This document shows, one piece after another, positions 1 through 64,000 of a DNA stretch of 64,000 nucleotides. Origin of the DNA: a virus. Lineage: Duplodnaviria; Caudoviricetes. Under the pieces are notes generated by a model. The model did not search any database. It saw only the letters and a list, made by a program, of their open reading frames with translations, and was not told where the DNA came from. The translations under genes and the position numbers were made by a program. Numbering within the stretch: position 1 is the first letter of the stretch; each line of letters starts with the position of its first letter. Location: positions 1 through 64,000 of IMG/VR virus record IMGVR_UViG_3300021326_000217; one strand, given 5' to 3'.

Positions 1-987
1 CTAACTTATGTATTTTCTGTGAGCTAATTTTACATTGCTTTGTTTTACCATAGCATACTGCATGGTTGTATCAATTCTTTGATGTCCGAGAAGCCGTTGA
101 AGTTGCTCTATAGGCATTCCTTTATCGATAGCGGCTGTTGCGAGAGTGCGCCTGAATTTATGCGGATGTACCTTTGGTATATCAAGGCTTTTTCCTATAT
201 TTCGGAGCCTGACTTCTACGCCGCCGATTTTCAAACGTTTGTGTGGCGATTTAAGTGAAACAAACAGTGCCGAATTATCATCGTCTCTATTTGAAAGATA
301 ATTTTGCAAATGAATTTTCGTTCGAGCATCAAAATAAACTATACGCTCTTTATCGCCTTTACCAAAAACCACGCACTCACGCTCATCAAAGTTTATATCC
401 TCACGGTTAAGTAATACCATTTCACCCACACGCATACCCGTTGATGCGAGCATATCTATCATCGCCAAATCCCGAAGATTATCACAATTGTCACGCATTC
501 TTTCAAGATTCTCATCTGAATATGTTTCTTTTATAGTGACGGCGGCTTTAACCTTATGTATTCGTCTGACAGGGCTTTTTACTATATAATCCTCATCCTC
601 AAGCCAAGAGAAAAAACTTGATAAAATCCGTCGCATATTATCAATAGTAACTCTGCTTGACTGGTTTTCGTTTTGGTAGTCTGTCAGGTATGAACGGAGG
701 TCATCGGTTTCGATTTCAAGAATATGCTTATTAACTTTATTTAGCATTTTTTCTATCGTAGCCTGATAGTATCCCAAAGACCTATCAGAACAGCCCTCCA
801 CTCTTTTTGCGGCGACAAATAAAGAAGTCAATTCTTCATTCGGTTTACAAACAGGGGATTCATTGTTTTTATGTATCTCAACCCCATAGAAAGCATTGTT
901 CAATACTTTTTGAAGCTCCATCATTTGTGCATTGTTTAACACCGACAGCATTCCTTGTGTGATTTGATTAATTAGATTTTGTTTCAT
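1..987 (-). CDS. Tyrosine recombinase/integrase (XerA/XerD-like) associated with the type I RM locus
   Basis: ASTGMRVGE (catalytic R), HPHKFRR (HxxR), LLGH and TTMQY (catalytic Y) motifs; N-terminal SAM-like region; RBS-supported ATG at 987 (ORF track starts at 1026). Confidence 0.92.
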   Translation of the reverse strand: MKQNLINQITQGMLSVLNNAQMMELQKVLNNAFYGVEIHKNNESPVCKPNEELTSLFVAAKRVEGCSDRSLGYYQATIEKMLNKVNKHILEIETDDLRSYLTDYQNENQSSRVTIDNMRRILSSFFSWLEDEDYIVKSPVRRIHKVKAAVTIKETYSDENLERMRDNCDNLRDLAMIDMLASTGMRVGEMVLLNREDINFDERECVVFGKGDKERIVYFDARTKIHLQNYLSNRDDDNSALFVSLKSPHKRLKIGGVEVRLRNIGKSLDIPKVHPHKFRRTLATAAIDKGMPIEQLQRLLGHQRIDTTMQYAMVKQSNVKLAHRKYIS

Positions 988-1070
988 TGTCGTTTCTCCT
1001 TTTTTTGTTTCAGAGAACGACATCAACGGCAGTTCCTGTTTAACTCCTGCCGTTGATAGGAGTTTTTTGT

Positions 1071-1322
1071 TTATTTTTTATTCAAATAGTCTTTCGCACC
1101 CGAAAGAAATTCCGTGGCTTCTGATAAGCGTAAATCCCAATATTTCTGAAGCATGGCAATAATCATATCATCTTTGATTTTTGCTTCACACATTGCTAAT
1201 GTAGCTTTCTGAATAGATTCTATGGTTTCAAAACGAACTGCCTGTTCTTCATGCTCTGAAACTACATTTCTAACAGAGTTAACCAAAAAAGACGGTACCT
1301 CATACAAAAAATCTTTAAACAT
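1071..1322 (-). CDS. Hypothetical 83-aa helical protein
   Basis: ORF with AAGGAG RBS, co-oriented between hsdS and the integrase; no recognisable motif. Confidence 0.6.
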   Translation of the reverse strand: MFKDFLYEVPSFLVNSVRNVVSEHEEQAVRFETIESIQKATLAMCEAKIKDDMIIAMLQKYWDLRLSEATEFLSGAKDYLNKK

Positions 1323-1360
1323 TTTAGTTACTCTCCTTTGTTAAACGATAATTTAGCGGC

Positions 1361-2614
1361 TTAATCGGTAATTGTAGCCTGACCGTTCATAAGCATAGGT
1401 AAAAGCCATTCACGGAGAGCTACAAGAGCCTGATTTTCAGCAGGAATACCCGATGTTTTCACAAGCAAAGGTTGAATGGATTTATCAAATCTCGCAAATA
1501 CATCATTGTCATAGGGAAATTTATAGGACATACAATTATCAGGATCAATCCTTTTCCTACTTCCAGTTGATGAACTTGCATTTTGAGTTAAGTGCACAGA
1601 AAAAGCATCGCTGTTCAAAATTGAATATAAAGCATACACCCCTGTTTCCGTAGCTGTGATAGGCAAAAACTCGGTTGAGCATATAGAATTCTCTTTAGAC
1701 CGTATTATAAGCCAAATCCTTTTGAATTGGGGATTTAACTTTGAAACGAGAATACTATTATCAGGAACAGCGTACTTGTTGCTTGCAATGGCATTACCAT
1801 CTTCAATCTCTGGGCTGTGTGTATTATCAAAGGCAGGAATGCTGTAATGATTGTACGTTGTTCCTTCTTGTGGTATAACAGATTTCGCTTGTAATTTTGC
1901 TACATTTGTAAGTGTTTTGACCTTCCAACCTTTAGGAATTTCTCTTTGTAGGTCATCACACCACACCATAGCACCGCCTGATGATTGATAAGGATTCCCA
2001 TGCTCGTCAGGGAAGTCAAACTGTGTAAACCAGTAATCGTATATCAACTTGAGTTGGTGCTGTAAATTATCGTTTATCTTTTTGTTGTTTCGTATTTTCC
2101 TATTTATTGTGTCAATTAAATGTGCTATTTTCTTTTGTTCTGATAAATCAACAATCGGTATTTTCAAAGACCCAATCCCATCTGCTGTTAAAGTGTATCT
2201 TTGACCGCTTCCGCTCGCTTGATTATGAAAGTGCTTTCGAGCCATTGTTGTATGGAGATATGCATTGAGATAACCCCCGTCAACTATACTCTCAAATGGT
2301 TTGATTAATGCGCAGTGGTAACCGAGGATTGCACCTTCAATATCTTCAGCAATCAAACAAGAAATACCTATATCATCTCTTGTTTCACTATCTTTTGTCA
2401 TGGCTACATATCCTTTTTTGAGTGAAAAACGCTCTATTTCACTTTCCTTAGCTGTTGCAGACATAAACTCATCTTTGTCCTCGTTGCGAATATCATAATT
2501 ATAATAGACATCCGTAAAATTACAAAGGCTTACACGCATTTCATTTGAAACGCTTTTTTTATCCACTCCGCTAATATCAATAAATGCGATTTCCTTTAAC
2601 TGCTTATAATTCAT
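1361..2614 (-). CDS. hsdS: Type I RM specificity subunit
   Basis: Two TRD-like halves separated by the conserved helical spacer (IPIVDLSEQKKIAHLIDTINRKIRNNKKINDNL..LKLIYDYWF; IPKGWKV); overlaps the hsdM stop. Confidence 0.93.
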   Translation of the reverse strand: MNYKQLKEIAFIDISGVDKKSVSNEMRVSLCNFTDVYYNYDIRNEDKDEFMSATAKESEIERFSLKKGYVAMTKDSETRDDIGISCLIAEDIEGAILGYHCALIKPFESIVDGGYLNAYLHTTMARKHFHNQASGSGQRYTLTADGIGSLKIPIVDLSEQKKIAHLIDTINRKIRNNKKINDNLQHQLKLIYDYWFTQFDFPDEHGNPYQSSGGAMVWCDDLQREIPKGWKVKTLTNVAKLQAKSVIPQEGTTYNHYSIPAFDNTHSPEIEDGNAIASNKYAVPDNSILVSKLNPQFKRIWLIIRSKENSICSTEFLPITATETGVYALYSILNSDAFSVHLTQNASSSTGSRKRIDPDNCMSYKFPYDNDVFARFDKSIQPLLVKTSGIPAENQALVALREWLLPMLMNGQATITD

Positions 2615-4250
2615 ATTTCACCTTACCCAACTGTTTAATTATCTCGTCTTGCAGAACGTTACCTTCTTCAAAATATTTTTGAAGCTCTGATGTATATTCG
2701 GCTATTTGAGTGTTAAACTCATCCTGTGTTAATTCCACATAATCTATTTTCACATCAAAATACTGACCTGCCGCAAGGGAATAATTCTTTTCGATTATTT
2801 CATCGTATGTTACGGTGACTGAAAAATCATCGACTGCCTCTTTATTAAGAAATGTATTAACGATTTTATCTATTTCAAAATCACGTAATCTGCGCTTCTG
2901 ATTGTTACCATCTTTATACTCTTCACCCAATTTTGAGGCATCAATCAATACGACCTTATCTGTTGTTTTTGAATTGTCGAAAAAAAGCACCGATACATTT
3001 GTACCTGTTGTAGCAAATACATTTGACGGCATACTTACGTACCCGTAAACAATACGCTCGTCAACTATGTGTTTAAGAATTTTATTTTCAACACCACTCT
3101 TAGATGTAATAAACCCTGTGGGGATGACAATTGCGCCCTTTCCAGTGCTTTTTAGCGAGTTTATCACGTGCTGAATGAAACAGGTGTATATTGCCATGCT
3201 TTCTTTTTTCTTTGCGGGCACATTGGGAACACCTGCCCAAAACCGTGCTGGCATTGCGGCAATCTTCTCTCTTGTATCAGAAAAATCCATTTTGAACGGA
3301 GGATTTGAAACCACAAAATCAAATGTTCTCAAATTCTGCCCGTCATCACTTTTATGATACGGCGCAACAAGGGTATCACCTTGAATAGCATTATCCAACG
3401 ATGATATCAACCCATTCAAAATCAAATTGAGTTTTAGCATTTTATTACTGCGCTGTGAAATATCCTGCGAAAAAATAGTACATTTATCCTCGCCAATTTG
3501 ATGACTCAGAGCCATTAAAAGCGTCCCAGTTCCTGCAGAAGGGTCATAACACTCTATATTATGTAGGTCTTTTGCGTTTCCGACAAGGAGACGAGCCATA
3601 ATCGTTGCTATCGCGTGGGGAGTATAATATTCGGCATATTTGCCTCCACCTGCGGTGTTGTAATCCTTTATTAAATACTCAAAAATCGCCGCAAAAAAAT
3701 CATAATGCTGTGCAAATGCTTCCTCAAAAGAGAAATTAACAAGACGGTTTACCAATGCTCTTGCAAACGGTGCACGCTGTGCATCGTCTGTCACATAAGG
3801 CGTTAGTCTTTCAAACAAAGGTATTTTTGTATTCTGTGTGGTTTGCGTGGAAAAAATGTCCATATTTTTATCAGCTATGTCTGTCATTGTGCTGTCAAAA
3901 ATAAGGTCAAAATCGCCCTTTGCTTGCTGATTCCAGAGATTAGAAATTAAATGTTCAGGATACAACCGAGGTATATCGGGTGAAAGCTCATCAAGGATAT
4001 CAAGCCTTTCGTCCTCTGACATTTCCTGATAAACTAATTCCCATTTTTCCGCATCGGCAAGTTTCGGTTTGAGTTTCTTTATTTCATATCCGAACTTATC
4101 ATTTATAAATTTATACAAAAACACCTGAGTTATAATTTTATACTCATTTCCGTCATTTCCCATGCCATAGGTTTGACAGGTAGATTTCAATGCGTCAATT
4201 AAAGCCGTGGTTTTTTCTTTTATTGTTTGTGTATTTGTTTCGATAACCAT
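2604..4250 (-). CDS. hsdM: Type I RM m6A methyltransferase subunit
   Basis: EYYTP, motif I YDPSAGTGTLL, motif IV VSNPPF. Confidence 0.96.
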   Translation of the reverse strand: MVIETNTQTIKEKTTALIDALKSTCQTYGMGNDGNEYKIITQVFLYKFINDKFGYEIKKLKPKLADAEKWELVYQEMSEDERLDILDELSPDIPRLYPEHLISNLWNQQAKGDFDLIFDSTMTDIADKNMDIFSTQTTQNTKIPLFERLTPYVTDDAQRAPFARALVNRLVNFSFEEAFAQHYDFFAAIFEYLIKDYNTAGGGKYAEYYTPHAIATIMARLLVGNAKDLHNIECYDPSAGTGTLLMALSHQIGEDKCTIFSQDISQRSNKMLKLNLILNGLISSLDNAIQGDTLVAPYHKSDDGQNLRTFDFVVSNPPFKMDFSDTREKIAAMPARFWAGVPNVPAKKKESMAIYTCFIQHVINSLKSTGKGAIVIPTGFITSKSGVENKILKHIVDERIVYGYVSMPSNVFATTGTNVSVLFFDNSKTTDKVVLIDASKLGEEYKDGNNQKRRLRDFEIDKIVNTFLNKEAVDDFSVTVTYDEIIEKNYSLAAGQYFDVKIDYVELTQDEFNTQIAEYTSELQKYFEEGNVLQDEIIKQLGKVKYEL

Positions 4251-4264
4251 ACTATCCTCCTTAA

Positions 4265-7200
4265 TTATGCCGCAGGGTACACAGACCTATACTGGTCAAG
4301 ATACTGGCTCGCTATCCTGCTCTGTATAAATACTCGGTCTTGTCTCACACTTGATAGATTTAATCGGTTCATTGCCTGAGTGATTTGTTGCATAACGGTC
4401 TGTTCAAAAAATGCATCCTTCTTAAGTATGTCGTTTCGGTCGTACACTTTTTGGTCGATTTCCGCTTTTATTGTGAGCAGAGCATCCATTATTGTTTCGT
4501 CATACAATGAAACAATAGGCTCTTCGCCGATACCTTTGCGTCTTTCATTCTCTTCTCTTATACGCTTATGTACACGAGCAAATTTTGCATCGCCGTTATA
4601 CTTTCTCATAAGGGCATTATTGCGCTTCTGTAATTCAGCTAATTTTTTCAGCACCTCATCAAGAGCCTTGGAATGCTCCTCGAATTCAGCGATAGTATTA
4701 ACAACGAAACCATGCTCCTTAAATCTTTGCATAAACGCTTCCCTTAAAGTAATGAATTCAGGGTCATCTTGGTCGATATTGAGAGTAAACTGCTGTATTG
4801 TTTTTTCCCATTTCTCATTCAATTCAACGCCGCCCGATATGAGTTTTAACTCCTCTTCACCGATTTTACTGAAATTAAAGGTAATATCACGCATTGCCTC
4901 GTTAACAAGCTGTTTAGTGCCGTCCTCTTCCGAAAAGGCTTCTTTCTGATTTATGTTATTGATATGGTTTTGCACCTCAGAAATCATCTGTGTTATTTTA
5001 GGAAGCTCCAATGCCTTGAACGCCTCTTTCAACTCTTCACTTCCGAAGGTTCTTACTATGTTACAGCAATCCCGTGCAGATACCAGCGCTTTTTTCAATT
5101 CAAGTAACTGTTCCTTGTCCTCAATGGTTGAGATCTCGGAGCAGAATTCCTCTATGTTGTCTGTGCTGTAACTAAATAGTGTTTGGCGCACCTGCTTCAT
5201 CTGTTCAATTAACTCATCGGGGTCTTCCAACACTTGAGCAAAGGTATCCATAGCATAGTTTTCGCCCGTTTCCTCTGGGTCATTGAACCTATTTAACTCC
5301 TGTAAATATTCCTCATTAGTATCCTCAAAATTCTTTTTTATATCGGCAAAATCAATCACATATCCATATCTGTTTTCTTTATACGGACGATTGACTCTTG
5401 TAATTGCCTGAAGCAGATTATGGTCTTTTAATTTGCGTCCGAAATACAGTCTCTTGAGGCGAGGCGCATCAAAACCTGTAAGTAGCATATTAAACACGAT
5501 TAAAATATCAATAGTCATGTTCTTTTTGAAATCTTTGACTATTTGCTTTCGTGTTTCTTTATCATCACTATCGTGCAGAATTAAACCAGTCTTAAAATTG
5601 GTTTTATATGATGCGTTTTTGTTTAATTCCTGCTGAATTTCATCAAAATAAGCATACAGTTTCCTTGCCTGTTCGCTCGTTTCACATATAATCATGCCGC
5701 CAAGCGTGTTATCGCCGTGTATCTGACGAAACTCTTTCAGGTCGGTTATAATGTATCTGAGTAGCTCCTTGACATAGCTCTCGTGTTCGACTATACTGCT
5801 TTTCTTTACATCTTTCTTTTCTACAAGCGTTTCCAACCGCTCGTAAATCTCGGACAGCTTTTCTCTGTATGAGGTTTCGATATCTTCTCTTATTATTTTG
5901 AGGGTGTAGCCATCTTGTATGGATTTATCGTAGTAATATGTGTGAAAGTAATTTCCAAACACTTTCCACGATGCCCGTTCCTCTTTCAAAAGAGGTGTTC
6001 CTGTTAGTGCTATTTTGATGGAATTTTTGTCCGCATCAAAAAGGTTTGCAAGGAACGAGCCAGTAGGATTATATCCTCTATGCGCTTCATCAACAATAAA
6101 AATCCTTTGTAAATTGGTGGCGTAAGTAGGGATGTCAATTTTAGTTTTATCTTCAGCAAATCTCTGAATATTTACTACTGTTATTTCAGGCTTGCCGCTG
6201 TAACCCTCCTGTGCCTGATTGTTTCGGAATTGCTCCATAAGCTCTTGACGTGAATTTGCAGTCTTTACCTCAATTCCACGTGCTTCAAATTCCTGCGTGG
6301 CTTGTTCAAGTAAATCCAGCCTGTCCACGATAAAATAGAATTTTGCCACTTGTTTTCTTTCAGCATAGTAATCAGAAAGTACATTTGTCAGGTAATACGA
6401 CAGAGCCGTTTTTCCACTTCCTTGCGTGTGCCATACAACGCCCGATGTAGCACCTTTATTGAGCTTTTCCCTTATCGCAAGAGCCGCAAACATCTGTTGA
6501 TAGCGCATGATATGCTTTTGGTCGGTCGATTCGATTTTACCATCGACCTCACGCTCCATCTTAACATAAGCTATACCATACTTAAGAATAAACAAAAAAC
6601 GTTCAGGTGAACACATTGAAGTAAGCACCCTGTTTGTCGGAGTATTAATATCGCAGTTTGTTTGATATTCAGGAGTGTGATGTATAACCTGACAATTAAA
6701 ATCGGAGAGTATTCTTTTTTCTACATCAGCATCAAGATCTTTGTAAGCATAATCCTTATTAAAGGGTGCGATTTTTGCACCTGTGGGATTTTCCTCTCTA
6801 AAACAGTTAAAAGGTGCATTAGTACGTGCCGCCGTACAATAAAATACACCTTGAATAGGTACGATGCCGCCCATAGCATCATACTCCATATTATTAGAAA
6901 AAATCATTAATTGCGTTATGTTAATAAACCTGCGGAATTTTTTGTTAGGGAATCTACCTCTGTTCATCCGTTTGCTTTCAGCAACCATACCGCCATAATT
7001 ATTCGGCTTTTTGACTTCCACAAAAACAAGAGGCAAACCATTAACAAACAGCGTTATATCAGGACGAAATTCATCTTGATCACGTTTGCAGGTAAACTCT
7101 GCCGTAAAATGGAATTCATTATTTTCAGGATGAGCAAAATCAACCAGTTTTACAGGTGAAACCGTCTTCAGCCTCGTGTAAAAACTGCGTCCCAAATCAT

Positions 7201-7459
7201 CATTATCAAGTTCTTGAATAATATCGTGCAATACCTGTTCCGCTTCATCCTTATGGGAAGGATTAAGTTTCTTGAACTGTGATATAAATATTTCTCTCAG
7301 AATATTTGTGTCTTTATCATACACTTTGCCCGCCATATCCTCGGTGATTTTCCCGAAATACTTGTATCCCAATTTAATTAAATGCATAAGAGCAGGCATC
7401 TGCACACGAGTCATTTCGTTAAAATAGGTTTTGCCATTTTGTGTTTTCTTATTTTCCAT
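4265..7459 (-). CDS. hsdR: Type I RM restriction endonuclease/translocase subunit
   Basis: RPDITLFVNGLPLVFVEVK nuclease motif, Walker A WHTQGSGKT, DEAH box, LTGTP, MLLTGFDAP, QAITRVNR; ATG at 7459 with GAGAGG RBS. Confidence 0.96.
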   Translation of the reverse strand: MENKKTQNGKTYFNEMTRVQMPALMHLIKLGYKYFGKITEDMAGKVYDKDTNILREIFISQFKKLNPSHKDEAEQVLHDIIQELDNDDLGRSFYTRLKTVSPVKLVDFAHPENNEFHFTAEFTCKRDQDEFRPDITLFVNGLPLVFVEVKKPNNYGGMVAESKRMNRGRFPNKKFRRFINITQLMIFSNNMEYDAMGGIVPIQGVFYCTAARTNAPFNCFREENPTGAKIAPFNKDYAYKDLDADVEKRILSDFNCQVIHHTPEYQTNCDINTPTNRVLTSMCSPERFLFILKYGIAYVKMEREVDGKIESTDQKHIMRYQQMFAALAIREKLNKGATSGVVWHTQGSGKTALSYYLTNVLSDYYAERKQVAKFYFIVDRLDLLEQATQEFEARGIEVKTANSRQELMEQFRNNQAQEGYSGKPEITVVNIQRFAEDKTKIDIPTYATNLQRIFIVDEAHRGYNPTGSFLANLFDADKNSIKIALTGTPLLKEERASWKVFGNYFHTYYYDKSIQDGYTLKIIREDIETSYREKLSEIYERLETLVEKKDVKKSSIVEHESYVKELLRYIITDLKEFRQIHGDNTLGGMIICETSEQARKLYAYFDEIQQELNKNASYKTNFKTGLILHDSDDKETRKQIVKDFKKNMTIDILIVFNMLLTGFDAPRLKRLYFGRKLKDHNLLQAITRVNRPYKENRYGYVIDFADIKKNFEDTNEEYLQELNRFNDPEETGENYAMDTFAQVLEDPDELIEQMKQVRQTLFSYSTDNIEEFCSEISTIEDKEQLLELKKALVSARDCCNIVRTFGSEELKEAFKALELPKITQMISEVQNHINNINQKEAFSEEDGTKQLVNEAMRDITFNFSKIGEEELKLISGGVELNEKWEKTIQQFTLNIDQDDPEFITLREAFMQRFKEHGFVVNTIAEFEEHSKALDEVLKKLAELQKRNNALMRKYNGDAKFARVHKRIREENERRKGIGEEPIVSLYDETIMDALLTIKAEIDQKVYDRNDILKKDAFFEQTVMQQITQAMNRLNLSSVRQDRVFIQSRIASQYLDQYRSVYPAA

Positions 7460-7637
7460 AGCATTTTCCCTCTCAATAATCGTTTTACTAAACTCGGCAG
7501 GTTGCGGTTGCACAGGTTTTGTGACCTTTCAGTTCCCTTATTGCATAATAAATAATTATATCATAAATCGACCGATTTTTCAATCGTTAAATCAGACATT
7601 TACGCAAATTGAAAATTGTGCAAATTTATTTAATAAT

Positions 7638-7913
7638 TTACATCGCTCTCCGTTCCACAAACCATCTGCCGATGACATTTCCCGTAAGGTTTGTGCTTCG
7701 TTCAAAAAACAGATAGCTTTGTATCCCGTTTACAAATATCGTATAGCGGTCACCCTGTCCACCTGCTTTCATAGCGGCGGCTTGACAAATGTTCGTCACC
7801 TTGTCGATAGGGTATCTCGTGCCGTCCTCCCATACGAGTGATTTCGGTATCATGCGCCCGTTCTCATCAAAGGACGCATTGACCGCAACATAAACCTTTG
7901 CATCCATTTCCAT
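7638..7913 (-). CDS. Conserved 91-aa hypothetical of the type often found beside Clostridial Y-family polymerase genes
   Basis: VYVAV.A.FDE.G..IP....WEDG.RY.IDKV....AAA.KAGG.G.RYT pattern recalled from dinB-adjacent ORFs; last gene of the immR-immA operon. Confidence 0.6.
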   Translation of the reverse strand: MEMDAKVYVAVNASFDENGRMIPKSLVWEDGTRYPIDKVTNICQAAAMKAGGQGDRYTIFVNGIQSYLFFERSTNLTGNVIGRWFVERRAM

Positions 7914-7930
7914 TCTCTTTTCTGTATCTA

Positions 7931-8491
7931 TTAAAAATCTGTTCCTCCGTCAACCGCATTTTTTAACCAATTGCTCGTAGCAAGCAACGGCGGGTCAACC
8001 TTATATCCTTTCCATTTCATCGCTCTGAATTTAAATTCCAATATTTCAGGCGGTACATAAAGTTCTGCGGCGGCTTGAAAGAAAAACAAATCATCATTTA
8101 GTTTTTCGATAACCTCTTCATCGTCAAGCAAAAGCTCTGCGGCAAAGATGTTAGCTTCATACTCATAGGTAGAAGTAGAGTCAAACAACCCAAAATCGTG
8201 AAACGGTTTGACACCTGCTTGATTTTTGTGTAAAACCGCATGACCAAGCTCGTGCGAACAAATAATCCTCTGAAACTCGGAGGAAAGATCACTGTTTATT
8301 GCTATCGTCCGAACACGGCTATGAGTCACATAAAACCCTTTACAGCTTTCGGGATTTTTTCCCATAGGAGTTCTCAAAACCTTAATCCCCAAAAACTTAC
8401 AAAACAGAAATGGGTCAATTACATCATACATCTTTTTTAACTTTTCAGCGTCTTTGCAGATAGTACCATAACTGTTATACACAAAAATCAC
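7931..8491 (-). CDS. ImmA/IrrE-family Zn metallopeptidase (anti-repressor protease)
   Basis: HELGH (HExxH) motif and EYEANIFAAELLL; immediately downstream of the XRE repressor. Confidence 0.9.
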   Translation of the reverse strand: MIFVYNSYGTICKDAEKLKKMYDVIDPFLFCKFLGIKVLRTPMGKNPESCKGFYVTHSRVRTIAINSDLSSEFQRIICSHELGHAVLHKNQAGVKPFHDFGLFDSTSTYEYEANIFAAELLLDDEEVIEKLNDDLFFFQAAAELYVPPEILEFKFRAMKWKGYKVDPPLLATSNWLKNAVDGGTDF

Positions 8492-8549
8492 CTCGCTCCC
8501 TATAATACATTATAACTCACCATAGTGTCCGATAAACAGGACATCGGTT

Positions 8550-8999
8550 TTACTGCACTTTATTTTCTCTGTAATCCTTACGGGTGAATTTTGCCCTTGC
8601 TTCTTCCTTACAGGTGATATACGCCTTTGTGATAGCCTCGTAAAACATATCCTTTTCCTCAAGCGAAAGACCGCCACCTGCAAACAATGCTACATTTTCA
8701 GCAAGGAGTTCTTCCATGTCCTTTGCACCTTTTGCGCCGTAGCGTTCACGAGCTTCCTCAATATACCCATCTTTCTCTATATCCTCAAGCGGATTCTCGC
8801 AGTTTTCATCTGTAAGGAATTTAACTGACACATTAAGTGCCTTTGCCAACTTAAGCATCGTGCTTGGGCGGGGTGTTTTTTCGCCTTTTTCGTAGGCAAG
8901 AATGGAGCGGATTGATACACCGACCTTTTCTCCGAGTTGCCCCTGCGATAAACCTAACTCTGTCCTCGCGTCATACACTTTTTTAGCAAATGACAACAT
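8550..8999 (-). CDS. XRE-family HTH repressor (ImmR/CI-like)
   Basis: ARTELGLSQGQLGEKVGVS..SILAYEKGEKTP HTH; divergent from the early operon. Confidence 0.9.
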   Translation of the reverse strand: MLSFAKKVYDARTELGLSQGQLGEKVGVSIRSILAYEKGEKTPRPSTMLKLAKALNVSVKFLTDENCENPLEDIEKDGYIEEARERYGAKGAKDMEELLAENVALFAGGGLSLEEKDMFYEAITKAYITCKEEARAKFTRKDYRENKVQ

Positions 9000-9061
9000 A
9001 TTCGGTCATCTCCTTTTTTTGTGAATTTTTAGTGCAAGTTCAAAAAAGTTCTTAAAAACTA

Positions 9062-9090
9062 TTGACAAAAGTTCTATATAGTGCTATTAT
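9062..9090 (+). promoter_or_regulatory. SigA promoter for the early rightward operon
   Basis: TTGACA(9062-9067)-N17-TATTAT(9085-9090). Confidence 0.8.
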
Positions 9091-9121
9091 ATTTATGAAC
9101 TCACTTGAACTTTGCTTTTTT

Positions 9122-9150
9122 ATTATAACGCACGAATTTGAATTTGTCAA
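9122..9150 (-). promoter_or_regulatory. SigA promoter for the repressor operon
   Basis: Perfect TTGACA-N17-TATAAT on the minus strand (plus-strand TGTCAA 9145-9150, ATTATA 9122-9127). Confidence 0.8.
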
Positions 9151-9212
9151 TAGGAAAGTTCAAAAAAGTTCAAAATACTTCTATTCTTTTTGAAGGGAGG
9201 CACTGCAAGCGT

Positions 9213-10448
9213 ATGGAAAGAGTGATATTGCACAGCGACATGAACTGTTTTTACGCATCGGTGGAAATGATGCTAAACCCCACCCTGCGAGGAAAGGCGG
9301 TCGCTGTTTGCGGAGCAACGGAAGACAGGCACGGTATCGTTCTTGCCAAATCCGAGCTTGCCAAAAAAGCAGGTGTCAAAACGGGTATGGTCAATTGGGA
9401 GGCACAGCGTGTGTGTCCAAACCTTATACTTGTGCCGCCGCATTACGACCAGTATTTAAAGTTTTCCAAACTTGCCCATCAGATTTATTACCGTTACACA
9501 GATATGGTTGAGCCTTTCGGAATGGATGAATGCTGGCTCGACATAAGCGGCTCATCAATTTTCGGTACAGGGCTTGAAGTAGCCGAAGAGATCCGAAAAA
9601 GTATGCGTGAAGAACTCGGTCTTACGGTATCTGTTGGTGTTTCCTTTAATAAAATTTTTGCAAAGCTCGGAAGCGACATGAAAAAGCCCGATGCCATAAC
9701 TGTCATAAACAAGGAGGATTTCAAAGAAAAAGTGTGGCGGCTTCCTGTGTCCGACCTGTTATATGTTGGACGAGCCACCACTCACAAGCTCGAAAGGTAT
9801 GGCATTATGACAATCGGACAGCTTGCTTCGCTTGAGCCGAAAATCCTGAAGGGATGGTTTGGTGTCAACGGACTGAAGCTGTGGCAGTACGCCAACGGAA
9901 CGGATATGTCGCAGGTTATGCAAAAGGACTATGTATCGCCCATAAAATCCATCGGGCATGGGACAACCTGTGTAGCCGACCTTGCAACCGAAGATGAAGT
10001 AAGAAAAGTTATGCTTGCGCTGTCCCAGGATATCGGTCAAAAACTCCGTGTCCATGAGCTTGAAGCTAAAGGCGTTCAGATTACTGTTCGCAATAACGAC
10101 CTTTGCTTCAGGCAGTATCAATGTCAATTAGAAAGCCCAAGTCAGAATGCCAACGAAATAGCAAGGGCAGGTTTTTCGCTCCTACAGAAAAAACACTACT
10201 GGGGAACACCCATACGGGCAGTAACTGTCCGTGCTATAAATCTGTTACCCAAAGCACGAACCGTCCAGTTAGACCTTTTTAATGATGCCTTAAAAAGAGA
10301 TAAACTGGAACGGCTCGACAAAGCGATGGATGAAATAAAACGCAGATTTGGTAAGCACAGTATATTTCCTGCGGCACTTATGGGTGAAACAAAAATGCCG
10401 CAACCGAGAGAGGTAGAAATTATAATGCCAGGATTAATGTATGTATAA
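9213..10448 (+). CDS. dinB: Y-family error-prone DNA polymerase (DinB/UmuC-like)
   Basis: ILHSDMNCFYASVE, EPFGMDECWLD, SFNKIFAKLGSDMKKPD motifs; C-terminal QLDLF clamp-binding motif; ATG at 9213 after GGGAGG. Confidence 0.93.
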   Translation: MERVILHSDMNCFYASVEMMLNPTLRGKAVAVCGATEDRHGIVLAKSELAKKAGVKTGMVNWEAQRVCPNLILVPPHYDQYLKFSKLAHQIYYRYTDMVEPFGMDECWLDISGSSIFGTGLEVAEEIRKSMREELGLTVSVGVSFNKIFAKLGSDMKKPDAITVINKEDFKEKVWRLPVSDLLYVGRATTHKLERYGIMTIGQLASLEPKILKGWFGVNGLKLWQYANGTDMSQVMQKDYVSPIKSIGHGTTCVADLATEDEVRKVMLALSQDIGQKLRVHELEAKGVQITVRNNDLCFRQYQCQLESPSQNANEIARAGFSLLQKKHYWGTPIRAVTVRAINLLPKARTVQLDLFNDALKRDKLERLDKAMDEIKRRFGKHSIFPAALMGETKMPQPREVEIIMPGLMYV

Positions 10449-10480
10449 GCGATAAAGAACTGATTTATGGAGGTAGATAG

Positions 10481-10651
10481 ATGACAGTTTCCATTGTCTG
10501 TCCCACCTGTGGCAGACGCATATGCGATGCGGATTCGCAGGTGGTTGTCAGAACAAAGATAACTCATGAAAAAATGAATAAGAAGTATCCTGCCGATTAT
10601 TACATAAAGTGTTGGAAATGTAAAACCACTATCGGAATTAAAAAGGATTAA
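10481..10651 (+). CDS. 56-aa zinc-ribbon protein (CPTC...CWKC), absent from the ORF track
   Basis: GGAGG RBS; hand translation MTVSIVCPTCGRRICDADSQVVVRTKITHEKMNKKYPADYYIKCWKCKTTIGIKKD. Confidence 0.75.
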   Translation: MTVSIVCPTCGRRICDADSQVVVRTKITHEKMNKKYPADYYIKCWKCKTTIGIKKD

Positions 10652-10715
10652 GAATTTGTACTTCGTACAGAGCACGATGCGAGCCGTGTAAAAATCACGG
10701 TTAAAACGGACATAC

Positions 10716-10765
10716 GAGCCTGACAAGTAGCTATTTTGCTATGCTTGTCAGGCTCTTTTATTTTT
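10716..10765 (+). terminator. Intrinsic terminator-like hairpin upstream of the sigma-like gene
   Basis: GAGCCTGACAAG...CTTGTCAGGCTC stem followed by TTTTATTTTT. Confidence 0.65.
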
Positions 10766-10806
10766 AGCTACTTGTCAGGCTCCGAAATAAGAAAGGAGTC
10801 TACAAG

Positions 10807-11211
10807 ATGAAAATTAAGTATGAATTTGCAACAGAAACAACGGAAATCGAGGTAACTGAAGAATGGGGATCAATATTAATTGAACTCGACAGGCAGGAAT
10901 ACAACATAAATCACAAAGAAAGAAGGCGGCGTTATTCATTGGATGCGTGTGACTTTGAGGGTGATGATTTTGCTTGCGAAGATGAAGCTCTTACAAAAAT
11001 CCAGGGTGGCAGTGATGAATTTAGCATACTTTATGATGCCATTGAGTCCCTAACAGAAGATCAAAAGGATTTAGTTAAAAAAATATTTTTTGAAGGTTAC
11101 AGCGTTAATGATTACGCTGAAATGCTTGGTGTAGGCGCATCTGCTGTCTCTCACCGAATACAAAGAATAAAAGCCCGAATAAAAAAATTTTACATAGACC
11201 GTCAGATTTGA
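10807..11211 (+). CDS. Sigma-70 region-4-type phage sigma-like factor
   Basis: LYDAIESLTEDQKDLVKKIFFEGYSVNDYAEMLGVGASAVSHRIQRIKARIKK region-4 HTH. Confidence 0.8.
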   Translation: MKIKYEFATETTEIEVTEEWGSILIELDRQEYNINHKERRRRYSLDACDFEGDDFACEDEALTKIQGGSDEFSILYDAIESLTEDQKDLVKKIFFEGYSVNDYAEMLGVGASAVSHRIQRIKARIKKFYIDRQI

Positions 11212-11277
11212 CCCCTTCTAGTGGCTGTATTATGAAAGGCACAAAAAATCCGTCTTTCAGAAAGGATGAGAAGAATG

Positions 11278-11466
11278 AAACACATTCTACAAATAAGTGT
11301 TTCAAAAAAGCCCGTCAATCGTGGAATTGTCGCTTGTAGGACAGTTACGGTGAGAGAACGGTTAATGCGTTTTCTATTTGGAAAACCACAGAAATTGACG
11401 GTCATTGTCCCAGGAGACAGTGTTCAGGAACTATCCATTAAAGAGATTGGAGGTGCGGTCACATGA
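11278..11466 (+). CDS. Conserved small phage hypothetical
   Basis: MKHILQISVSK...RERLMRFLFG...VIVPGDSV pattern typical of this phage early region; start ambiguous (11266 or 11278). Confidence 0.6.
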   Translation, partial: KHILQISVSKKPVNRGIVACRTVTVRERLMRFLFGKPQKLTVIVPGDSVQELSIKEIGGAVT

Positions 11467-11795
11467 GCAGAGTGAAACTACTCCTTGATGTTATTTCCGA
11501 CCTGCGCTCTCTTGCCGACAGCGTGGAGGCGGTCGCAAACGCAATGGCTGATCCGCCCATGACCGAGCCGAAAAAGGAAACCGCTCCGAAGCAGAAGACG
11601 AAAGCGGATGCTAAAACCGAAACAGTGGGATTTGAGAAGCTGTTTGAGGTTTTGAAAAAGCTCTCGGAGGACGGTTTCAGAGCAGAGGTGAAGGCACTGC
11701 TTACCAAGTACGGTGTTCCGAAACTCAGCGAACTCCCGAAAGACCAGTATGCGGCGGTGCTTGCCGAAGCGGAGGAAATCAGGGATGGGAAATAA
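11463..11795 (+). CDS. Conserved phage early protein (110 aa)
   Basis: Coupled ORF; C-terminal VKALLTKYGVPKLSEL..DQYAAVLAEAE motif common upstream of DUF2800 genes. Confidence 0.7.
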   Translation: MSRVKLLLDVISDLRSLADSVEAVANAMADPPMTEPKKETAPKQKTKADAKTETVGFEKLFEVLKKLSEDGFRAEVKALLTKYGVPKLSELPKDQYAAVLAEAEEIRDGK

Positions 11796-12918
11796 AAAAC
11801 ACGCTGTCCTTTCCGCTTCCGCATCGCACAGGTGGATGAATTGCACTCCGTCCGCAAGACTTGAGCTTGAATTCGAGGACAGAGAAACCGAAGCCGCCGC
11901 CGAAGGAACTGCCGCACACGCCCTTTGTGAGCATAAGCTGAAACGGGCTTTGAAGCAAAGGTCGAAAAAGCCTGTGTCGCAGTACGACTGTGACGAGATG
12001 GACGAGTACACAGACGGGTATGTTGCTTTCGTTTTGGAGCAATATGCCGAGGCGCAGGAAACCTGTCCACATCCCACCATGCTTATTGAACAGCGGCTCG
12101 ACTTTTCAAAGTATGTAGAGGATGGTTTCGGAACGGGCGATTGCCTCATCATCGCAGACCGCAAGCTCCATGTCATTGACTTTAAGTACGGTCAGGGCGT
12201 TTTGGTGGAAGCTGAAAACAATCCGCAGATGATGCTTTATGCTCTCGGCGCACTTGATATGTACGATTGCCTCTACGATATTGACGAGGTTTCGATGACT
12301 ATTTATCAGCCTCGCCGTGAGAACATCAGCACATGGACGATTGATGCAAAAGCACTCTATGATTGGGCAGAAAACACACTAAAACCGAAAGCCGAGCTTG
12401 CTTTCAAAGGTGAAGGCGATTACTGCAGTGGTGATTGGTGTACCTTCTGCAAGGCAAAGGTGAACTGCCGTGCGAGAGCCGAGGAAAAGCTGAAGCTCGC
12501 ACAGTACGAATTCAAACTGCCGCCGCTACTCACCGATGATGAAATTGAGGAAATCCTGACAAAGCTCGATGACCTGACAAAATGGGCAAATGAGATAACC
12601 GCTTATGCGCAGGATGCCGCACTTAATCACGGAAAGCAGTGGCACGGCTTCAAAGTGGTCGAAGGTCGTTCCAACCGAAAGTATGCTGACGAGGAAGCCG
12701 TTGTCGAAGCGGCGCAAGCGGCAGGATACAAGGACATCTTCAAAACGAGCCTTATCACCATTACTGAAATGGAAAAGCTCATGGGCAAACAGAACTTTGC
12801 CGACATTCTCGGTGCGCTTATTATTAAGCCGCCTGGGAAACCGACACTTGTCCCTATCACAGACAAGCGTCCTGCAATAACAAAAGAAAAACCCGAAAAC
12901 GAATTTGATGAAATTTAG
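11785..12918 (+). CDS. DUF2800-type PD-(D/E)XK (Cas4/RecB-like) nuclease
   Basis: HAVLSASASHRW, EGTAAH, GFGTGDC, IDFKYGQG, QMMLYALG, CTFC motifs; ATG at 11785. Confidence 0.85.
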   Translation: MGNKKHAVLSASASHRWMNCTPSARLELEFEDRETEAAAEGTAAHALCEHKLKRALKQRSKKPVSQYDCDEMDEYTDGYVAFVLEQYAEAQETCPHPTMLIEQRLDFSKYVEDGFGTGDCLIIADRKLHVIDFKYGQGVLVEAENNPQMMLYALGALDMYDCLYDIDEVSMTIYQPRRENISTWTIDAKALYDWAENTLKPKAELAFKGEGDYCSGDWCTFCKAKVNCRARAEEKLKLAQYEFKLPPLLTDDEIEEILTKLDDLTKWANEITAYAQDAALNHGKQWHGFKVVEGRSNRKYADEEAVVEAAQAAGYKDIFKTSLITITEMEKLMGKQNFADILGALIIKPPGKPTLVPITDKRPAITKEKPENEFDEI

Positions 12919-12932
12919 GAGGATATTTAATC

Positions 12933-13478
12933 ATGGCAAATCAGAAAAATACAAAAGTTGTAACAGGTGTTGTAAGACTTTCTTACGCAAATGTATGGGA
13001 GCCGAAAGCCGTAAACGGCGGCGATGAAAAATACTCGGTATCCCTCATCATCCCGAAAACCGACAAAAAGACTATTGCAGACATCGAAAAAGCGATTGAC
13101 CTCGCTATCGAAGAAGGCAAAGGCAAATTCGGTGGTAAAACCCCGAACAAGGCGGCTCTGAAACTTCCGCTCCGTGACGGTGACGTTGAGCGTGACGATG
13201 AAGCGTACAAGGACAGCTACTTTGTGAACGCAAACTCCAAAACCGCTCCGCAGATAGTTGACGGCAAGGTACAGAAAATCCTCGACCGCAACGAAGTGTA
13301 CAGCGGATGTTATGCGAGGGTGTCTATTACATTTTACGCTTTCAATTCCAACGGCAATAAGGGTATTGCCTGTGGGCTTGGCAATATTCAGAAGGTATCG
13401 GACGGTGAGCCTCTCGGCGGCAGAAGCAATGCAGAGGATGACTTCACCTCTTTGGAGGACGAGGACTTTTTGATGTGA
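12933..13478 (+). CDS. DUF2815-type phage ssDNA-binding protein
   Basis: RLSYANVWEP, KYSVSLIIPK, PLRDGD, YSGCYARVS, GLGNIQK; acidic C-terminal tail. Confidence 0.88.
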   Translation: MANQKNTKVVTGVVRLSYANVWEPKAVNGGDEKYSVSLIIPKTDKKTIADIEKAIDLAIEEGKGKFGGKTPNKAALKLPLRDGDVERDDEAYKDSYFVNANSKTAPQIVDGKVQKILDRNEVYSGCYARVSITFYAFNSNGNKGIACGLGNIQKVSDGEPLGGRSNAEDDFTSLEDEDFLM

Positions 13479-13539
13479 TGGATTTAATTGCTGTGGCGGT
13501 GAGCTTTCTGCTTGCCGCCAACGGCAGAAAGGAAAAGCA

Positions 13540-15468
13540 ATGGACAATTTGAGTATTGATATAGAAACTTATTCGTCCGTAAACCTTCAAAAGTGCGGTG
13601 TATATAAATACGCAGAATCCGATGATTTCGAGATACTTCTATTCGGATATTCCATAGACGGCGGCGAGGTGCAGGTCATAGATTTAGCGCAGGGCGAAAA
13701 GCTCCCTGACGATATTGTTGCGGCTCTTACCGATGATTCCGTTACCAAGTGGGCATTCAATGCAATGTTTGAGCGTGTATGTCTGTCAAGGTATTTGAAA
13801 GATTACCTGAAGCCTGATGCGTGGCGATGCACTATGGTATGGTCGGCAACTCTCGGTCTGCCCCTCTCCCTCGAAGGTGTCGGTGCGGTTATCGGACTTG
13901 AAAAGCAGAAAATGAAGGAAGGCAAAGAACTCATCCGCTATTTCTGCACACCGAACAAGGTTAAAGACGGCGGCTTTACACGCCATACCCCCAAAGACAA
14001 CCCTGAACGGTGGGAGCTTTTTAAAGAATATAACAAGCGAGATGTCGAAACCGAGCTTGCTGTTAAACAGCGGCTTTCAAAATTCCCCGTTTCGGATACC
14101 GAATGGCAGAATTACAAACTTGACCAAGAGATAAACGACCGAGGCATCCTCCTTGATATGAAGCTCGTGCGATCAGCCATAAAATGCGATAACGAGTACA
14201 AGGAGGAAAACCTGAAAAACGCCCGTGAGCTTACAGGACTTGAAAACCCGAACTCTCCTGTACAGCTAAAAGCATGGCTTTTGGAACAAGGCATCGTAGC
14301 CGACTCGCTTTCCAAAAAGGCTGTGGAGGAACTGCTCGAAAAAACGGACGGTGATATTTCCGAGGTTTTGAAGCTCCGAAAGCAAATGGCGAAAAGCTCT
14401 GTTAAAAAATATACGGCTATGGAAAACGCCGTGTGCCGTGACAGCCGAGCAAGAGGACTTATACAGTTTTACGGTGCGAACAGAACGGGTCGGTACGCAG
14501 GGCGGCTCGTTCAGGTGCAAAATCTGCCCCAAAACCACCTGCCCGAACTCGAAGATGCCCGAAAGCTAATACGGGACGGCAACTATGAAACTGCCGAACT
14601 GTTATACGGCTATGCTCCGTTTATCCTTTCGGAACTCATACGCACGGCGTTTGTCCCGAAGGACGGATGCAAGTTTTATGTTGCGGACTTTGCCGCTATC
14701 GAAGCGAGGGTCATCGCATGGCTTGCAGGAGAGCATTGGCGGCAGAGTGTATTTGCGGAGGGCAAAGACATCTATTGCGCATCGGCATCGCAGATGTTTG
14801 GTGTCCCCGTTGAGAAAAACGGAGTAAACGGACACCTGCGCCAAAAAGGTAAAATCGCAGAACTCGCACTCGGCTATGGCGGCTCGGTCGGAGCATTAAA
14901 GGCTATGGGTGCGCTTGCTATGGGACTCTCGGAAGAAGAACTGAAACCGCTTGTCGATGCTTGGCGGCAATCGAACTCGAAAATTGTCCGCTTATGGTGG
15001 GACATTGACAGTGCCGTTACATCCTGCGTTAAGACGAAAGAGCGCAAAGAAACACACGGCATCGTATTCGAGTATCAAAGCGGCATCCTTTTCATCACCC
15101 TGCCATCAGGCAGAAGGCTCGCCTATGTGAAGCCGAGAATCGGTGAAAACAGATTCGGAGGTGAAAGTGTAACCTACGAAGGTGTCGGCGGCACTAAAAA
15201 ATGGGAGCGTTTGGAGAGCTACGGCGCAAAGTTTGTAGAGAACATCGTTCAGGGTACGGCGAGGGACATTCTTGCCGAGGCTATGCTCCGCTTGGATAAT
15301 GCAGGTTACAACATCGTGATGCACGTTCACGATGAAGCGGTTATTGAAGCACCCGATGGCACGAGCCTCGAAGATATATGTGACGTTATGGGACAAACCC
15401 CGAAATGGGCTGACGGATTACTGCTCCGTGCGGACGGTTATGTCTGCGACTTTTACAGAAAGGACTGA
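13540..15468 (+). CDS. Phage family-A DNA polymerase with 3'-5' exonuclease
   Basis: SIDIETYS exonuclease motif; motif A DFAAIEARV, motif B RQKGKIAELALGYG, motif C HVHDE. Confidence 0.95.
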   Translation: MDNLSIDIETYSSVNLQKCGVYKYAESDDFEILLFGYSIDGGEVQVIDLAQGEKLPDDIVAALTDDSVTKWAFNAMFERVCLSRYLKDYLKPDAWRCTMVWSATLGLPLSLEGVGAVIGLEKQKMKEGKELIRYFCTPNKVKDGGFTRHTPKDNPERWELFKEYNKRDVETELAVKQRLSKFPVSDTEWQNYKLDQEINDRGILLDMKLVRSAIKCDNEYKEENLKNARELTGLENPNSPVQLKAWLLEQGIVADSLSKKAVEELLEKTDGDISEVLKLRKQMAKSSVKKYTAMENAVCRDSRARGLIQFYGANRTGRYAGRLVQVQNLPQNHLPELEDARKLIRDGNYETAELLYGYAPFILSELIRTAFVPKDGCKFYVADFAAIEARVIAWLAGEHWRQSVFAEGKDIYCASASQMFGVPVEKNGVNGHLRQKGKIAELALGYGGSVGALKAMGALAMGLSEEELKPLVDAWRQSNSKIVRLWWDIDSAVTSCVKTKERKETHGIVFEYQSGILFITLPSGRRLAYVKPRIGENRFGGESVTYEGVGGTKKWERLESYGAKFVENIVQGTARDILAEAMLRLDNAGYNIVMHVHDEAVIEAPDGTSLEDICDVMGQTPKWADGLLLRADGYVCDFYRKD

Positions 15469-15472
15469 TTAA

Positions 15473-16120
15473 ATGTTTAGTGATAATTTAAGAAAAGCAA
15501 GAGAACTGAAAGGTTTGACACAAACCGAACTGGCAGAGGAATTACTGGTTTCAAAAGGCACGGTGGAAATGTGGGAAAAGGGCAAACGCTATCCCTCTTT
15601 GTATATCTTAAAATGCATTTCCGTGCTTTTGGAATGCAGTATAGACTGGCTTCTGCAAGACTCTTTATATGAGCGAGGTGAAAACGATATGAGTGTTAAT
15701 TTGTATAACAGCGAACATTATGTATGCCCAACAGAATATGAAGCCCTTTCTAACATCGAAAGAGATGAAAAAAAGTCAAAATATGTGTACCGACCGATAG
15801 TGTATATCTGCTCGCCGTATGCGGGTGACATAGATGCTAATGTGATGGATGCAAGACGTTATTCCCGATTTGCTGTGAACTGCGGCTGTCTGCCGATCAC
15901 CCCACACCTTTTCTTTCCGCAGTTTATGGACGATGACGACCCGACTGACAGGAAGCTCGCATTTGATTTGAACTATATCCTTCTGAACAAATGCTCGCAA
16001 GTATGGGTGTTTGGAGACGAAATCACAAACGGCATGAATACGGAAATTCAAAACGCCAAACGCAAAAGAATACAAATCAGGTACTTTAACGAAAAATGCG
16101 AGGAGGTTTTTAAGCTATGA
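15473..16120 (+). CDS. XRE-HTH fused in frame to a DUF4406/deoxyribosyltransferase-like domain (internal start at 15689)
   Basis: N-terminal HTH (LRKARELKGLTQTELAEELLVSK.TV..WEKGKRYP); C-terminal YICSPYAGD...P..PHL.FPQF...CSQVWVFG; internal GAGGTG RBS before MSVNLY. Confidence 0.75.
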   Translation: MFSDNLRKARELKGLTQTELAEELLVSKGTVEMWEKGKRYPSLYILKCISVLLECSIDWLLQDSLYERGENDMSVNLYNSEHYVCPTEYEALSNIERDEKKSKYVYRPIVYICSPYAGDIDANVMDARRYSRFAVNCGCLPITPHLFFPQFMDDDDPTDRKLAFDLNYILLNKCSQVWVFGDEITNGMNTEIQNAKRKRIQIRYFNEKCEEVFKL

Positions 16121-18483
16121 AAATAGCCATCGGTAACAGCCGCTTTGATAAGAAGTGGAAAAACAGAGAAATCACATGGGAGGATTTCCTGCAGAAAATA
16201 AGTACGACCATTCACACTACCGAAACGGTCGAGGAATACAGAAAGCTGAAAAAAGGTCAGCAGGACGGCATCAAGGATGTCGGCGGTTTCGTTGGCGGTT
16301 ACCTGAAGGAAGGCAGAAGGAAAAACGGAAATGTCCTCTGCCGTTCCATGCTTACGCTTGACATGGACTATGCGACTCCTGAAATATGGGACGAGTTAAA
16401 AACCACTTTCCCATATAGATGCGCAGTATATACCACGCATAAACACACGCCCGAAAAGCCGAGACTGCGACTTATTATTCCTCTGTCCCGTGATATTTCG
16501 GAAGAGGAATACCCTGCGGTAGCCCGTATGGTGGCAAAGGACATCGGCATTGACCTTTTCGATGACACGACCTACGAGCCGTGCCGACTCATGTATTGGG
16601 CTTCAACATCGTTAAACGGTGTATTTATGAGCGACTCTATTGATGGAGATCTCCTCAATCCTGATGATATACTCGCCCGTTATATTGATTGGCGTGATGC
16701 TTCCACATGGGCGGTTTCCTCAAGGCAGTCAGAGGTAATTCAAAGAAGCGTAGCCACCCAAGCCGACCCGTTGACGAAGCAAGGCATTGTCGGCGCATTC
16801 TGCAGAGCTTACTCTGTGGAGGATGCAATCGACACCTTCCTCTCGGATGTATATGCGCCGAGTGCGATGAACGGTCGTTACGATTATATCCCTGCCGACT
16901 CCTCCGCAGGTGTTGTCATATACGATAACCGCTTCGCTTACAGCCACCATGCAACCGACCCTGTATGCGGTAGGCTCCTGAACGCTTACGACCTCGTGCG
17001 TATGCACAAATTCGGAAGCCTTGACGAGAACGCCGCTCCGCAAACGCCAACAAGTAAGCTTCCGTCATATAAAGCAATGAACGATTTTGCTCTGACCGAT
17101 ACGAAGGTAAAAGCCGTTCTTGCCGAGGAGCGTATGGCACAGGCGGCAGACGAATTCGACAGCGGCGATTGGCAGACACAGCTTGAGCTTGAAAAAAACG
17201 GTCGCATAAAAGACACCCTGACGAACATCTGCACCATACTCCGCTACGACCCGAACTTACAGGGCATCGTGTATAACCAATTCAAAAGTACGCTTGATGT
17301 CATCGGCTCACTTCCGTGGCGGCAGGTAAAGCCAGGATGGAGCGATACCGATATGGCTTGCGCCAAGATGTATTTTGAAAAAACCTACGGGATATGGTCA
17401 CCCACGAAATTCAAAGATGCCCTGCTTGCGGTAACCTCTGCGGAAAGGCTCTATCACCCTGTAAAGGATTACCTGTCCTCGCTCACCTGGGACGGCGTGG
17501 AACGGCTCGACACCTTGCTCATCGACTACCTCGGCGCAGAGGATACGCCGTATGTACGGGCGGTTACGAGAAAAACACTTGTAGCGGCTGTTGCGAGAAC
17601 TTTCAGCCCAGGGACGAAGTTTGACTCTATCCTTGTACTTATTGGCAGACAAGGCATCGGCAAATCCACGCTCTTTGCAAAGCTCGGTCGGCAGTGGTTT
17701 TCCGATTCTCTGTCCATAGCGGACATGAAGGACAAGACCGCATCCGAAAAACTGCAGGGATATTGGATTCTGGAGATCTCGGAGCTTAACGGTATGAAGA
17801 AGGTCGATGTGGAAACCGTCAAATCCTTCATTTCCCGAAAGGACGATAAATTCCGTCAGGCATACGGCATAAATGTTGAGAGCCATCCACGCTCCTGCAT
17901 TATTGTCGGCACGACCAACTCTGACGGCGGCTTCCTGCGTGACATAACGGGTAACCGCAGATTTTTCCCTGTGCGTGTAACAGGCTGTGGCAAATACCAC
18001 GCTTGGGACTTAACCGAGGTCGACCAAGTATGGGCAGAAGCTGTCGAGTATTATAACCGAGGCGAGGAACTGTTCTTAAGGGACGATGTGGCAATCGAAG
18101 CCTACGACCGTCAGCGTGATGCTATGGAAACCGATGACCGAGAAGGCTTGGTGGAGGAATACCTCGAAACCCTGCTCCCTGAAAACTGGTCGGGTATGGA
18201 CTTATATGAAAGGCGAAACTTCCTCGAAGGCTCGGAGTTTGGACAGACGGCTGTTAAAGGAACGGTGCGCCGTGAGCGTGTATGCGTTATGGAAATATGG
18301 TGTGAGTGCTTTGGTAAATCCCGTGAATCCATAAAGAAAAGCGACTCATACGAAATCGAAGGTATGCTGTATAAGCTCGGCGGTTGGGAGCGTTATGCAA
18401 ACAGCGCATCGGGCAAAACACGAGTATCGGGATACGGCATTCAAAAAACCTTCGTCCGTGTTTCCGATAAGAAACAAAAATAG
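16117..18483 (+). CDS. Virulence-associated protein E-type primase/helicase
   Basis: N-terminal primase-like region (TLDMD, YTTHKH..PRLR); Walker A GRQGIGKST; EISEL; GTTN; TGNRRF. Confidence 0.9.
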   Translation: MKIAIGNSRFDKKWKNREITWEDFLQKISTTIHTTETVEEYRKLKKGQQDGIKDVGGFVGGYLKEGRRKNGNVLCRSMLTLDMDYATPEIWDELKTTFPYRCAVYTTHKHTPEKPRLRLIIPLSRDISEEEYPAVARMVAKDIGIDLFDDTTYEPCRLMYWASTSLNGVFMSDSIDGDLLNPDDILARYIDWRDASTWAVSSRQSEVIQRSVATQADPLTKQGIVGAFCRAYSVEDAIDTFLSDVYAPSAMNGRYDYIPADSSAGVVIYDNRFAYSHHATDPVCGRLLNAYDLVRMHKFGSLDENAAPQTPTSKLPSYKAMNDFALTDTKVKAVLAEERMAQAADEFDSGDWQTQLELEKNGRIKDTLTNICTILRYDPNLQGIVYNQFKSTLDVIGSLPWRQVKPGWSDTDMACAKMYFEKTYGIWSPTKFKDALLAVTSAERLYHPVKDYLSSLTWDGVERLDTLLIDYLGAEDTPYVRAVTRKTLVAAVARTFSPGTKFDSILVLIGRQGIGKSTLFAKLGRQWFSDSLSIADMKDKTASEKLQGYWILEISELNGMKKVDVETVKSFISRKDDKFRQAYGINVESHPRSCIIVGTTNSDGGFLRDITGNRRFFPVRVTGCGKYHAWDLTEVDQVWAEAVEYYNRGEELFLRDDVAIEAYDRQRDAMETDDREGLVEEYLETLLPENWSGMDLYERRNFLEGSEFGQTAVKGTVRRERVCVMEIWCECFGKSRESIKKSDSYEIEGMLYKLGGWERYANSASGKTRVSGYGIQKTFVRVSDKKQK

Positions 18484-18710
18484 AAGTGAAATTGTTTCTG
18501 TTTGTAACCCAAAACCCGTGCGGCAACATTGCAGGGCAACAGCCCAAACCCCAAGCGGCGGTAGCCTTGCAGTGTTCCTGTTTACTATGTTTCCTATTCT
18601 CTTTATAGAGTTATGGTATATAAGAGAGAAAAACAACGCAAACACACATATACGCACGTAAGAGAGTTTTAGACCCATCAGAAACAATAACGAGAAACAC
18701 GGAGGAAATC

Positions 18711-18992
18711 ATGCGAGAAAAAGTAATCGAAGCATACCTTGTAAAACAGGTAAAAAAGCAAAACGGGCTTTGCCTGAAATTTATATCGCCTTCCCTTGAC
18801 GGTGTTCCTGACCGCTTAATCCTGATGCCAAACGGTAAAATGGCGTTTGCGGAACTCAAAGCACCGAACAAGAAAATGCGACCGCTTCAGGTAAGGCGTA
18901 AAAGACAACTTGAAGCGTTAGGATTTAAGGTGTACTGCATAGACAGCCTTGAAATGATTGGAGGGATATTAAGTGAAATACAAACCCCATGA
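18711..18992 (+). CDS. VRR-NUC domain nuclease
   Basis: KFISPSLDGVPDRLIL..G..AFAELKAP...RPLQ. Confidence 0.9.
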   Translation: MREKVIEAYLVKQVKKQNGLCLKFISPSLDGVPDRLILMPNGKMAFAELKAPNKKMRPLQVRRKRQLEALGFKVYCIDSLEMIGGILSEIQTP

Positions 18993-20328
18993 CTATCAAA
19001 CCTATGCAACGGCTTTTGTGGAACAACATCCCATCGCCGCCGTGTTCCTTGATATGGGACTTGGTAAGAGCGTAATCACCCTGACCGCCATATACGACCT
19101 TTGCTTTGATTATTATGAGGTGTCTAAAGTGCTTGTCATCGCTCCGCTTCGAGTAGCGAGAGATACATGGAAGGACGAAATCGAAAAATGGGAACACCTG
19201 AACGGACTTTCATATTCGGTGGCAGTTGGAACGGAAGCTGAACGCAAAGCGGCACTTTCAAAAAAGGCTACGGTGTATATCATAAACCGAGAGAACGTTC
19301 AGTGGCTTGTTGACAGCGGACTTCCATTCGATTATGACATGGTGGTGATTGACGAGCTTTCATCCTTCAAATCGCATCAGGCAAAACGATTCAGAAGCCT
19401 TATGAAAGTAAGACCAACGGTAAAGCGCATGGTCGGACTTACGGGAACGCCATCGTCAAACGGGCTTATGGATTTATGGGCTGAATTCAAACTGCTTGAT
19501 ATGGGCAAACGCCTCGGACGGTTTATAACCCATTACCGTGACGAATTTTTCCTTCCCGACAAGCGAAACGCACAGGTGATATTTTCCTACAAGCCGAAAG
19601 ACGGTGCGGAGGATGAAATCTATAAACGCATATCGGACATCACGATTTCCATGCGAAGCACCGACTACCTGGAGATGCCTGAATGCATTATGAACACCGT
19701 GAAGGTCACGCTTTCCGAAAAGGAACGGGAGGTGTACGACACTTTCAAGCGTGAGCTTGTGGTGTCACTAAACGGGAACGAGGTCGATGCAGGTAATGCG
19801 GCGGCTTTGTCGGGCAAGCTCTCCCAAATGGCAAACGGGGCTGTGTACGGTGAGGAAAAGGATGTCTTTCCCATCCACGACCGAAAGCTTGATGCTTTGG
19901 AGGACTTAATTGAAGCCGCCAACGGCAAACCTGTTCTTGTGGCGTATTGGTATAAGCACGACCTTGAACGAATAAAAAAGAGGTTTACCGTCCGTGAAAT
20001 AAAAACCTCAAAGGACATAGCCGATTGGAACAGCGGCAGTATCCCTGTTGCGGTTATCCATCCTGCATCGGCAGGTCACGGACTAAACCTTCAGGCAGGT
20101 GGCTCGACCTTGATATGGTTTGGAATCACATGGAGCTTGGAGCTTTACCAACAAACCAACGGACGGTTATGGCGGCAGGGACAGAAATCCGATACGGTCG
20201 TGATACACCATATTATAACAAATGGCACGATTGATGAGAAAATCATGAAAGCCTTAAACGATAAGGACAGAACGCAGACCGCATTGATTGAGGCGGTCAA
20301 AGCAGAGATTGGAGGTAAATCAATATGA
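18973..20328 (+). CDS. SNF2/DEAD-like helicase
   Basis: FLDMGLGKS, VIDELS, GLTGTP, SAGHGLNLQ, QTNGRLWRQGQ. Confidence 0.92.
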   Translation: MKYKPHDYQTYATAFVEQHPIAAVFLDMGLGKSVITLTAIYDLCFDYYEVSKVLVIAPLRVARDTWKDEIEKWEHLNGLSYSVAVGTEAERKAALSKKATVYIINRENVQWLVDSGLPFDYDMVVIDELSSFKSHQAKRFRSLMKVRPTVKRMVGLTGTPSSNGLMDLWAEFKLLDMGKRLGRFITHYRDEFFLPDKRNAQVIFSYKPKDGAEDEIYKRISDITISMRSTDYLEMPECIMNTVKVTLSEKEREVYDTFKRELVVSLNGNEVDAGNAAALSGKLSQMANGAVYGEEKDVFPIHDRKLDALEDLIEAANGKPVLVAYWYKHDLERIKKRFTVREIKTSKDIADWNSGSIPVAVIHPASAGHGLNLQAGGSTLIWFGITWSLELYQQTNGRLWRQGQKSDTVVIHHIITNGTIDEKIMKALNDKDRTQTALIEAVKAEIGGKSI

Positions 20329-20762
20329 CGAGTAAAGAATATTTATCACAGGCATACCAACTTGACAAACGCATAAACGCAAAAATCAGTCAAGTGGCTT
20401 CTTTGAATGAGCTTGCAACAAAGTGTACTTCAACAATTACAGGAATGCCTCATGCGCCGAGTAAAAGCACATCGACAATGGCTGACACGATTACAAAAAT
20501 CATTGATTTGGAACATGAAATCAATAGTGACATCGACAGGCTTGTCGACCTGAAGCGTGAAATGGTACGGGCGATTAAGGCTGTCGGGAATACCGAATAC
20601 CAGACCATACTTGAACTGCGGTACTTATGTTTTGAATCGTGGGAACAGATCTCTATGGCATTGCATTTGAGTATTCAGCACACCTTCCGACTTCACTCCC
20701 GTGCCTTGAAGGAATTTAAAATTCCGCAAAAAAAAATAAAAGTGGAGAGTAAATGTGATTGA
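20325..20762 (+). CDS. DUF1492/ArpU-like late transcriptional regulator
   Basis: KEYLSQAY.LDKRINAK...ILELRYLCFESWEQI...SIQH.FRLH..AL; position at the end of the replication module. Confidence 0.8.
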   Translation: MTSKEYLSQAYQLDKRINAKISQVASLNELATKCTSTITGMPHAPSKSTSTMADTITKIIDLEHEINSDIDRLVDLKREMVRAIKAVGNTEYQTILELRYLCFESWEQISMALHLSIQHTFRLHSRALKEFKIPQKKIKVESKCD

Positions 20763-20844
20763 ATGAGAGTATGGCATTATGGTATAATGTAAAATGTCAA
20801 GGAATGCAGGATAAGGAACACTAAATCCATAAATCTCCTTTTTT

Positions 20845-20878
20845 GAAAGCCCGTGCAGGAAAAACTGCATGGGCTTTC
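20845..20878 (+). terminator. Strong hairpin after the replication module
   Basis: GAAAGCCCGTGCAG-gaaaaa-CTGCATGGGCTTTC; weak downstream U-tract. Confidence 0.5.
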
Positions 20879-21000
20879 CTGTCCTTGTACGATGGTGTCT
20901 GACATTGTGACATCATCCGCAAAAATTAAAAATCATGTACGATGATGTGAGATATGGTCACATCATTTTTTATTTTCACACAGAAAGGAGGGATAACCCC

Positions 21001-21390
21001 ATGCCCCTGAAACCAAAACGACCGTGTTCGTTCCCTGGCTGTCCCCGATTAACCCACGGACGGTTTTGTGAGGAACACGCCAAAGCAGAAGCAAAGAGGT
21101 ACGAGAAGTACGACCGTGACCCTGCGATGCGTAAACGCTATGGCAAAGCATGGCAGGTCATTCGTGACAGATACATAGCGGCGCATCCTCTGTGCGAGGT
21201 GTGCAAGCGAAGCGGCAAGCTCACCCCTGCGGAAGAGGTACACCACATCAAACCGCTGTCACAAGGTGGAACGAACGCAGAGGACAACCTCATGTCCCTT
21301 TGCAAGGTGTGCCACTCCGAGATTACTGCTCGGGAAGGCGGTCGATGGACACCAAAACACAGACGGCAGGGGCGGTCTCAATCTCTGTGA
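21001..21390 (+). CDS. HNH endonuclease (packaging accessory)
   Basis: CEVC...EEVHHIKPLSQGGTN...NLMSLCKVCH; ATG at 21001 after AAGGAGG. Confidence 0.9.
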   Translation: MPLKPKRPCSFPGCPRLTHGRFCEEHAKAEAKRYEKYDRDPAMRKRYGKAWQVIRDRYIAAHPLCEVCKRSGKLTPAEEVHHIKPLSQGGTNAEDNLMSLCKVCHSEITAREGGRWTPKHRRQGRSQSL

Positions 21391-21440
21391 GCCTCCGCTG
21401 ACTGAACGGGCGCGGGGCTTCGTGTATAAAAATTTCGGTT
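21368..21440 (+). other. Candidate cos region
   Basis: GC-rich GGGGCGGTC...AACGGGCGCGGGGCTTCGTGT between HNH and terS, the usual cos position in HNH-terS-terL phages. Confidence 0.45.
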
Positions 21441-21484
21441 CAAACGCCCTATTAAACCCAAGCAAAAACGGAGGTGATTTCAAA

Positions 21485-22051
21485 ATGGCAAAAGACGGTA
21501 CTAACAGAGGCGGCAGACGGGTACGAGCAGGAGGCAAACCCGATGCGCTTGCCGATAAAATACTAAACGGTAAATCCGCAAAGGTTATGGGACTTCCATA
21601 TACAGAACTGGACGGCAGTGATGACCTCGGTGAGGTTTCGGATTTGGAAGGAACTGATATGCCAAACCCAAGCGAATATTTGAGTGCTATGCAGAGGGAC
21701 GGAAAGCCACTCGGCGCAGACATTATATTTAGGGAAACTTGGGACTGGCTGAAAAGCCGAGGCTGTGAAAAGCTCGTCAATCCACGCCTTTTGGAAAGCT
21801 ACTCACAGGCGTTTGCTCGTTTTATTCAGTGCGAACAGGCGGTCACTGATTACGGCTTGCTCGGAAAGCACCCCACTACGGGCGGTGCGATTACAAGCCC
21901 GTTCGTAACCATGAGCCAGTCTTTTCAAAAGCAAGCAAATGTGTTGTGGTATGAAATATTTGAAATTGTCAAGCAGAATTGCACTACAGCTTTCGTGGGC
22001 AATCCGCAGGACGATATGATGGAGCGACTGTTAAACGCTCGGAAAGGATAA
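21485..22051 (+). CDS. terS: Terminase small subunit (P27 family)
   Basis: MAKDGTNRGGRR..AG.KP N-terminus; LLESYSQAFARFIQCE; follows HNH. Confidence 0.85.
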   Translation: MAKDGTNRGGRRVRAGGKPDALADKILNGKSAKVMGLPYTELDGSDDLGEVSDLEGTDMPNPSEYLSAMQRDGKPLGADIIFRETWDWLKSRGCEKLVNPRLLESYSQAFARFIQCEQAVTDYGLLGKHPTTGGAITSPFVTMSQSFQKQANVLWYEIFEIVKQNCTTAFVGNPQDDMMERLLNARKG

Positions 22052-22055
22052 GATT

Positions 22056-22844
22056 ATGTTTGAAAAAGTAAACCCTGCTCACCCCGATAAGGTGGCAGAC
22101 AGAATTGCAGGTGCGCTTGTCGACCTTGCATACGAAAAAGAGGAAAACCCGAAAATCGCCGTGGAAGTCTTGATAGGACACGGCGTTTGTCATGTCATTG
22201 CAGAATCGTCCGTGGAACTTGATGCGGTCGCAGTTTGTAAGGCTGTTCATAGAATTGCAGGAAATGACTTAATGGTGGATTTCAGATGCGTAAAACAGGA
22301 CAGTCACCTTGCCGCAAACCAAGCGGACGGTTTTCGGTGCGGCGATAACGGCATATTTAAAGGTATGCCCATTACCGAGGAGCAGAAAGCTCTGACCGAA
22401 ATTGCAAAAAGTGTGTATAACACATACCCGTGTGACGGCAAGTACATTTTAGATGAGGCTCGCCTCATTATTTGCCAGAGCAATGCAAGCACCGAGGAAC
22501 TGAAAAGCACATATCCCCATGCCGAAATAAATCCGCTCGGCTTTTGGACTGGCGGCACGGATGTGGACACAGGTGCGACCAACCGAAAGCTCGGAAGCGA
22601 TATGGCAGACAGCGTGACAGGCGGCGGTCTGCACGGCAAAGACCTCTCGAAAGCCGATGTCAGCGTAAACATCTATGCATGGATGAAGGCACAGGAAACA
22701 CACAAACCTGTGGAGCTTTGCTGTGCCATTGGCGATGAGACCGTTGACGGAAAGGCGTATTCCGAAATCGTGGAAATAGCAAGAGATTATATCCGCTCCG
22801 TTGGCGGCTTTGAGAAGTTTGCGGAATGGGGGCTTGTCAGATGA
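22056..22844 (+). CDS. metK: Shortened phage S-adenosylmethionine synthetase homologue
   Basis: EKVNPAHPDKVADRI, GDNGIF, DTGATNRKL, GGGLHGKDLSKADVS motifs; 262 aa. Confidence 0.85.
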   Translation: MFEKVNPAHPDKVADRIAGALVDLAYEKEENPKIAVEVLIGHGVCHVIAESSVELDAVAVCKAVHRIAGNDLMVDFRCVKQDSHLAANQADGFRCGDNGIFKGMPITEEQKALTEIAKSVYNTYPCDGKYILDEARLIICQSNASTEELKSTYPHAEINPLGFWTGGTDVDTGATNRKLGSDMADSVTGGGLHGKDLSKADVSVNIYAWMKAQETHKPVELCCAIGDETVDGKAYSEIVEIARDYIRSVGGFEKFAEWGLVR

Positions 22845-24094
22845 AAACAACAACCGAAATGGAGCTTGTTTCTATTGAGAAGCTCGTTCCTTATGTGAAT
22901 AACGCCCGTACCCATTCACCTGCACAGATTACCAAACTGCGCTCGTCTCTGCGTGAATTCGGATTTATCAACCCCGTTATAATCGACAGGGATTTTAATG
23001 TTATAGCAGGTCACGGCAGAATTATGGCGGCGAAAGAAGAAGGCATTACGGAAGTGCCGTGTGTTTTTGCCGACTACTTAACCGAGGCACAGAAAAAAGC
23101 ATATATCATTGCAGACAACCGCATGGCTATGGATGCAGGTTGGGACGAAGAACTCCTGCGAGTAGAAATTGAAGCTCTGCAGGGCATGGATTTTGACCCG
23201 TCTCTGACAGGCTTTGACGAGAAGGAACTCGCCACACTCTTTAATAATGGCATAGAAGCAAAAGACGATGACTTTGATGTGTCGGCAGAACTTGAAAAGC
23301 CGCCGCTGACACGAAACGGTGATGTTTGGATTTTAGGAAAGCACCGTCTCGTTTGCGGTGATAGTACAAAGGCAGAAACCTTTGAAGCTCTGATGCAAGG
23401 CGAAAAGGCAAACCTTGTTATAACTGACCCTCCGTATAATGTCAATTATGAAGGCTCGGCAGGAAAAATCAAAAATGATAATATGGCTGACGATAAATTT
23501 TATAACTTCCTGCTTGATGCCTTTAAGAATACGGAAGCGGCGATGGCTGACGATGCGAGTATTTATGTTTTCCATGCCGACACCGAGGGCTTGAATTTCA
23601 GGAAGGCTTTTCAAGACAGCGGTTTTTATCTTTCAGGTACTTGTATATGGAAGAAGCAATCGCTTGTTCTCGGTCGCTCCCCGTATCAATGGCAACATGA
23701 GCCTATCCTTTTCGGTTGGAAAAAGAAAGGCAAGCACCAGTGGTACACGGGGCGAAAAGAATCGACCATTTGGGAATTTGACAAACCCAAGAAAAATGCC
23801 GACCATCCGACCATGAAGCCGATTCCGCTCCTTGCATACCCGATTACAAATTCAAGTATGTCCAATTGCATCGTGCTTGACCCGTTTGGTGGAAGCGGCT
23901 CGACCCTTATCGCCTGTCAGCAGACGGACAGAATTTGCCGTACCATTGAATTGGACGAGAAATTCTGCGATGTCATCGTGAAACGGTATATTGAACAGGT
24001 CGGCTCGGATGATGAAGTCAAGGTTATCAGAGATAATCAGACTATACCATACAAAGATATACACGACAGCAATGAGGAAATCCCTCTGTTTTAA
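22841..24094 (+). CDS. ParB-N domain plus N6/N4 DNA methyltransferase (beta class)
   Basis: PYVNNARTH...GFINPVIID..IAGHGR (ParB-like); TDPPY motif IV; HPTMKP; LDPFGGSGST motif I. Confidence 0.92.
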   Translation: MKTTTEMELVSIEKLVPYVNNARTHSPAQITKLRSSLREFGFINPVIIDRDFNVIAGHGRIMAAKEEGITEVPCVFADYLTEAQKKAYIIADNRMAMDAGWDEELLRVEIEALQGMDFDPSLTGFDEKELATLFNNGIEAKDDDFDVSAELEKPPLTRNGDVWILGKHRLVCGDSTKAETFEALMQGEKANLVITDPPYNVNYEGSAGKIKNDNMADDKFYNFLLDAFKNTEAAMADDASIYVFHADTEGLNFRKAFQDSGFYLSGTCIWKKQSLVLGRSPYQWQHEPILFGWKKKGKHQWYTGRKESTIWEFDKPKKNADHPTMKPIPLLAYPITNSSMSNCIVLDPFGGSGSTLIACQQTDRICRTIELDEKFCDVIVKRYIEQVGSDDEVKVIRDNQTIPYKDIHDSNEEIPLF

Positions 24095-24116
24095 AGAGGA
24101 CTGAAATGCTGTAATA

Positions 24117-24194
24117 TAGACAGTTTCAAAGGCACATATTTGTGAAGTATTTAGTGTCAAAACTCTTGATAAATAAGGCGTTCAGAGTTAATAT
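24117..24194 (+). promoter_or_regulatory. Cassette promoter 1 (degenerate dyad plus SigA promoter)
   Basis: TAGACAG-N16-TTGTGAA; TTGATA(24166)-N17-TAATAT(24189). Confidence 0.65.
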
Positions 24195-24226
24195 GTGGCT
24201 AACAAAAAAGAAGGAGGTCATGTAAA

Positions 24227-24919
24227 ATGACAACGACCAATGCAAACATAAAGTTTAATGTCACAGGCGCAAAGCGCAAAGAACTCGTAAGTCTTATTGC
24301 AAACTTCACAGGGTGCGAAGCAAAGTACAAAGGCGCACCGAGCTTTGCCTACGAGGTGGACTACTTCAGCATTGACAAAAACGGAACGCTTATATTTGAT
24401 GACAGAGCCGACAGCGAGGTTATTGAAAGACTGCTCGAAATGCTCTACGACAACAGCTTCGTTGCAGAGGAAAGCGAAGCTGAAACCGACCAGCCCCAAG
24501 TAGAAGCCACAGGGCTTACGGTCGAGATACCGCTTGATAAGGTGAATGTTGGAAACCTTACAAACCTGCTTGAATCAAAAGGCGAGCTTATAAAGGAAGC
24601 ACTCGGAATAAGCGATATACGCATAGAGCTTTTGGAAGACCGAGTTACATTCCCGTGGTTTGGTGACATTGAGCCGAGCGATGCAAAGGCTTATACAGAA
24701 TTCATCGCCGCTCTATGCGCACACTCGAAAAAGCTCACGAGAATCAACGCTGTGGAAACAAAAGCAGAAAACAAAAAATACGCATTCCGCTGTTTCCTCC
24801 TGCGCCTCGGCTTTATCGGGACGGAATATAAGGAAACGAGAAAAATCCTGCTCCGCAACCTCGAAGGAAGCTCCGCTTTCAAAAGCGGTAAGAAAAAAGA
24901 GGTGCAGAACAATGGCTGA
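24227..24919 (+). CDS. Conserved phage hypothetical sharing a C-terminal motif with the amidoligase
   Basis: KYKGAPSFAYEV; C-terminal ENKKYAFRCFLLRLGFIG. Confidence 0.75.
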   Translation: MTTTNANIKFNVTGAKRKELVSLIANFTGCEAKYKGAPSFAYEVDYFSIDKNGTLIFDDRADSEVIERLLEMLYDNSFVAEESEAETDQPQVEATGLTVEIPLDKVNVGNLTNLLESKGELIKEALGISDIRIELLEDRVTFPWFGDIEPSDAKAYTEFIAALCAHSKKLTRINAVETKAENKKYAFRCFLLRLGFIGTEYKETRKILLRNLEGSSAFKSGKKKEVQNNG

Positions 24920-25130
24920 TAAGTTTTTCACAACTACCAAATGTGACCGTTGCGGAGGCTCGCTTGAAAGCGGCAGAATAATGTCCATGTTCAATGAGGA
25001 TTGCATTTGTATGGACTGTAGTAAGAAGGAGCGAGAGCTTCCCGAATTCAAGCAAGCCGCCGAAGCCGAGCTCGCCGAAATCAAGCGTGGAAACTACAAT
25101 TTCAAGGGCATCGGATACCCCGAAAAATAG
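24912..25130 (+). CDS. 72-aa zinc-finger protein (CDRC...CMDC)
   Basis: MADKFFTTTKCDRCGGSLESGRIMSMFNEDCICMDC; AGAGGTG RBS; ATG at 24912. Confidence 0.75.
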   Translation: MADKFFTTTKCDRCGGSLESGRIMSMFNEDCICMDCSKKERELPEFKQAAEAELAEIKRGNYNFKGIGYPEK

Positions 25131-25138
25131 CTGTAATA

Positions 25139-25217
25139 TACACAATTTTAGCCTTGAAAGATTGTGTAGTATATAGGTCAGAATTGACTTGATATATACC
25201 CTTTTCAGAGGTAATAT
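25139..25217 (+). promoter_or_regulatory. Cassette promoter 2
   Basis: TACACAA(25139)-N16-TTGTGTA-N20-TTGATA(25189)-N17-TAATAT(25212). Confidence 0.8.
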
Positions 25218-25264
25218 GTGACTACAAAAAGAACAGAAAACACTTTTGAAAAGGAGTAAAAACC

Positions 25265-26206
25265 ATGAACGAAAAAACAAGAAACTTTATCGAGGAAATG
25301 AAAAAGCAGACCATCGGGATTGAAATTGAGATGGCAAACATTACAAGAGAAAAAGCCTGCAGAACGGTCGCAAAATACTACGGCACGGAAAGCACAGTAA
25401 AACATGACGGCGGCGGCTATGACACTTGGAGTTGCAAGGACACCAAAGGCAGGACTTGGAAGATAACGAGGGACGTTAGCATACAGGCACGGACGGACAG
25501 CGAAAAAGCAGAGCTTGGAACACCCATCCTTCACTACGATGACATTGAGGACTTGCAGGAAATCGCAAGGCAGTTACGCCACGCAGGTGCGGTTTCCAAC
25601 CCACAGCACGGATGCGGTGTACATTGTCACATCGGTGCAGACGGACACACAGCAGGAACGCTCCGAAACCTCGCAAACATCATGGCAAGCCACGAAAGCC
25701 TTTTGACAAACGCATTAAGCCTTGACAGAAGCCGCATAAACAGCTACTGCAGACAGGTCGACACAAACTTCCTTACAAGGCTGAACAGAAGGAAGCCAAG
25801 GAGCATGATGGCACTTGCGGACATTTGGTACGCTGACAACAATGAGTACCGAGGCGCACATTACAACCACACACGCTACAGAATGCTAAACCTCCACGCA
25901 ACCTTTACAAAAGGAACGGTTGAATTCCGACTTTTCCAATTCGACAACCCCACGGAGGAACGCAGAGGCGGCATACACGCAGGACAGCTTAAAAGCTACA
26001 TTCAGCTTTGCCTTGCACTTTCCCAAATGGCAAAAACACAGAAAACAGCAAGCCCGAAGCCACAGCAAACCGAAAACCCGAAATACGCAATGCGAACTTG
26101 GCTCCTCCGCCTCGGATTTATCGGTGACGAATTCAAAACAGCAAGAGACCTCTTTACAAAGCGACTTGACGGGGACACAGCCTTCAGAAACGGCAGACCT
26201 GCATAA
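25265..26206 (+). CDS. Amidoligase (COOH-NH2 ligase type 2, Amidoligase_2-like)
   Basis: TIGIEIEM, WKITRDVSI, ELGTPIL, CGVHCHIG, RYRMLNLHA, GTVEFRLF. Confidence 0.88.
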   Translation: MNEKTRNFIEEMKKQTIGIEIEMANITREKACRTVAKYYGTESTVKHDGGGYDTWSCKDTKGRTWKITRDVSIQARTDSEKAELGTPILHYDDIEDLQEIARQLRHAGAVSNPQHGCGVHCHIGADGHTAGTLRNLANIMASHESLLTNALSLDRSRINSYCRQVDTNFLTRLNRRKPRSMMALADIWYADNNEYRGAHYNHTRYRMLNLHATFTKGTVEFRLFQFDNPTEERRGGIHAGQLKSYIQLCLALSQMAKTQKTASPKPQQTENPKYAMRTWLLRLGFIGDEFKTARDLFTKRLDGDTAFRNGRPA

Positions 26207-26279
26207 AGCAGAAACCCCGACACCCGACCGCTACGGCGGTCTTAAGGTGGTAGAAGACGATTTGAAAGGAGATTTTTTT

Positions 26280-26747
26280 ATGGCAAAAAGAAAGTACATC
26301 GCATACGGGAGCAACCTCAATGTTCAGCAAATGAAATGGCGATGCCCACACGCAAAAATTATGGGAACGGGTGAACTTAAGGATTGGAGGCTTCTTTTCA
26401 AAGGAAGTAAAACGGGAGCATACCTTACCATAGAAAAGTGCGAAGGCTATAGCGTACCCTTTGCGGTATGGGAGGTCAACGCAACGGACGAGGCGGCACT
26501 TGACCGCTACGAGGGATTTCCCACCTTCTATTACAAGCAGGAGCTTCCCTTCGAGTACACGGGTATAAGGACAGGCAGAACACACAAAACCAAAGGCTTC
26601 GTTTACATTATGCACGAGGACAGACCTATCGGAATTCCCTCAAAGCATTATGTTGAAGTATGCGCCACAGGTTATATGACCTTCGGTTTTAACTACGAGC
26701 GCATTCTTGAATCACTCCGCTACAGCGAGGAGGTGACGAAGGAATGA
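26280..26747 (+). CDS. Gamma-glutamylcyclotransferase (AIG2-like)
   Basis: YIAYGSNLN..QM..RCP, LDRYEG; ATG at 26280. Confidence 0.88.
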   Translation: MAKRKYIAYGSNLNVQQMKWRCPHAKIMGTGELKDWRLLFKGSKTGAYLTIEKCEGYSVPFAVWEVNATDEAALDRYEGFPTFYYKQELPFEYTGIRTGRTHKTKGFVYIMHEDRPIGIPSKHYVEVCATGYMTFGFNYERILESLRYSEEVTKE

Positions 26748-26944
26748 AGAACGGAACACATCCCGAAACCGTATGCCCGAAATGCGGCATGGTTTATTAT
26801 GAAGCACCTGCACTTTCAAGAACCGACAACAAAACACTCATCTGTCCCGATTGCGGCATCCGTGAAAGTTTGGCGGCATTCGGTCTTGGAGCGGAAGAGC
26901 AGGAACATATCATAAGAGCCATTCATGGCAGACACAAAGCGTAA
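26744..26944 (+). CDS. 66-aa zinc-finger protein (CPKC...CPDC)
   Basis: CPKCG..Y...PALSR.DN.TLICPDCG.RE. Confidence 0.75.
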   Translation: MKNGTHPETVCPKCGMVYYEAPALSRTDNKTLICPDCGIRESLAAFGLGAEEQEHIIRAIHGRHKA

Positions 26945-26956
26945 GGAGGAGCGACA

Positions 26957-27259
26957 ATGACAAAAAATGAGTTATACGACCAAATCACAGAACAGTATTA
27001 TGAATTCATCGCAGGGCTGAAAAAGCAAACGGCTTCAGAGCTTATTAAAAACGCTGAGCTTATTGCAACGACCAAACAGTTATATAAGTTTATCAAACTT
27101 AACAAGCCGTTCAGCGATGATGACACTGAATACCTTTCCCGAATCAAACGACCGCTTATAGTACTTTCAGAAGTATACAACGAAATAAGCGGCATTGACT
27201 GTGAAGTGTTTGACCGCTTGATGTTTGAGGGCAAAGGTCATGGGCTGTTTGAAGAGTGA
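26957..27259 (+). CDS. Hypothetical 100-aa helical protein
   Basis: GGAGG-like RBS; last gene before the junction hairpin. Confidence 0.65.
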   Translation: MTKNELYDQITEQYYEFIAGLKKQTASELIKNAELIATTKQLYKFIKLNKPFSDDDTEYLSRIKRPLIVLSEVYNEISGIDCEVFDRLMFEGKGHGLFEE

Positions 27260-27318
27260 AAACACCATTTCGGAACGAGCCGAAAGGCTCTGTTCCTCGT
27301 TATAAATCATACGTAATA

Positions 27319-27397
27319 TACACAATTAACGCCCTCTATATTTGTGTAGTATATATCGCTGAAATGACTTGATATATATGCGATTCAGAGGTAATAT
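27319..27397 (+). promoter_or_regulatory. Cassette promoter 3
   Basis: TACACAA(27319)-N16-TTGTGTA-N20-TTGATA(27369)-N17-TAATAT(27392). Confidence 0.8.
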
Positions 27398-27442
27398 GTG
27401 ACTACCGAAAGGGAAAACAAACAAAAATTGGAGGAAACGAAA

Positions 27443-27709
27443 ATGACAGAATTCACAACCATTGAAAAACTTGACCTTGCGATGAGTCCATCCTACGATG
27501 CGCTTGTACGCTATAAGCACCACGTTTGCTTGGCATCACTTAATTACAAGGGTGAATATGAAGCCGAGATTTACGAGTTTGTTGACGAGCCTGAAACGGA
27601 CGGCTTTTCAGAAATTGAATGCCGCCTCGCCATGACAGAAAAGGCAGACATCACATTCCATGACAGCGGCTCGGCAATCAAATGGTGCTTTGACAAGCTC
27701 GACAAATAA
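27443..27709 (+). CDS. Acidic 88-aa hypothetical (single-gene cassette)
   Basis: GGAGG RBS, ATG at 27443; own promoter and downstream hairpin. Confidence 0.75.
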   Translation: MTEFTTIEKLDLAMSPSYDALVRYKHHVCLASLNYKGEYEAEIYEFVDEPETDGFSEIECRLAMTEKADITFHDSGSAIKWCFDKLDK

Positions 27710-27765
27710 GCCGCAACCAACGCCCTGCAAAGAGCCGCAAAAAGGCTCTTTTGCTCGTCATAATA

Positions 27766-27844
27766 TACACAATAAAACCTCCGAATGTTTGTGTAATATA
27801 TAGTGTCGAAATGACTTGATATAAGTGCGTTTTAGAGGTAATAT
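27766..27844 (+). promoter_or_regulatory. Cassette promoter 4
   Basis: TACACAA(27766)-N16-TTGTGTA-N20-TTGATA(27816)-N17-TAATAT(27839). Confidence 0.8.
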
Positions 27845-27875
27845 GTACTCAACAAAAAACAAGGAGGGCAACACA

Positions 27876-28064
27876 ATGCTTAAACTTTACAAATTCTACG
27901 AACTCATTAACAGGAACGCACTGGTGACCTTGACCGAGGATACCTTGACAAAAACCTACTTTGAAGGAAGCGTTAAGGACATTCCCGACAGTTTTGACGA
28001 TTGGAACGTCACAGACTTTTGTGTTTCGGACGGCGGCGATTTTCTTTTCCACATTGCGAAATAA
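27876..28064 (+). CDS. 62-aa hypothetical
   Basis: AAGGAGG RBS, ATG at 27876. Confidence 0.7.
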   Translation: MLKLYKFYELINRNALVTLTEDTLTKTYFEGSVKDIPDSFDDWNVTDFCVSDGGDFLFHIAK

Positions 28065-28077
28065 GGAGGACACGGAA

Positions 28078-28440
28078 ATGATGAGGATTGAAGCATTTGA
28101 ACAGGCAATCGAAAACAAGGTAAAGAGCTTAAAAGCGGTCGGAATCAACCACACACTGTTTTGGGCATACCGCACGAGCATCGAAGCGGAAAACGACCTG
28201 ATTGATTTTGATGAGTGTATTTGGGAGGATGACATTGAGGAAATCGCAAACTTCCTGAAAGCAAACGGCATCATTGAATTCACGATTTCGAGCAACTTCT
28301 CAAGCCTGATACCTACCCTTGCCGAATTTGAAAAACACGGTTTCAAGATGGCAGGGCTTACAGAGGTCAACGCAAGGTACAAGGAAATCTGTTCGGACAA
28401 ACGGGCAAAGAAAAAAGCAATCCGAATGCTTAACTACTAA
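28078..28440 (+). CDS. 120-aa hypothetical (DUF7698-like, recalled), paralogue of 28614-28967
   Basis: GINHTLFWAY...I.EFTISSNFSSLIPTLAEFEK.G....LTEVN. Confidence 0.75.
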   Translation: MMRIEAFEQAIENKVKSLKAVGINHTLFWAYRTSIEAENDLIDFDECIWEDDIEEIANFLKANGIIEFTISSNFSSLIPTLAEFEKHGFKMAGLTEVNARYKEICSDKRAKKKAIRMLNY

Positions 28441-28488
28441 AATCCCGTACCGAAGGAGCCGCAGGAGGCTCTTTTGGTCGTACAAATA

Positions 28489-28567
28489 TACACAATGAAA
28501 CCTCCGCATATTTGTGTAATATATGTCTCGGAAATGACTTGATATAAGTGCGATTCAGAGGTAATAT
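28489..28567 (+). promoter_or_regulatory. Cassette promoter 5
   Basis: TACACAA(28489)-N16-TTGTGTA-N20-TTGATA(28539)-N17-TAATAT(28562). Confidence 0.8.
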
Positions 28568-28613
28568 GTACACAACAAAAGGGCAAAGCCCGAACAAAAA
28601 GGAGGAACCAGAA

Positions 28614-28967
28614 ATGGTAAAATTTTATTTAAACAAGGAGCTTTTTTCAGCGGACTACAGAGAAACGGGAATCAACCGCACAATGTTTTGGGCGGTGATG
28701 CACAGAAAGAAAACGGGCAACAAACTCCTTGATTTAAGCGAGGCAATCAACGACAACGAAATTCCAGAGCTTGTCGACACGCTCCTGCGTATGGAGGAAA
28801 AGCAATTCACGATTTCAAGCGGATTCAGCGGCTTGGTAAAAACCCTGAAGGAATTTGAAAAATACGGAGCCTACATTGTAAGCCTTACGGAAGTAAACAC
28901 ACCTCACAAGGATTACAAAACAGGCGAGCGAGAGCGAATTCCTGCATTGCTTTTGGAACTCCGATAA
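28614..28967 (+). CDS. 117-aa hypothetical (DUF7698-like, recalled), paralogue of 28078-28440
   Basis: GINRTMFWAV...QFTISSGFSGLVKTLKEFEKYG....LTEVN. Confidence 0.75.
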   Translation: MVKFYLNKELFSADYRETGINRTMFWAVMHRKKTGNKLLDLSEAINDNEIPELVDTLLRMEEKQFTISSGFSGLVKTLKEFEKYGAYIVSLTEVNTPHKDYKTGERERIPALLLELR

Positions 28968-29024
28968 AAGCCTTAAAAAAGCAAAGAACCCAAGCGGTTC
29001 TTTTGCTCGTACAAGCGCATAATA

Positions 29025-29092
29025 TACACAATGTGCTTGCTGAATATTTGTGTAGAAATGGTATTGATAAAATCCTAAAAATACGGTAATAT
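29025..29092 (+). promoter_or_regulatory. Cassette promoter 6 (dyad 11 bp closer to -35)
   Basis: TACACAA(29025)-N16-TTGTGTA-N9-TTGATA(29064)-N17-TAATAT(29087). Confidence 0.75.
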
Positions 29093-29124
29093 GGGTACAA
29101 CAAAAACGAAGGGAGTTACAAACA

Positions 29125-29340
29125 ATGTACGAAATTATTGTAAACAAGGATTCAATCAGAAGGCTTCAAAAGGACGGTGAATACCGCTTCCCAGGACTTA
29201 CAAGAGCGCAGTCAAAACAGGCGGCTACCACCCTTGCCGAAGCAACCATGAGCGAGGACAGAAAGCACGGTATTCAAAGCAATTACGGCATTGCAAGGGA
29301 TGCGTTTGGTTATTACTTTGCGGCGCAAATCAACGCCTAA
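29125..29340 (+). CDS. 71-aa hypothetical (single-gene cassette)
   Basis: GGGAG RBS; own promoter and downstream hairpins. Confidence 0.7.
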   Translation: MYEIIVNKDSIRRLQKDGEYRFPGLTRAQSKQAATTLAEATMSEDRKHGIQSNYGIARDAFGYYFAAQINA

Positions 29341-29460
29341 AAACGGCAAACACGCCCCTTACAAAGCGAACTGAACGAGCCGAGAGGCTCTGTTCCTCTC
29401 TACTGCAAGACCGAACGGTCTATTTTTTATGATTTTCCGTGCCTGTAAAATGCTGTAATA

Positions 29461-29539
29461 TACACAATTTCCTTTCCGAATATTTGTGTAGTATATGTCT
29501 CGAAAATGACTTGATATTTAGCGATTTTAGAGGTAATAT
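29461..29539 (+). promoter_or_regulatory. Cassette promoter 7
   Basis: TACACAA(29461)-N16-TTGTGTA-N20-TTGATA(29511)-N17-TAATAT(29534). Confidence 0.8.
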
Positions 29540-29584
29540 GTACACAACAAAAGGGCAAAGCCCAGATTAAAGGAGGACACAAGA

Positions 29585-29791
29585 ATGTGTGATTTAACAA
29601 AGATTTCCGAGAGGACAAACAAACTTTACAACGAGCTTGCAAGGAAGGTTTATGGAACGGACGATGAATACCGCTATATGCTTGGGGTAAACGGAATTAA
29701 CGAGGTCTGCTTCACAGACTGGCGCACACACGCCGAAATCAAAGGCAACAGGGCTATTCAGAAAGCAATCAAGGAAATCCTCGCAAAATAA
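29585..29791 (+). CDS. 68-aa hypothetical (single-gene cassette)
   Basis: AAGGAGG RBS; own promoter and downstream hairpins. Confidence 0.7.
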   Translation: MCDLTKISERTNKLYNELARKVYGTDDEYRYMLGVNGINEVCFTDWRTHAEIKGNRAIQKAIKEILAK

Positions 29792-29876
29792 AAAAACCCG
29801 AACACAACGGAGCGAGCCGAGAGGCTCTGTTCCTCTCTACAACAAGACCAATGGGTCTTTTTTTGTTGCTGTAATA

Positions 29877-29955
29877 TACACAAATTAAGCCCTGTATATT
29901 TGTGTAGTATATGTCTCTGAAATGACTTGCTATTTATAGGTTTTAGAGGTAATAT
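29877..29955 (+). promoter_or_regulatory. Cassette promoter 8
   Basis: TACACAA(29877)-N16-TTGTGTA-N20-TTGCTA(29927)-N17-TAATAT(29950). Confidence 0.8.
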
Positions 29956-29988
29956 GTACACTACAAAAAAAGAAAGGGGCAAAAAGCC

Positions 29989-30168
29989 ATGACAAAGAAA
30001 GAACTTCAAAAACTCGTAAAAATCGTAAATGAGAACGTTGTAACAATGGAAAAGAGAGCAGACCTTGAAAGGCATTACAGCGATGAATTGGACTTCTTCG
30101 ATATTGCGGTTTGGGAGCTTAAAACGGTGCTTATCGCCGCATACGAGCTTGGCAAGAAAAGCAAATAA
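29989..30168 (+). CDS. 59-aa protein (DUF6900-like, recalled), absent from the ORF track
   Basis: Hand translation MTKKELQKLVKIVNENVVTMEKRADLERHYSDELDFFDIAVWELKTVLIAAYELGKKSK. Confidence 0.7.
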   Translation: MTKKELQKLVKIVNENVVTMEKRADLERHYSDELDFFDIAVWELKTVLIAAYELGKKSK

Positions 30169-30276
30169 AAAAAAACAACGACAACCGAAAACAACGGAAC
30201 GAGCCGAAAGGCTCTGTTCCTCTCTATAGATCAGACCGAAAGGTCTATTTTTTATGCGTGGAAATGGGGTGATATT

Positions 30277-31878
30277 ATACGCAAGCTAAAAAATTACAAG
30301 CCTTCACGGTTTCTCGCTGAAGGCTCGGTGTATGATAAAACGGCGGCTGATTACGCCGTAGGCTTTATTGAATGCCTGTGCCATACCAAAGGCACATGGG
30401 CAGGAAAGCCGTTTGAACTGATTGATTGGCAGGAGCAAATCATACGGGATATTTTCGGAACGCTGAAACCTAACGGCTATCGTCAATTCAACACGGCATA
30501 TATTGAAATACCAAAGAAAATGGGAAAGAGCGAGCTTGCGGCGGCAGTCGCTCTTTTATTATGCTGTGGTGACGGCGAAGAACGAGCCGAGGTTTACGGA
30601 TGCGCCGCCGACCGACAGCAAGCATCTATCGTTTTTGAGGTGGCGGCGGACATGGTGAAAATGTGTCCTGCACTTGCAAAGCGTGTCAAAATCCTCGCCT
30701 CGCAAAAGCGGCTCGTTTTCCTTCCGACCAACAGTTTCTATCAGGTGCTGTCTGCTGAAGCCTACTCAAAGCATGGCTTTAACATACACGGTGTTGTATT
30801 TGACGAGCTTCACACGCAACCGAACAGAAAGCTCTTTGATGTTATGACAAAGGGGTCAGGCGATGCGAGGATGCAACCCTTGTATTTCCTCATCACGACC
30901 GCAGGAACTGACACCCATTCCATCTGCTACGAAACACACCAAAAGGCAGTCGATATTCTTGAAGGCAGGAAAATCGACCCGACCTTTTATCCCGTGATTT
31001 ACGGAGCAGACGAAAACGATGACTGGACAGACCCGAAGGTGTGGAAAAAGGCAAACCCCTCCCTCGGTATAACGGTTGGTATTGATAAGGTCGTGGCGGC
31101 TTGCGAATCGGCAAAACAAAACCCTGCGGAAGAAAACTCATTCAGACAGCTTCGATTAAACCAGTGGGTAAAGCAAGCTGTCAGGTGGATGCCGATGGAA
31201 AAATGGGACAAATGCTCGTTTGCAACCGATGAGGATGAACTGTACGGGCGTGTTTGCTACGGCGGACTTGACCTTTCCTCCACAACGGATATAACGGCAT
31301 TCGTACTTGTTTTTCCACCCGTGGACGAAAGCGATAAATACATTATCCTTCCGTACTTTTGGATACCCGAAGATAACATTGACCTTCGAGTACGGCGTGA
31401 CCATGTGCCGTATGACCTTTGGGAACGACAAGGGTATCTGCAAACTACCGAGGGAAATGTCGTGCATTACGGGTATATTGAGAAGTTTATCGAATCGCTT
31501 GGTGAGAAATTCAATATCCGTGAAATTGCCTTTGACCGTTGGGGTGCTGTGCAGATGGTGCAAAACCTCGAAGGTATGGGATTTACGGTCGTGCCATTCG
31601 GTCAGGGCTTTAAGGATATGTCACCACCGACCAAAGAGCTTATGAAGCTCGTGCTTGAGGAAAAGCTCGCACACGGCGGTCACCCTGTCCTTAGATGGAT
31701 GATGGATAACATATATGTCCGCACCGACCCTGCAGGAAACATAAAACCCGATAAGGAAAAATCGACAGAAAAGATTGACGGCGCAGTGGCAACCGTAATG
31801 GCTCTCGACCGTGCCATTCGGTGCGGAAACGACACAACAGAGAGTGTATATGATGAGCGAGGTCTGTTATTCATTTAA
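30277..31878 (+). CDS. terL: Terminase large subunit (probable non-canonical ATA start at 30277; ORF track gives 30328)
   Basis: Walker A IPKKMGKS, Walker B VVFDELH, ITTAG, GLDLSST.D nuclease motif, KIDGAVA. Confidence 0.95.
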   Translation: MRKLKNYKPSRFLAEGSVYDKTAADYAVGFIECLCHTKGTWAGKPFELIDWQEQIIRDIFGTLKPNGYRQFNTAYIEIPKKMGKSELAAAVALLLCCGDGEERAEVYGCAADRQQASIVFEVAADMVKMCPALAKRVKILASQKRLVFLPTNSFYQVLSAEAYSKHGFNIHGVVFDELHTQPNRKLFDVMTKGSGDARMQPLYFLITTAGTDTHSICYETHQKAVDILEGRKIDPTFYPVIYGADENDDWTDPKVWKKANPSLGITVGIDKVVAACESAKQNPAEENSFRQLRLNQWVKQAVRWMPMEKWDKCSFATDEDELYGRVCYGGLDLSSTTDITAFVLVFPPVDESDKYIILPYFWIPEDNIDLRVRRDHVPYDLWERQGYLQTTEGNVVHYGYIEKFIESLGEKFNIREIAFDRWGAVQMVQNLEGMGFTVVPFGQGFKDMSPPTKELMKLVLEEKLAHGGHPVLRWMMDNIYVRTDPAGNIKPDKEKSTEKIDGAVATVMALDRAIRCGNDTTESVYDERGLLFI

Positions 31879-32005
31879 ATAATGACAACAAGAACACCAG
31901 ACCCACTATTCCTATAATGAGTGAAAAACATCCCCAATTGCCGTCTTCCTTACCCAACCGATAAGTAAGGTACAAAAGACCGAGGAAACCCAAAAAGAAA
32001 TCCAT
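31871..32005 (-). CDS. 44-aa hydrophobic two-TM peptide, absent from the ORF track
   Basis: GGAGG RBS; MDFFLGFLGLLYLTYRLGKEDGNWGCFSLIIGIVGLVFLLSLFK; stop overlaps the terL stop. Confidence 0.65.
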   Translation of the reverse strand: MDFFLGFLGLLYLTYRLGKEDGNWGCFSLIIGIVGLVFLLSLFK

Positions 32006-32020
32006 GTTAAAAAGCCTCCT

Positions 32021-32374
32021 TTACATTATTGAGCGCAATACACTCTGGAACGTTATGTCTATTCTTATGTTCCCGTTGGTAAGCGCATATATATCAAAGT
32101 TGTCACATTCAGAAACAGCATCATAAAAGCTACTTGCATTCTGAATGATTAACTCTGATACCTCCGCTGAAATTGAGCCTAAGTTAAAGGTGGTATCAAT
32201 TTGAACGGTGACTTCCGCATTGGTTGCGCTTTGATGTAAAAAGTTTTTGAGCGCATTTGCGGCTTTGATTAGTTTGGAATAGTTGTTTATATCAACTATT
32301 TTTAATGTGGATTTTTGCAATCCGTCAACAATTGCCATTAACTCGTCAATGCTGTTTTCATTGCTGTTATTCAT
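32021..32374 (-). CDS. Hypothetical 117-aa moron protein
   Basis: AT-rich antisense ORF coupled to the upstream zinc-ribbon gene. Confidence 0.7.
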   Translation of the reverse strand: MNNSNENSIDELMAIVDGLQKSTLKIVDINNYSKLIKAANALKNFLHQSATNAEVTVQIDTTFNLGSISAEVSELIIQNASSFYDAVSECDNFDIYALTNGNIRIDITFQSVLRSIM

Positions 32375-32628
32375 TGAGCATCACCTGTCCTTTCAAAATT
32401 TGGATAGCCGCCGTGAACTGAATGTCTGTGACCTTTTGTTGCAGGATAAAGGCGCATAATTGACCGTAAGCCCTCATACAAATCAGGATACTTACGATTC
32501 TTTTTGCGACACTCTTTACACCGTTTGGGGAGTTTCATCCCATTATCGACCTTGTGGATGAACTCATCAAGTGAAATAGTAAACATACACCCACACTGCT
32601 TACATTTTTCACGCCTTACTACAAACAT
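32371..32628 (-). CDS. Zinc-ribbon protein (CKQC...PKRCKEC)
   Basis: CKQCGCMFTIS..E......GMKLPKRCKECRKK; AAGGAG RBS before ATG at 32628. Confidence 0.75.
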   Translation of the reverse strand: MFVVRREKCKQCGCMFTISLDEFIHKVDNGMKLPKRCKECRKKNRKYPDLYEGLRSIMRLYPATKGHRHSVHGGYPNFERTGDAQ

Positions 32629-32646
32629 CTTAAACAACTCCTTTCT

Positions 32647-32807
32647 CTTATAACCGCAAAGGGGCAACCCTATCGGCGGTATGTTTTTCACTTATAACCG
32701 CAAAGGGGGGGCAAAATTGTCCGTGTGGTGTTCGGCGGTTTGCCTTACACCTATTACCGTAAAGGGGTTAAATTATTAAAACTTCTTTCAGTTATAACCA
32801 TAACGGG
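32647..32807 (-). repeat. Tandem TTATAACCGCAAAGGGG-like repeats upstream of the moron
   Basis: Exact 18-bp repeat at 32647-32664 and 32691-32708; degenerate copies at 32752-32767 and 32792-32807. Confidence 0.75.
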
Positions 32808-32848
32808 TACTACATAAAAACAATTATTTTAAAGAGGTGAAATAACAC

Positions 32849-34219
32849 ATGGGAATTTTTACAGGACTATTCAGGTCAAGAGATAAGCCGAAGGACAGGA
32901 CTGTCGGGTCGAGCTACAGCTTTTTCTTTGGCGGCACGACATCGGGCAAATCGGTAAATGAGATGTCCGCCATGCAGATGACAGCTGTGTATTCATGCGT
33001 TAGGATACTTGCCGAAGCTGTCGCAGGGCTTCCGCTCCACCTATACAAGTACAAAGAAAACGGAAGCAAGGAAAAAGCAATAGACCATCCGTTATATCGG
33101 ATACTTCACGATGAGCCGAATCCCGAAATGTCGAGCTTCGTATTCCGTGAAACGCTTATGACCCACCTTCTCTTGTGGGGCAATGCGTATGCGCAGATTA
33201 TCCGAAATGGCAAAGGCGAGGTCATCGGTCTTTATCCGCTGATGCCCAACCGAATGTCGGTTGACCGTGATGCGGACGGAAGGCTTTGGTACACATACAC
33301 CCGTTCTTCGGAAGAGGCTCCGACCATGAAAGGTACGACCGTGAAGCTCTATCCATACGATGTGCTCCATGTCCCTGGGCTTGGATTTGACGGACTTGTC
33401 GGTTATTCCCCGATAGCAATGGCAAAGAACTCTATCGGTATGGGGATTGCCTGTGAGGAATACGGAGCGAGGTTTTTCGCAAACGGAGCGGCTCCAAGTG
33501 GTGTCTTGGAACACCCAGGGACTATTAAAGACCCGATAAAAATAAGGGACAGTTGGAACGCCACCTTCAAAGGCAGTGGCAACGCTCACAAGGTCGCTGT
33601 CCTCGAAGAGGGCATGAAATATACACAAATAGGAATATCCCCTGAACAAGCGCAGTTTCTTGAAACGAGGAAATTCCAAATAAATGAAATAGCTCGAATT
33701 TTCAGAGTGCCGCCGCACATGGTCGGTGACCTTGAAAAGTCGAGCTTTTCAAATATAGAGCAACAATCACTTGAATTTGTAAAATACACGCTTGAGCCGT
33801 GGATTGTCAGATGGGAGCAGTCTCTTATGCGTGTGCTCCTCTCTCCCGATGAAAAGCAGAAGTATTTTTTCAAATTCAATCTTGAAGGCTTGCTCCGTGG
33901 TGACTACCAAAGCAGGATGCAGGGTTATTCGATTGCAAGGCAGAACGGTTGGATGTCTGCAAACGATATCCGTGAGCTTGAAAATCTCGACCGAATCCCT
34001 GCTGAAGCAGGTGGTGACCTGTATTTAATTAACGGCAATATGCTACCCCTTAATCGGGCAGGGGCGTTTGCCGATGCAGATAATGATGAAACCCGAAAGG
34101 AGGAAAATCCCGATGAAAACACCCAAGACGAGGAAGTTTTGGAACTGGACAAAGAACGAGGAAACGCAGGAGCGGATTCTTCATCTGAACGGAACAATCG
34201 CAGAGGAAAGTTGGTTTGA
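32849..34219 (+). CDS. Portal protein (HK97 family)
   Basis: AVYSCVRILAEAVAGLP, LLWGNAY, GYSPI, IARIFRVPPHMVG, SNIEQQ, GWMSANDIRELEN. Confidence 0.95.
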   Translation: MGIFTGLFRSRDKPKDRTVGSSYSFFFGGTTSGKSVNEMSAMQMTAVYSCVRILAEAVAGLPLHLYKYKENGSKEKAIDHPLYRILHDEPNPEMSSFVFRETLMTHLLLWGNAYAQIIRNGKGEVIGLYPLMPNRMSVDRDADGRLWYTYTRSSEEAPTMKGTTVKLYPYDVLHVPGLGFDGLVGYSPIAMAKNSIGMGIACEEYGARFFANGAAPSGVLEHPGTIKDPIKIRDSWNATFKGSGNAHKVAVLEEGMKYTQIGISPEQAQFLETRKFQINEIARIFRVPPHMVGDLEKSSFSNIEQQSLEFVKYTLEPWIVRWEQSLMRVLLSPDEKQKYFFKFNLEGLLRGDYQSRMQGYSIARQNGWMSANDIRELENLDRIPAEAGGDLYLINGNMLPLNRAGAFADADNDETRKEENPDENTQDEEVLELDKERGNAGADSSSERNNRRGKLV

Positions 34220-34931
34220 TGACGATGTGACACCTAAAATCTTTGAGGGTGAGCTAAAAGCCGAGGACAGCGATGTCGTTGTTTGGATTAACTCGCCAGG
34301 CGGCGATTGTTTTGCGGCAAGTCAGATTTACAATATGCTGAAAGAATACAGCGGAAAAGTAACGGTAAAGGTTGATGGAATTGCCGCTTCTGCCGCTTCG
34401 GTCATTGCTATGGCAGGTGACAGCGTTTATGTATCGCCCGTGTCGATGATTATGATTCATAACCCATTGACCGCCGCATTCGGTAACGCCGAGGATATGC
34501 AAAAGGCAATTGAAATGCTTGATAGCGTAAAAGACAGCATTGTGAACGCATACGAACTCAAAACAGGTCTTTCACGCTCCAAAATCTCGCACCTTATGGA
34601 CAACGAGACATGGATGGATGCGTACAAGGCTGTGGAGCTTGGCTTTGCCGATGAGGTGCTGTATGCAAAGGCGAATGAAACAGATGAGGACGATGATGAG
34701 GAGGAGGGTCAGGAGCCTATCCGTAAGCCTCCCGAAAACTCTATGCTGTTTTCTCGCCGTGAAATAAACACAAACATTGTCAATAAGGTCTCGGAGCATT
34801 TCAAAAGTCAGGAACCTGCACCTAAACAGCAGAAGCAACCTATTTCCGAACCGAAGGAACAACCCACCACCAATGAACGCTCTGTTGATATGCTCATGGA
34901 GCGTTTAGAGCTTATTAAAAAACATATTTAA
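34113..34931 (+). CDS. ClpP-type prohead protease
   Basis: INSPGGD, GIAASAASVI (Ser), MIHNP (His), ETWMDA; AAGGAGG RBS before ATG at 34113. Confidence 0.92.
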   Translation: MKTPKTRKFWNWTKNEETQERILHLNGTIAEESWFDDDVTPKIFEGELKAEDSDVVVWINSPGGDCFAASQIYNMLKEYSGKVTVKVDGIAASAASVIAMAGDSVYVSPVSMIMIHNPLTAAFGNAEDMQKAIEMLDSVKDSIVNAYELKTGLSRSKISHLMDNETWMDAYKAVELGFADEVLYAKANETDEDDDEEEGQEPIRKPPENSMLFSRREINTNIVNKVSEHFKSQEPAPKQQKQPISEPKEQPTTNERSVDMLMERLELIKKHI

Positions 34932-34949
34932 CGAGGAGGATTTTATCTT

Positions 34950-36137
34950 ATGACTATTTTAGAACTCAGAGAAAAAAGAAACAAGACATGGGAAGCGGCT
35001 AAAGCGTTTCTCGACACACACAGAAACGAAAAAGGCACTCTTTCTGCCGAGGACGATGCGACCTACACCAAGATGGAAAAGGATATGGAGGACTACGGCA
35101 GAGAAATTGCAAGGCTTGAGAGACAGGCGGCACTTGATGCTGAGCTTGCAAAGCCTGTGGGAGAGCCGATTAAAAACACACCTCAAGGTGTAAAACCCAC
35201 AAAAGAAGGTCGTGCATCGGACGAGTATAAAAAGCAGTTTTGGAATGTTCTGAAAAGCAAAAACCCTGTGCATGAAGTTGTAAATGCGCTTCAGGTCGGA
35301 ACTGACTCCGAAGGTGGCTATCTCGTACCTGACGAATTTGAGCGTACACTTATTCAGGGCTTGGAAGAAGCAAACATCATCAGACAGCTTGCAAAGGTTA
35401 TCAATACCGACAGCGGCGAACGTTTAATCCCTGTTGTAGCTTCTCATGGCAGTGCGGCTTGGCTTGCAGAGGAATCTGCCCTCACCGAAAGCGATGATGT
35501 TTTCGGTCAGGTAACGCTCGGTGCGCATAAACTCGGTACTCTGATTAAAGTTTCCAACGAACTCTTGAGCGACAGTGTGTTTGACCTTGAAAGCTATCTG
35601 TCGAGCGAATTTGCAAGACGAATCGGTAATACCGAGGAAGATGCATTTATTAATGGTAACGGCACAAACAAACCTACGGGGCTTATCACAGGCGCATCTG
35701 CAGGTGTAACAACGGCGGCGGCTACTGCTATTACCCTTGATGAAATCATCGACCTTTACCATTCACTTAAAACACCGTACAGAAAGAATGCATCCTTTAT
35801 TATGAACGATGCAACCATTAAGGTAATTCGTAAAATGAAGGACGAAAACGGTCAGTATTTGTGGCAACCATCTGTAAGAGATGGTGAGCCTGACACGCTT
35901 CTCGGCAGACCGCTATATGCTTCTTCGTATATGCCCACCATCGCCGCATCCAAAGTGCCGATTATTTTCGGTGACTATTCATATTATTGGATTGCCGACC
36001 GTCAGGGCAGAGTGTTCAAGAGACTGAACGAACTGTATGCAGGAAACGACCAGACAGGCTTCCTTGCCACACAGCGTGTTGACGGCAAGCTCACACTTTC
36101 CGAGGCGGTTAAGAAGCTCACGATGAAAGCATCGTAA
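34950..36137 (+). CDS. Major capsid protein (HK97 fold) with N-terminal scaffold domain
   Basis: Coiled N-terminus, GTDSEGGYLVP, GNGTNKPTG, YLWQPS...LLGRP, FGDYS. Confidence 0.95.
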   Translation: MTILELREKRNKTWEAAKAFLDTHRNEKGTLSAEDDATYTKMEKDMEDYGREIARLERQAALDAELAKPVGEPIKNTPQGVKPTKEGRASDEYKKQFWNVLKSKNPVHEVVNALQVGTDSEGGYLVPDEFERTLIQGLEEANIIRQLAKVINTDSGERLIPVVASHGSAAWLAEESALTESDDVFGQVTLGAHKLGTLIKVSNELLSDSVFDLESYLSSEFARRIGNTEEDAFINGNGTNKPTGLITGASAGVTTAAATAITLDEIIDLYHSLKTPYRKNASFIMNDATIKVIRKMKDENGQYLWQPSVRDGEPDTLLGRPLYASSYMPTIAASKVPIIFGDYSYYWIADRQGRVFKRLNELYAGNDQTGFLATQRVDGKLTLSEAVKKLTMKAS

Positions 36138-36152
36138 TTGGGGGCGTGAACA

Positions 36153-36332
36153 ATGAAAATACGAATTACAAAAAGCTGTGCAGGTGATACCTTCAGTTTT
36201 ATCGCAAATCAGACAGCCGATGTAGATGACAACATCGGTGCAGATTTGGTTTCTGCAGGATATGCAGAGGAAATCAAGGAAGCGAAACCTGCCGCTTCAA
36301 AGGCAGGTGCAAAAAAGAATGCTGACGCTTGA
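36153..36332 (+). CDS. 59-aa protein after the capsid gene, absent from the ORF track
   Basis: MKIRITKSCAG...A..LV.AGYAEEI; usual position of a small head accessory protein. Confidence 0.6.
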   Translation: MKIRITKSCAGDTFSFIANQTADVDDNIGADLVSAGYAEEIKEAKPAASKAGAKKNADA

Positions 36333-36576
36333 TTTTGTAAAAGAATTTCTGCGAATTGACCATGACAGCGAGGACGGGTATCTATCCGTCCTCATTCTTT
36401 TAGCAAAGGAACTATGCGAAAACTATCTGCGCCATGAACTTCCGGATGAGCGTAAAGAGCCTATCGAACAGGCGCAGCTTTTGGTTATATCACATTTTTA
36501 CGAAAACAGAAGCGGTGCGCCGATACCCGATGCTGTTTACAGGCTTTTGGACGCATACAGAAACGAGGTGTTTTGA
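36319..36576 (+). CDS. Head-tail connector (gp6/gp15-like)
   Basis: LTLDFVKEFLRIDHDSED...AQLLVISHFYENR. Confidence 0.85.
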   Translation: MLTLDFVKEFLRIDHDSEDGYLSVLILLAKELCENYLRHELPDERKEPIEQAQLLVISHFYENRSGAPIPDAVYRLLDAYRNEVF

Positions 36577-37068
36577 TTGAACTTTTCTAAATTACGGCAC
36601 AGGATCATATTCCTTCGTCCGACAGATGAAGTGACAAATTCTATGGGCGAAACCATACCGAAGTATAAACCTTTCAAGCCTTATTTACCCTTGCCGTTGC
36701 AAATAGAAAATGAGCGTGTGTATCTCTCGCACGATGATGACGGTAACGCAATCTTGATTGATGAGGACGGACAGCCTATCGCTCATAAGCTCGCACTTAA
36801 AGACTACTCTGTAGCGGCTCTTGTCGCTCCGATGAGCGGACGGGAATACGAGGAAAGTCAAAAGCTCCGTGCAGAAACAACATACAAAATATCTACACGC
36901 TTCTTTCGTGGCATCAAAGCCGAACATCGCATTCTTTACGACAACCGTGAATTTGATATCGTTTCGGTGCTTGACCTCGGCGGCAAGCACGATGAGCTAC
37001 AAATCATCGCCACAGAGCATGACAGCAAAACAGCACAGACTTTTGGTAGCGGTGATTACGATGGCTAA
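36577..37068 (+). CDS. Head closure/head-tail adaptor (gp16-like) with an insertion
   Basis: LRHRIIF...GRE.....AETTYKI.TRF...I....RILYDNREFDIVSV. Confidence 0.8.
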   Translation: MNFSKLRHRIIFLRPTDEVTNSMGETIPKYKPFKPYLPLPLQIENERVYLSHDDDGNAILIDEDGQPIAHKLALKDYSVAALVAPMSGREYEESQKLRAETTYKISTRFFRGIKAEHRILYDNREFDIVSVLDLGGKHDELQIIATEHDSKTAQTFGSGDYDG

Positions 37069-37528
37069 AAACAGTGATACATTCGGTTTCGAGGATTTGG
37101 AAAAAACCTTCAAGAGGATTGAGAGTAAATACAAATCCAAAGGTGATGCCTTTTTAATGAGTATGGCTCGTGTTGCGGCTACGAGAACGAAGTCGAAAAC
37201 ACCTGTGGGCAAAACAAAGAAGCTAAAAGGTACTTGGCGCACCAAGAAGCCCAAGACCTACGGCAAGGCTCGTGTTGCTCGTATGCAGTCGGCAAACCGG
37301 TATGCTCACCTTGTTGAGCGAGGGCATGAGGTTGTTCATGGTGGCAGTACAAGAGCCTCAAACGGCAGAAAACTTAACGCTTTGGGACGAAAGGTGCGTG
37401 GCGTTTCAGTAGACGGTCGTACACAGGGCGCACACATGATTTCCGAGGCTATGAATGATATAGAAGCAACATTCGGAAAATCGGCAGAAAAACTGCTTGA
37501 CGAACTGACGAAAGAGGTGCAGTTGTGA
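37061..37528 (+). CDS. HK97-gp10-like tail completion protein
   Basis: TPVGKT..LKGTWR, YAHLVERGH, GAHMISEA. Confidence 0.8.
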   Translation: MAKNSDTFGFEDLEKTFKRIESKYKSKGDAFLMSMARVAATRTKSKTPVGKTKKLKGTWRTKKPKTYGKARVARMQSANRYAHLVERGHEVVHGGSTRASNGRKLNALGRKVRGVSVDGRTQGAHMISEAMNDIEATFGKSAEKLLDELTKEVQL

Positions 37529-37980
37529 TTACGATAAAAGATATACAAACGGCTGTTTCAAAAAAGCTGAAGGATAACGGTTATACGGTGTTTGCTTCCG
37601 AGGTCAAAGAGGGGTTTCAAAAACCTGCTTGCTTTGTGGATGTATTACCTGCTTCGATAGAACTTCAGAATGTTTATACCGAACTTGTAACCGACAGCAT
37701 TGAAATCTCCTTTTTCCCTTCCGTTGAAACACGGGAGGAACTTGTGAAAAACGCAGAGCGTTTCAAACAAATATTTCTATACTCCACCATTGCCATAAAC
37801 GACAGGTTTCTATCTATCAATGAAATTACCTTTGATTATGAGAAACCTGCGCTTGTGGCAACTTTTGATTTGGAGTATTTGCAGGAAACCGACATAGATA
37901 TTCCCTCTATGCCGAAAATGAAAAATCTATCAGAAAAGGTGGTGACGGAATCTCATGGGACTTCCGAAAATAATCATTGA
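37525..37980 (+). CDS. Tail terminator-like protein
   Basis: Position before the sheath; V.EGFQKPACFV motif. Confidence 0.65.
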   Translation: MITIKDIQTAVSKKLKDNGYTVFASEVKEGFQKPACFVDVLPASIELQNVYTELVTDSIEISFFPSVETREELVKNAERFKQIFLYSTIAINDRFLSINEITFDYEKPALVATFDLEYLQETDIDIPSMPKMKNLSEKVVTESHGTSENNH

Positions 37981-39010
37981 ATTTAAAAAGCTCGCTGAAA
38001 CCCTTATTACAAGAAGTGAGCGTGGGATTGTTGCGATTATCGTAAGGGATAACAGCAACACGAGAACAAGCTATGCTTTCTCAAATGAAAACGAGGTCGT
38101 AAAAAGCCATTTTACGGCAAATAATCTGTCGTATCTTCACTTAGCATTCCTCGGCTCTCCGTCAAAGGTGCTTGTTGAGCGAATCGGTACAGAGGATACG
38201 CTTGATGAGGTTTTGGAGCGGCTGAAAATCAAGAAATGGAACTATCTGACTATGCCCGATGCAACAAGCAATGAAGCGGTCGCTTTGGCAAATTTCGTTA
38301 TTGAACAGCGTGACACCTACCATAAAACCTTTAAATTGGTAGCGGCAAATACGGCTTCTAACCATGAAGGCGTTATCAACTTCACAACCGCAGAAATCAA
38401 GGTGGAATCAAAAACATATACGACAGCAGGTTTCTGTACGAGAATCGCAGGTGTCCTTGCAGGAATGCCTGTCAACCGAAGTGCGACATACTTTGTCCTT
38501 CCCGAAGTTGACAGCATAGAGGAAAGTCAAACGCCTGATGCCGATATTGACCTCGGACAGCTTATTCTCATAAATGACGGCACGAAAATCAAAATCGCAA
38601 GGGGCGTTAATTCCCTTACAACCACAACCGATGCAAAGAGCGAGGATTTCAAGAAAATTAAAATCATTGAAGCGGTTGATATGATAAGGGACGATATCCG
38701 CACAACCTTCGAGGACGATTTTGTCGGTAAGGTCGAAAATTCCTATGATAACAAAATCGTGTTCTTGGCGGCGGTCAATAAATATTTCCGTGACCTTGCA
38801 TCCCAGGGCGTATTATACGACCAGTTTGATAACAAGGCTGAAATCGATATTGAAGGCAATCGTGAATGGCTTTCCTTGCACAAGGATGTATCCGCTTGGG
38901 ATGATGAGAAAATCAAGACCGCAAACACGGGTACTAATGTATTTGTGAAAGCAAATATTCAGGTGCAGGATGCGATTGAGGACTTGAACTTTAATGTCTA
39001 TATGGAGTAA
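37955..39010 (+). CDS. Contractile tail sheath (XkdK-like)
   Basis: MGLPKIIIEFK..A..RSERGIVA, KIARGVNS, FKKIKIIEAVD, DAIED. Confidence 0.9.
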   Translation: MGLPKIIIEFKKLAETLITRSERGIVAIIVRDNSNTRTSYAFSNENEVVKSHFTANNLSYLHLAFLGSPSKVLVERIGTEDTLDEVLERLKIKKWNYLTMPDATSNEAVALANFVIEQRDTYHKTFKLVAANTASNHEGVINFTTAEIKVESKTYTTAGFCTRIAGVLAGMPVNRSATYFVLPEVDSIEESQTPDADIDLGQLILINDGTKIKIARGVNSLTTTTDAKSEDFKKIKIIEAVDMIRDDIRTTFEDDFVGKVENSYDNKIVFLAAVNKYFRDLASQGVLYDQFDNKAEIDIEGNREWLSLHKDVSAWDDEKIKTANTGTNVFVKANIQVQDAIEDLNFNVYME

Positions 39011-39025
39011 AGGAGGTAACGGACT

Positions 39026-39466
39026 ATGGCAGTAAAACCCACAGCACCCCGTGTTATGAACGGTAAATGGGGCATGGTTTATTTAGATGGTGAGCCTGTC
39101 TATGAGACTGATTCATACGAGGCAAAGCTGACAATTGAACGTGAGGATGTGGACTTTGTCGGGCAGATGGCGAAGGACTCCAAAATGACAGGACTAACGG
39201 GCGAATGGAGCATGAAGGTTAAAAAGGTCTTTTCGAGGGGCGCACAGCTTCTTTCCGAAAAGATAAAGAAAGGTCACGATGTGCGCATTCAGATTATTTC
39301 AAAAATTGATGACCCTGATGCCTATGGCTCGGAACGCCTTGTTGTTGAGAATGCGTGGTTTAACGACCTTACGCTTCAGAAGTTTGAGAACGGGAAAATG
39401 ATTGATGAGGAGTATTCAGGTGGCTTCACCGATTATTACTTCCCCGATTTAGTGAAAGTGAGGTAG
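39026..39466 (+). CDS. Tail tube (XkdM-like)
   Basis: RVMNGKWG.VYLDGE; KIDDPDAYGSER; FENGK..EEY.G.FTDY. Confidence 0.9.
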   Translation: MAVKPTAPRVMNGKWGMVYLDGEPVYETDSYEAKLTIEREDVDFVGQMAKDSKMTGLTGEWSMKVKKVFSRGAQLLSEKIKKGHDVRIQIISKIDDPDAYGSERLVVENAWFNDLTLQKFENGKMIDEEYSGGFTDYYFPDLVKVR

Positions 39467-39472
39467 ACGAAA

Positions 39473-39850
39473 ATGAACAAGAATGCAAAAATCACTCTGC
39501 AGGAGCTTATAAAAAGAAAAGAGCAGATGCTTGAGAGCAAGAACAAGCTGAAAACAAAGGAACTGTATATTTCGTCTTTGGACGGTACTATCACCGTTGA
39601 ATGTCCGACCTCGGCTATGGCAAAGGAAGCGCAGGAAATGGACAACGGCGATGCGTACATGGTTTACGAGTGCGTTAAGGAGCCGTGCTTAAAGTCAAAG
39701 GAACTTCGTGATGCTTTCGGATGCATTGAGCCTATGGAGATTGTCGAAAAGATATTTGATGCAGGTGAAATTCCGCAGATTGCTCTTGAGTGCTTAAAGC
39801 TCGCTGGGTATGTTGACTCTGTTAAGGCGGTTGACGATATAAAAAACTGA
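39473..39850 (+). CDS. Tail assembly chaperone (XkdN-like)
   Basis: Position after the tube; C..P.LK.KELRDAFG..EP.EIV.KIF..GEI. Confidence 0.85.
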   Translation: MNKNAKITLQELIKRKEQMLESKNKLKTKELYISSLDGTITVECPTSAMAKEAQEMDNGDAYMVYECVKEPCLKSKELRDAFGCIEPMEIVEKIFDAGEIPQIALECLKLAGYVDSVKAVDDIKN

Positions 39851-40020
39851 TAAGAAGTGACGGAGAACTCGGTATGCTCTGTCACTTCTTAAATCGTGGC
39901 ATTTTGCCTGAACATATTATAAATCTCCCGTTTGCCGAAAAAGTCTTTTATAAAGGCTGCTATGAAATATTCGTGGAGGATGAATACGAGAAAACAAAGG
40001 CACTTGCAGGAGGTGGTTAA
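39841..40020 (+). other. -1 programmed frameshift extension of the tail chaperone
   Basis: Slippery A AAA AAC (39841-39847) before TGA; -1 frame open to TAA at 40018-40020 (LIRSDGELGMLCHFLNRG...). Confidence 0.8.
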
Positions 40021-40022
40021 CA

Positions 40023-42026
40023 GTGGCTAAAAATATAGGCGCAACATTATCTTTGAAGGACAATAACTTTTTTACCACTATCAAGAACGCCACCAACTCG
40101 TTAAACGGTTTTCAGAAGCATACGACCAATGCGACAGGCAACCTCAAAAAAATGGGAACACAGGGAAAAGCAACAGGTGATTCCCTCGCTTCTCTTGCAA
40201 AAAAGGCACTCGGTGTTGTTGCGGCTTATGCTTCGTTCAGGCAGGTTATTTCAATCGGAAAAGAATGCGTAGAGCTTGCGCAGAAAGCCGAGGAAGCTAA
40301 TGTCCGCTTAAATACCATAATGGATCAGATCCCCGGCATAACGGGCAAAGCGAAAGAGAGCGTGGCAAGCCTCTGCAAAGAGATGTCACAACAGACCACC
40401 ATAGGAGCAACAGCACAAAAATCAGGTGCCTCACAGCTTGCATCGTTCCAAATGTCAGCGGACAGTATTGAAAAGCTCCTGCCTCAGTTAAACAACTTGG
40501 CTGTCGCAAACTACGGTGTGAATGTAACTTCAGACCAAATGATACAGTCGGCGAATATGCTCGGTAAGGCGTACAGCGGTCAAACAGGTGCTCTCTCCCG
40601 TGCAGGTATCGTTATGACGGACGCACAGGCTAAAATCTTAAAGACGGGTGACGATGCACAAAAGAGTGCGGCACTCGTTGAGATACTGCAACAGAACTTT
40701 GGTGACCTCGCAAAAGAGATGGCAAACACCAATGAAGGACGGATTATAAGGCTTAAAAATGCTGTGGCAGGTATTAAGGTTACTGTCGGTCAGGCTCTGC
40801 TTCCTGCCGTCACTACCATAGTCGGTTATGTGGCGGACAAAATCCCGACCATAATGAATTTGGTTGAAAGAGCAATCGAAAAAGTAAAAGTGCCTTTGAT
40901 TTGGCTAAAAGACAACGCTCTCCCTCCGCTTATTTCCGCTTTCGGTGCTGTAAAGGATTATGTGGTTGATGCCTTTGATAACATCAAGGGTGCAATCGAA
41001 CAAAACAGCGATAAAATTAACGGTTTGGGAACAGTTGCTACAAATATAGGAACACTACTCAAAAAGGCATTTGAACTGTGCAAGCCTACTCTTATTTGGA
41101 TTAAGGATACGGCTCTCCCTGGGCTTGTAGGCGTGTTTGGAACGGTGCTGAATGCCATAACTGGAATAGCAAATTTCTTTGTTAATAATTGGAGCCTGAT
41201 TGCTCCGATTATCGCAGGAATAACGGGTGCAATTCTCGCCTATAAAGCGATTGTTGTTGTCGTTAATGTAGTGACAAAAATATGGACGGTCGCACAAATG
41301 GTTTTAAATGCTGTTTTAACGGCTAACCCGATAGGCATTATCATTGTTGCAATCGGCGCACTCATCGCCATAGCTGTTGCTCTTTGGATGAATTGGGACA
41401 GCATTTGTCAGTGGTGTATGACAGCATTCGGTGCGGTCAAAGACTTTTTTGTTTCAGTCGGCACGGCAATCGGTGATTTCTTTGTCGGACTTTGGAGCGG
41501 CATCAAGGACACGGCGGTTTCGGTTTGGACGGGCATAACAGGCTTTTTATCGGGTGCTTGGAACACGATTTCAAGTGCGGTCACATCTGTCTTTTCCGCT
41601 ATCGGAAACACCATCAAAAATGTATGGAACGGCATTGTAAATACGATTAAAGGCGCAATCAATAAAATCATCGGCGGCATCAACGGCATGATACGAGGAG
41701 CCGTAAACGGCATTAACGGATTGATTAATGGCATCAATGCCGTTACAGGTGCTGTCGGTATTCCTGCTATTCCCACCTTTACTGCGCCGCAAATACCTAT
41801 GCTTGCAAACGGTGGTATTCTGCGAACGGCAGGTAGTGTAATTGTAGGCGAAAAGGGTGCGGAAATGCTCACACTACCGAAAGGCGCACAGGTTACTCCG
41901 CTTAATAAGACAACAAACACAAACAATAATGTCTTTTATATCACTGTGAACGCAGACGGGAAACCTGTAGATACCATTGTAAACGAGCTTGTGCCGAAGT
42001 TAAAACTCGCACTTGCAAATCTGTAA
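40023..42026 (+). CDS. Tape measure protein
   Basis: 667 aa, Ala/Gly-rich amphipathic repeats with W/F periodicity; C-terminal IPMLANGG. Confidence 0.9.
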   Translation: MAKNIGATLSLKDNNFFTTIKNATNSLNGFQKHTTNATGNLKKMGTQGKATGDSLASLAKKALGVVAAYASFRQVISIGKECVELAQKAEEANVRLNTIMDQIPGITGKAKESVASLCKEMSQQTTIGATAQKSGASQLASFQMSADSIEKLLPQLNNLAVANYGVNVTSDQMIQSANMLGKAYSGQTGALSRAGIVMTDAQAKILKTGDDAQKSAALVEILQQNFGDLAKEMANTNEGRIIRLKNAVAGIKVTVGQALLPAVTTIVGYVADKIPTIMNLVERAIEKVKVPLIWLKDNALPPLISAFGAVKDYVVDAFDNIKGAIEQNSDKINGLGTVATNIGTLLKKAFELCKPTLIWIKDTALPGLVGVFGTVLNAITGIANFFVNNWSLIAPIIAGITGAILAYKAIVVVVNVVTKIWTVAQMVLNAVLTANPIGIIIVAIGALIAIAVALWMNWDSICQWCMTAFGAVKDFFVSVGTAIGDFFVGLWSGIKDTAVSVWTGITGFLSGAWNTISSAVTSVFSAIGNTIKNVWNGIVNTIKGAINKIIGGINGMIRGAVNGINGLINGINAVTGAVGIPAIPTFTAPQIPMLANGGILRTAGSVIVGEKGAEMLTLPKGAQVTPLNKTTNTNNNVFYITVNADGKPVDTIVNELVPKLKLALANL

Positions 42027-42037
42027 GGAGGGATTTT

Positions 42038-42433
42038 GTGGACATATACTTAAGCGTTAATAACCGTGAACAGGTTATCTGCCTTCCTGTCCTGCCCTCC
42101 GAGTTTACCGTATCGAAGCCCCGCTCGAATGAGGTGTTTGAAACGGTGTCGCAGGGCGAGCTTAACCTTATCGGTAAAAGCCAGTTAAAAAGCATATCAT
42201 GGGATAGCTTCTTTCCTTCAAAGGACTATCCCTTTTTGCGTGACAGAAACTATACGGCTTTCGGTTACCTCTATTTGCTTGACACATGGTATGAGCAGAA
42301 GCTCCCGATGCGGCTCATCATTACCGAAACACCAATCAATATGGCTTGCACCATAGAGAGCTTTTCCTATACCATTAAGAAAGACGGCGATATGCATTAC
42401 AGCATAACGCTCTCGGAGGTGAAGTTAATCTAA
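42038..42433 (+). CDS. XkdP-like tube initiator
   Basis: LPVLP.EF.VS...LK.ISW.SFFP...GD..Y.I.L.E; position after the tape measure gene. Confidence 0.75.
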   Translation: MDIYLSVNNREQVICLPVLPSEFTVSKPRSNEVFETVSQGELNLIGKSQLKSISWDSFFPSKDYPFLRDRNYTAFGYLYLLDTWYEQKLPMRLIITETPINMACTIESFSYTIKKDGDMHYSITLSEVKLI

Positions 42434-43959
42434 TGGGCGCAGTTATTGAAAGTGCGGTAAATTGGGCGGTCGGTATCGCCAATGATAACTCGCATGGTTA
42501 TGACCAAAACAGCCGTTGGGGTGTTGATTATGACTGTTCCTCTCTCGTTATTTCAGCTTTTGAACAAGCAGGGGTAAAGGTCAAAACGGGTGGTGCTACC
42601 TACACGGGCAACATGAGAAGTGTGTTCTTGAGATACGGCTTTTCAGATGTTACGGGTAGCATCACACTTTCAAACGGCAGTGGCTTAAAGCGTGGCGATG
42701 TGCTTTTAAACACTACCCACCATACCGCACTTGTTGTGACGGACGGCGGCGGTACAATCGTCAACGCTTCCATAAACGAGAACGGCAAAACTAAAGGCGG
42801 CAAAAAAGGTGACCAGACGGGCAAAGAAATATATACAAGGGGTTACTACAATTATCCGTGGAACTGTGTGCTTCGTTACACAGGCGATGATTCGGTGGCT
42901 CCTGCTTCGTCATCTTCTGCATCGGGAACGACAACCCAAAAGGAATACTCACTATCCGACAAATACGGTACGGGCGGCAATACTATCCGTGAGGACTTTG
43001 CTCTTAATCGAGACGAGACATATAAACTGCTTGCGGACGGAGTGGATATTTCAAGCTATGTGGGCGGTCTTTCGTGGCAAAACACGATTGATGAGCTTGC
43101 GACAAAGATGAACTTTGAAGTTGCAAAATCTGATACAAGGTATGTTAACACCTACGCTCCGCAAGTCGGGAGTATTATTAACCTTTTTACCGATGCCGAG
43201 ATATTCAGAGGAATCGTAATCGCCGTTGATGATGCGGACAAAACACGGAATAAATATACCGTTACGGATTTTGGTTGGTACTTGAATAAGTCAAAGGAAA
43301 CATATCAGTTTAACAATATGTCGGCATATAAAGCCATAAACAAAGTATGTGCCGATTTCAATATCCCGATTGATACGATTCCCGAACTGAAAACGGAAAT
43401 AAAGCAAATTTATGTGGATAAAGCTGTGTCGGAAATCATTACAAATATTCTCGAACTCTGCGGTGGCGGTTATAACTTTGACATGACACCGCAGGGACTT
43501 CGGATTTATAAATACGGTGAGATTTATGCTTATCCCGAATTTCGTATAACACCGAACACGCCTTTGATTTACTCTCCCTCTCTTCGAGGCGGTGTGTCAC
43601 ATTCGGTGTCGATTGAGGATATGAAAAACAGTGTTAAGGTAATAACCGAAGCAGACAGCGTTTATACCGTCCAGACGGTTCTTAAGGATACCGACAGCAT
43701 ATATAAATTTGGTGTACTTCAAGAGGTCGTAAAGATAGATCCTGAAAAAGAAAATGCACAGACGGTGGCACAGGCAAAACTCAATGATCTTAACACGCAA
43801 TCGGAGAGTTTTTCTTTTGAAATGATAGAGTCGGTGGACAGCTACACACGGGCAGGTATGATAATGGATATTGACGATGTACGATACCTGATTGAAGGCA
43901 CAAACCACAGTATAACAAATGGAATACACCATGTGAAAGTTGATTTACGGAGGTGGTAA
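42433..43959 (+). CDS. NlpC/P60-like peptidoglycan hydrolase fused to an XkdQ-like baseplate hub
   Basis: N-terminal A.DNSHGYDQ..RWG.DYDCSS...TYTGNM...GDVLL...HHTA; C-terminal hub ending YKFGVLQEV. Confidence 0.8.
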   Translation: MGAVIESAVNWAVGIANDNSHGYDQNSRWGVDYDCSSLVISAFEQAGVKVKTGGATYTGNMRSVFLRYGFSDVTGSITLSNGSGLKRGDVLLNTTHHTALVVTDGGGTIVNASINENGKTKGGKKGDQTGKEIYTRGYYNYPWNCVLRYTGDDSVAPASSSSASGTTTQKEYSLSDKYGTGGNTIREDFALNRDETYKLLADGVDISSYVGGLSWQNTIDELATKMNFEVAKSDTRYVNTYAPQVGSIINLFTDAEIFRGIVIAVDDADKTRNKYTVTDFGWYLNKSKETYQFNNMSAYKAINKVCADFNIPIDTIPELKTEIKQIYVDKAVSEIITNILELCGGGYNFDMTPQGLRIYKYGEIYAYPEFRITPNTPLIYSPSLRGGVSHSVSIEDMKNSVKVITEADSVYTVQTVLKDTDSIYKFGVLQEVVKIDPEKENAQTVAQAKLNDLNTQSESFSFEMIESVDSYTRAGMIMDIDDVRYLIEGTNHSITNGIHHVKVDLRRW

Positions 43960-43960
43960 T

Positions 43961-44227
43961 TTGGACGGTATAACGGAACTTGCAAAACTACTGAAAGAAA
44001 GAGAAAACGGCACAGGCTACTCTCCCGTTTTCGGAACTATAATCGAACTGCCGAATACGAAAATCCGCATCAGCGACAAAATCATATTAAATGACAGCTA
44101 TATAAAATCGCTTTTTGATTTCAAAAAGCAAAATATGGATAACGAGTACATCTATCTTGGCTCTGAGGTGGTCTTGCTTCCGTACCAGAACCACCAGAAA
44201 TTTATACTTATGGGGGTGATACGCTAA
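43961..44227 (+). CDS. DUF2577/XkdR-like baseplate protein
   Basis: Position and size; TTG start after GGAGGTG. Confidence 0.6.
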   Translation: MDGITELAKLLKERENGTGYSPVFGTIIELPNTKIRISDKIILNDSYIKSLFDFKKQNMDNEYIYLGSEVVLLPYQNHQKFILMGVIR

Positions 44228-44652
44228 TGTTCCCCGAAACAAAAGAAATATCATTTGCTTCTTCCTCGGACAGCTTCGGTACAAAGTCATATCTCTTTGA
44301 TTTTAGTACAGGCGATTTTGTCGTCCGTGACGGTAAGCTCGTGGAATGTGACGGTATTGAGGCTGTAAAGGTATGGATTGAAAAAATCCTGCGAACGGAA
44401 AAAGGCAGATTTCACATATATGACGATACCGAATATGGCGCACGAATTGAGGACTTGGTTGTCGGAAACAGCTATTCGGTAGCGTTTATTGAATCGGAGC
44501 TTAAGCGGGAAATTGAAGATGCGCTCCTTCAAAATCCGCAGATTAGCTCCGTATCAAATATACAGATTACAAGAGGTATCAACTCATTAACCGTTGAATT
44601 GGAGGTGAAGCTCGGTGACACAGGAGGAAATTCTATCACGGTTACTGTCTAA
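44227..44652 (+). CDS. DUF2634/XkdS-like baseplate wedge protein
   Basis: FDFSTGDFV...AVKVWIEKILRTE..RF.IY...YG...ESELKREIEDALL. Confidence 0.85.
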   Translation: MFPETKEISFASSSDSFGTKSYLFDFSTGDFVVRDGKLVECDGIEAVKVWIEKILRTEKGRFHIYDDTEYGARIEDLVVGNSYSVAFIESELKREIEDALLQNPQISSVSNIQITRGINSLTVELEVKLGDTGGNSITVTV

Positions 44653-45649
44653 AATATCAAATGAGTACGACAAAACGGTCGGCTCATTTTTTTATGATGT
44701 GGAAAAGCCTGTATCAACAGAGCTTGAAACCATGTACGCTCAGGTTGAGGATATATTAAAAAACGGCTTTGCAAAGACTGCCGAGGGCGAATATCTCGAC
44801 AATAAGGTATTGGAGCAAGGCTTAACCCGAAAGGCGGCAACAGCATCAACAGTAACGGTTAAAATCACAGGCACACCGAACAGCAGTGTGTCAGTCGGTG
44901 ACAAAGTCGCATCAGAAGAACTTGTATTTACTATTATTGAAAACGCATCTCTTGATTCAAGCGGCATTGCTCATGTTTTGGCAAGTTGCGACACGCTTGG
45001 GAGAATTGGAAATATCCCCATTGGAGCAATAAATAAATTCCCTGTTACGCTCCCTGGGCTTGTAACAGTTACCAATGAAGAAGCGGCATCGGGCGGTTAT
45101 GATGAGGAAACTGACGATGAACTGCGTGAGAGGTACTTTGAAAAGGTATCGCTCCCTGCCACATCGGGAAGTAAACACCACTATGTTGCATGGGCAAAGG
45201 AAGTCAGCGGTGTCGGTGATGCAAAGTGTATACCGCTTTGGAACGGCAACGGAACGGTTAAAGTTATTATTATAAATTCTGATAAAGGTGTGGCGGACAT
45301 CGACCTTATAAACGAGGTCGCTTCTCATATTGAGGAAAACCGTCCGATAGGTGCATCGGTTACGGTCGAAAGTGCTACTCCGCTACCTATAAATATTTCT
45401 GTTTCACTCGTACTTGCAGGCGGTGTCACGGAGGAAACGGCTCGAAACAGGATTTCAAACAGCATAACCGAATTCCTGCAGAAAAAAGCGTTCTCTTCGG
45501 CTTACATTTCCTTTGCACAGATTGGCGGCTGTATCTTAAACTGTGAAGGTATTACGGACTATACCAATCTCACCATTAACGGAGGAACTGCAAATATAGA
45601 AGTCTCCGAAACCGCCGTGCCTGTTTTGGGAGGTGTTACAATTGTTTGA
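44615..45649 (+). CDS. Baseplate J-like protein (XkdT)
   Basis: TAEGEYLD, GGYDEETDDELRER, WAKEVSGVG.AK..P.WNG.GTVKV. Confidence 0.92.
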   Translation: MTQEEILSRLLSKISNEYDKTVGSFFYDVEKPVSTELETMYAQVEDILKNGFAKTAEGEYLDNKVLEQGLTRKAATASTVTVKITGTPNSSVSVGDKVASEELVFTIIENASLDSSGIAHVLASCDTLGRIGNIPIGAINKFPVTLPGLVTVTNEEAASGGYDEETDDELRERYFEKVSLPATSGSKHHYVAWAKEVSGVGDAKCIPLWNGNGTVKVIIINSDKGVADIDLINEVASHIEENRPIGASVTVESATPLPINISVSLVLAGGVTEETARNRISNSITEFLQKKAFSSAYISFAQIGGCILNCEGITDYTNLTINGGTANIEVSETAVPVLGGVTIV

Positions 45650-46283
45650 TGGTATGCCTTCATATTACAGAAAATCTGCTGTTATGAAAGAAATTGTTGA
45701 CAGTATAGAAGCGGAATTCAGTCGGTTACAAAATGAAACCAACTTAACGGAAAATCAGTTTTTTGTTATTCTGTCCGACCGTGATATTTCAAAGCATGAA
45801 CAGGATGTGGGACTTACCCCCGACAGTGAAGCGGACATAGACACACGCAGAGGTCGTGTTTTATCAAAGCTCCGTGGAACGGGTACAGTTACAAAGGCTA
45901 TGATGAAGAATGTTGCAAAGTCATTTATAAACGGTGAAATTGAAATCATCGAACACCCGTCCGAATATGCCTTTGCGGTCAAATTCACATCAAAAACAGG
46001 TATCCCATACAACCTTTCGGATATACAAGCAATGATTGAGGAAATAAAGCCTGCTCACCTTGCGGTCGAGTACATTTTCACTTATCGGCTGTGGCAGGAC
46101 ATCTTGGACGAGCTTGGAAATTGGGATACGGTTAAAGCACATACTTGGGATTGGCTTCTGACATTTGAAGTCGTAAAATCCCTGTTGGTAATAGGAAATT
46201 ATGTATATTACTGTCCCGATGACAGAGGGAATGCCAAAGTCGTATGGGACGGAAACAAAGCGTATGCAAGATTGGAGGCTTAA
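45642..46283 (+). CDS. XkdU/YmfQ (DUF2313-like) baseplate protein
   Basis: RRGRVLSKLRG.GT.T, IEEIKPAHL; TTG start. Confidence 0.85.
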   Translation: MFDGMPSYYRKSAVMKEIVDSIEAEFSRLQNETNLTENQFFVILSDRDISKHEQDVGLTPDSEADIDTRRGRVLSKLRGTGTVTKAMMKNVAKSFINGEIEIIEHPSEYAFAVKFTSKTGIPYNLSDIQAMIEEIKPAHLAVEYIFTYRLWQDILDELGNWDTVKAHTWDWLLTFEVVKSLLVIGNYVYYCPDDRGNAKVVWDGNKAYARLEA

Positions 46284-46285
46284 AC

Positions 46286-48226
46286 ATGGCGGAAATACAT
46301 CCTAACGATATCGGTCTTGCCACTTATGCCGATGTCGGCAATGTGGAAAGATTAAGGACAACGGCAAAAACAGTCGTTGAGGCAATCAACGAAATCTATC
46401 AGACAGGCGGAGGCGGCTCATCTGTTGATGGCGACCAAGTATATGTTGACGGAGAAAATAATGTTATTATCGGCAAAGGAAATATTGTATACGGCAATAA
46501 TAACCTTGTCATCGGGTCAAATAATACTGTTGTCGGAGACAATATAAATCTCTTTGGAAATAACAAAACAATTTATAAAAATCCGTATAACGGCTTTTAT
46601 GTCAATTGGTTTGATACTGACGGAAAAATATACTATGACTGCTTTGATGAAACTGGACAAACCCAACCTGCTCCGTTTGAGATTGGCGATAAAGTAGCTC
46701 TGTCATTTTCGGTAAGCTGGGCAGACTCTGAATGGACGGATTGGGTGTATATTGAATCGGGATTGCAGTTATGCGAAATAACCGAAATAGGCAATGGCTA
46801 TCTTAAGGTGAGCGGCTTAGATGCAACTTTTGAACCACCTGATGATATTCACACAAATTTAGATTATCCGTATGTAAACACCTTTGTTGCACTCAATGAA
46901 GATTTTTCGTATGAAGGCATAAAGACCGCAATTCTTATGGGGTCAGAAGCAACAGGAAATTACAGTGTATCTATGGGATTTGGACACGCAACGGGATATA
47001 ACAGTTTTGCGGCAAACTCCGCAACGGCTTCAAACAGTGGTACAGCCGCTTTCAGTTACGGAAAAGCCACAGGGATTTATTCTTTTGCGGCAAACTCAGG
47101 ACAGGCAAATGCAGAGCGCAGTGCCGCTTTAAATCAGTCGTACAATTATTCACCCTATTCCTTTTCGTGCGGAGATTATACAAGAATTTACGGGAGACCT
47201 TTAAAATGCGTATCGCTTAACAATTCCGCAAAAACGCTAACCATTGAAAGCGGACAGGACACCACGAATATTGTAGGCAAAAAAATAGTCATCCGTTGCT
47301 ATAACACAAACAATGCGATTTTGTTCAGAGAAGCAACAATAAGCAGTATCAGTAATAATGTTTTAACGCTGACTGATGTAAGCTTTTCTACAAATTCATA
47401 TAAAGAAACCCTATTCCCCCAACCGTATGCTTTTGTTTTAGACACCTCTTCGTCTTATACATTAGCTGATTTTGTAAGCGGCTATTACAGCATTGCAACA
47501 GGCAAATACTCTTTTGCTCACGGGATTCATGTTATGTCCGCCGTTCCAGGAGCTACTACATTCGGAAAGTATGGCAATAATGAGGAATGGTTTTCATTAG
47601 GGCTTGCAAATGGTGAAAATCTTAAATCTCCTGGCATGGCATTCTTGGTACGCTCCAATGGTAATGTATCCGCTGACGGTGAATATACATCACCTTGCGC
47701 TGACTATGCCGAGTTTTTTGAATGGGCGGATGGTAATCCCGATGCAGAAGACAGAGCAGGATATTTTGTGAAGCTGTCGGGTGACAAAATCGTGAAGTGC
47801 GAGGACTTTGATATACCTCTCGGCATTGTGTCCGCTACTCCTGCCATTGTTGGTGACAGTGGTGAGATGCATTGGCAGGGAAAGTATATAACAGACGATT
47901 TCGGTCGTGTACAATATCACGATGTTATCGTTCCTGCGGAATATGATGAGGAAGGAAATGTTCTTGTGGAAGAACACATCGAAAGCCAGCCGGTACTCAA
48001 CCCCGAATGGAATGCGGAAATTAAATATGTGCCGAGAAAAGACCGCCCCGAATGGGCAACGGTCGGTGTAATCGGAAAGCTCATTGTTTATGATAATGGT
48101 ACTTTGCAATCGGGTGATGTTTGCAGATGCGGCGAGGGTGGTATTGCAATAAGGTCTATTGACAATGGTTATCCCGTCCTGAAAAGAATCGCCGATGACA
48201 AGGTTTTAATTTGGTTTAAGGGGTGA
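46286..48226 (+). CDS. Tail fibre/adhesin with a C-terminal Peptidase_G2-like autocleaving chaperone
   Basis: Adhesin-head-like A/G/S repeats (ATGNYSVSMG, ATGYNSFAAN); ADYAEFFEWADGNPDAEDR.GYFV; RKDRPEW..VG..GKL. Confidence 0.8.
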   Translation: MAEIHPNDIGLATYADVGNVERLRTTAKTVVEAINEIYQTGGGGSSVDGDQVYVDGENNVIIGKGNIVYGNNNLVIGSNNTVVGDNINLFGNNKTIYKNPYNGFYVNWFDTDGKIYYDCFDETGQTQPAPFEIGDKVALSFSVSWADSEWTDWVYIESGLQLCEITEIGNGYLKVSGLDATFEPPDDIHTNLDYPYVNTFVALNEDFSYEGIKTAILMGSEATGNYSVSMGFGHATGYNSFAANSATASNSGTAAFSYGKATGIYSFAANSGQANAERSAALNQSYNYSPYSFSCGDYTRIYGRPLKCVSLNNSAKTLTIESGQDTTNIVGKKIVIRCYNTNNAILFREATISSISNNVLTLTDVSFSTNSYKETLFPQPYAFVLDTSSSYTLADFVSGYYSIATGKYSFAHGIHVMSAVPGATTFGKYGNNEEWFSLGLANGENLKSPGMAFLVRSNGNVSADGEYTSPCADYAEFFEWADGNPDAEDRAGYFVKLSGDKIVKCEDFDIPLGIVSATPAIVGDSGEMHWQGKYITDDFGRVQYHDVIVPAEYDEEGNVLVEEHIESQPVLNPEWNAEIKYVPRKDRPEWATVGVIGKLIVYDNGTLQSGDVCRCGEGGIAIRSIDNGYPVLKRIADDKVLIWFKG

Positions 48227-48856
48227 TTGATTATGCCGAGAGAAACTACAAACTATAACCTTCAAAAACCTTTATACACGGAAAATGCCGACATTGCTGT
48301 AATCAATGCAGACCTTGATAGTATAGATGCGGCTCTGACACCTACAGTTTCAGCCACGAACGCACCCTCAAGCGGCTCATCGGGCGGCAAGCTGTCTGTT
48401 GTTCTCGGTTGGATAGCAAACCGCATCAAGGCTATAACGGGGCTTACCTCGTGGCAATCTAACCCTTCCGTCAACTTGGAGGATTGTAAAAATCATATCC
48501 AAAACGGAACTCACTCAGTTGCATCCGCTTCTGCAAGCGGTTTTATGAGTGCGGCTGATAAAACGAAACTCGACAATGCGACCGACTCCAATACGGCAAG
48601 CCGCCTGATGATGCGTGACAGTAGCGGACGGGCAAAGGTGGCAAGTCCATCCTCAACATACGATATTGCGAATAAAACCTATGTTGATACAAACTTTGTA
48701 AGGAAAAATGCCGATACTACTATGACGGCAAAGCTAACCGCTTATTCTAACACCTCATATACGACTAAACAGGTCAGAAATATTGTGTTTTGGACGAGTG
48801 GGGCTACCCCTCCGACAACGAGCAACGGTGATATTGTCATTAAGACATTCATTTAA
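48227..48856 (+). CDS. Tail fibre-related protein
   Basis: ETTNYNLQKP...ADI.VIN...IDAAL; ASGFMSAADKTKLD fibre repeat. Confidence 0.7.
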   Translation: MIMPRETTNYNLQKPLYTENADIAVINADLDSIDAALTPTVSATNAPSSGSSGGKLSVVLGWIANRIKAITGLTSWQSNPSVNLEDCKNHIQNGTHSVASASASGFMSAADKTKLDNATDSNTASRLMMRDSSGRAKVASPSSTYDIANKTYVDTNFVRKNADTTMTAKLTAYSNTSYTTKQVRNIVFWTSGATPPTTSNGDIVIKTFI

Positions 48857-48868
48857 AGGTGATGCACT

Positions 48869-49726
48869 ATGGCAACAATAAATTTTACTTACGATTACCC
48901 GTATTGCGGTTACGGTGACACGGGGCGATACAGAAACCACTGGTCTGAAACCCGTACAACCATAAACGGTAATTACACCTATCCAATGCTATTTAACTCA
49001 ACCGTACCAAAAGTATCATATTTAACTATTGCTGTGGAAGTGACAAATACAGGGTCAGGAACAGTTATGGGTATCAGTTGGGACTTTAAAGTATACAGAA
49101 GCAGTGGTGGGTGGACTACCGTTAAATCTTTTACTATGCCGAGCGATGGTATCTATACCCTTGACTGCGAGGTGGCAAATTATAATATTACGCAGTTTGC
49201 TTTTGTCCCTTCTTCTCGACAGTCTTCAAGCCGAACATGGGATGTTTGGTATAATGTTGAGAAAATGACAATCACGGAAACGATTGATGTAAACGAGGTT
49301 GAAACAGGCGTATTCCAATACGGTTTTTTTACAAACCGTTCAGGAGTTAAAAAAGATTTAACCGAGGTTTATGCGAATGTCGATGGAACTTTGCTACAAG
49401 CAACAGATATTCTCGTGAATATTGATGGTGACCTGATTTCGCTCGCACCCGTTTACTCTGCAAACTTGAAAACGGAAGCTGAAACAATGGCTTTATATAG
49501 CTTTATACCACCTTCGGACGGAACTTACAAAATACAAGTAAAACGGTTAACGGGTGACCATGAAATTCGGCTGTATGACAGCACATTCACACAACTATAT
49601 GACGGATATTTTTATGGAAGGAGCTTTTCCTTAACGGAAGGCTCCGTTTATTATATAACCCTTACACACTATCTAAACGCAGAAGAAAGCGAAAGCTATC
49701 TGCAAATATATAAGGAGGGCGTATGA
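48869..49726 (+). CDS. Hypothetical beta-rich tail/receptor-binding protein
   Basis: Aromatic/Thr-rich ORF in the fibre module. Confidence 0.55.
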   Translation: MATINFTYDYPYCGYGDTGRYRNHWSETRTTINGNYTYPMLFNSTVPKVSYLTIAVEVTNTGSGTVMGISWDFKVYRSSGGWTTVKSFTMPSDGIYTLDCEVANYNITQFAFVPSSRQSSSRTWDVWYNVEKMTITETIDVNEVETGVFQYGFFTNRSGVKKDLTEVYANVDGTLLQATDILVNIDGDLISLAPVYSANLKTEAETMALYSFIPPSDGTYKIQVKRLTGDHEIRLYDSTFTQLYDGYFYGRSFSLTEGSVYYITLTHYLNAEESESYLQIYKEGV

Positions 49727-52700
49727 TATTCAAATTCAAAGTCGTTGGCGATACGCTGACAGCAACAGACAAACAAATATCCATATACACGGGGAATATC
49801 AACACCTATGAATGCGAGTTTGAATTCAGTCGTTCTTGGGATGAAATTCCCTTTAAAATTGCTGTTTTTAATAATGTGCTTGTCGTTCTTGAAAACGGCA
49901 AATGCACCGTACCTGCCGAACTGCTCCACAATCAAGGCAGGATAGATATAGGCGTATTCGGTACAAACGCTGATGAAGCCATGAAACGGCTATCCACAAA
50001 CCTTATAAGCATCAATGTTGTTACGGGTGCGTACCGTGAAGGAACTGCACCGATTGAACCACTCCCCGAATTATGGGAACAAATAATAAGGCTTATACAC
50101 TCAAAAGCAGATGGCGATTCCGTTGACAGTCGCTTTGCTGTGTTAAACGGAATTACCGATGGCTTAATTCAAAGCGTAGCAGAGCTTACCGAGGCACAAG
50201 CGGACACAGCTTCCCGACAAGCAGTTACCGAAGGCAGGATAACCGAGCTACAAAATAGTGATACAAGGCACGATACAAGCATTACGAATTTGTCAAGCCG
50301 TATCTCCACGCAAGAAACAAAAATGAATACTGCCAATTCAAATATTACAAGTATCAAAAGCCGAATGACAAATGTTGAAACGCAAGCAAATCAAACGGCA
50401 CAAGAGATAACCGAAATAGACGACAGGCTTGCCGATATTGAATCTGATGCGGAAGATACGGATTATACCATGCAGGTGCTTGATACCCGTATTACCGATG
50501 CGGAATCGGACATTGACGAATTAAAGAAAGCTCCAAAGACTGGATATTCCTTTAACAGGCAGTTTTCCGTTGACGGCAGTTTGGTTTCTGTGGGCAATAC
50601 AAAATCCGAAATAGTAATTGACCTTCAGGACATAATTGCAAAAGGTACAGACGGTTATCGTGTTGATTTGCCGAGTGATGAGCAGGTCAGGATAACTTGG
50701 CAGGGGCTTCGTGATATTGTTATTCCGACATCAACAGCTACAAGCTACGGGTCTGTATCTAATAAGTACGGAAAAATAATCTCATCCGTAAGCGGAACGG
50801 TTATCAGCTTACCTGCAGGTGTTGATTACACTTCCGATATGGACTTGTCAGATTACGAAACAGTTAATATTTTTCCGCTTATGCGTGATGAGTATGTCGA
50901 TAAGGACGGCTATACTTACGGTTTTGGAAATCGTCTTGTAACCTCCTCTGAATCCGCCGCTATACGGACATCATATTATCGCTGGCTTGATGCGGACGGA
51001 AACACACATACTTACTCGGACTGTGACGGCATCACTCTTGTAAATCTGTACTATAAAGACAGCGGAAATTATAACGACAACAGTATATGGAATCAGAGAA
51101 CTTGGAACACAGGAACGGGCGTAAACGGAAATGAATACTACATTCTAAACGGGCAAACGCAACACAAGCTCGAACAATATACCACTTCATGGGGAGTATT
51201 TCCGCATATAAAGCCTTCAAGCAACGATGAAGAACCGTATTTTTATGTGACGGTCAAAAAGATTGATGGTAGCCTGATACAGCTTAAAACGGTCAGCTAT
51301 ACCGAGTTTATGCTTGATACCGAACTCAATGTCGCAACGATGGATTCAAGCGGAAGAGCGTATCTGAAGCCCCATCCCGATTTACTGTTCTCCTTAAACG
51401 GAAGCAAGTTTATTTGTATTAACGGTCAAATAGCTTTCAAAAACATTTATGCGCTTGTAAAAATGGAAGGAAGCGAACTGCATAAGTCGACACAGCCTAT
51501 TGACAACGTAATCAAAACCTACGCAAACGGAAAACTGTATTTTATTCCTCACAGCGAGGTGTCAACATATGCTTCAAGCGTGAAAGGCAGTATCTATACG
51601 CATAACTATGATATTCTTCCAAAATCGGCTTATGGGCGGCTACAGATTGGTGAGACATATAATGGTCATGAGGGATTGATTAAATACAGAGTTATCCCTG
51701 CGCCGTCAACGAACATAGGGACAAAATTTGCACCGAACGGTCATATAACGAACACAAGAACCGAGCCGTTTCCAAGCGTTACTGGAACGAAGGGAACTCT
51801 CCGAACTACCAACGGCACAATAATCGGTTTCCCTGAACTTTTTTCTTACAAGACAGTTTATGACGAATGCACTGAAACAGAGCTTATACAAAGGTTTTCT
51901 GAAGAGGTGCTTCTAACAGCCGATATGATTTTGAGCTTTGAAAGAATCGGAACGCAAAACGGTGCAATCGTACAATTCAAAATACCGATCACCTCCGCAG
52001 AGGAAATTCCTGCGGTCAATAGTGCCGCAACAGCCGCAAACATACTGCAAGCAGGGTTTGAGGTCAAAAGCGAAAATGACATCACGGCTTATACCTCTTT
52101 CGGTTATGACAAATACGCTGTTGCTTTCACATATTCTGTAAATGCTGACTATGCCGTTCTCACCATAGCGCAAAACTATGGCGGCGGTCTTGCGGCTTTA
52201 AAGCAGGGCTTAAAGCTCGCACAATATACATTCCGATATGAGCTTGCGAAACCGAAACGGAAATACAATATTGACAAGTTGTATATCCACAGTGGTGACA
52301 TCATAACCTTTATGCCCGAAGGCGGCTATTTGCCGTATAAAAGCCTTGTGCTTGAAACCCCCGATAATACCGAAGCGGCACTCGGAATGATAGAGCCTGT
52401 AACAACGAACATAAACGATTTGAATTACAGAGTTGAAAATATTGAAGTGTCGAAGGATTATGGCAAAATCGGTAAAGGTGACGGTGTGACGGACGATACA
52501 CAGGCTATACAGACGGCTATCAATCAAACGGCTTCTATAAATCCAACCTATGCCCGTGAAGTTGTTATAACCGCAGGTGTCTATAGAATTTCCTCGCCGC
52601 TTAAAATGAATGTCGAACACATGACCCTGCGTGGCGAAGGCGAGGTTATCCTTTGGGCTACCGAGGACAACTATGAGCCGATTATCCGTGTAATGGCAGG

Positions 52701-54594
52701 TGGCTGTAAGATAGAAAACATCAAGATTTATCTTGCAAAAACCGCAGATGATACAAATTATCTAAATCCAGGCGGCGATTATATGGGATACTTAAAATCC
52801 TATAAAGAAACAGCCGCCGCAAACTCTGAGGGTAATGGACATTACTGTGGTATATATGTTGATACGGGCGGAGTTTTCGGTGACGGCGAAGGCGTATACG
52901 GTTTCTATAACCTTACCGTGCGTGATGTTACCGTTCAGGGAGCTTTTCGTTATTCAACCAAATTCATCGAAAAATCGTATGGCGTGTATTTCCCAAAGAT
53001 TGGCTACTGCTATTTTACAACGATTGATAATTGCCATTTCAATTCCGTTATGTGCGGTCTTTACCTCGGCGGTGGTCAACCGAGCGATGTGCATTGTAAA
53101 TTCGATGTCGGTGAAGATATTTATGGGCTTGGCGCACTCGGTAACGCTAACACCTTTCAACATAAAAACTGTTATAACGTGATGGGATGCAGGTATGGAG
53201 CGATTTCGTATTCATACGGCAACACACTCCGAATTGATGGACAGGCATCGGGCGAGGACAGCATGAATCCGTATGTTTACGATGCAGATGAGCGTGAAAT
53301 GCCGCTTGATGAGAATACTGCGTGGGTAGAAAACACACAGGCTTTTCGGTACAATCCCGAAACGGACGAGTTTGAAGCAATTGACGGCGAAACCGTTATG
53401 GGCTTCCCATCCGAGATTGGGCTATGGCGTAAGGTCACTGATGCAGGAGTTTTAATGCACGGGAAGTCAAACAAAATTGAGGAGATGATTTTTGACCATC
53501 AAAGAACGACCTACGGTGCAATTTACCTGACTTCAAAATCGTCCTGCTGTTTATATACCTCGTATTCAGCATCAGGTGTGGCGTATGGCAGAACAGGCTT
53601 GACTTGGATACGTGATATGTATATTCCCATCGAAAAGGATGCAAATGGCAAATACATCAAATGGGCGTTATGGCGAAGCAGGGACACAAGCGAAAATGCT
53701 ACCGATTGCGGTCTAAACAACAGGGCAATCAATGCAAATATGCTTGAAAACGAGCATAAATTTGGTGCAGGTATGGTTTCGTCTCTTGACAAATACGGCT
53801 TGAGCCTTGCCTTTCCGAGAACAGTTGACAAAACGGACGATGTTGCGGCTTATGCCGATAAGGTCGGCTATGTCAAGTGCTTCTATGTGAATGAGAAGTT
53901 CGAGGAAGAAGAAATCACCGAGTTTTGGAGAGGTCATCCGCAGAAGAATAAAACTGTGACGGATATATCACCACTTTTCAGACCAGAATGTAACATCCCT
54001 CTTTTCGGTATCAGCACGGGTATAACTTTCAAACAAATACCTACGCACGAGCATCCGATAATCATTGAGATAGATTTTGGCAGAAGTATTATGGGTATTT
54101 CAAGCGGTATAATTCGCTTTAACCGCTTTATTGGTGCTGACATATGCTTTTCATATTTCATAAACGGTGATTGGACGCATTACTTTAACCGATATGAGGA
54201 GAACATGAACGCAGAGCTATTTTGGAACACTTACAATTTCAACGGAACACAAAATGCTCGAAACCTTATAGACAAGGTGCGCATAAAGCTCGGTGATGCA
54301 TATATGCCAATGCTCGAAAATGAGGTCAAATACAATGACGGCGAAACATCAAAAACATATCCTGCAGGAACGAGATACAATCCCGATGGGTATGTGGGTA
54401 TCAGTAAAATCTTTATTGCCGATGTAAACGGCGGCGGTCGTGCGTTTATGACGAAAAGCGGAGGTGATGTTTATGGGGACATAAATGCAGACGGAAAGGT
54501 AGAAAGCAAAAGCGGTATTGTTAAGCTCGGCAATACCTCGCTTACGGAAGAGCAGTTACAAAAACTATTAAATCTTATTGATGAGGAGGAATGA
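49723..54594 (+). CDS. Large (1623 aa) receptor-binding/depolymerase-like protein
   Basis: Anchor-like N-terminus, coiled coil (about aa 150-270), beta-helix entry motif DYG..GKGDGVTDDTQAIQTAIN. Confidence 0.7.
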   Translation: MIFKFKVVGDTLTATDKQISIYTGNINTYECEFEFSRSWDEIPFKIAVFNNVLVVLENGKCTVPAELLHNQGRIDIGVFGTNADEAMKRLSTNLISINVVTGAYREGTAPIEPLPELWEQIIRLIHSKADGDSVDSRFAVLNGITDGLIQSVAELTEAQADTASRQAVTEGRITELQNSDTRHDTSITNLSSRISTQETKMNTANSNITSIKSRMTNVETQANQTAQEITEIDDRLADIESDAEDTDYTMQVLDTRITDAESDIDELKKAPKTGYSFNRQFSVDGSLVSVGNTKSEIVIDLQDIIAKGTDGYRVDLPSDEQVRITWQGLRDIVIPTSTATSYGSVSNKYGKIISSVSGTVISLPAGVDYTSDMDLSDYETVNIFPLMRDEYVDKDGYTYGFGNRLVTSSESAAIRTSYYRWLDADGNTHTYSDCDGITLVNLYYKDSGNYNDNSIWNQRTWNTGTGVNGNEYYILNGQTQHKLEQYTTSWGVFPHIKPSSNDEEPYFYVTVKKIDGSLIQLKTVSYTEFMLDTELNVATMDSSGRAYLKPHPDLLFSLNGSKFICINGQIAFKNIYALVKMEGSELHKSTQPIDNVIKTYANGKLYFIPHSEVSTYASSVKGSIYTHNYDILPKSAYGRLQIGETYNGHEGLIKYRVIPAPSTNIGTKFAPNGHITNTRTEPFPSVTGTKGTLRTTNGTIIGFPELFSYKTVYDECTETELIQRFSEEVLLTADMILSFERIGTQNGAIVQFKIPITSAEEIPAVNSAATAANILQAGFEVKSENDITAYTSFGYDKYAVAFTYSVNADYAVLTIAQNYGGGLAALKQGLKLAQYTFRYELAKPKRKYNIDKLYIHSGDIITFMPEGGYLPYKSLVLETPDNTEAALGMIEPVTTNINDLNYRVENIEVSKDYGKIGKGDGVTDDTQAIQTAINQTASINPTYAREVVITAGVYRISSPLKMNVEHMTLRGEGEVILWATEDNYEPIIRVMAGGCKIENIKIYLAKTADDTNYLNPGGDYMGYLKSYKETAAANSEGNGHYCGIYVDTGGVFGDGEGVYGFYNLTVRDVTVQGAFRYSTKFIEKSYGVYFPKIGYCYFTTIDNCHFNSVMCGLYLGGGQPSDVHCKFDVGEDIYGLGALGNANTFQHKNCYNVMGCRYGAISYSYGNTLRIDGQASGEDSMNPYVYDADEREMPLDENTAWVENTQAFRYNPETDEFEAIDGETVMGFPSEIGLWRKVTDAGVLMHGKSNKIEEMIFDHQRTTYGAIYLTSKSSCCLYTSYSASGVAYGRTGLTWIRDMYIPIEKDANGKYIKWALWRSRDTSENATDCGLNNRAINANMLENEHKFGAGMVSSLDKYGLSLAFPRTVDKTDDVAAYADKVGYVKCFYVNEKFEEEEITEFWRGHPQKNKTVTDISPLFRPECNIPLFGISTGITFKQIPTHEHPIIIEIDFGRSIMGISSGIIRFNRFIGADICFSYFINGDWTHYFNRYEENMNAELFWNTYNFNGTQNARNLIDKVRIKLGDAYMPMLENEVKYNDGETSKTYPAGTRYNPDGYVGISKIFIADVNGGGRAFMTKSGGDVYGDINADGKVESKSGIVKLGNTSLTEEQLQKLLNLIDEEE

Positions 54595-54599
54595 TTTTC

Positions 54600-55010
54600 A
54601 TGAAGGAACTATGGAACACCACACAATTCATATTTGCCGCATTAGGCGGATGGCTCGGATGGTTTCTGGGAGGTTTGGACGGATTGTTATATGCACTGAT
54701 TGCGTTTGTGGTGATTGACTACATAACGGGTGTTATGTGCGCAATCCTCGACAAAAGGCTATCAAGCCGAGTCGGATTTAAGGGCATCTGTAAAAAGGTG
54801 CTTATTTTTGCGCTTGTCGGTATGGGACATACCCTTGATACGCACATCATCGGGACAGGCTCGGTTTTGAGGACAGCGGTTATTTTCTTCTATATTTCCA
54901 ATGAAGGAGTATCCCTGTTGGAAAATGCAACATACCTCGGTCTGCCCGTGCCGCAGAAGCTGAAGGTTATATTAGCACAGCTACATAACCGTAGCGAAAA
55001 GGAGGAATGA
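54600..55010 (+). CDS. Holin (Phage_holin_4_1-like)
   Basis: GGWLGWFLGG.DG.L..L..F..IDYITG, S..GFKGI.KK, FYI.NEG.SLLEN. Confidence 0.9.
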   Translation: MKELWNTTQFIFAALGGWLGWFLGGLDGLLYALIAFVVIDYITGVMCAILDKRLSSRVGFKGICKKVLIFALVGMGHTLDTHIIGTGSVLRTAVIFFYISNEGVSLLENATYLGLPVPQKLKVILAQLHNRSEKEE

Positions 55011-55013
55011 CAA

Positions 55014-55847
55014 ATGCAGATTATAGAAAGCATTATGACTAAAAACCCGTGCTATACGGCAGGACGGAGGATCACGGTAAAGGGGCTTATGCTCCATTCG
55101 GTCGGCTGTCCGCAACCAAATGCACAGGTTTTTATCAGCAATTGGAATCGCTCCGATTATAAAAGTGCCTGTGTTCACGGCTTTATTGACGGGAACACGG
55201 GCATTGTTTATCAGACCCTTCCGTGGAATCACCGAGGTTGGCACGGCGGCGGCTCTTCCAATAACACGCATATCGGCGTGGAAATGTGTGAGCCTTCCTG
55301 TATCAAGTACACGGGAGGCTCGTCCTTTACCTGCTCAGATAAGGCAAAGGCGCAGGAGAGCGTAAGGACTACATACAGAGCAGCAGTAGAATTGTTTGCA
55401 ATGCTCTGTAAAAGGTTTAACCTTAATCCTTTGAAGGATATTGTTTCACACCGTGAAGGACACGCCCTCGGTATTGCCACCAATCACGGCGATCCCGAAC
55501 ATCTGTGGAAGGGTGTCGGGCTTAATTACACTATGGACGGATTCAGATCCGATGTTAAAAATAAAATGGAAAATAAGGAGGACGAATCTATGACTACAGA
55601 GGAAAGAAACAAATTTAATGCGCTTGTCGATGCGGTCGGTACTCTTACCGAGAAGGTCGATAAACTGGAGCATAAAATGATTTATGCTTGGGTAGACGAC
55701 AATATGCCCGACTGGGCAAAGCCTACCATTACCAAGCTCATGGCAAAAGGCTATCTTAAAGGTGATGAGGAAGGTAAACTTAACCTTGACGATAATATGC
55801 TTCGTATGCTCGTAATAAACGACCGTGCTGGAATATACGGTGAATAA
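55014..55847 (+). CDS. Endolysin, N-acetylmuramoyl-L-alanine amidase (Amidase_2)
   Basis: LMLHSVG, CVHGFID, GWHGG, GVEMCE, SHREG, H.DP. Confidence 0.92.
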   Translation: MQIIESIMTKNPCYTAGRRITVKGLMLHSVGCPQPNAQVFISNWNRSDYKSACVHGFIDGNTGIVYQTLPWNHRGWHGGGSSNNTHIGVEMCEPSCIKYTGGSSFTCSDKAKAQESVRTTYRAAVELFAMLCKRFNLNPLKDIVSHREGHALGIATNHGDPEHLWKGVGLNYTMDGFRSDVKNKMENKEDESMTTEERNKFNALVDAVGTLTEKVDKLEHKMIYAWVDDNMPDWAKPTITKLMAKGYLKGDEEGKLNLDDNMLRMLVINDRAGIYGE

Positions 55848-55857
55848 TCTGATTCAA

Positions 55858-55898
55858 AATGCCTATCGAATTTCTTGTTCGATAGGCATTATTTTTTT
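55858..55898. terminator. Intrinsic terminator at the end of the late operon
   Basis: AATGCCTATCGAA-N7-TTCGATAGGCATT followed by ATTTTTTT; lies between convergent operons. Confidence 0.85.
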
Positions 55899-56054
55899 GA
55901 GGTATTGTATAAAAAATAGAACAAACCAAAATGTAATTTAATTTTTCAAAAATGTAATTTGTACCATTCACAAAGCCCCTGTTTATGCTACTTCTCGCAC
56001 TTTCACATACTCCAAGATGTACGATTTTTTCAAAAAGGTTTTTCTGACCTTTTT

Positions 56055-56927
56055 TTATTCTTCCTCATCTTCTTCTGGATAATCGGTGAATGAATCGTCC
56101 GCACCATCAAAATCGTCATCAATTACTTTGAACTCCTTTGCATATAGCTTGTTCATAAACAGCCTTCCTGCGTTGGTTTTTTTCTTACCGTTATATGCTA
56201 TAATCATTGCTTCTGCAAAACCCAATGACCCAGGGCGTCTTTCTTTTGCATTTCGACATAACAATTTTGGAGAAATCACACCTAACCTTTCCTGAAATAC
56301 CTCATCATCAAATATATCCTTGTAAACCACAACCAGTTTTGCAATTGCATTTAAAATATTGCCTGAAAAAGAATTAACATCACCTTCCCAAGTCCCGACA
56401 CAAAGACGTATTACATGATTTAGAACGTGTATTCCGTATTTGTAGTATATGGATTCAATTGTTGCTATAGCACTTATAACGCCAGGAGCCTTTGTAGTGC
56501 CTATTGTAAGTCCATATGATTCAATAAGTTCTTTTATCATCTGCTGATCATGATTTCCTGCTTCTACGTTTGCCTCAAAGACCTCAATTGGTTGCAGTTT
56601 TTTTGTGTATTTCATCTGATTGGCAAAAATATCTGCCTCGTGTTTATAAGATAAATCGTCATAAACCATACACCATACAGGCGTTTCTCTCGAACCTGAA
56701 ACCAAAAATATTGTTTCTATCGTATGTTGTCCGTCAAAAACATAATTAATACCATCCCTGCGGCTGACTTTTACAGGATTGATTTGATTTATATCAAAGT
56801 TTTCAGCGGTTTTTTCAACGTGGTGCATTGATAAATTACGCTGATAGTTTTGATTTGAAACAAGGTTTTTTATAGGTATTTTTTCAAAATGGACATTTGG
56901 TACAAACGCAGAAAAATCCTCCATCAT
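56055..56927 (-). CDS. ParB-superfamily protein with a DGQH motif (DUF6551-like, recalled)
   Basis: NYQRNLS..HV....NFD...INPVKVSRRDG..YVFDGQHT. Confidence 0.7.
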   Translation of the reverse strand: MMEDFSAFVPNVHFEKIPIKNLVSNQNYQRNLSMHHVEKTAENFDINQINPVKVSRRDGINYVFDGQHTIETIFLVSGSRETPVWCMVYDDLSYKHEADIFANQMKYTKKLQPIEVFEANVEAGNHDQQMIKELIESYGLTIGTTKAPGVISAIATIESIYYKYGIHVLNHVIRLCVGTWEGDVNSFSGNILNAIAKLVVVYKDIFDDEVFQERLGVISPKLLCRNAKERRPGSLGFAEAMIIAYNGKKKTNAGRLFMNKLYAKEFKVIDDDFDGADDSFTDYPEEDEEE

Positions 56928-57880
56928 TTAGCCTCCTTTATTAATTGCAACATTTCATCAATCGTTTTCTTTAAATCCCACAAAGAATTAATGAGCTTAT
57001 TTTTTGCAGTAACTGATATGCCACTTAAATTGGCATTTGCTTCAGTGCGCTTAATCGAACTAATCCAAGAAGGCATGGTGAGCGTTAATTCTGTAACTTC
57101 GGCATCGGGGTCAAAGTCAGGCATCTGTTTCACTTGCGGCGTTTCTTGTGAAGTAATAACTTTGTTTATTGCATCTCGTGACTTATTATACTTAAAGTAC
57201 GGGTTTTTACTTCGATTTAAACTCTTATTAACTTTTTGCAAATCACCAGACGGGAGTTTCGACATATCAACAATGTTGTTATGCGAAATTTTGTATCTGC
57301 CAGATAGTATTTTAGGAACCAACTCAGGCTCCTTCGTTCCTATTTCCTCAAGAGCCCTTGTATATATGGCATACTTCATCACAGTAGCGGCTGACAGGTG
57401 GTTTTCATCCGCAATTCGCTGTGCTGTTTTGTGTGCTGATATCGAGTCAACTTCTTTTCGTTTTAAATCATCAGGTGATAAGTCATCTGTGTCATAATAC
57501 TGATTTAGACCATTAGGATTTTTCCTGCTACTGATTATTTTTTCTGTTTCGTACTGCATACCTATCAAAAATTTCCTTGTTTCATTGGATATATTCCTTC
57601 TGCCAAGCTGATTCGCACAAATCCAAGCTATCGCATCTTCTTTGCTTTCAAAAAACATTTCATGGGTTTTAAACGGTATACTGTGCTTATGACAAATTTC
57701 GTATCTGTTATGACCGTCAACAATAAAGCCATTCCAAGTAATAATAGGGTCACGACAACCGTCATTTAATATGTTTTCTTCAAGCTGAAGGTACTCTTGT
57801 CTGTGAAGCGGTCGGATAAGATTTTTAAATTCTTTTTTGATTTTCAGTGTCTTCAGCGATTCAGTTTGCATCATCTTCAC
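56924..57880 (-). CDS. ParB/Srx N-terminal domain protein
   Basis: EY.QLEENIL.DGCRDPIITWNGFIVDGHNRY...NQLGRRN. Confidence 0.75.
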   Translation of the reverse strand: MKMMQTESLKTLKIKKEFKNLIRPLHRQEYLQLEENILNDGCRDPIITWNGFIVDGHNRYEICHKHSIPFKTHEMFFESKEDAIAWICANQLGRRNISNETRKFLIGMQYETEKIISSRKNPNGLNQYYDTDDLSPDDLKRKEVDSISAHKTAQRIADENHLSAATVMKYAIYTRALEEIGTKEPELVPKILSGRYKISHNNIVDMSKLPSGDLQKVNKSLNRSKNPYFKYNKSRDAINKVITSQETPQVKQMPDFDPDAEVTELTLTMPSWISSIKRTEANANLSGISVTAKNKLINSLWDLKKTIDEMLQLIKEAK

Positions 57881-58253
57881 CTTCCTGTAAATCTATTAAT
57901 TCAAGCGTATCAAGGCTAAAAACAGCCATGTTCTGTTCTTCGACAAAAGAGCCTTTCAGTCGATACGAACACATATAATTAAGTCCTTCAACGAGTTGAG
58001 CCAGTATTTGCAAAAAGCCTTTACTGTATAATTCGATTGAATTATCAGACAGCATATCAAGCGAACTAATACGCTCTGCGTCTTCGTGAGGCTCAAAATC
58101 TGACAAGCCACGGATTGCAATTAGTTTTTCGCTTGGATTCACCAATACCTGTATGTATTTTGGCTCTCCCATAGTGTGCAACACCTTTTTATGAATCCGT
58201 AGCCTCATTTTTTTAAGGTCAATTGATATCGTCATTGGTAATTCTGTACTCAT
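57861..58253 (-). CDS. Hypothetical; likely paralogue of the recombinase C-terminal domain
   Basis: LRIHKKVLHTMGEPKYIQVLVNPSEKLIAIR. Confidence 0.65.
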   Translation of the reverse strand: MSTELPMTISIDLKKMRLRIHKKVLHTMGEPKYIQVLVNPSEKLIAIRGLSDFEPHEDAERISSLDMLSDNSIELYSKGFLQILAQLVEGLNYMCSYRLKGSFVEEQNMAVFSLDTLELIDLQEGEDDAN

Positions 58254-59137
58254 ACGCTTACTGCCTCCTGTGAAATACTATTCTCTTCTGAAGTCTCATT
58301 ATTAATCGCTGAACTATTATCAGCAGGAACAGGGCTATTATCAGCAGGAACAGAGCTATTATCAGCGAGAACAGGACTGTTTTCAACAGGAGCAGGGCTA
58401 TTATCAACGGGGGCAGGTAAATAATCATTAGATGGTTTATTATGATCTGTACCTTTTATTGAATATACTGCATAACCGTCCACAATATTAATTTTCATTG
58501 AATCCTTGTGTTCAAGATAAGATACACCGAACTGATCTTTCCAATTAGTTGGGTATGCCGCTATCCGTGATATCGTCCGTTTCTCGCCCTCCGCTGATGT
58601 TCTTTTATAAACTTCGGTTGATGTTAGGTCAAAAGCTAAAAGGTATTCACCGTTTGAGTGTATGATATTACCAAGAATTTTATATTTGTCATCGCTATTC
58701 CAACCCATCATGTCAACAATCATGGCAAAAAACACTCTGCCTGTTACCTGTCGGGTTTTCCTTTTTCCATCAGGCGCAGTATTGCACCATTTAAAAGAGT
58801 CTCTTGTGTTTTCATAGCAGGGACGAAGGGCAAGGATTTTCTTTTCACTGTTAATCAAAATTTGGGCATATTCTGTCTGCGGAAACTTTGAAAGACAAGC
58901 AGCATTAACATAGAATTTGTAGTTATTGAAGGTTACCGCAGGCTCCCTTAAATGAGCAAAAAACTCCCTGCGCACAACCTGAAAACCGCTAAAGTCAAAA
59001 TCTGTTCGCATCTCCAATATTTCATCGTTTTCGGTTACCGTTGGCACAAAATTTGATTCAGTTGTGTTTGGTTGTCCTGTAGCGTTTTCAAAGATACCAG
59101 GCTGTTTCAATCTTTCACTTTCAAATTGATTCATCAT
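58250..59137 (-). CDS. Hypothetical; paralogue of the recombinase C-terminal domain
   Basis: DFDFSGFQVVRREFF...GWNSDDKYKILG aligns by eye with recombinase DFDLRGFEVARTELF...GWNTDYNYRIIG. Confidence 0.75.
   Translation of the reverse strand: MMNQFESERLKQPGIFENATGQPNTTESNFVPTVTENDEILEMRTDFDFSGFQVVRREFFAHLREPAVTFNNYKFYVNAACLSKFPQTEYAQILINSEKKILALRPCYENTRDSFKWCNTAPDGKRKTRQVTGRVFFAMIVDMMGWNSDDKYKILGNIIHSNGEYLLAFDLTSTEVYKRTSAEGEKRTISRIAAYPTNWKDQFGVSYLEHKDSMKINIVDGYAVYSIKGTDHNKPSNDYLPAPVDNSPAPVENSPVLADNSSVPADNSPVPADNSSAINNETSEENSISQEAVSV
58314..58418 (-). repeat. Five imperfect 21-bp tandem repeats encoding (P/V)A(D/E)NS heptads
   Basis: Unit CTATTATCAGCAGGAACAGGG starting at 58314, 58335, 58356, 58377 and 58398. 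Confidence 0.85.
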
Positions 59138-61085
59138 TACTTTCCTCCTTTAGGTTCAGTCCTTGTAATTCTTGTGAAATATACGCTTTCAGCGTATCAA
59201 AACCTGTCACATTTATTTTTTTACCCGTATCTATAAATTGACCTTCCATACGCAATTTCCAGTCTTTTTCACTTTGAGAATTTAACTCTTCATAGGTTTT
59301 TTCATGCAAATAATAATCCTTACCAAAATTGTTCACCCATTCTTCGGGAATAGCCTTTATACGTTTTCCGTATGGAGTAAGCGGTTTATATGTTATAAAC
59401 CCTCCCGTTACTTCTTCCGAGTAACTCGGAATGAGGTATGGCTTTAGAAAAGCCTCCGTATTTTCGGTGTCAAAAATATATGCTATGTCATTGCCTTTTT
59501 CATATAAAGTACCGATAATGCGGTAGTTATAATCTGTATTCCACCCGAACAAAGAGTACAAAGTTTCATAAAAAGCGGTAATTGGGATGACTTTCGGCTC
59601 GTATTTTTTGTTGTTTTTCTTAGAACATATTACACTTTGCCGATTTGTTGTTTCTGCTGTTCTGATAGCAAACTTTCTCGTGATTGGATTAACAAGCAAT
59701 TCAATACAGTTTTTCTCTGCGAGCTTTTTAACACATAATGAACTTAATTTAATAGCTTTATCAGAGAAACTAATAAACGGTTTTCCGTAATTATCGAATA
59801 ACTCTGTTCTTGCAACTTCAAAACCTCGTAAATCGAAATCACCTGTTGACATTTCAATATTGATTTCTTCTTCCTCTTTAAAAAGAGGATTTTCTTCTGG
59901 GCTGTATCCACCAGCGGATGCTTTCATATAGTCGTCTTCTTTGAATGCCGCCCAGCGTGGATATATAATTACGAAGCCCTGCAATATTCCGCTTTTTATA
60001 ACCTTTAATTCGGGCAAAAATGAGCGGTTTCTGTACTTGGCATTATCAAGCATTTTTTGAACGGCAATAAAATCTTCTCTTGAAACTATTGCCTCATGGT
60101 GATTAAAATATCTGCTTTGAGGTCGCTCACCTCTATTTTTCTTCGATTTATGTTCTCTGTAATTTGGCGTGAAAGTTTTTCGTGTAAGGACTTCACCACA
60201 ATGACGCTCATTCCTTAATATTTGAACTACACCACCAGAAGTCCATTTAATATTACCAAGGTATGACCGTCTCCCCAATGCATTTAGGGTTTCAGCTATT
60301 TGTTTTGCAGAATAACCGTATAAATACATATAAAATGCAAGTTTTACTGTCGGAGCTTCTGCAGGATTAATAATCAGTTGTCCCTCTTCATCATGTGTAT
60401 AGCCGAGCAGTTTAGGAGTAAGCGGTATACCATTATCAAGTCTCATTCGGAGCGAAGTTTCCATGCTACGGCTTCTTATGTGCGATTCTTCTTCAGCGAC
60501 AGTAGCTAAAAAGGTAAGTGCCATTTGAGATTCGTCCTTTAGAGAAAAAATGGATTCTGTCTCGAAAAACACTCCTACTGGTGGATTTAACTCTGCCAGT
60601 GTTCTTGTATAGCCCACAGTGACAAGCACATCTCTTGCAAAACGTGATACACTTTTTGTGATGACAACATCGATTTTTCCAGCAATACAATCATCCATCA
60701 TTTTTTGAAATTCGGGTCTGTTTTTTACTGTGCCGCTTATTCCTTCATCAGCATAGATCTTTACAAGCGTCCAGTTGGGACGTTCCTGTATGTACTGATT
60801 ATAATACCTTTTTTGGAGTTCAAAGGACGTTGTTTGCATTTCATCTTCCGTAGAAACTCTTACGTATATAGCTACCCGTTGATGAATGCTTGTGTCATGA
60901 AAATCAAATCTTTGTTTTTCGGGAAAGTACTCATAATTATCTTCATCAACTTTTGTATTCATCCTGCTACGGATTTTCTCTTTGTTAAGCTCCTTTAATC
61001 GCCGCTTTTCGTTATCGATCACTATTACCACGTCCTTCGCTGTCGATTGCCTTTGTATCCGTACTATTAAATCTGTTTCTTTCAT
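59121..61085 (-). CDS. Large serine recombinase with an atypical C-terminal domain
   Basis: AIYVRVST (catalytic Ser), YADEGISG, KSVSRFAR, recombinase domain (LLGY...EA..V...F..YL.G; IL.NE...G; HEAIVSREDF); start may lie nearer 61020. Confidence 0.9.
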   Translation of the reverse strand: MKETDLIVRIQRQSTAKDVVIVIDNEKRRLKELNKEKIRSRMNTKVDEDNYEYFPEKQRFDFHDTSIHQRVAIYVRVSTEDEMQTTSFELQKRYYNQYIQERPNWTLVKIYADEGISGTVKNRPEFQKMMDDCIAGKIDVVITKSVSRFARDVLVTVGYTRTLAELNPPVGVFFETESIFSLKDESQMALTFLATVAEEESHIRSRSMETSLRMRLDNGIPLTPKLLGYTHDEEGQLIINPAEAPTVKLAFYMYLYGYSAKQIAETLNALGRRSYLGNIKWTSGGVVQILRNERHCGEVLTRKTFTPNYREHKSKKNRGERPQSRYFNHHEAIVSREDFIAVQKMLDNAKYRNRSFLPELKVIKSGILQGFVIIYPRWAAFKEDDYMKASAGGYSPEENPLFKEEEEINIEMSTGDFDLRGFEVARTELFDNYGKPFISFSDKAIKLSSLCVKKLAEKNCIELLVNPITRKFAIRTAETTNRQSVICSKKNNKKYEPKVIPITAFYETLYSLFGWNTDYNYRIIGTLYEKGNDIAYIFDTENTEAFLKPYLIPSYSEEVTGGFITYKPLTPYGKRIKAIPEEWVNNFGKDYYLHEKTYEELNSQSEKDWKLRMEGQFIDTGKKINVTGFDTLKAYISQELQGLNLKEESNDESI

Positions 61086-61632
61086 TCTCTGGCAAAAACT
61101 CTATATCTCGCAAATCGTTTCGATAATAGGATGCGAGGGTGAACAAATCTTCAGATATAAAGTAAATACCTATAGGGTGTTCTTGTGCGGCAAGAAGTCT
61201 TGAACAAAGGGTTATCTCGTGGATCTTCCTTGATACGTTGGATACTTTTTGTGTGATAATTAAATCCACTTTACCTTCCATAGCATCGTTAAGGAGCCTG
61301 CGCCAATTAGGTGCGTTTTCCATATTTGGTGCTGACTGCCCTTCATCTACATAAAAATCAACTAATGTCCAATTAGGGCAAAGAGCGATTGTGTCTGCGA
61401 AATCTTTTTTATGATAAGCTAAATAGTTGTCATATTTGGTTTGGTTGAAATATCTTATGTAAATTCCTACCTTGTATGGAACTGCAGTGTTGGGACGTTC
61501 ATGCCTTATACTTTGCAACCAAGCCTTATGTTCGGCTAATTTCATTGCTTTTTCTGATTCATCACCAAAGGTAAGCGAAAATTGCGGTGTTGCAATTTCG
61601 CTCAGTTTGTTATAGATTTCGAGTTCGTTCAT
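61012..61632 (-). CDS. Stand-alone resolvase-like domain lacking the catalytic serine
   Basis: KVGIYIRYF in place of YxRVS; W.LVDFYVDEG.S...P.W.RLL.D..EGKVDLIIT. Confidence 0.75.
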   Translation of the reverse strand: MNELEIYNKLSEIATPQFSLTFGDESEKAMKLAEHKAWLQSIRHERPNTAVPYKVGIYIRYFNQTKYDNYLAYHKKDFADTIALCPNWTLVDFYVDEGQSAPNMENAPNWRRLLNDAMEGKVDLIITQKVSNVSRKIHEITLCSRLLAAQEHPIGIYFISEDLFTLASYYRNDLRDIEFLPENERNRFNSTDTKAIDSEGRGNSDR

Positions 61633-61668
61633 TGAGTATTTCCTCCAACTTAAAATATCTTACCGTGT

Positions 61669-61730
61669 ATTTTATAGTCAGTTGGATAATATGTAAATAT
61701 CCTGACAGTCATATTCTGACTATCAGGATA
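61669..61730 (-). promoter_or_regulatory. Promoter and overlapping palindromic operator of the recombinase operon
   Basis: Minus-strand TTTACA-N17-TAAAAT (61697-61669); IR TATCCTGACAGTCA-N5-TGACTATCAGGATA (61698-61730). Confidence 0.6.
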
Positions 61731-61790
61731 AGTTTTTGAAAATTTTTTTATTTTTTGGTACAAAAAAAAGTGAGAACGGTTAATTCTCAC

Positions 61791-62150
61791 TTAATAATCT
61801 TCGTTATCTTTAGGTTTGTGTAATGTAGTTTTTATTTGTGAAACTATCTGCATTATCGATTCTATCTCAGTTGGCGAGCAATCATCGAGAAGCTCTGAAA
61901 ACTCTCGTTTATATATGCTATTCACCTCAGGAATATCAGAACGCAATATTAAATCTGCAGAAACCTGAAGAGCCTCCACAATCTTTGCAAAAGTAGTAAG
62001 CCATATATTACTCTTGCCTAATTCAATATCACTTACATTGGAAGGTGAAATATGTGCAGTAAAAGCAAGGTCGTTTTGTGTCATTCCTTTTGATAGACGT
62101 ATTTCTCGTATTCTCTTTCCTATTTCTTTTAAAGCTGTTTTATCATCCAT
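61791..62150 (-). CDS. XRE-family HTH regulator
   Basis: IGKRIREIRLSKGMTQNDLA....IS...VSDIELGK; probable start 62150. Confidence 0.9.
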   Translation of the reverse strand: MDDKTALKEIGKRIREIRLSKGMTQNDLAFTAHISPSNVSDIELGKSNIWLTTFAKIVEALQVSADLILRSDIPEVNSIYKREFSELLDDCSPTEIESIMQIVSQIKTTLHKPKDNEDY

Positions 62151-62289
62151 GCTTAAAACCTCATATATCCAATCGACTATATTTAAAGTATATTTTATCA
62201 TCAAGTGGCGGTGTGCGGAACAGTTAAGTGGCTGTATTTCAGCCGATAAGGTATAATTATAGTGAATATTTTTTTAGGAGGTTACAATA

Positions 62290-62646
62290 ATGGCACTTAA
62301 TTACACAATTATCGGCAAACGAATCAAGGAGATCCGCAAGAAAAAACATCTGACACAGGAAAAGTTTTCAGAAATCATCGACAAGACACCGAGCTACTTG
62401 AGCTACATAGAAACGGGAAAAAAGCAACTCAGTTTGGAAACGCTTGTAGATATCGCAAACGCTCTCAATGTAACTGCAGATTTACTCCTTTCCTACAATC
62501 TTGCATTTTTGGAAAATCCAAAAAATGACCTCGGCTCCATCCTTGACGGTTGTACTGCTTATGAAAAAAGAATAATAGTAGATACCGCAAAAGCACTAAA
62601 ACGCTCCCTCAAAGATAACAGTATGTCGCAGGACTTCTTTTATTGA
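62290..62646 (+). CDS. XRE-family HTH regulator (divergent paralogue)
   Basis: IGKRIKEIRKKKHLTQEKFSE....SYLSYIETGKK. Confidence 0.9.
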   Translation: MALNYTIIGKRIKEIRKKKHLTQEKFSEIIDKTPSYLSYIETGKKQLSLETLVDIANALNVTADLLLSYNLAFLENPKNDLGSILDGCTAYEKRIIVDTAKALKRSLKDNSMSQDFFY

Positions 62647-62933
62647 ATTATTATATGCAATTTCAAATATAAGCACCATAAACCGTCAGTCATATATCAA
62701 ACGGACAGTATAAATACATTTTCACTCTTTTCAATTACAAAAATGCAAAAATGAATTACATTTTCATGAAAACCAATTATGTTTTTGTAAAATACGAGAT
62801 TTTCGGGAAGATATATGTTATAATTACGTTGGCTATTCTTATGACTGAACGGCAGTTTGCGAGGGCTCGACAGGTGTTGTATAACAAAGATATTTTCAAA
62901 AGGCACTTCCCTTATAGAGGTAGGTATTTTTAT

Positions 62934-63332
62934 ATGAATGTAAAAGGGATTATCCCTTACTTCAAAGCAATGCATCATTTGGCTAAATACGGTTATGACG
63001 ATTTGGCTGTTTGGGAAACCGCTTCATATTTTATACATACCATGCGTTCTATACTGATAAAGTATAGTGAAACTCGAAGCGGAACGCCTGTTTTGGTTGA
63101 GAACTATCCATTAGGTGTTCCAAAAACCGATGAAGAAAAAAGAATAGTACTTGAAAACAGTCTTAAATGGGAAGCAATTATTAATCGCATGATTCATCTG
63201 TTAGACCTTATGGATGAAGATAATTCCTTATATGACGATTTGGAGTATGGTGAGATTTTTTCAAATATAAATAAGGCTAAAGAGGAATTCTTTGGGCTGT
63301 TTTCAAAATACTTTTATCACTTATGGGATTAA
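62934..63332 (+). CDS. Hypothetical acidic protein
   Basis: GAGGT RBS before ATG at 62934 (ORF track starts at 62751); ends KEEFFGLFSKYFYHLWD. Confidence 0.6.
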   Translation: MNVKGIIPYFKAMHHLAKYGYDDLAVWETASYFIHTMRSILIKYSETRSGTPVLVENYPLGVPKTDEEKRIVLENSLKWEAIINRMIHLLDLMDEDNSLYDDLEYGEIFSNINKAKEEFFGLFSKYFYHLWD

Positions 63333-63348
63333 GCAAGGAGGTGTTTTT

Positions 63349-64000
63349 GTGGTATTTATTACTGGAGATATTCACGGCAATCCAACAAGGATTATTGAAT
63401 TTGCAAAAAGGTCAGAATTATCCGATAACGATTTAATCGTTATTCTTGGTGACGTGGGAGCAAATTACTTTTTAAACAGAAGAGACAACTTGGTAAAAAC
63501 AGAATTAAATGAAATAGGTGTACCTGTTTTGTGCATACACGGCAACCACGAGATGCGCCCTGCAAATATTCCATCTTACCGTCTGACCGAGTGGAATGGC
63601 GGCAAGGTGTGGATTGAGGACGAATATCCGCATTTGTTATTTGCTAAAGACGGCGAGATTTATAACATTGAAGGAAACCGTTATATTGCAATCGGCGGAG
63701 CGTACAGCGTAGACAAGTATTACCGTCTGGCTATGAATTACGGATGGTGGGATGACGAACAGCCATCTGAAGAAATTAAACAATATGTAGAAAAGCAACT
63801 TGCAGAGAACGAAATCAACATTGTGCTTTCACATACCTGTCCCCTGAAGTACGAGCCGACAGAGGTTTTTCTTTCGCAGGTCGACCAATCAAAGGTTGAT
63901 AAAAGCACAGAAATATGGCTTGATAAAATCGAGGATAATTTAAAATATATGGCTTGGTTTTGTGGTCATTGGCACACCGATAAACGCATTGACAAAATGC
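63349..64000 (+). CDS. Calcineurin-like metallophosphoesterase (runs off the window end; absent from the ORF track)
   Basis: GTG start after AAGGAGG; ITGDIHG, ILGDVG, IHGNHE, VLSHTCP, FCGHWH motifs. Confidence 0.9.
   Translation, partial: MVFITGDIHGNPTRIIEFAKRSELSDNDLIVILGDVGANYFLNRRDNLVKTELNEIGVPVLCIHGNHEMRPANIPSYRLTEWNGGKVWIEDEYPHLLFAKDGEIYNIEGNRYIAIGGAYSVDKYYRLAMNYGWWDDEQPSEEIKQYVEKQLAENEINIVLSHTCPLKYEPTEVFLSQVDQSKVDKSTEIWLDKIEDNLKYMAWFCGHWHTDKRIDKM

Follow-up and report, generated by a model that had tools for sequence, protein, structure and literature searches.

An accessory array of eight predicted expression cassettes between the terminase genes of a putative Clostridia prophage resembles PeSL cassettes and morons

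We analyzed eight repeated gene cassettes in a 64-kb stretch of viral DNA (hereafter, the window). The array is likely to be a hyperplastic accessory region of eight moron-like units within the packaging/late operon, which would be co-regulated and would be shuffled through short homology linkers, following a logic similar to that of the promoter-early stem-loops (PeSLs) of T4-type phages and not that of an integron. The closest known things are these PeSL cassettes and morons. From its gene content and DNA matches, we assign the element to the Ca. Heliusvirales prophages of gut Clostridia. PolA, a SNF2 helicase, a DUF2800 nuclease, and TerL are present (Pfam and gene map), and the marker set for this group includes TerL, portal, DNA polymerase I, helicase, nuclease, and others (PMC11283538). 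DNA matches lead to PV0364xx records, and PV036458, the single record opened, is classified as Ca. Heliusvirales. This type of prophage is common in the human gut.

The initial annotation placed the array between terS and TerL. It does lie there, with MetK-like and ParB-N/DNA-methylase genes also intervening (Table 1). The TerL ribosome site begins approximately 15 nt past the last array terminator, and the TerL start codon is probably ATA (ATG in relative L045).

Table 1. Features of the array and its neighborhood (window positions)
Feature	Position	Strand	Parts and basis
DUF1492 regulator gene	20325-20762	+	sigma-70 region-4-like; Pfam PF07374, E 4.8e-6; upstream context
Candidate late promoter module	20745-20877	+	GAGAGTA direct repeats; TTGAAT-N18-TATAAT with TG (20759-20788); leader hairpin (~20846-20877); promoter scan, sequence, fold z -5.9
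HNH gene	20935-21390		just upstream of terS; Pfam
terS (Terminase_4)	21266-22051	+	Pfam
MetK-N-like gene	22056-22844	+	Pfam
ParB_N + N6/N4 DNA methylase gene	22826-24094	+	Pfam
Cassette 1	24107-25130	+	dyad 24117-24146 (degenerate); -35 24166; -10 24189-24194; ORFs 24227-24919 (230 aa), 24912-25130 (72 aa, Cys-rich); no tail hairpin
Cassette 2	25129-27296	+	dyad 25139-25168; -35 25189; -10 25212-25217; Amidoligase_2 25265-26206; GGACT 26280-26747; Zn-ribbon 26744-26944; 100-aa ORF 26957-27259
Cassette 2 tail	27272-27296		hairpin with GAAA loop, without U-run; folding
Cassette 3	27309-27757	+	dyad 27319-27348; -35 27369; -10 27392-27397; Nmad4 27443-27709; predicted terminator 27727-27757
Cassette 4	27756-28484	+	dyad 27766-27795; -35 27816; -10 27839-27844; 62-aa ORF 27876-28064; DUF7698 28078-28440; predicted terminator 28446-28484
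Cassette 5	28479-29011	+	dyad 28489-28518; -35 28539; -10 28562-28567; DUF7698 28614-28967; predicted terminator 28980-29011
Cassette 6	29015-29428	+	dyad 29025-29054; -35 29064 (9 nt off); -10 29087-29092; 71-aa ORF 29125-29340; hairpin 29373-29395; predicted terminator 29408-29428
Cassette 7	29451-29868	+	dyad 29461-29490; -35 29511; -10 29534-29539; 68-aa ORF 29585-29791; hairpin 29809-29833; predicted terminator 29840-29868
Cassette 8	29867-30252	+	dyad 29877-29906; -35 TTGCTA 29927; -10 29950-29955; DUF6900 29989-30168; hairpin 30196-30220; predicted terminator 30233-30252
TerL	30277-31878	+	Pfam TerL_ATPase + TerL_nuclease; translation, alignment
Candidate portal ORF	32849-34219		similar to portal-position ORFs of relatives; relative comparison

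The eight repeated modules described initially are real, each consisting of a dyad followed by a predicted promoter, a ribosome site, and one to four ORFs. An exact search of the 64 kb found TACACAA-N16-TTGTGTA seven times, at the heads of cassettes 2 to 8, always on the + strand and nowhere else (0 expected from shuffles); the eighth copy, in cassette 1, is degenerate, with three mismatches (TAGACAG..TTGTGAA). The motif TTGATA-N17-TAATAT had been reported for all eight cassettes and is present in seven (0.48 expected by chance), while cassette 8 carries TTGCTA instead of TTGATA. Exact and mismatch searches bore out the invariant N16 and N17 spacing in all eight copies; the coordinates that had been labeled promoter starts mark the beginnings of the dyads. 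Seven copies have 19 to 20 nt between dyad and -35, and cassette 6 has 9 nt. Within the headers, TTYAGAG is conserved just upstream of the -10, the center of N16 is not conserved in sequence, and the core promoter (-35/-10) is close to consensus.

Folding placed hairpins behind cassettes 2 to 8 and none at the junction of cassette 1 with cassette 2, as originally described. These tails have the form of intrinsic terminators, a G+C stem with a U-run behind it, or are derivatives of such, and seven junctions have the order terminator or hairpin, then header. We also considered promoterless cassettes under one common promoter; this arrangement was ruled out by the -35/-10 of each unit and by the terminators, as judged from consensus and folding.

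The units contain 13 ORFs, grouped 2, 4, 1, 2, 1, 1, 1, and 1, and the paralogue pair noticed at the outset consists of two DUF7698 proteins. The remaining cargo had been considered unrelated, which is correct for most ORFs, as they have no mutual match, but not for the 230-aa first ORF and the amidoligase, which have a common C-terminal module. The 230-aa protein resembles positions 154 to 424 of the 801-position profile phrog_2443 ("amidoligase enzyme"), and its AF2 model (pLDDT 86) gave no fold match. Amidoligase, GGACT, Nmad4, DUF7698, and DUF6900 belong to a repertoire common to phages and conjugative elements. The cargo proteins are all small and predicted to be cytoplasmic, with no membrane or secretion signals predicted among them.

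Comparison with relatives points to a regulatory role for the dyad. N16 is nearly invariant among them, with some N26 variants, and the dyad-to--35 gaps fall into classes of 19 to 20 (the majority), 9 to 10, and ~30 nt, i.e., they are helically phased. In one relative (L039), a single dyad is common to two divergent header promoters, and in five host genomes exact dyads occur only inside prophages. Given this helical phasing, divergent sharing, and restriction to prophages, the dyad is most likely the DNA site of a regulator, probably a phage-encoded one, and the phased distances favor a class-I-type activator touching RNA polymerase. Class I activation is known from CRP sites at -61.5, -71.5, and -82.5, and upstream dyads also occur with late activators of phages, such as P2 Ogr (TGT-N12-ACA near -55) and phi29 p4. 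As in those systems, the site is two-fold symmetric, lies upstream of the -35 at distances one helical turn apart, and can serve divergent promoters; unlike them, it has a near-consensus core promoter, and its half-sites and 16-bp (sometimes 26-bp) separation match none of theirs. Such a core promoter is unusual for an activator-dependent promoter, an observation that counts against an activator. We searched for a gene family that tracks dyad presence and found none in 10-kb flanks or 14 whole genomes, using dyad-present and dyad-absent classes that are imperfect, as N26 variants were counted as lacking the dyad. Two DUF1492 subtypes occur in the relatives, and neither tracks the dyad.

We propose that each unit comprises a symmetric operator, a sigma-A-type promoter one to three helical turns downstream, a short 5' leader, a strong ribosome site, one to four genes encoding small cytoplasmic proteins, and an intrinsic terminator. 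One dimeric regulator, probably phage-encoded, would bind the operator DNA and control all units jointly, and the terminators would insulate the units from one another and from TerL. Late transcription probably begins at the DUF1492-associated promoter upstream of HNH and terS, with antitermination or read-through probably carrying it across the array. In line with read-through, at least 66 of 90 relatives have a predicted terminator directly next to the ribosome site of TerL, and the promoter-leader-hairpin module behind DUF1492 is present in the window and 33 unique relatives, with differing repeat words. Lambdoid phages control late genes through pR', tR', and the Q antiterminator. The present layout is similar in having a promoter, short leader, and terminator directly downstream of a late regulator gene (DUF1492) and upstream of packaging genes, with more terminators within the operon; it differs in that DUF1492 is sigma region-4-like and not a Q homologue, and antitermination is here what we infer.

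The same features could belong to a classical moron array that is active in the resting prophage, with constitutive or host-regulated headers and the dyad as a repressor or modulator site. This alternative differs from the co-regulated late array proposed above only in the timing and sign of control. It agrees with the near-consensus -35 and -10, with a terminator per unit and a double hairpin before TerL that would insulate the late genes, and with the lambda-like promoter-leader-terminator module ahead of HNH, as would be expected if the late operon is antiterminated and can tolerate morons. We nevertheless consider it unlikely: the operator, centered near -60, -70, and -80 and strictly phased, has a geometry of activation rather than of steric repression, and the cargo comes from DNA-modification and conjugative-element repertoires, without signals typical of lysogenic conversion or exclusion genes. 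Morons of temperate phages were reportedly described by Juhala et al. in 2000. Like them, the units here consist of a (predicted) promoter, gene, and terminator between genes that a related phage has side by side, and they are independent transcription units by prediction that spread horizontally. They differ in that eight of them stand in a row and have a homologous, putatively regulated header in common, while the promoters of typical morons are unrelated (for the definition of a moron, see Cumby et al. 2012, PMC3594210).

We compared 53 unique terS/methylase-to-TerL intervals from the window and its relatives and found that cassette number, order, and cargo vary, with several breakpoints at headers, as the initial annotation had anticipated. 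The intervals range from 85 to 8,729 bp and contain no header (3 intervals), one (8), two (29), three (12), or, in the window only, eight; their cargo forms 86 ORF families, of which 58 are singletons. In relative L095, terS abuts TerL at a distance of 85 bp with no terminator and no header; because the two genes are adjacent there, the array was probably inserted into the packaging operon. Relative L045 (87% nucleotide identity) has five units, in which the 62-aa ORF is followed by the 68-aa ORF and DUF6900 by the 71-aa ORF; the latter pair has the opposite order in L054. At least eight headers are present in L052, and L006 has the same header with different cargo in an unrelated gene context.

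The junctions lie at several kinds of position. Compared with L045, the window has an additional 1.49 kb joined inside AAGGAGGAYAC ribosome sites. A 1,016-bp block (28481-29496) that starts at header 5, stops at header 7, and covers cassettes 5 and 6 is 91% identical to L052, with different cargo on either side. Header-free junctions at ORF edges also occur: many exchanges concern just one header-free ORF and cross over either within the Shine-Dalgarno region or precisely at the borders of ORFs, and L069 and L080 differ by exactly one swapped ORF, from the ATG to just beyond the stop. Only three clean events were found in near-identical pairs, one of which, an insertion into a -35 at 4-bp microhomology, reflects illegitimate and not homologous recombination. 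Within ORFs, HSP ends are underrepresented (0.61x), and they are overrepresented at headers (1.7x), leaders (2.25x), and, most strongly, ORF edges (2.65x); because enrichment at headers is lower than at ORF edges, selection for gene borders after random recombination could yield much of the same picture. The exact tracts in common are short (9 to 35 nt). Conserved headers, ribosome-site leaders, and tails may serve as short homology linkers of this length, at which recombination between phages would add, remove, or reorder single ORFs or whole units.

The initial annotation knew of no characterized system of this form. Our literature search agrees with respect to Clostridial prophages, but the PeSL cassettes of T4-type phages have the same logic (Arbiol et al. 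2010, PMC2839356; Comeau et al. 2014, PMC4122927). A PeSL combines a sigma-70-type promoter with a terminator stem-loop and is repeated between small non-essential ORFs of a hyperplastic region; close relatives differ by insertions, deletions, and replacements whose ends lie at these motifs, with crossovers between the -10, Shine-Dalgarno, and ATG (PMC2839356, PMC4122927). In the array, too, a predicted sigma-70-type promoter and an adjacent terminator stem-loop form a composite between ORFs, the hyperplastic region lies between core genes and varies in size down to a relative without the insert, and crossovers occur at AAGGAGGAYAC. The phages differ, being a temperate siphovirus-type Clostridia prophage here and lytic T4-type myoviruses there, with unrelated sequences, and we use PeSL-type for a functional class, not a homology family. 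Two further differences are the many exchanges of header-free ORFs and the symmetric operator at phased distances upstream of each promoter, which implies a dedicated regulator. It is a tentative extension that Heliusvirales, among the most widespread human-gut phages, carry a plug-and-play expression platform, in which a portable header of ~100 bp would be read by a candidate phage-encoded symmetric activator. Any small gene recombining behind such a header would join a co-regulated, terminator-insulated regulon, and units of header plus gene would pass, perhaps as mini-circles, from phage to phage across different Clostridia families. If this is true, the circulating units would be a pool of counter-defense and DNA-modification genes common to phages.

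The initial annotation called the array integron-like. In a true integron-like platform, the dyads or tail hairpins would be sites of a dedicated site-specific recombinase, such as a prophage serine recombinase, and cassettes would move as circles. Several proteins encoded in the record have resolvase domains, the sites of serine recombinases consist of inverted repeats with a central spacer between them, and eight directly oriented sites flank gene units; as in an integron, mostly single-gene, promoter-proximal accessory units form a row of varying number and order. We regard such a platform as very improbable. No recombinase gene was found within 25 kb of the array, whose direct neighbors are a methylase gene and TerL. 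A search of the 72.7-kb record for a tyrosine integrase gave a single PF00589 match, at 43-510, which lies in the low-GC flank at a distance of 24 kb. Most relatives have one good dyad per genome and thus no partner site, so the dyad cannot be a paired recombination site. Serine recombinases require matching central dinucleotides, whereas the center of N16 is unconserved, and the helical phase of the dyad with the promoter and its service to two divergent promoters indicate transcription. Mapped junctions lie in ribosome sites, ORF borders, and header edges, not at the dyad center. A search for attC-type sites at cassette 3' ends gave no Rfam matches and no attC-like RNA or DNA family, and the junctions seen in relatives do not fall consistently at the tails. 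There is also no single common Pc, and the many header-free ORF exchanges run counter to the analogy.

Packaging sites are often repeated, and the position between terS and TerL would suit terS-binding, pac, or cos repeats, but this is highly improbable for copies that are spaced 416 to 2,180 bp from one another and each come with a promoter and ribosome site, that number 0 to 3 in relatives (with none where terS abuts TerL), and whose header recurs with other cargo in an unrelated context (L006). Equally improbable, and already contradicted, is recent local tandem amplification of one cassette without functional meaning: the headers are clearly homologous, but each is 86 to 96% identical to a header in another genome, compared with 61 to 91% to its window neighbors. 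Because the nearest relative of each header sits in another phage, we conclude that the array is a mosaic and not a local duplication. The cargo follows the same pattern, as the two DUF7698 genes are ~40% identical to each other and have closer homologues elsewhere (74% in L026 and 91% in L052).

The initial annotation described a module of header, ORFs, and tail hairpin reiterated between terS and TerL, and exact searches with shuffled controls confirmed that this module is present far beyond chance. The exact dyad TACACAA-N16-TTGTGTA occurs seven times, all on the plus strand, whereas shuffled sequences contain none; a further copy is degenerate. After each dyad comes TTGATA-N17-TAATAT (the eighth copy has TTGCTA), with 0.48 such promoters expected by chance. 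Because seven dyads and eight promoter sites are observed in the array against expectations of 0 and 0.48, a chance origin of the repeats is ruled out. In all but one of the eight copies, a conserved TTYAGAG stands immediately 5' of the -10. Seven dyads end 19 to 20 nt from the -35; for the one at 29025 the gap is 9 nt. The eight headers precede 13 ORFs, grouped as 2, 4, 1, 2, 1, 1, 1, and 1. As also noted in that annotation, a hairpin follows each of cassettes 2 to 8, and folding predicts it to be stable in each case: three tails are terminators of the plain type, one has a GAAA-loop hairpin but no U-run, and in the remaining three a hairpin of the GAAA-loop type is followed by a short terminator bearing a U6-7 run. 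Variation among the tail hairpins is too small to show any covariation, with the 3' arm invariant, and the array RNA has no Rfam matches.

Positions of features in the window
Feature	Position	Description
Early promoter	9000-9180	TTGACA-N17-TATTAT beside the ImmR-like repressor gene, flanked by AAGTTCAAAAAAGTTC repeats
DUF1492-HNH spacer module	20745-20877	direct repeats, then extended -10 promoter, then strong leader hairpin
Degenerate dyad	24117	3 mismatches
Two-helix module, 230-aa first ORF	24762-24819	C-terminal
Exact dyads	25139-29906	
Two-helix module, amidoligase	26067-26124	C-terminal
Segment extra to L045	28081-29569	1.49 kb
Segment shared with L052	28481-29496	starts at header 5, ends at header 7
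TerL start	30274-30279	probably ATA (30277), or ATT three bases before
TerL-portal gap	31879-32848	~970 bp
ORF in TerL-portal gap	32021-32374	minus strand
ORF in TerL-portal gap	32371-32691	minus strand

Comparison of 122 unique headers identified the dyad arms, -35, TTYAGAG, and -10 as the conserved blocks; the bases of N16 are not conserved. Nearly every copy from relatives has a 16-bp dyad spacer, and in some headers the left arm lies one turn further out, giving N26. Distances from dyad to -35 fall into classes of 19 to 20, 9 to 10, and 30 nt (hits counted without de-duplication). In one related locus (L039, 2318-2420), a single central dyad is shared by two divergent header promoters, the -35 of either promoter lying exactly 20 nt from it. 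In the first header, 5' of the gene for a 230-aa protein, the dyad is usually poor. Five host genomes of 2.1 to 4.3 Mb contain exact dyads only inside prophages, which argues against a host regulon as the owner of the dyad. Together, these observations on the dyad indicate a putative DNA site for a symmetric, probably phage-borne regulator that would have to face the polymerase. An RNA hairpin is ruled out by the dyad's position 5' of the start sites and its sharing by divergent promoters. The half-sites resemble NrdR-box halves, but they lie 12 bp too far apart, and we set this reading aside.

Searches for the regulator itself did not yield a protein. When ORF families within 10 kb upstream of 43 loci were compared with dyad presence (Fisher's test), no regulator was found, and the best family was A230/amidoligase (24/24 versus 10/14, p 0.014). 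The same comparison across 14 whole phage genomes singled out no family that every dyad-bearing genome has and the others lack. We rejected an HTH_3-DUF7768 protein, whose HTH portion is specific to the window, and the DUF1492 subtypes, since both occur in both dyad classes; two small Zn-ribbon proteins are missing from many dyad-bearing relatives. The 230-aa first ORF gave a confident AF2 model (pLDDT 86), but comparison with PDB folds gave no match at E <= 0.001 (TM scores ~0.2) and thus no support for a transcription factor. The early operator beside the ImmR-like repressor gene (GTTCAAAAAAGTTC repeats) shows no relation to the header.

Contigs with the composite pattern of dyad and -35 number 36 among viruses and 18 among bacterial genomes. 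Where a title names the host, it is mostly a member of the Lachnospiraceae, Oscillospiraceae, Ruminococcus, or other Clostridia of the human or goat gut; Flavobacterium is the label of a single contig. One header-bearing prophage (L043) lies in the genome of Sporofaciens sp. SGI.106. Searching with TerL brought 80 further loci into the comparison set, and a header profile detected headers in most compared loci. In 53 unique complete intervals, the distance from the methylase gene (or terS) to TerL ranges from 85 to 8,729 bp, and the number of headers from 0 to 3, with 8 in the window only. These intervals hold 86 ORF families, 58 of which occur once. In L095, terS and TerL are only 85 bp apart with no terminator between them, so the whole region is an insertion hot spot within an operon.

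Two related Heliusvirales prophages lie ~58 kb apart on one MAG contig (contig C92 of genome record G032), with four exact dyads at 15.7-17.4 kb (L047) and three at 73.6-76.3 kb (L045); such an arrangement gives prophages a natural opportunity to exchange DNA. In other relatives, a header-type promoter (CTTGATA..TTTAGAG.TAATAT/GATATA, leader, and ribosome site) heads a large serine recombinase gene ~20 kb downstream of TerL (genome records G002 at 50315, G003 at 3348, G005 at 38266, G007 at 41356, G010 at 45846, G017, G021, G024, and G025). It is without the N16 dyad, G002 and G010 having wider-spaced dyad-like arms, and the window holds no copy of it.

The closest relative is L045 (87% nucleotide identity; TerL 98% identical in amino acids), which has five units. 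There, a 62-aa ORF is followed by a 68-aa ORF, and DUF6900 by a 71-aa ORF; in the window these four ORFs occupy four separate units, and in L054 the DUF6900/71-aa pair is in the opposite order to that in L045. The segment that the window has in excess of L045 begins and ends inside near-identical ribosome sites (AAGGAGGAYAC). Much of it is 91% identical to a block in L052, a locus with at least eight headers, where different genes flank the block on either side. Each of the eight headers is 86 to 96% identical to a header in another genome versus 61 to 91% to its neighbors in the window, and the two DUF7698 genes, ~40% identical to one another, each have a closer homologue elsewhere; several sources thus contributed to the array.

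A survey of indels between near-identical pairs gave three independent clean events, too few for statistics: an exact replacement of one ORF from its ATG to just beyond its stop, a 1.2-kb insertion within a -35 with 4-bp microhomology, and an unrelated insertion with inverted repeats on either side. When all relatives are taken together, alignment ends are rarer inside ORFs and commoner at ORF edges, leaders, and headers, and the exact tracts common to junctions are 9 to 35 nt long. The initial annotation had inferred that the homologous headers and hairpin tails let cassettes be gained, lost, and shuffled. Cassette number, order, and cargo do vary among the relatives and breakpoints do fall at headers, but they also fall at ORF edges and leaders, and what is exchanged is in many cases an ORF by itself, not a whole headered cassette. 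In one of two phages that are otherwise 98 to 99% identical, a 989-bp insertion (L106 6348-7338 versus L108 3382) with inverted repeats GAGTGTGTTT...AAACACACTC looks like a small mobile element.

The repeated module had been read as an integron-like platform, which we now consider very improbable. The sole tyrosine recombinase is 24 kb away from the array and resolvase-type genes are >25 kb away, the genomes of most relatives hold a single good dyad, the dyad spacer centre is not conserved, and the junctions have no fixed point. The array is real and well defined, and is best described as a regulated cassette region, similar to PeSLs (promoter-early stem-loop cassettes) or morons, at a hyperplastic site in a very common gut phage lineage. 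The shuffling pattern resembles that of the PeSLs of T4-type phages, including crossovers between -10 and ATG. PeSLs are known from lytic T4-type phages of Gram-negative bacteria, whereas the array belongs to a temperate phage of gut Firmicutes; the idea that conserved regulatory linkers are recombination hot spots would thus be extended to such phages. New here are the lineage, the repetition of the unit eight times, and the phased putative operator common to the units. Such an operator, strictly spaced and in helical phase, predicts a regulator obtainable by DNA pull-down, and the eight copies form an eight-fold internal replicate for promoter studies. The header is also a short searchable marker for variable accessory genes of Ca. 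Heliusvirales phages.

The cargo comprises an amidoligase with a GGACT cyclotransferase, two Zn-ribbon proteins, Nmad4, two DUF7698 proteins, DUF6900, and several ORFs that match no family; all are soluble, with no membrane segments. Relatives also carry DUF4314, DUF5049, DUF7678, and a C5 methylase, with LuxS in a different phage. Many variable accessory genes belong to families without known function that also occur in conjugative elements, and counter-defence or DNA-modification functions are plausible. Since the 230-aa protein matches the middle of the long PHROG "amidoligase" profile, it and the amidoligase may be a single protein in other phages. The two share a C-terminal two-helix module (KYAFRCFLLRLGFIG..YK..RK.LL). 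The LuxS (S-ribosylhomocysteinase) gene and unrelated small ORFs follow three headers in a different gene context (L006 4553-9376, the same as L056), found in a 98.8-kb provirus record and an Oscillospiraceae MAG contig.

The window covers the greater part of an IMG/VR provirus record of 72.7 kb, in which higher G+C marks a prophage from ~8.5 to 56 kb. Its genes run from an ImmA/ImmR-type switch through a Y-family polymerase, a small sigma-r4 protein, DUF2800 nuclease, Enc34-type ssDNA-binding protein, PolA, VapE, SNF2, DUF1492, HNH, terS, a MetK-like gene, and a ParB-N/methylase gene to the array, and then to TerL, structural genes, and amidase. DNA matches are GenBank records PV0364xx from human faeces, among which PV036458 is classified as Ca. 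Heliusvirales. The paper defining this lineage reports its members as ubiquitous human-gut phages, and a keyword search of it showed no mention of promoters or cassettes in this region (PMC11283538). The repeats flanking the early promoter are likely the immunity operator and have no relation to the cassette dyad.

At least 66 of 90 relatives have a terminator whose end lies just a few nucleotides 5' of the TerL ribosome site, too close for a promoter to fit between, so TerL relies on transcription that passes terminators. The layout of the DUF1492-HNH spacer is found in the window and 33 relatives (e.g., L010, L013, L019, L069, and L103). The direct repeats number from 2 to >14 copies of a phage-specific word (GAGAGTA, TTACAGT, ATGTCAGT, AAGCACA, and others), with a long run of ATGTCAGT in L013. 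This layout resembles lambda pR'-tR' and is a candidate late-control switch. Late transcription would begin after DUF1492 in terminator-resistant form and then cross the array, and the headers would let the cargo be expressed independently, under separate control.

The codon aligned with the TerL start is ATG in L045 (about 5520) and ATA in L029 and L054; ORF prediction offers only a GTG 51 nt downstream. Neither minus-strand ORF between TerL and portal has a Pfam match. The TerL-portal gap ranges from none to ~1.9 kb in relatives, which makes it a second variable spot.
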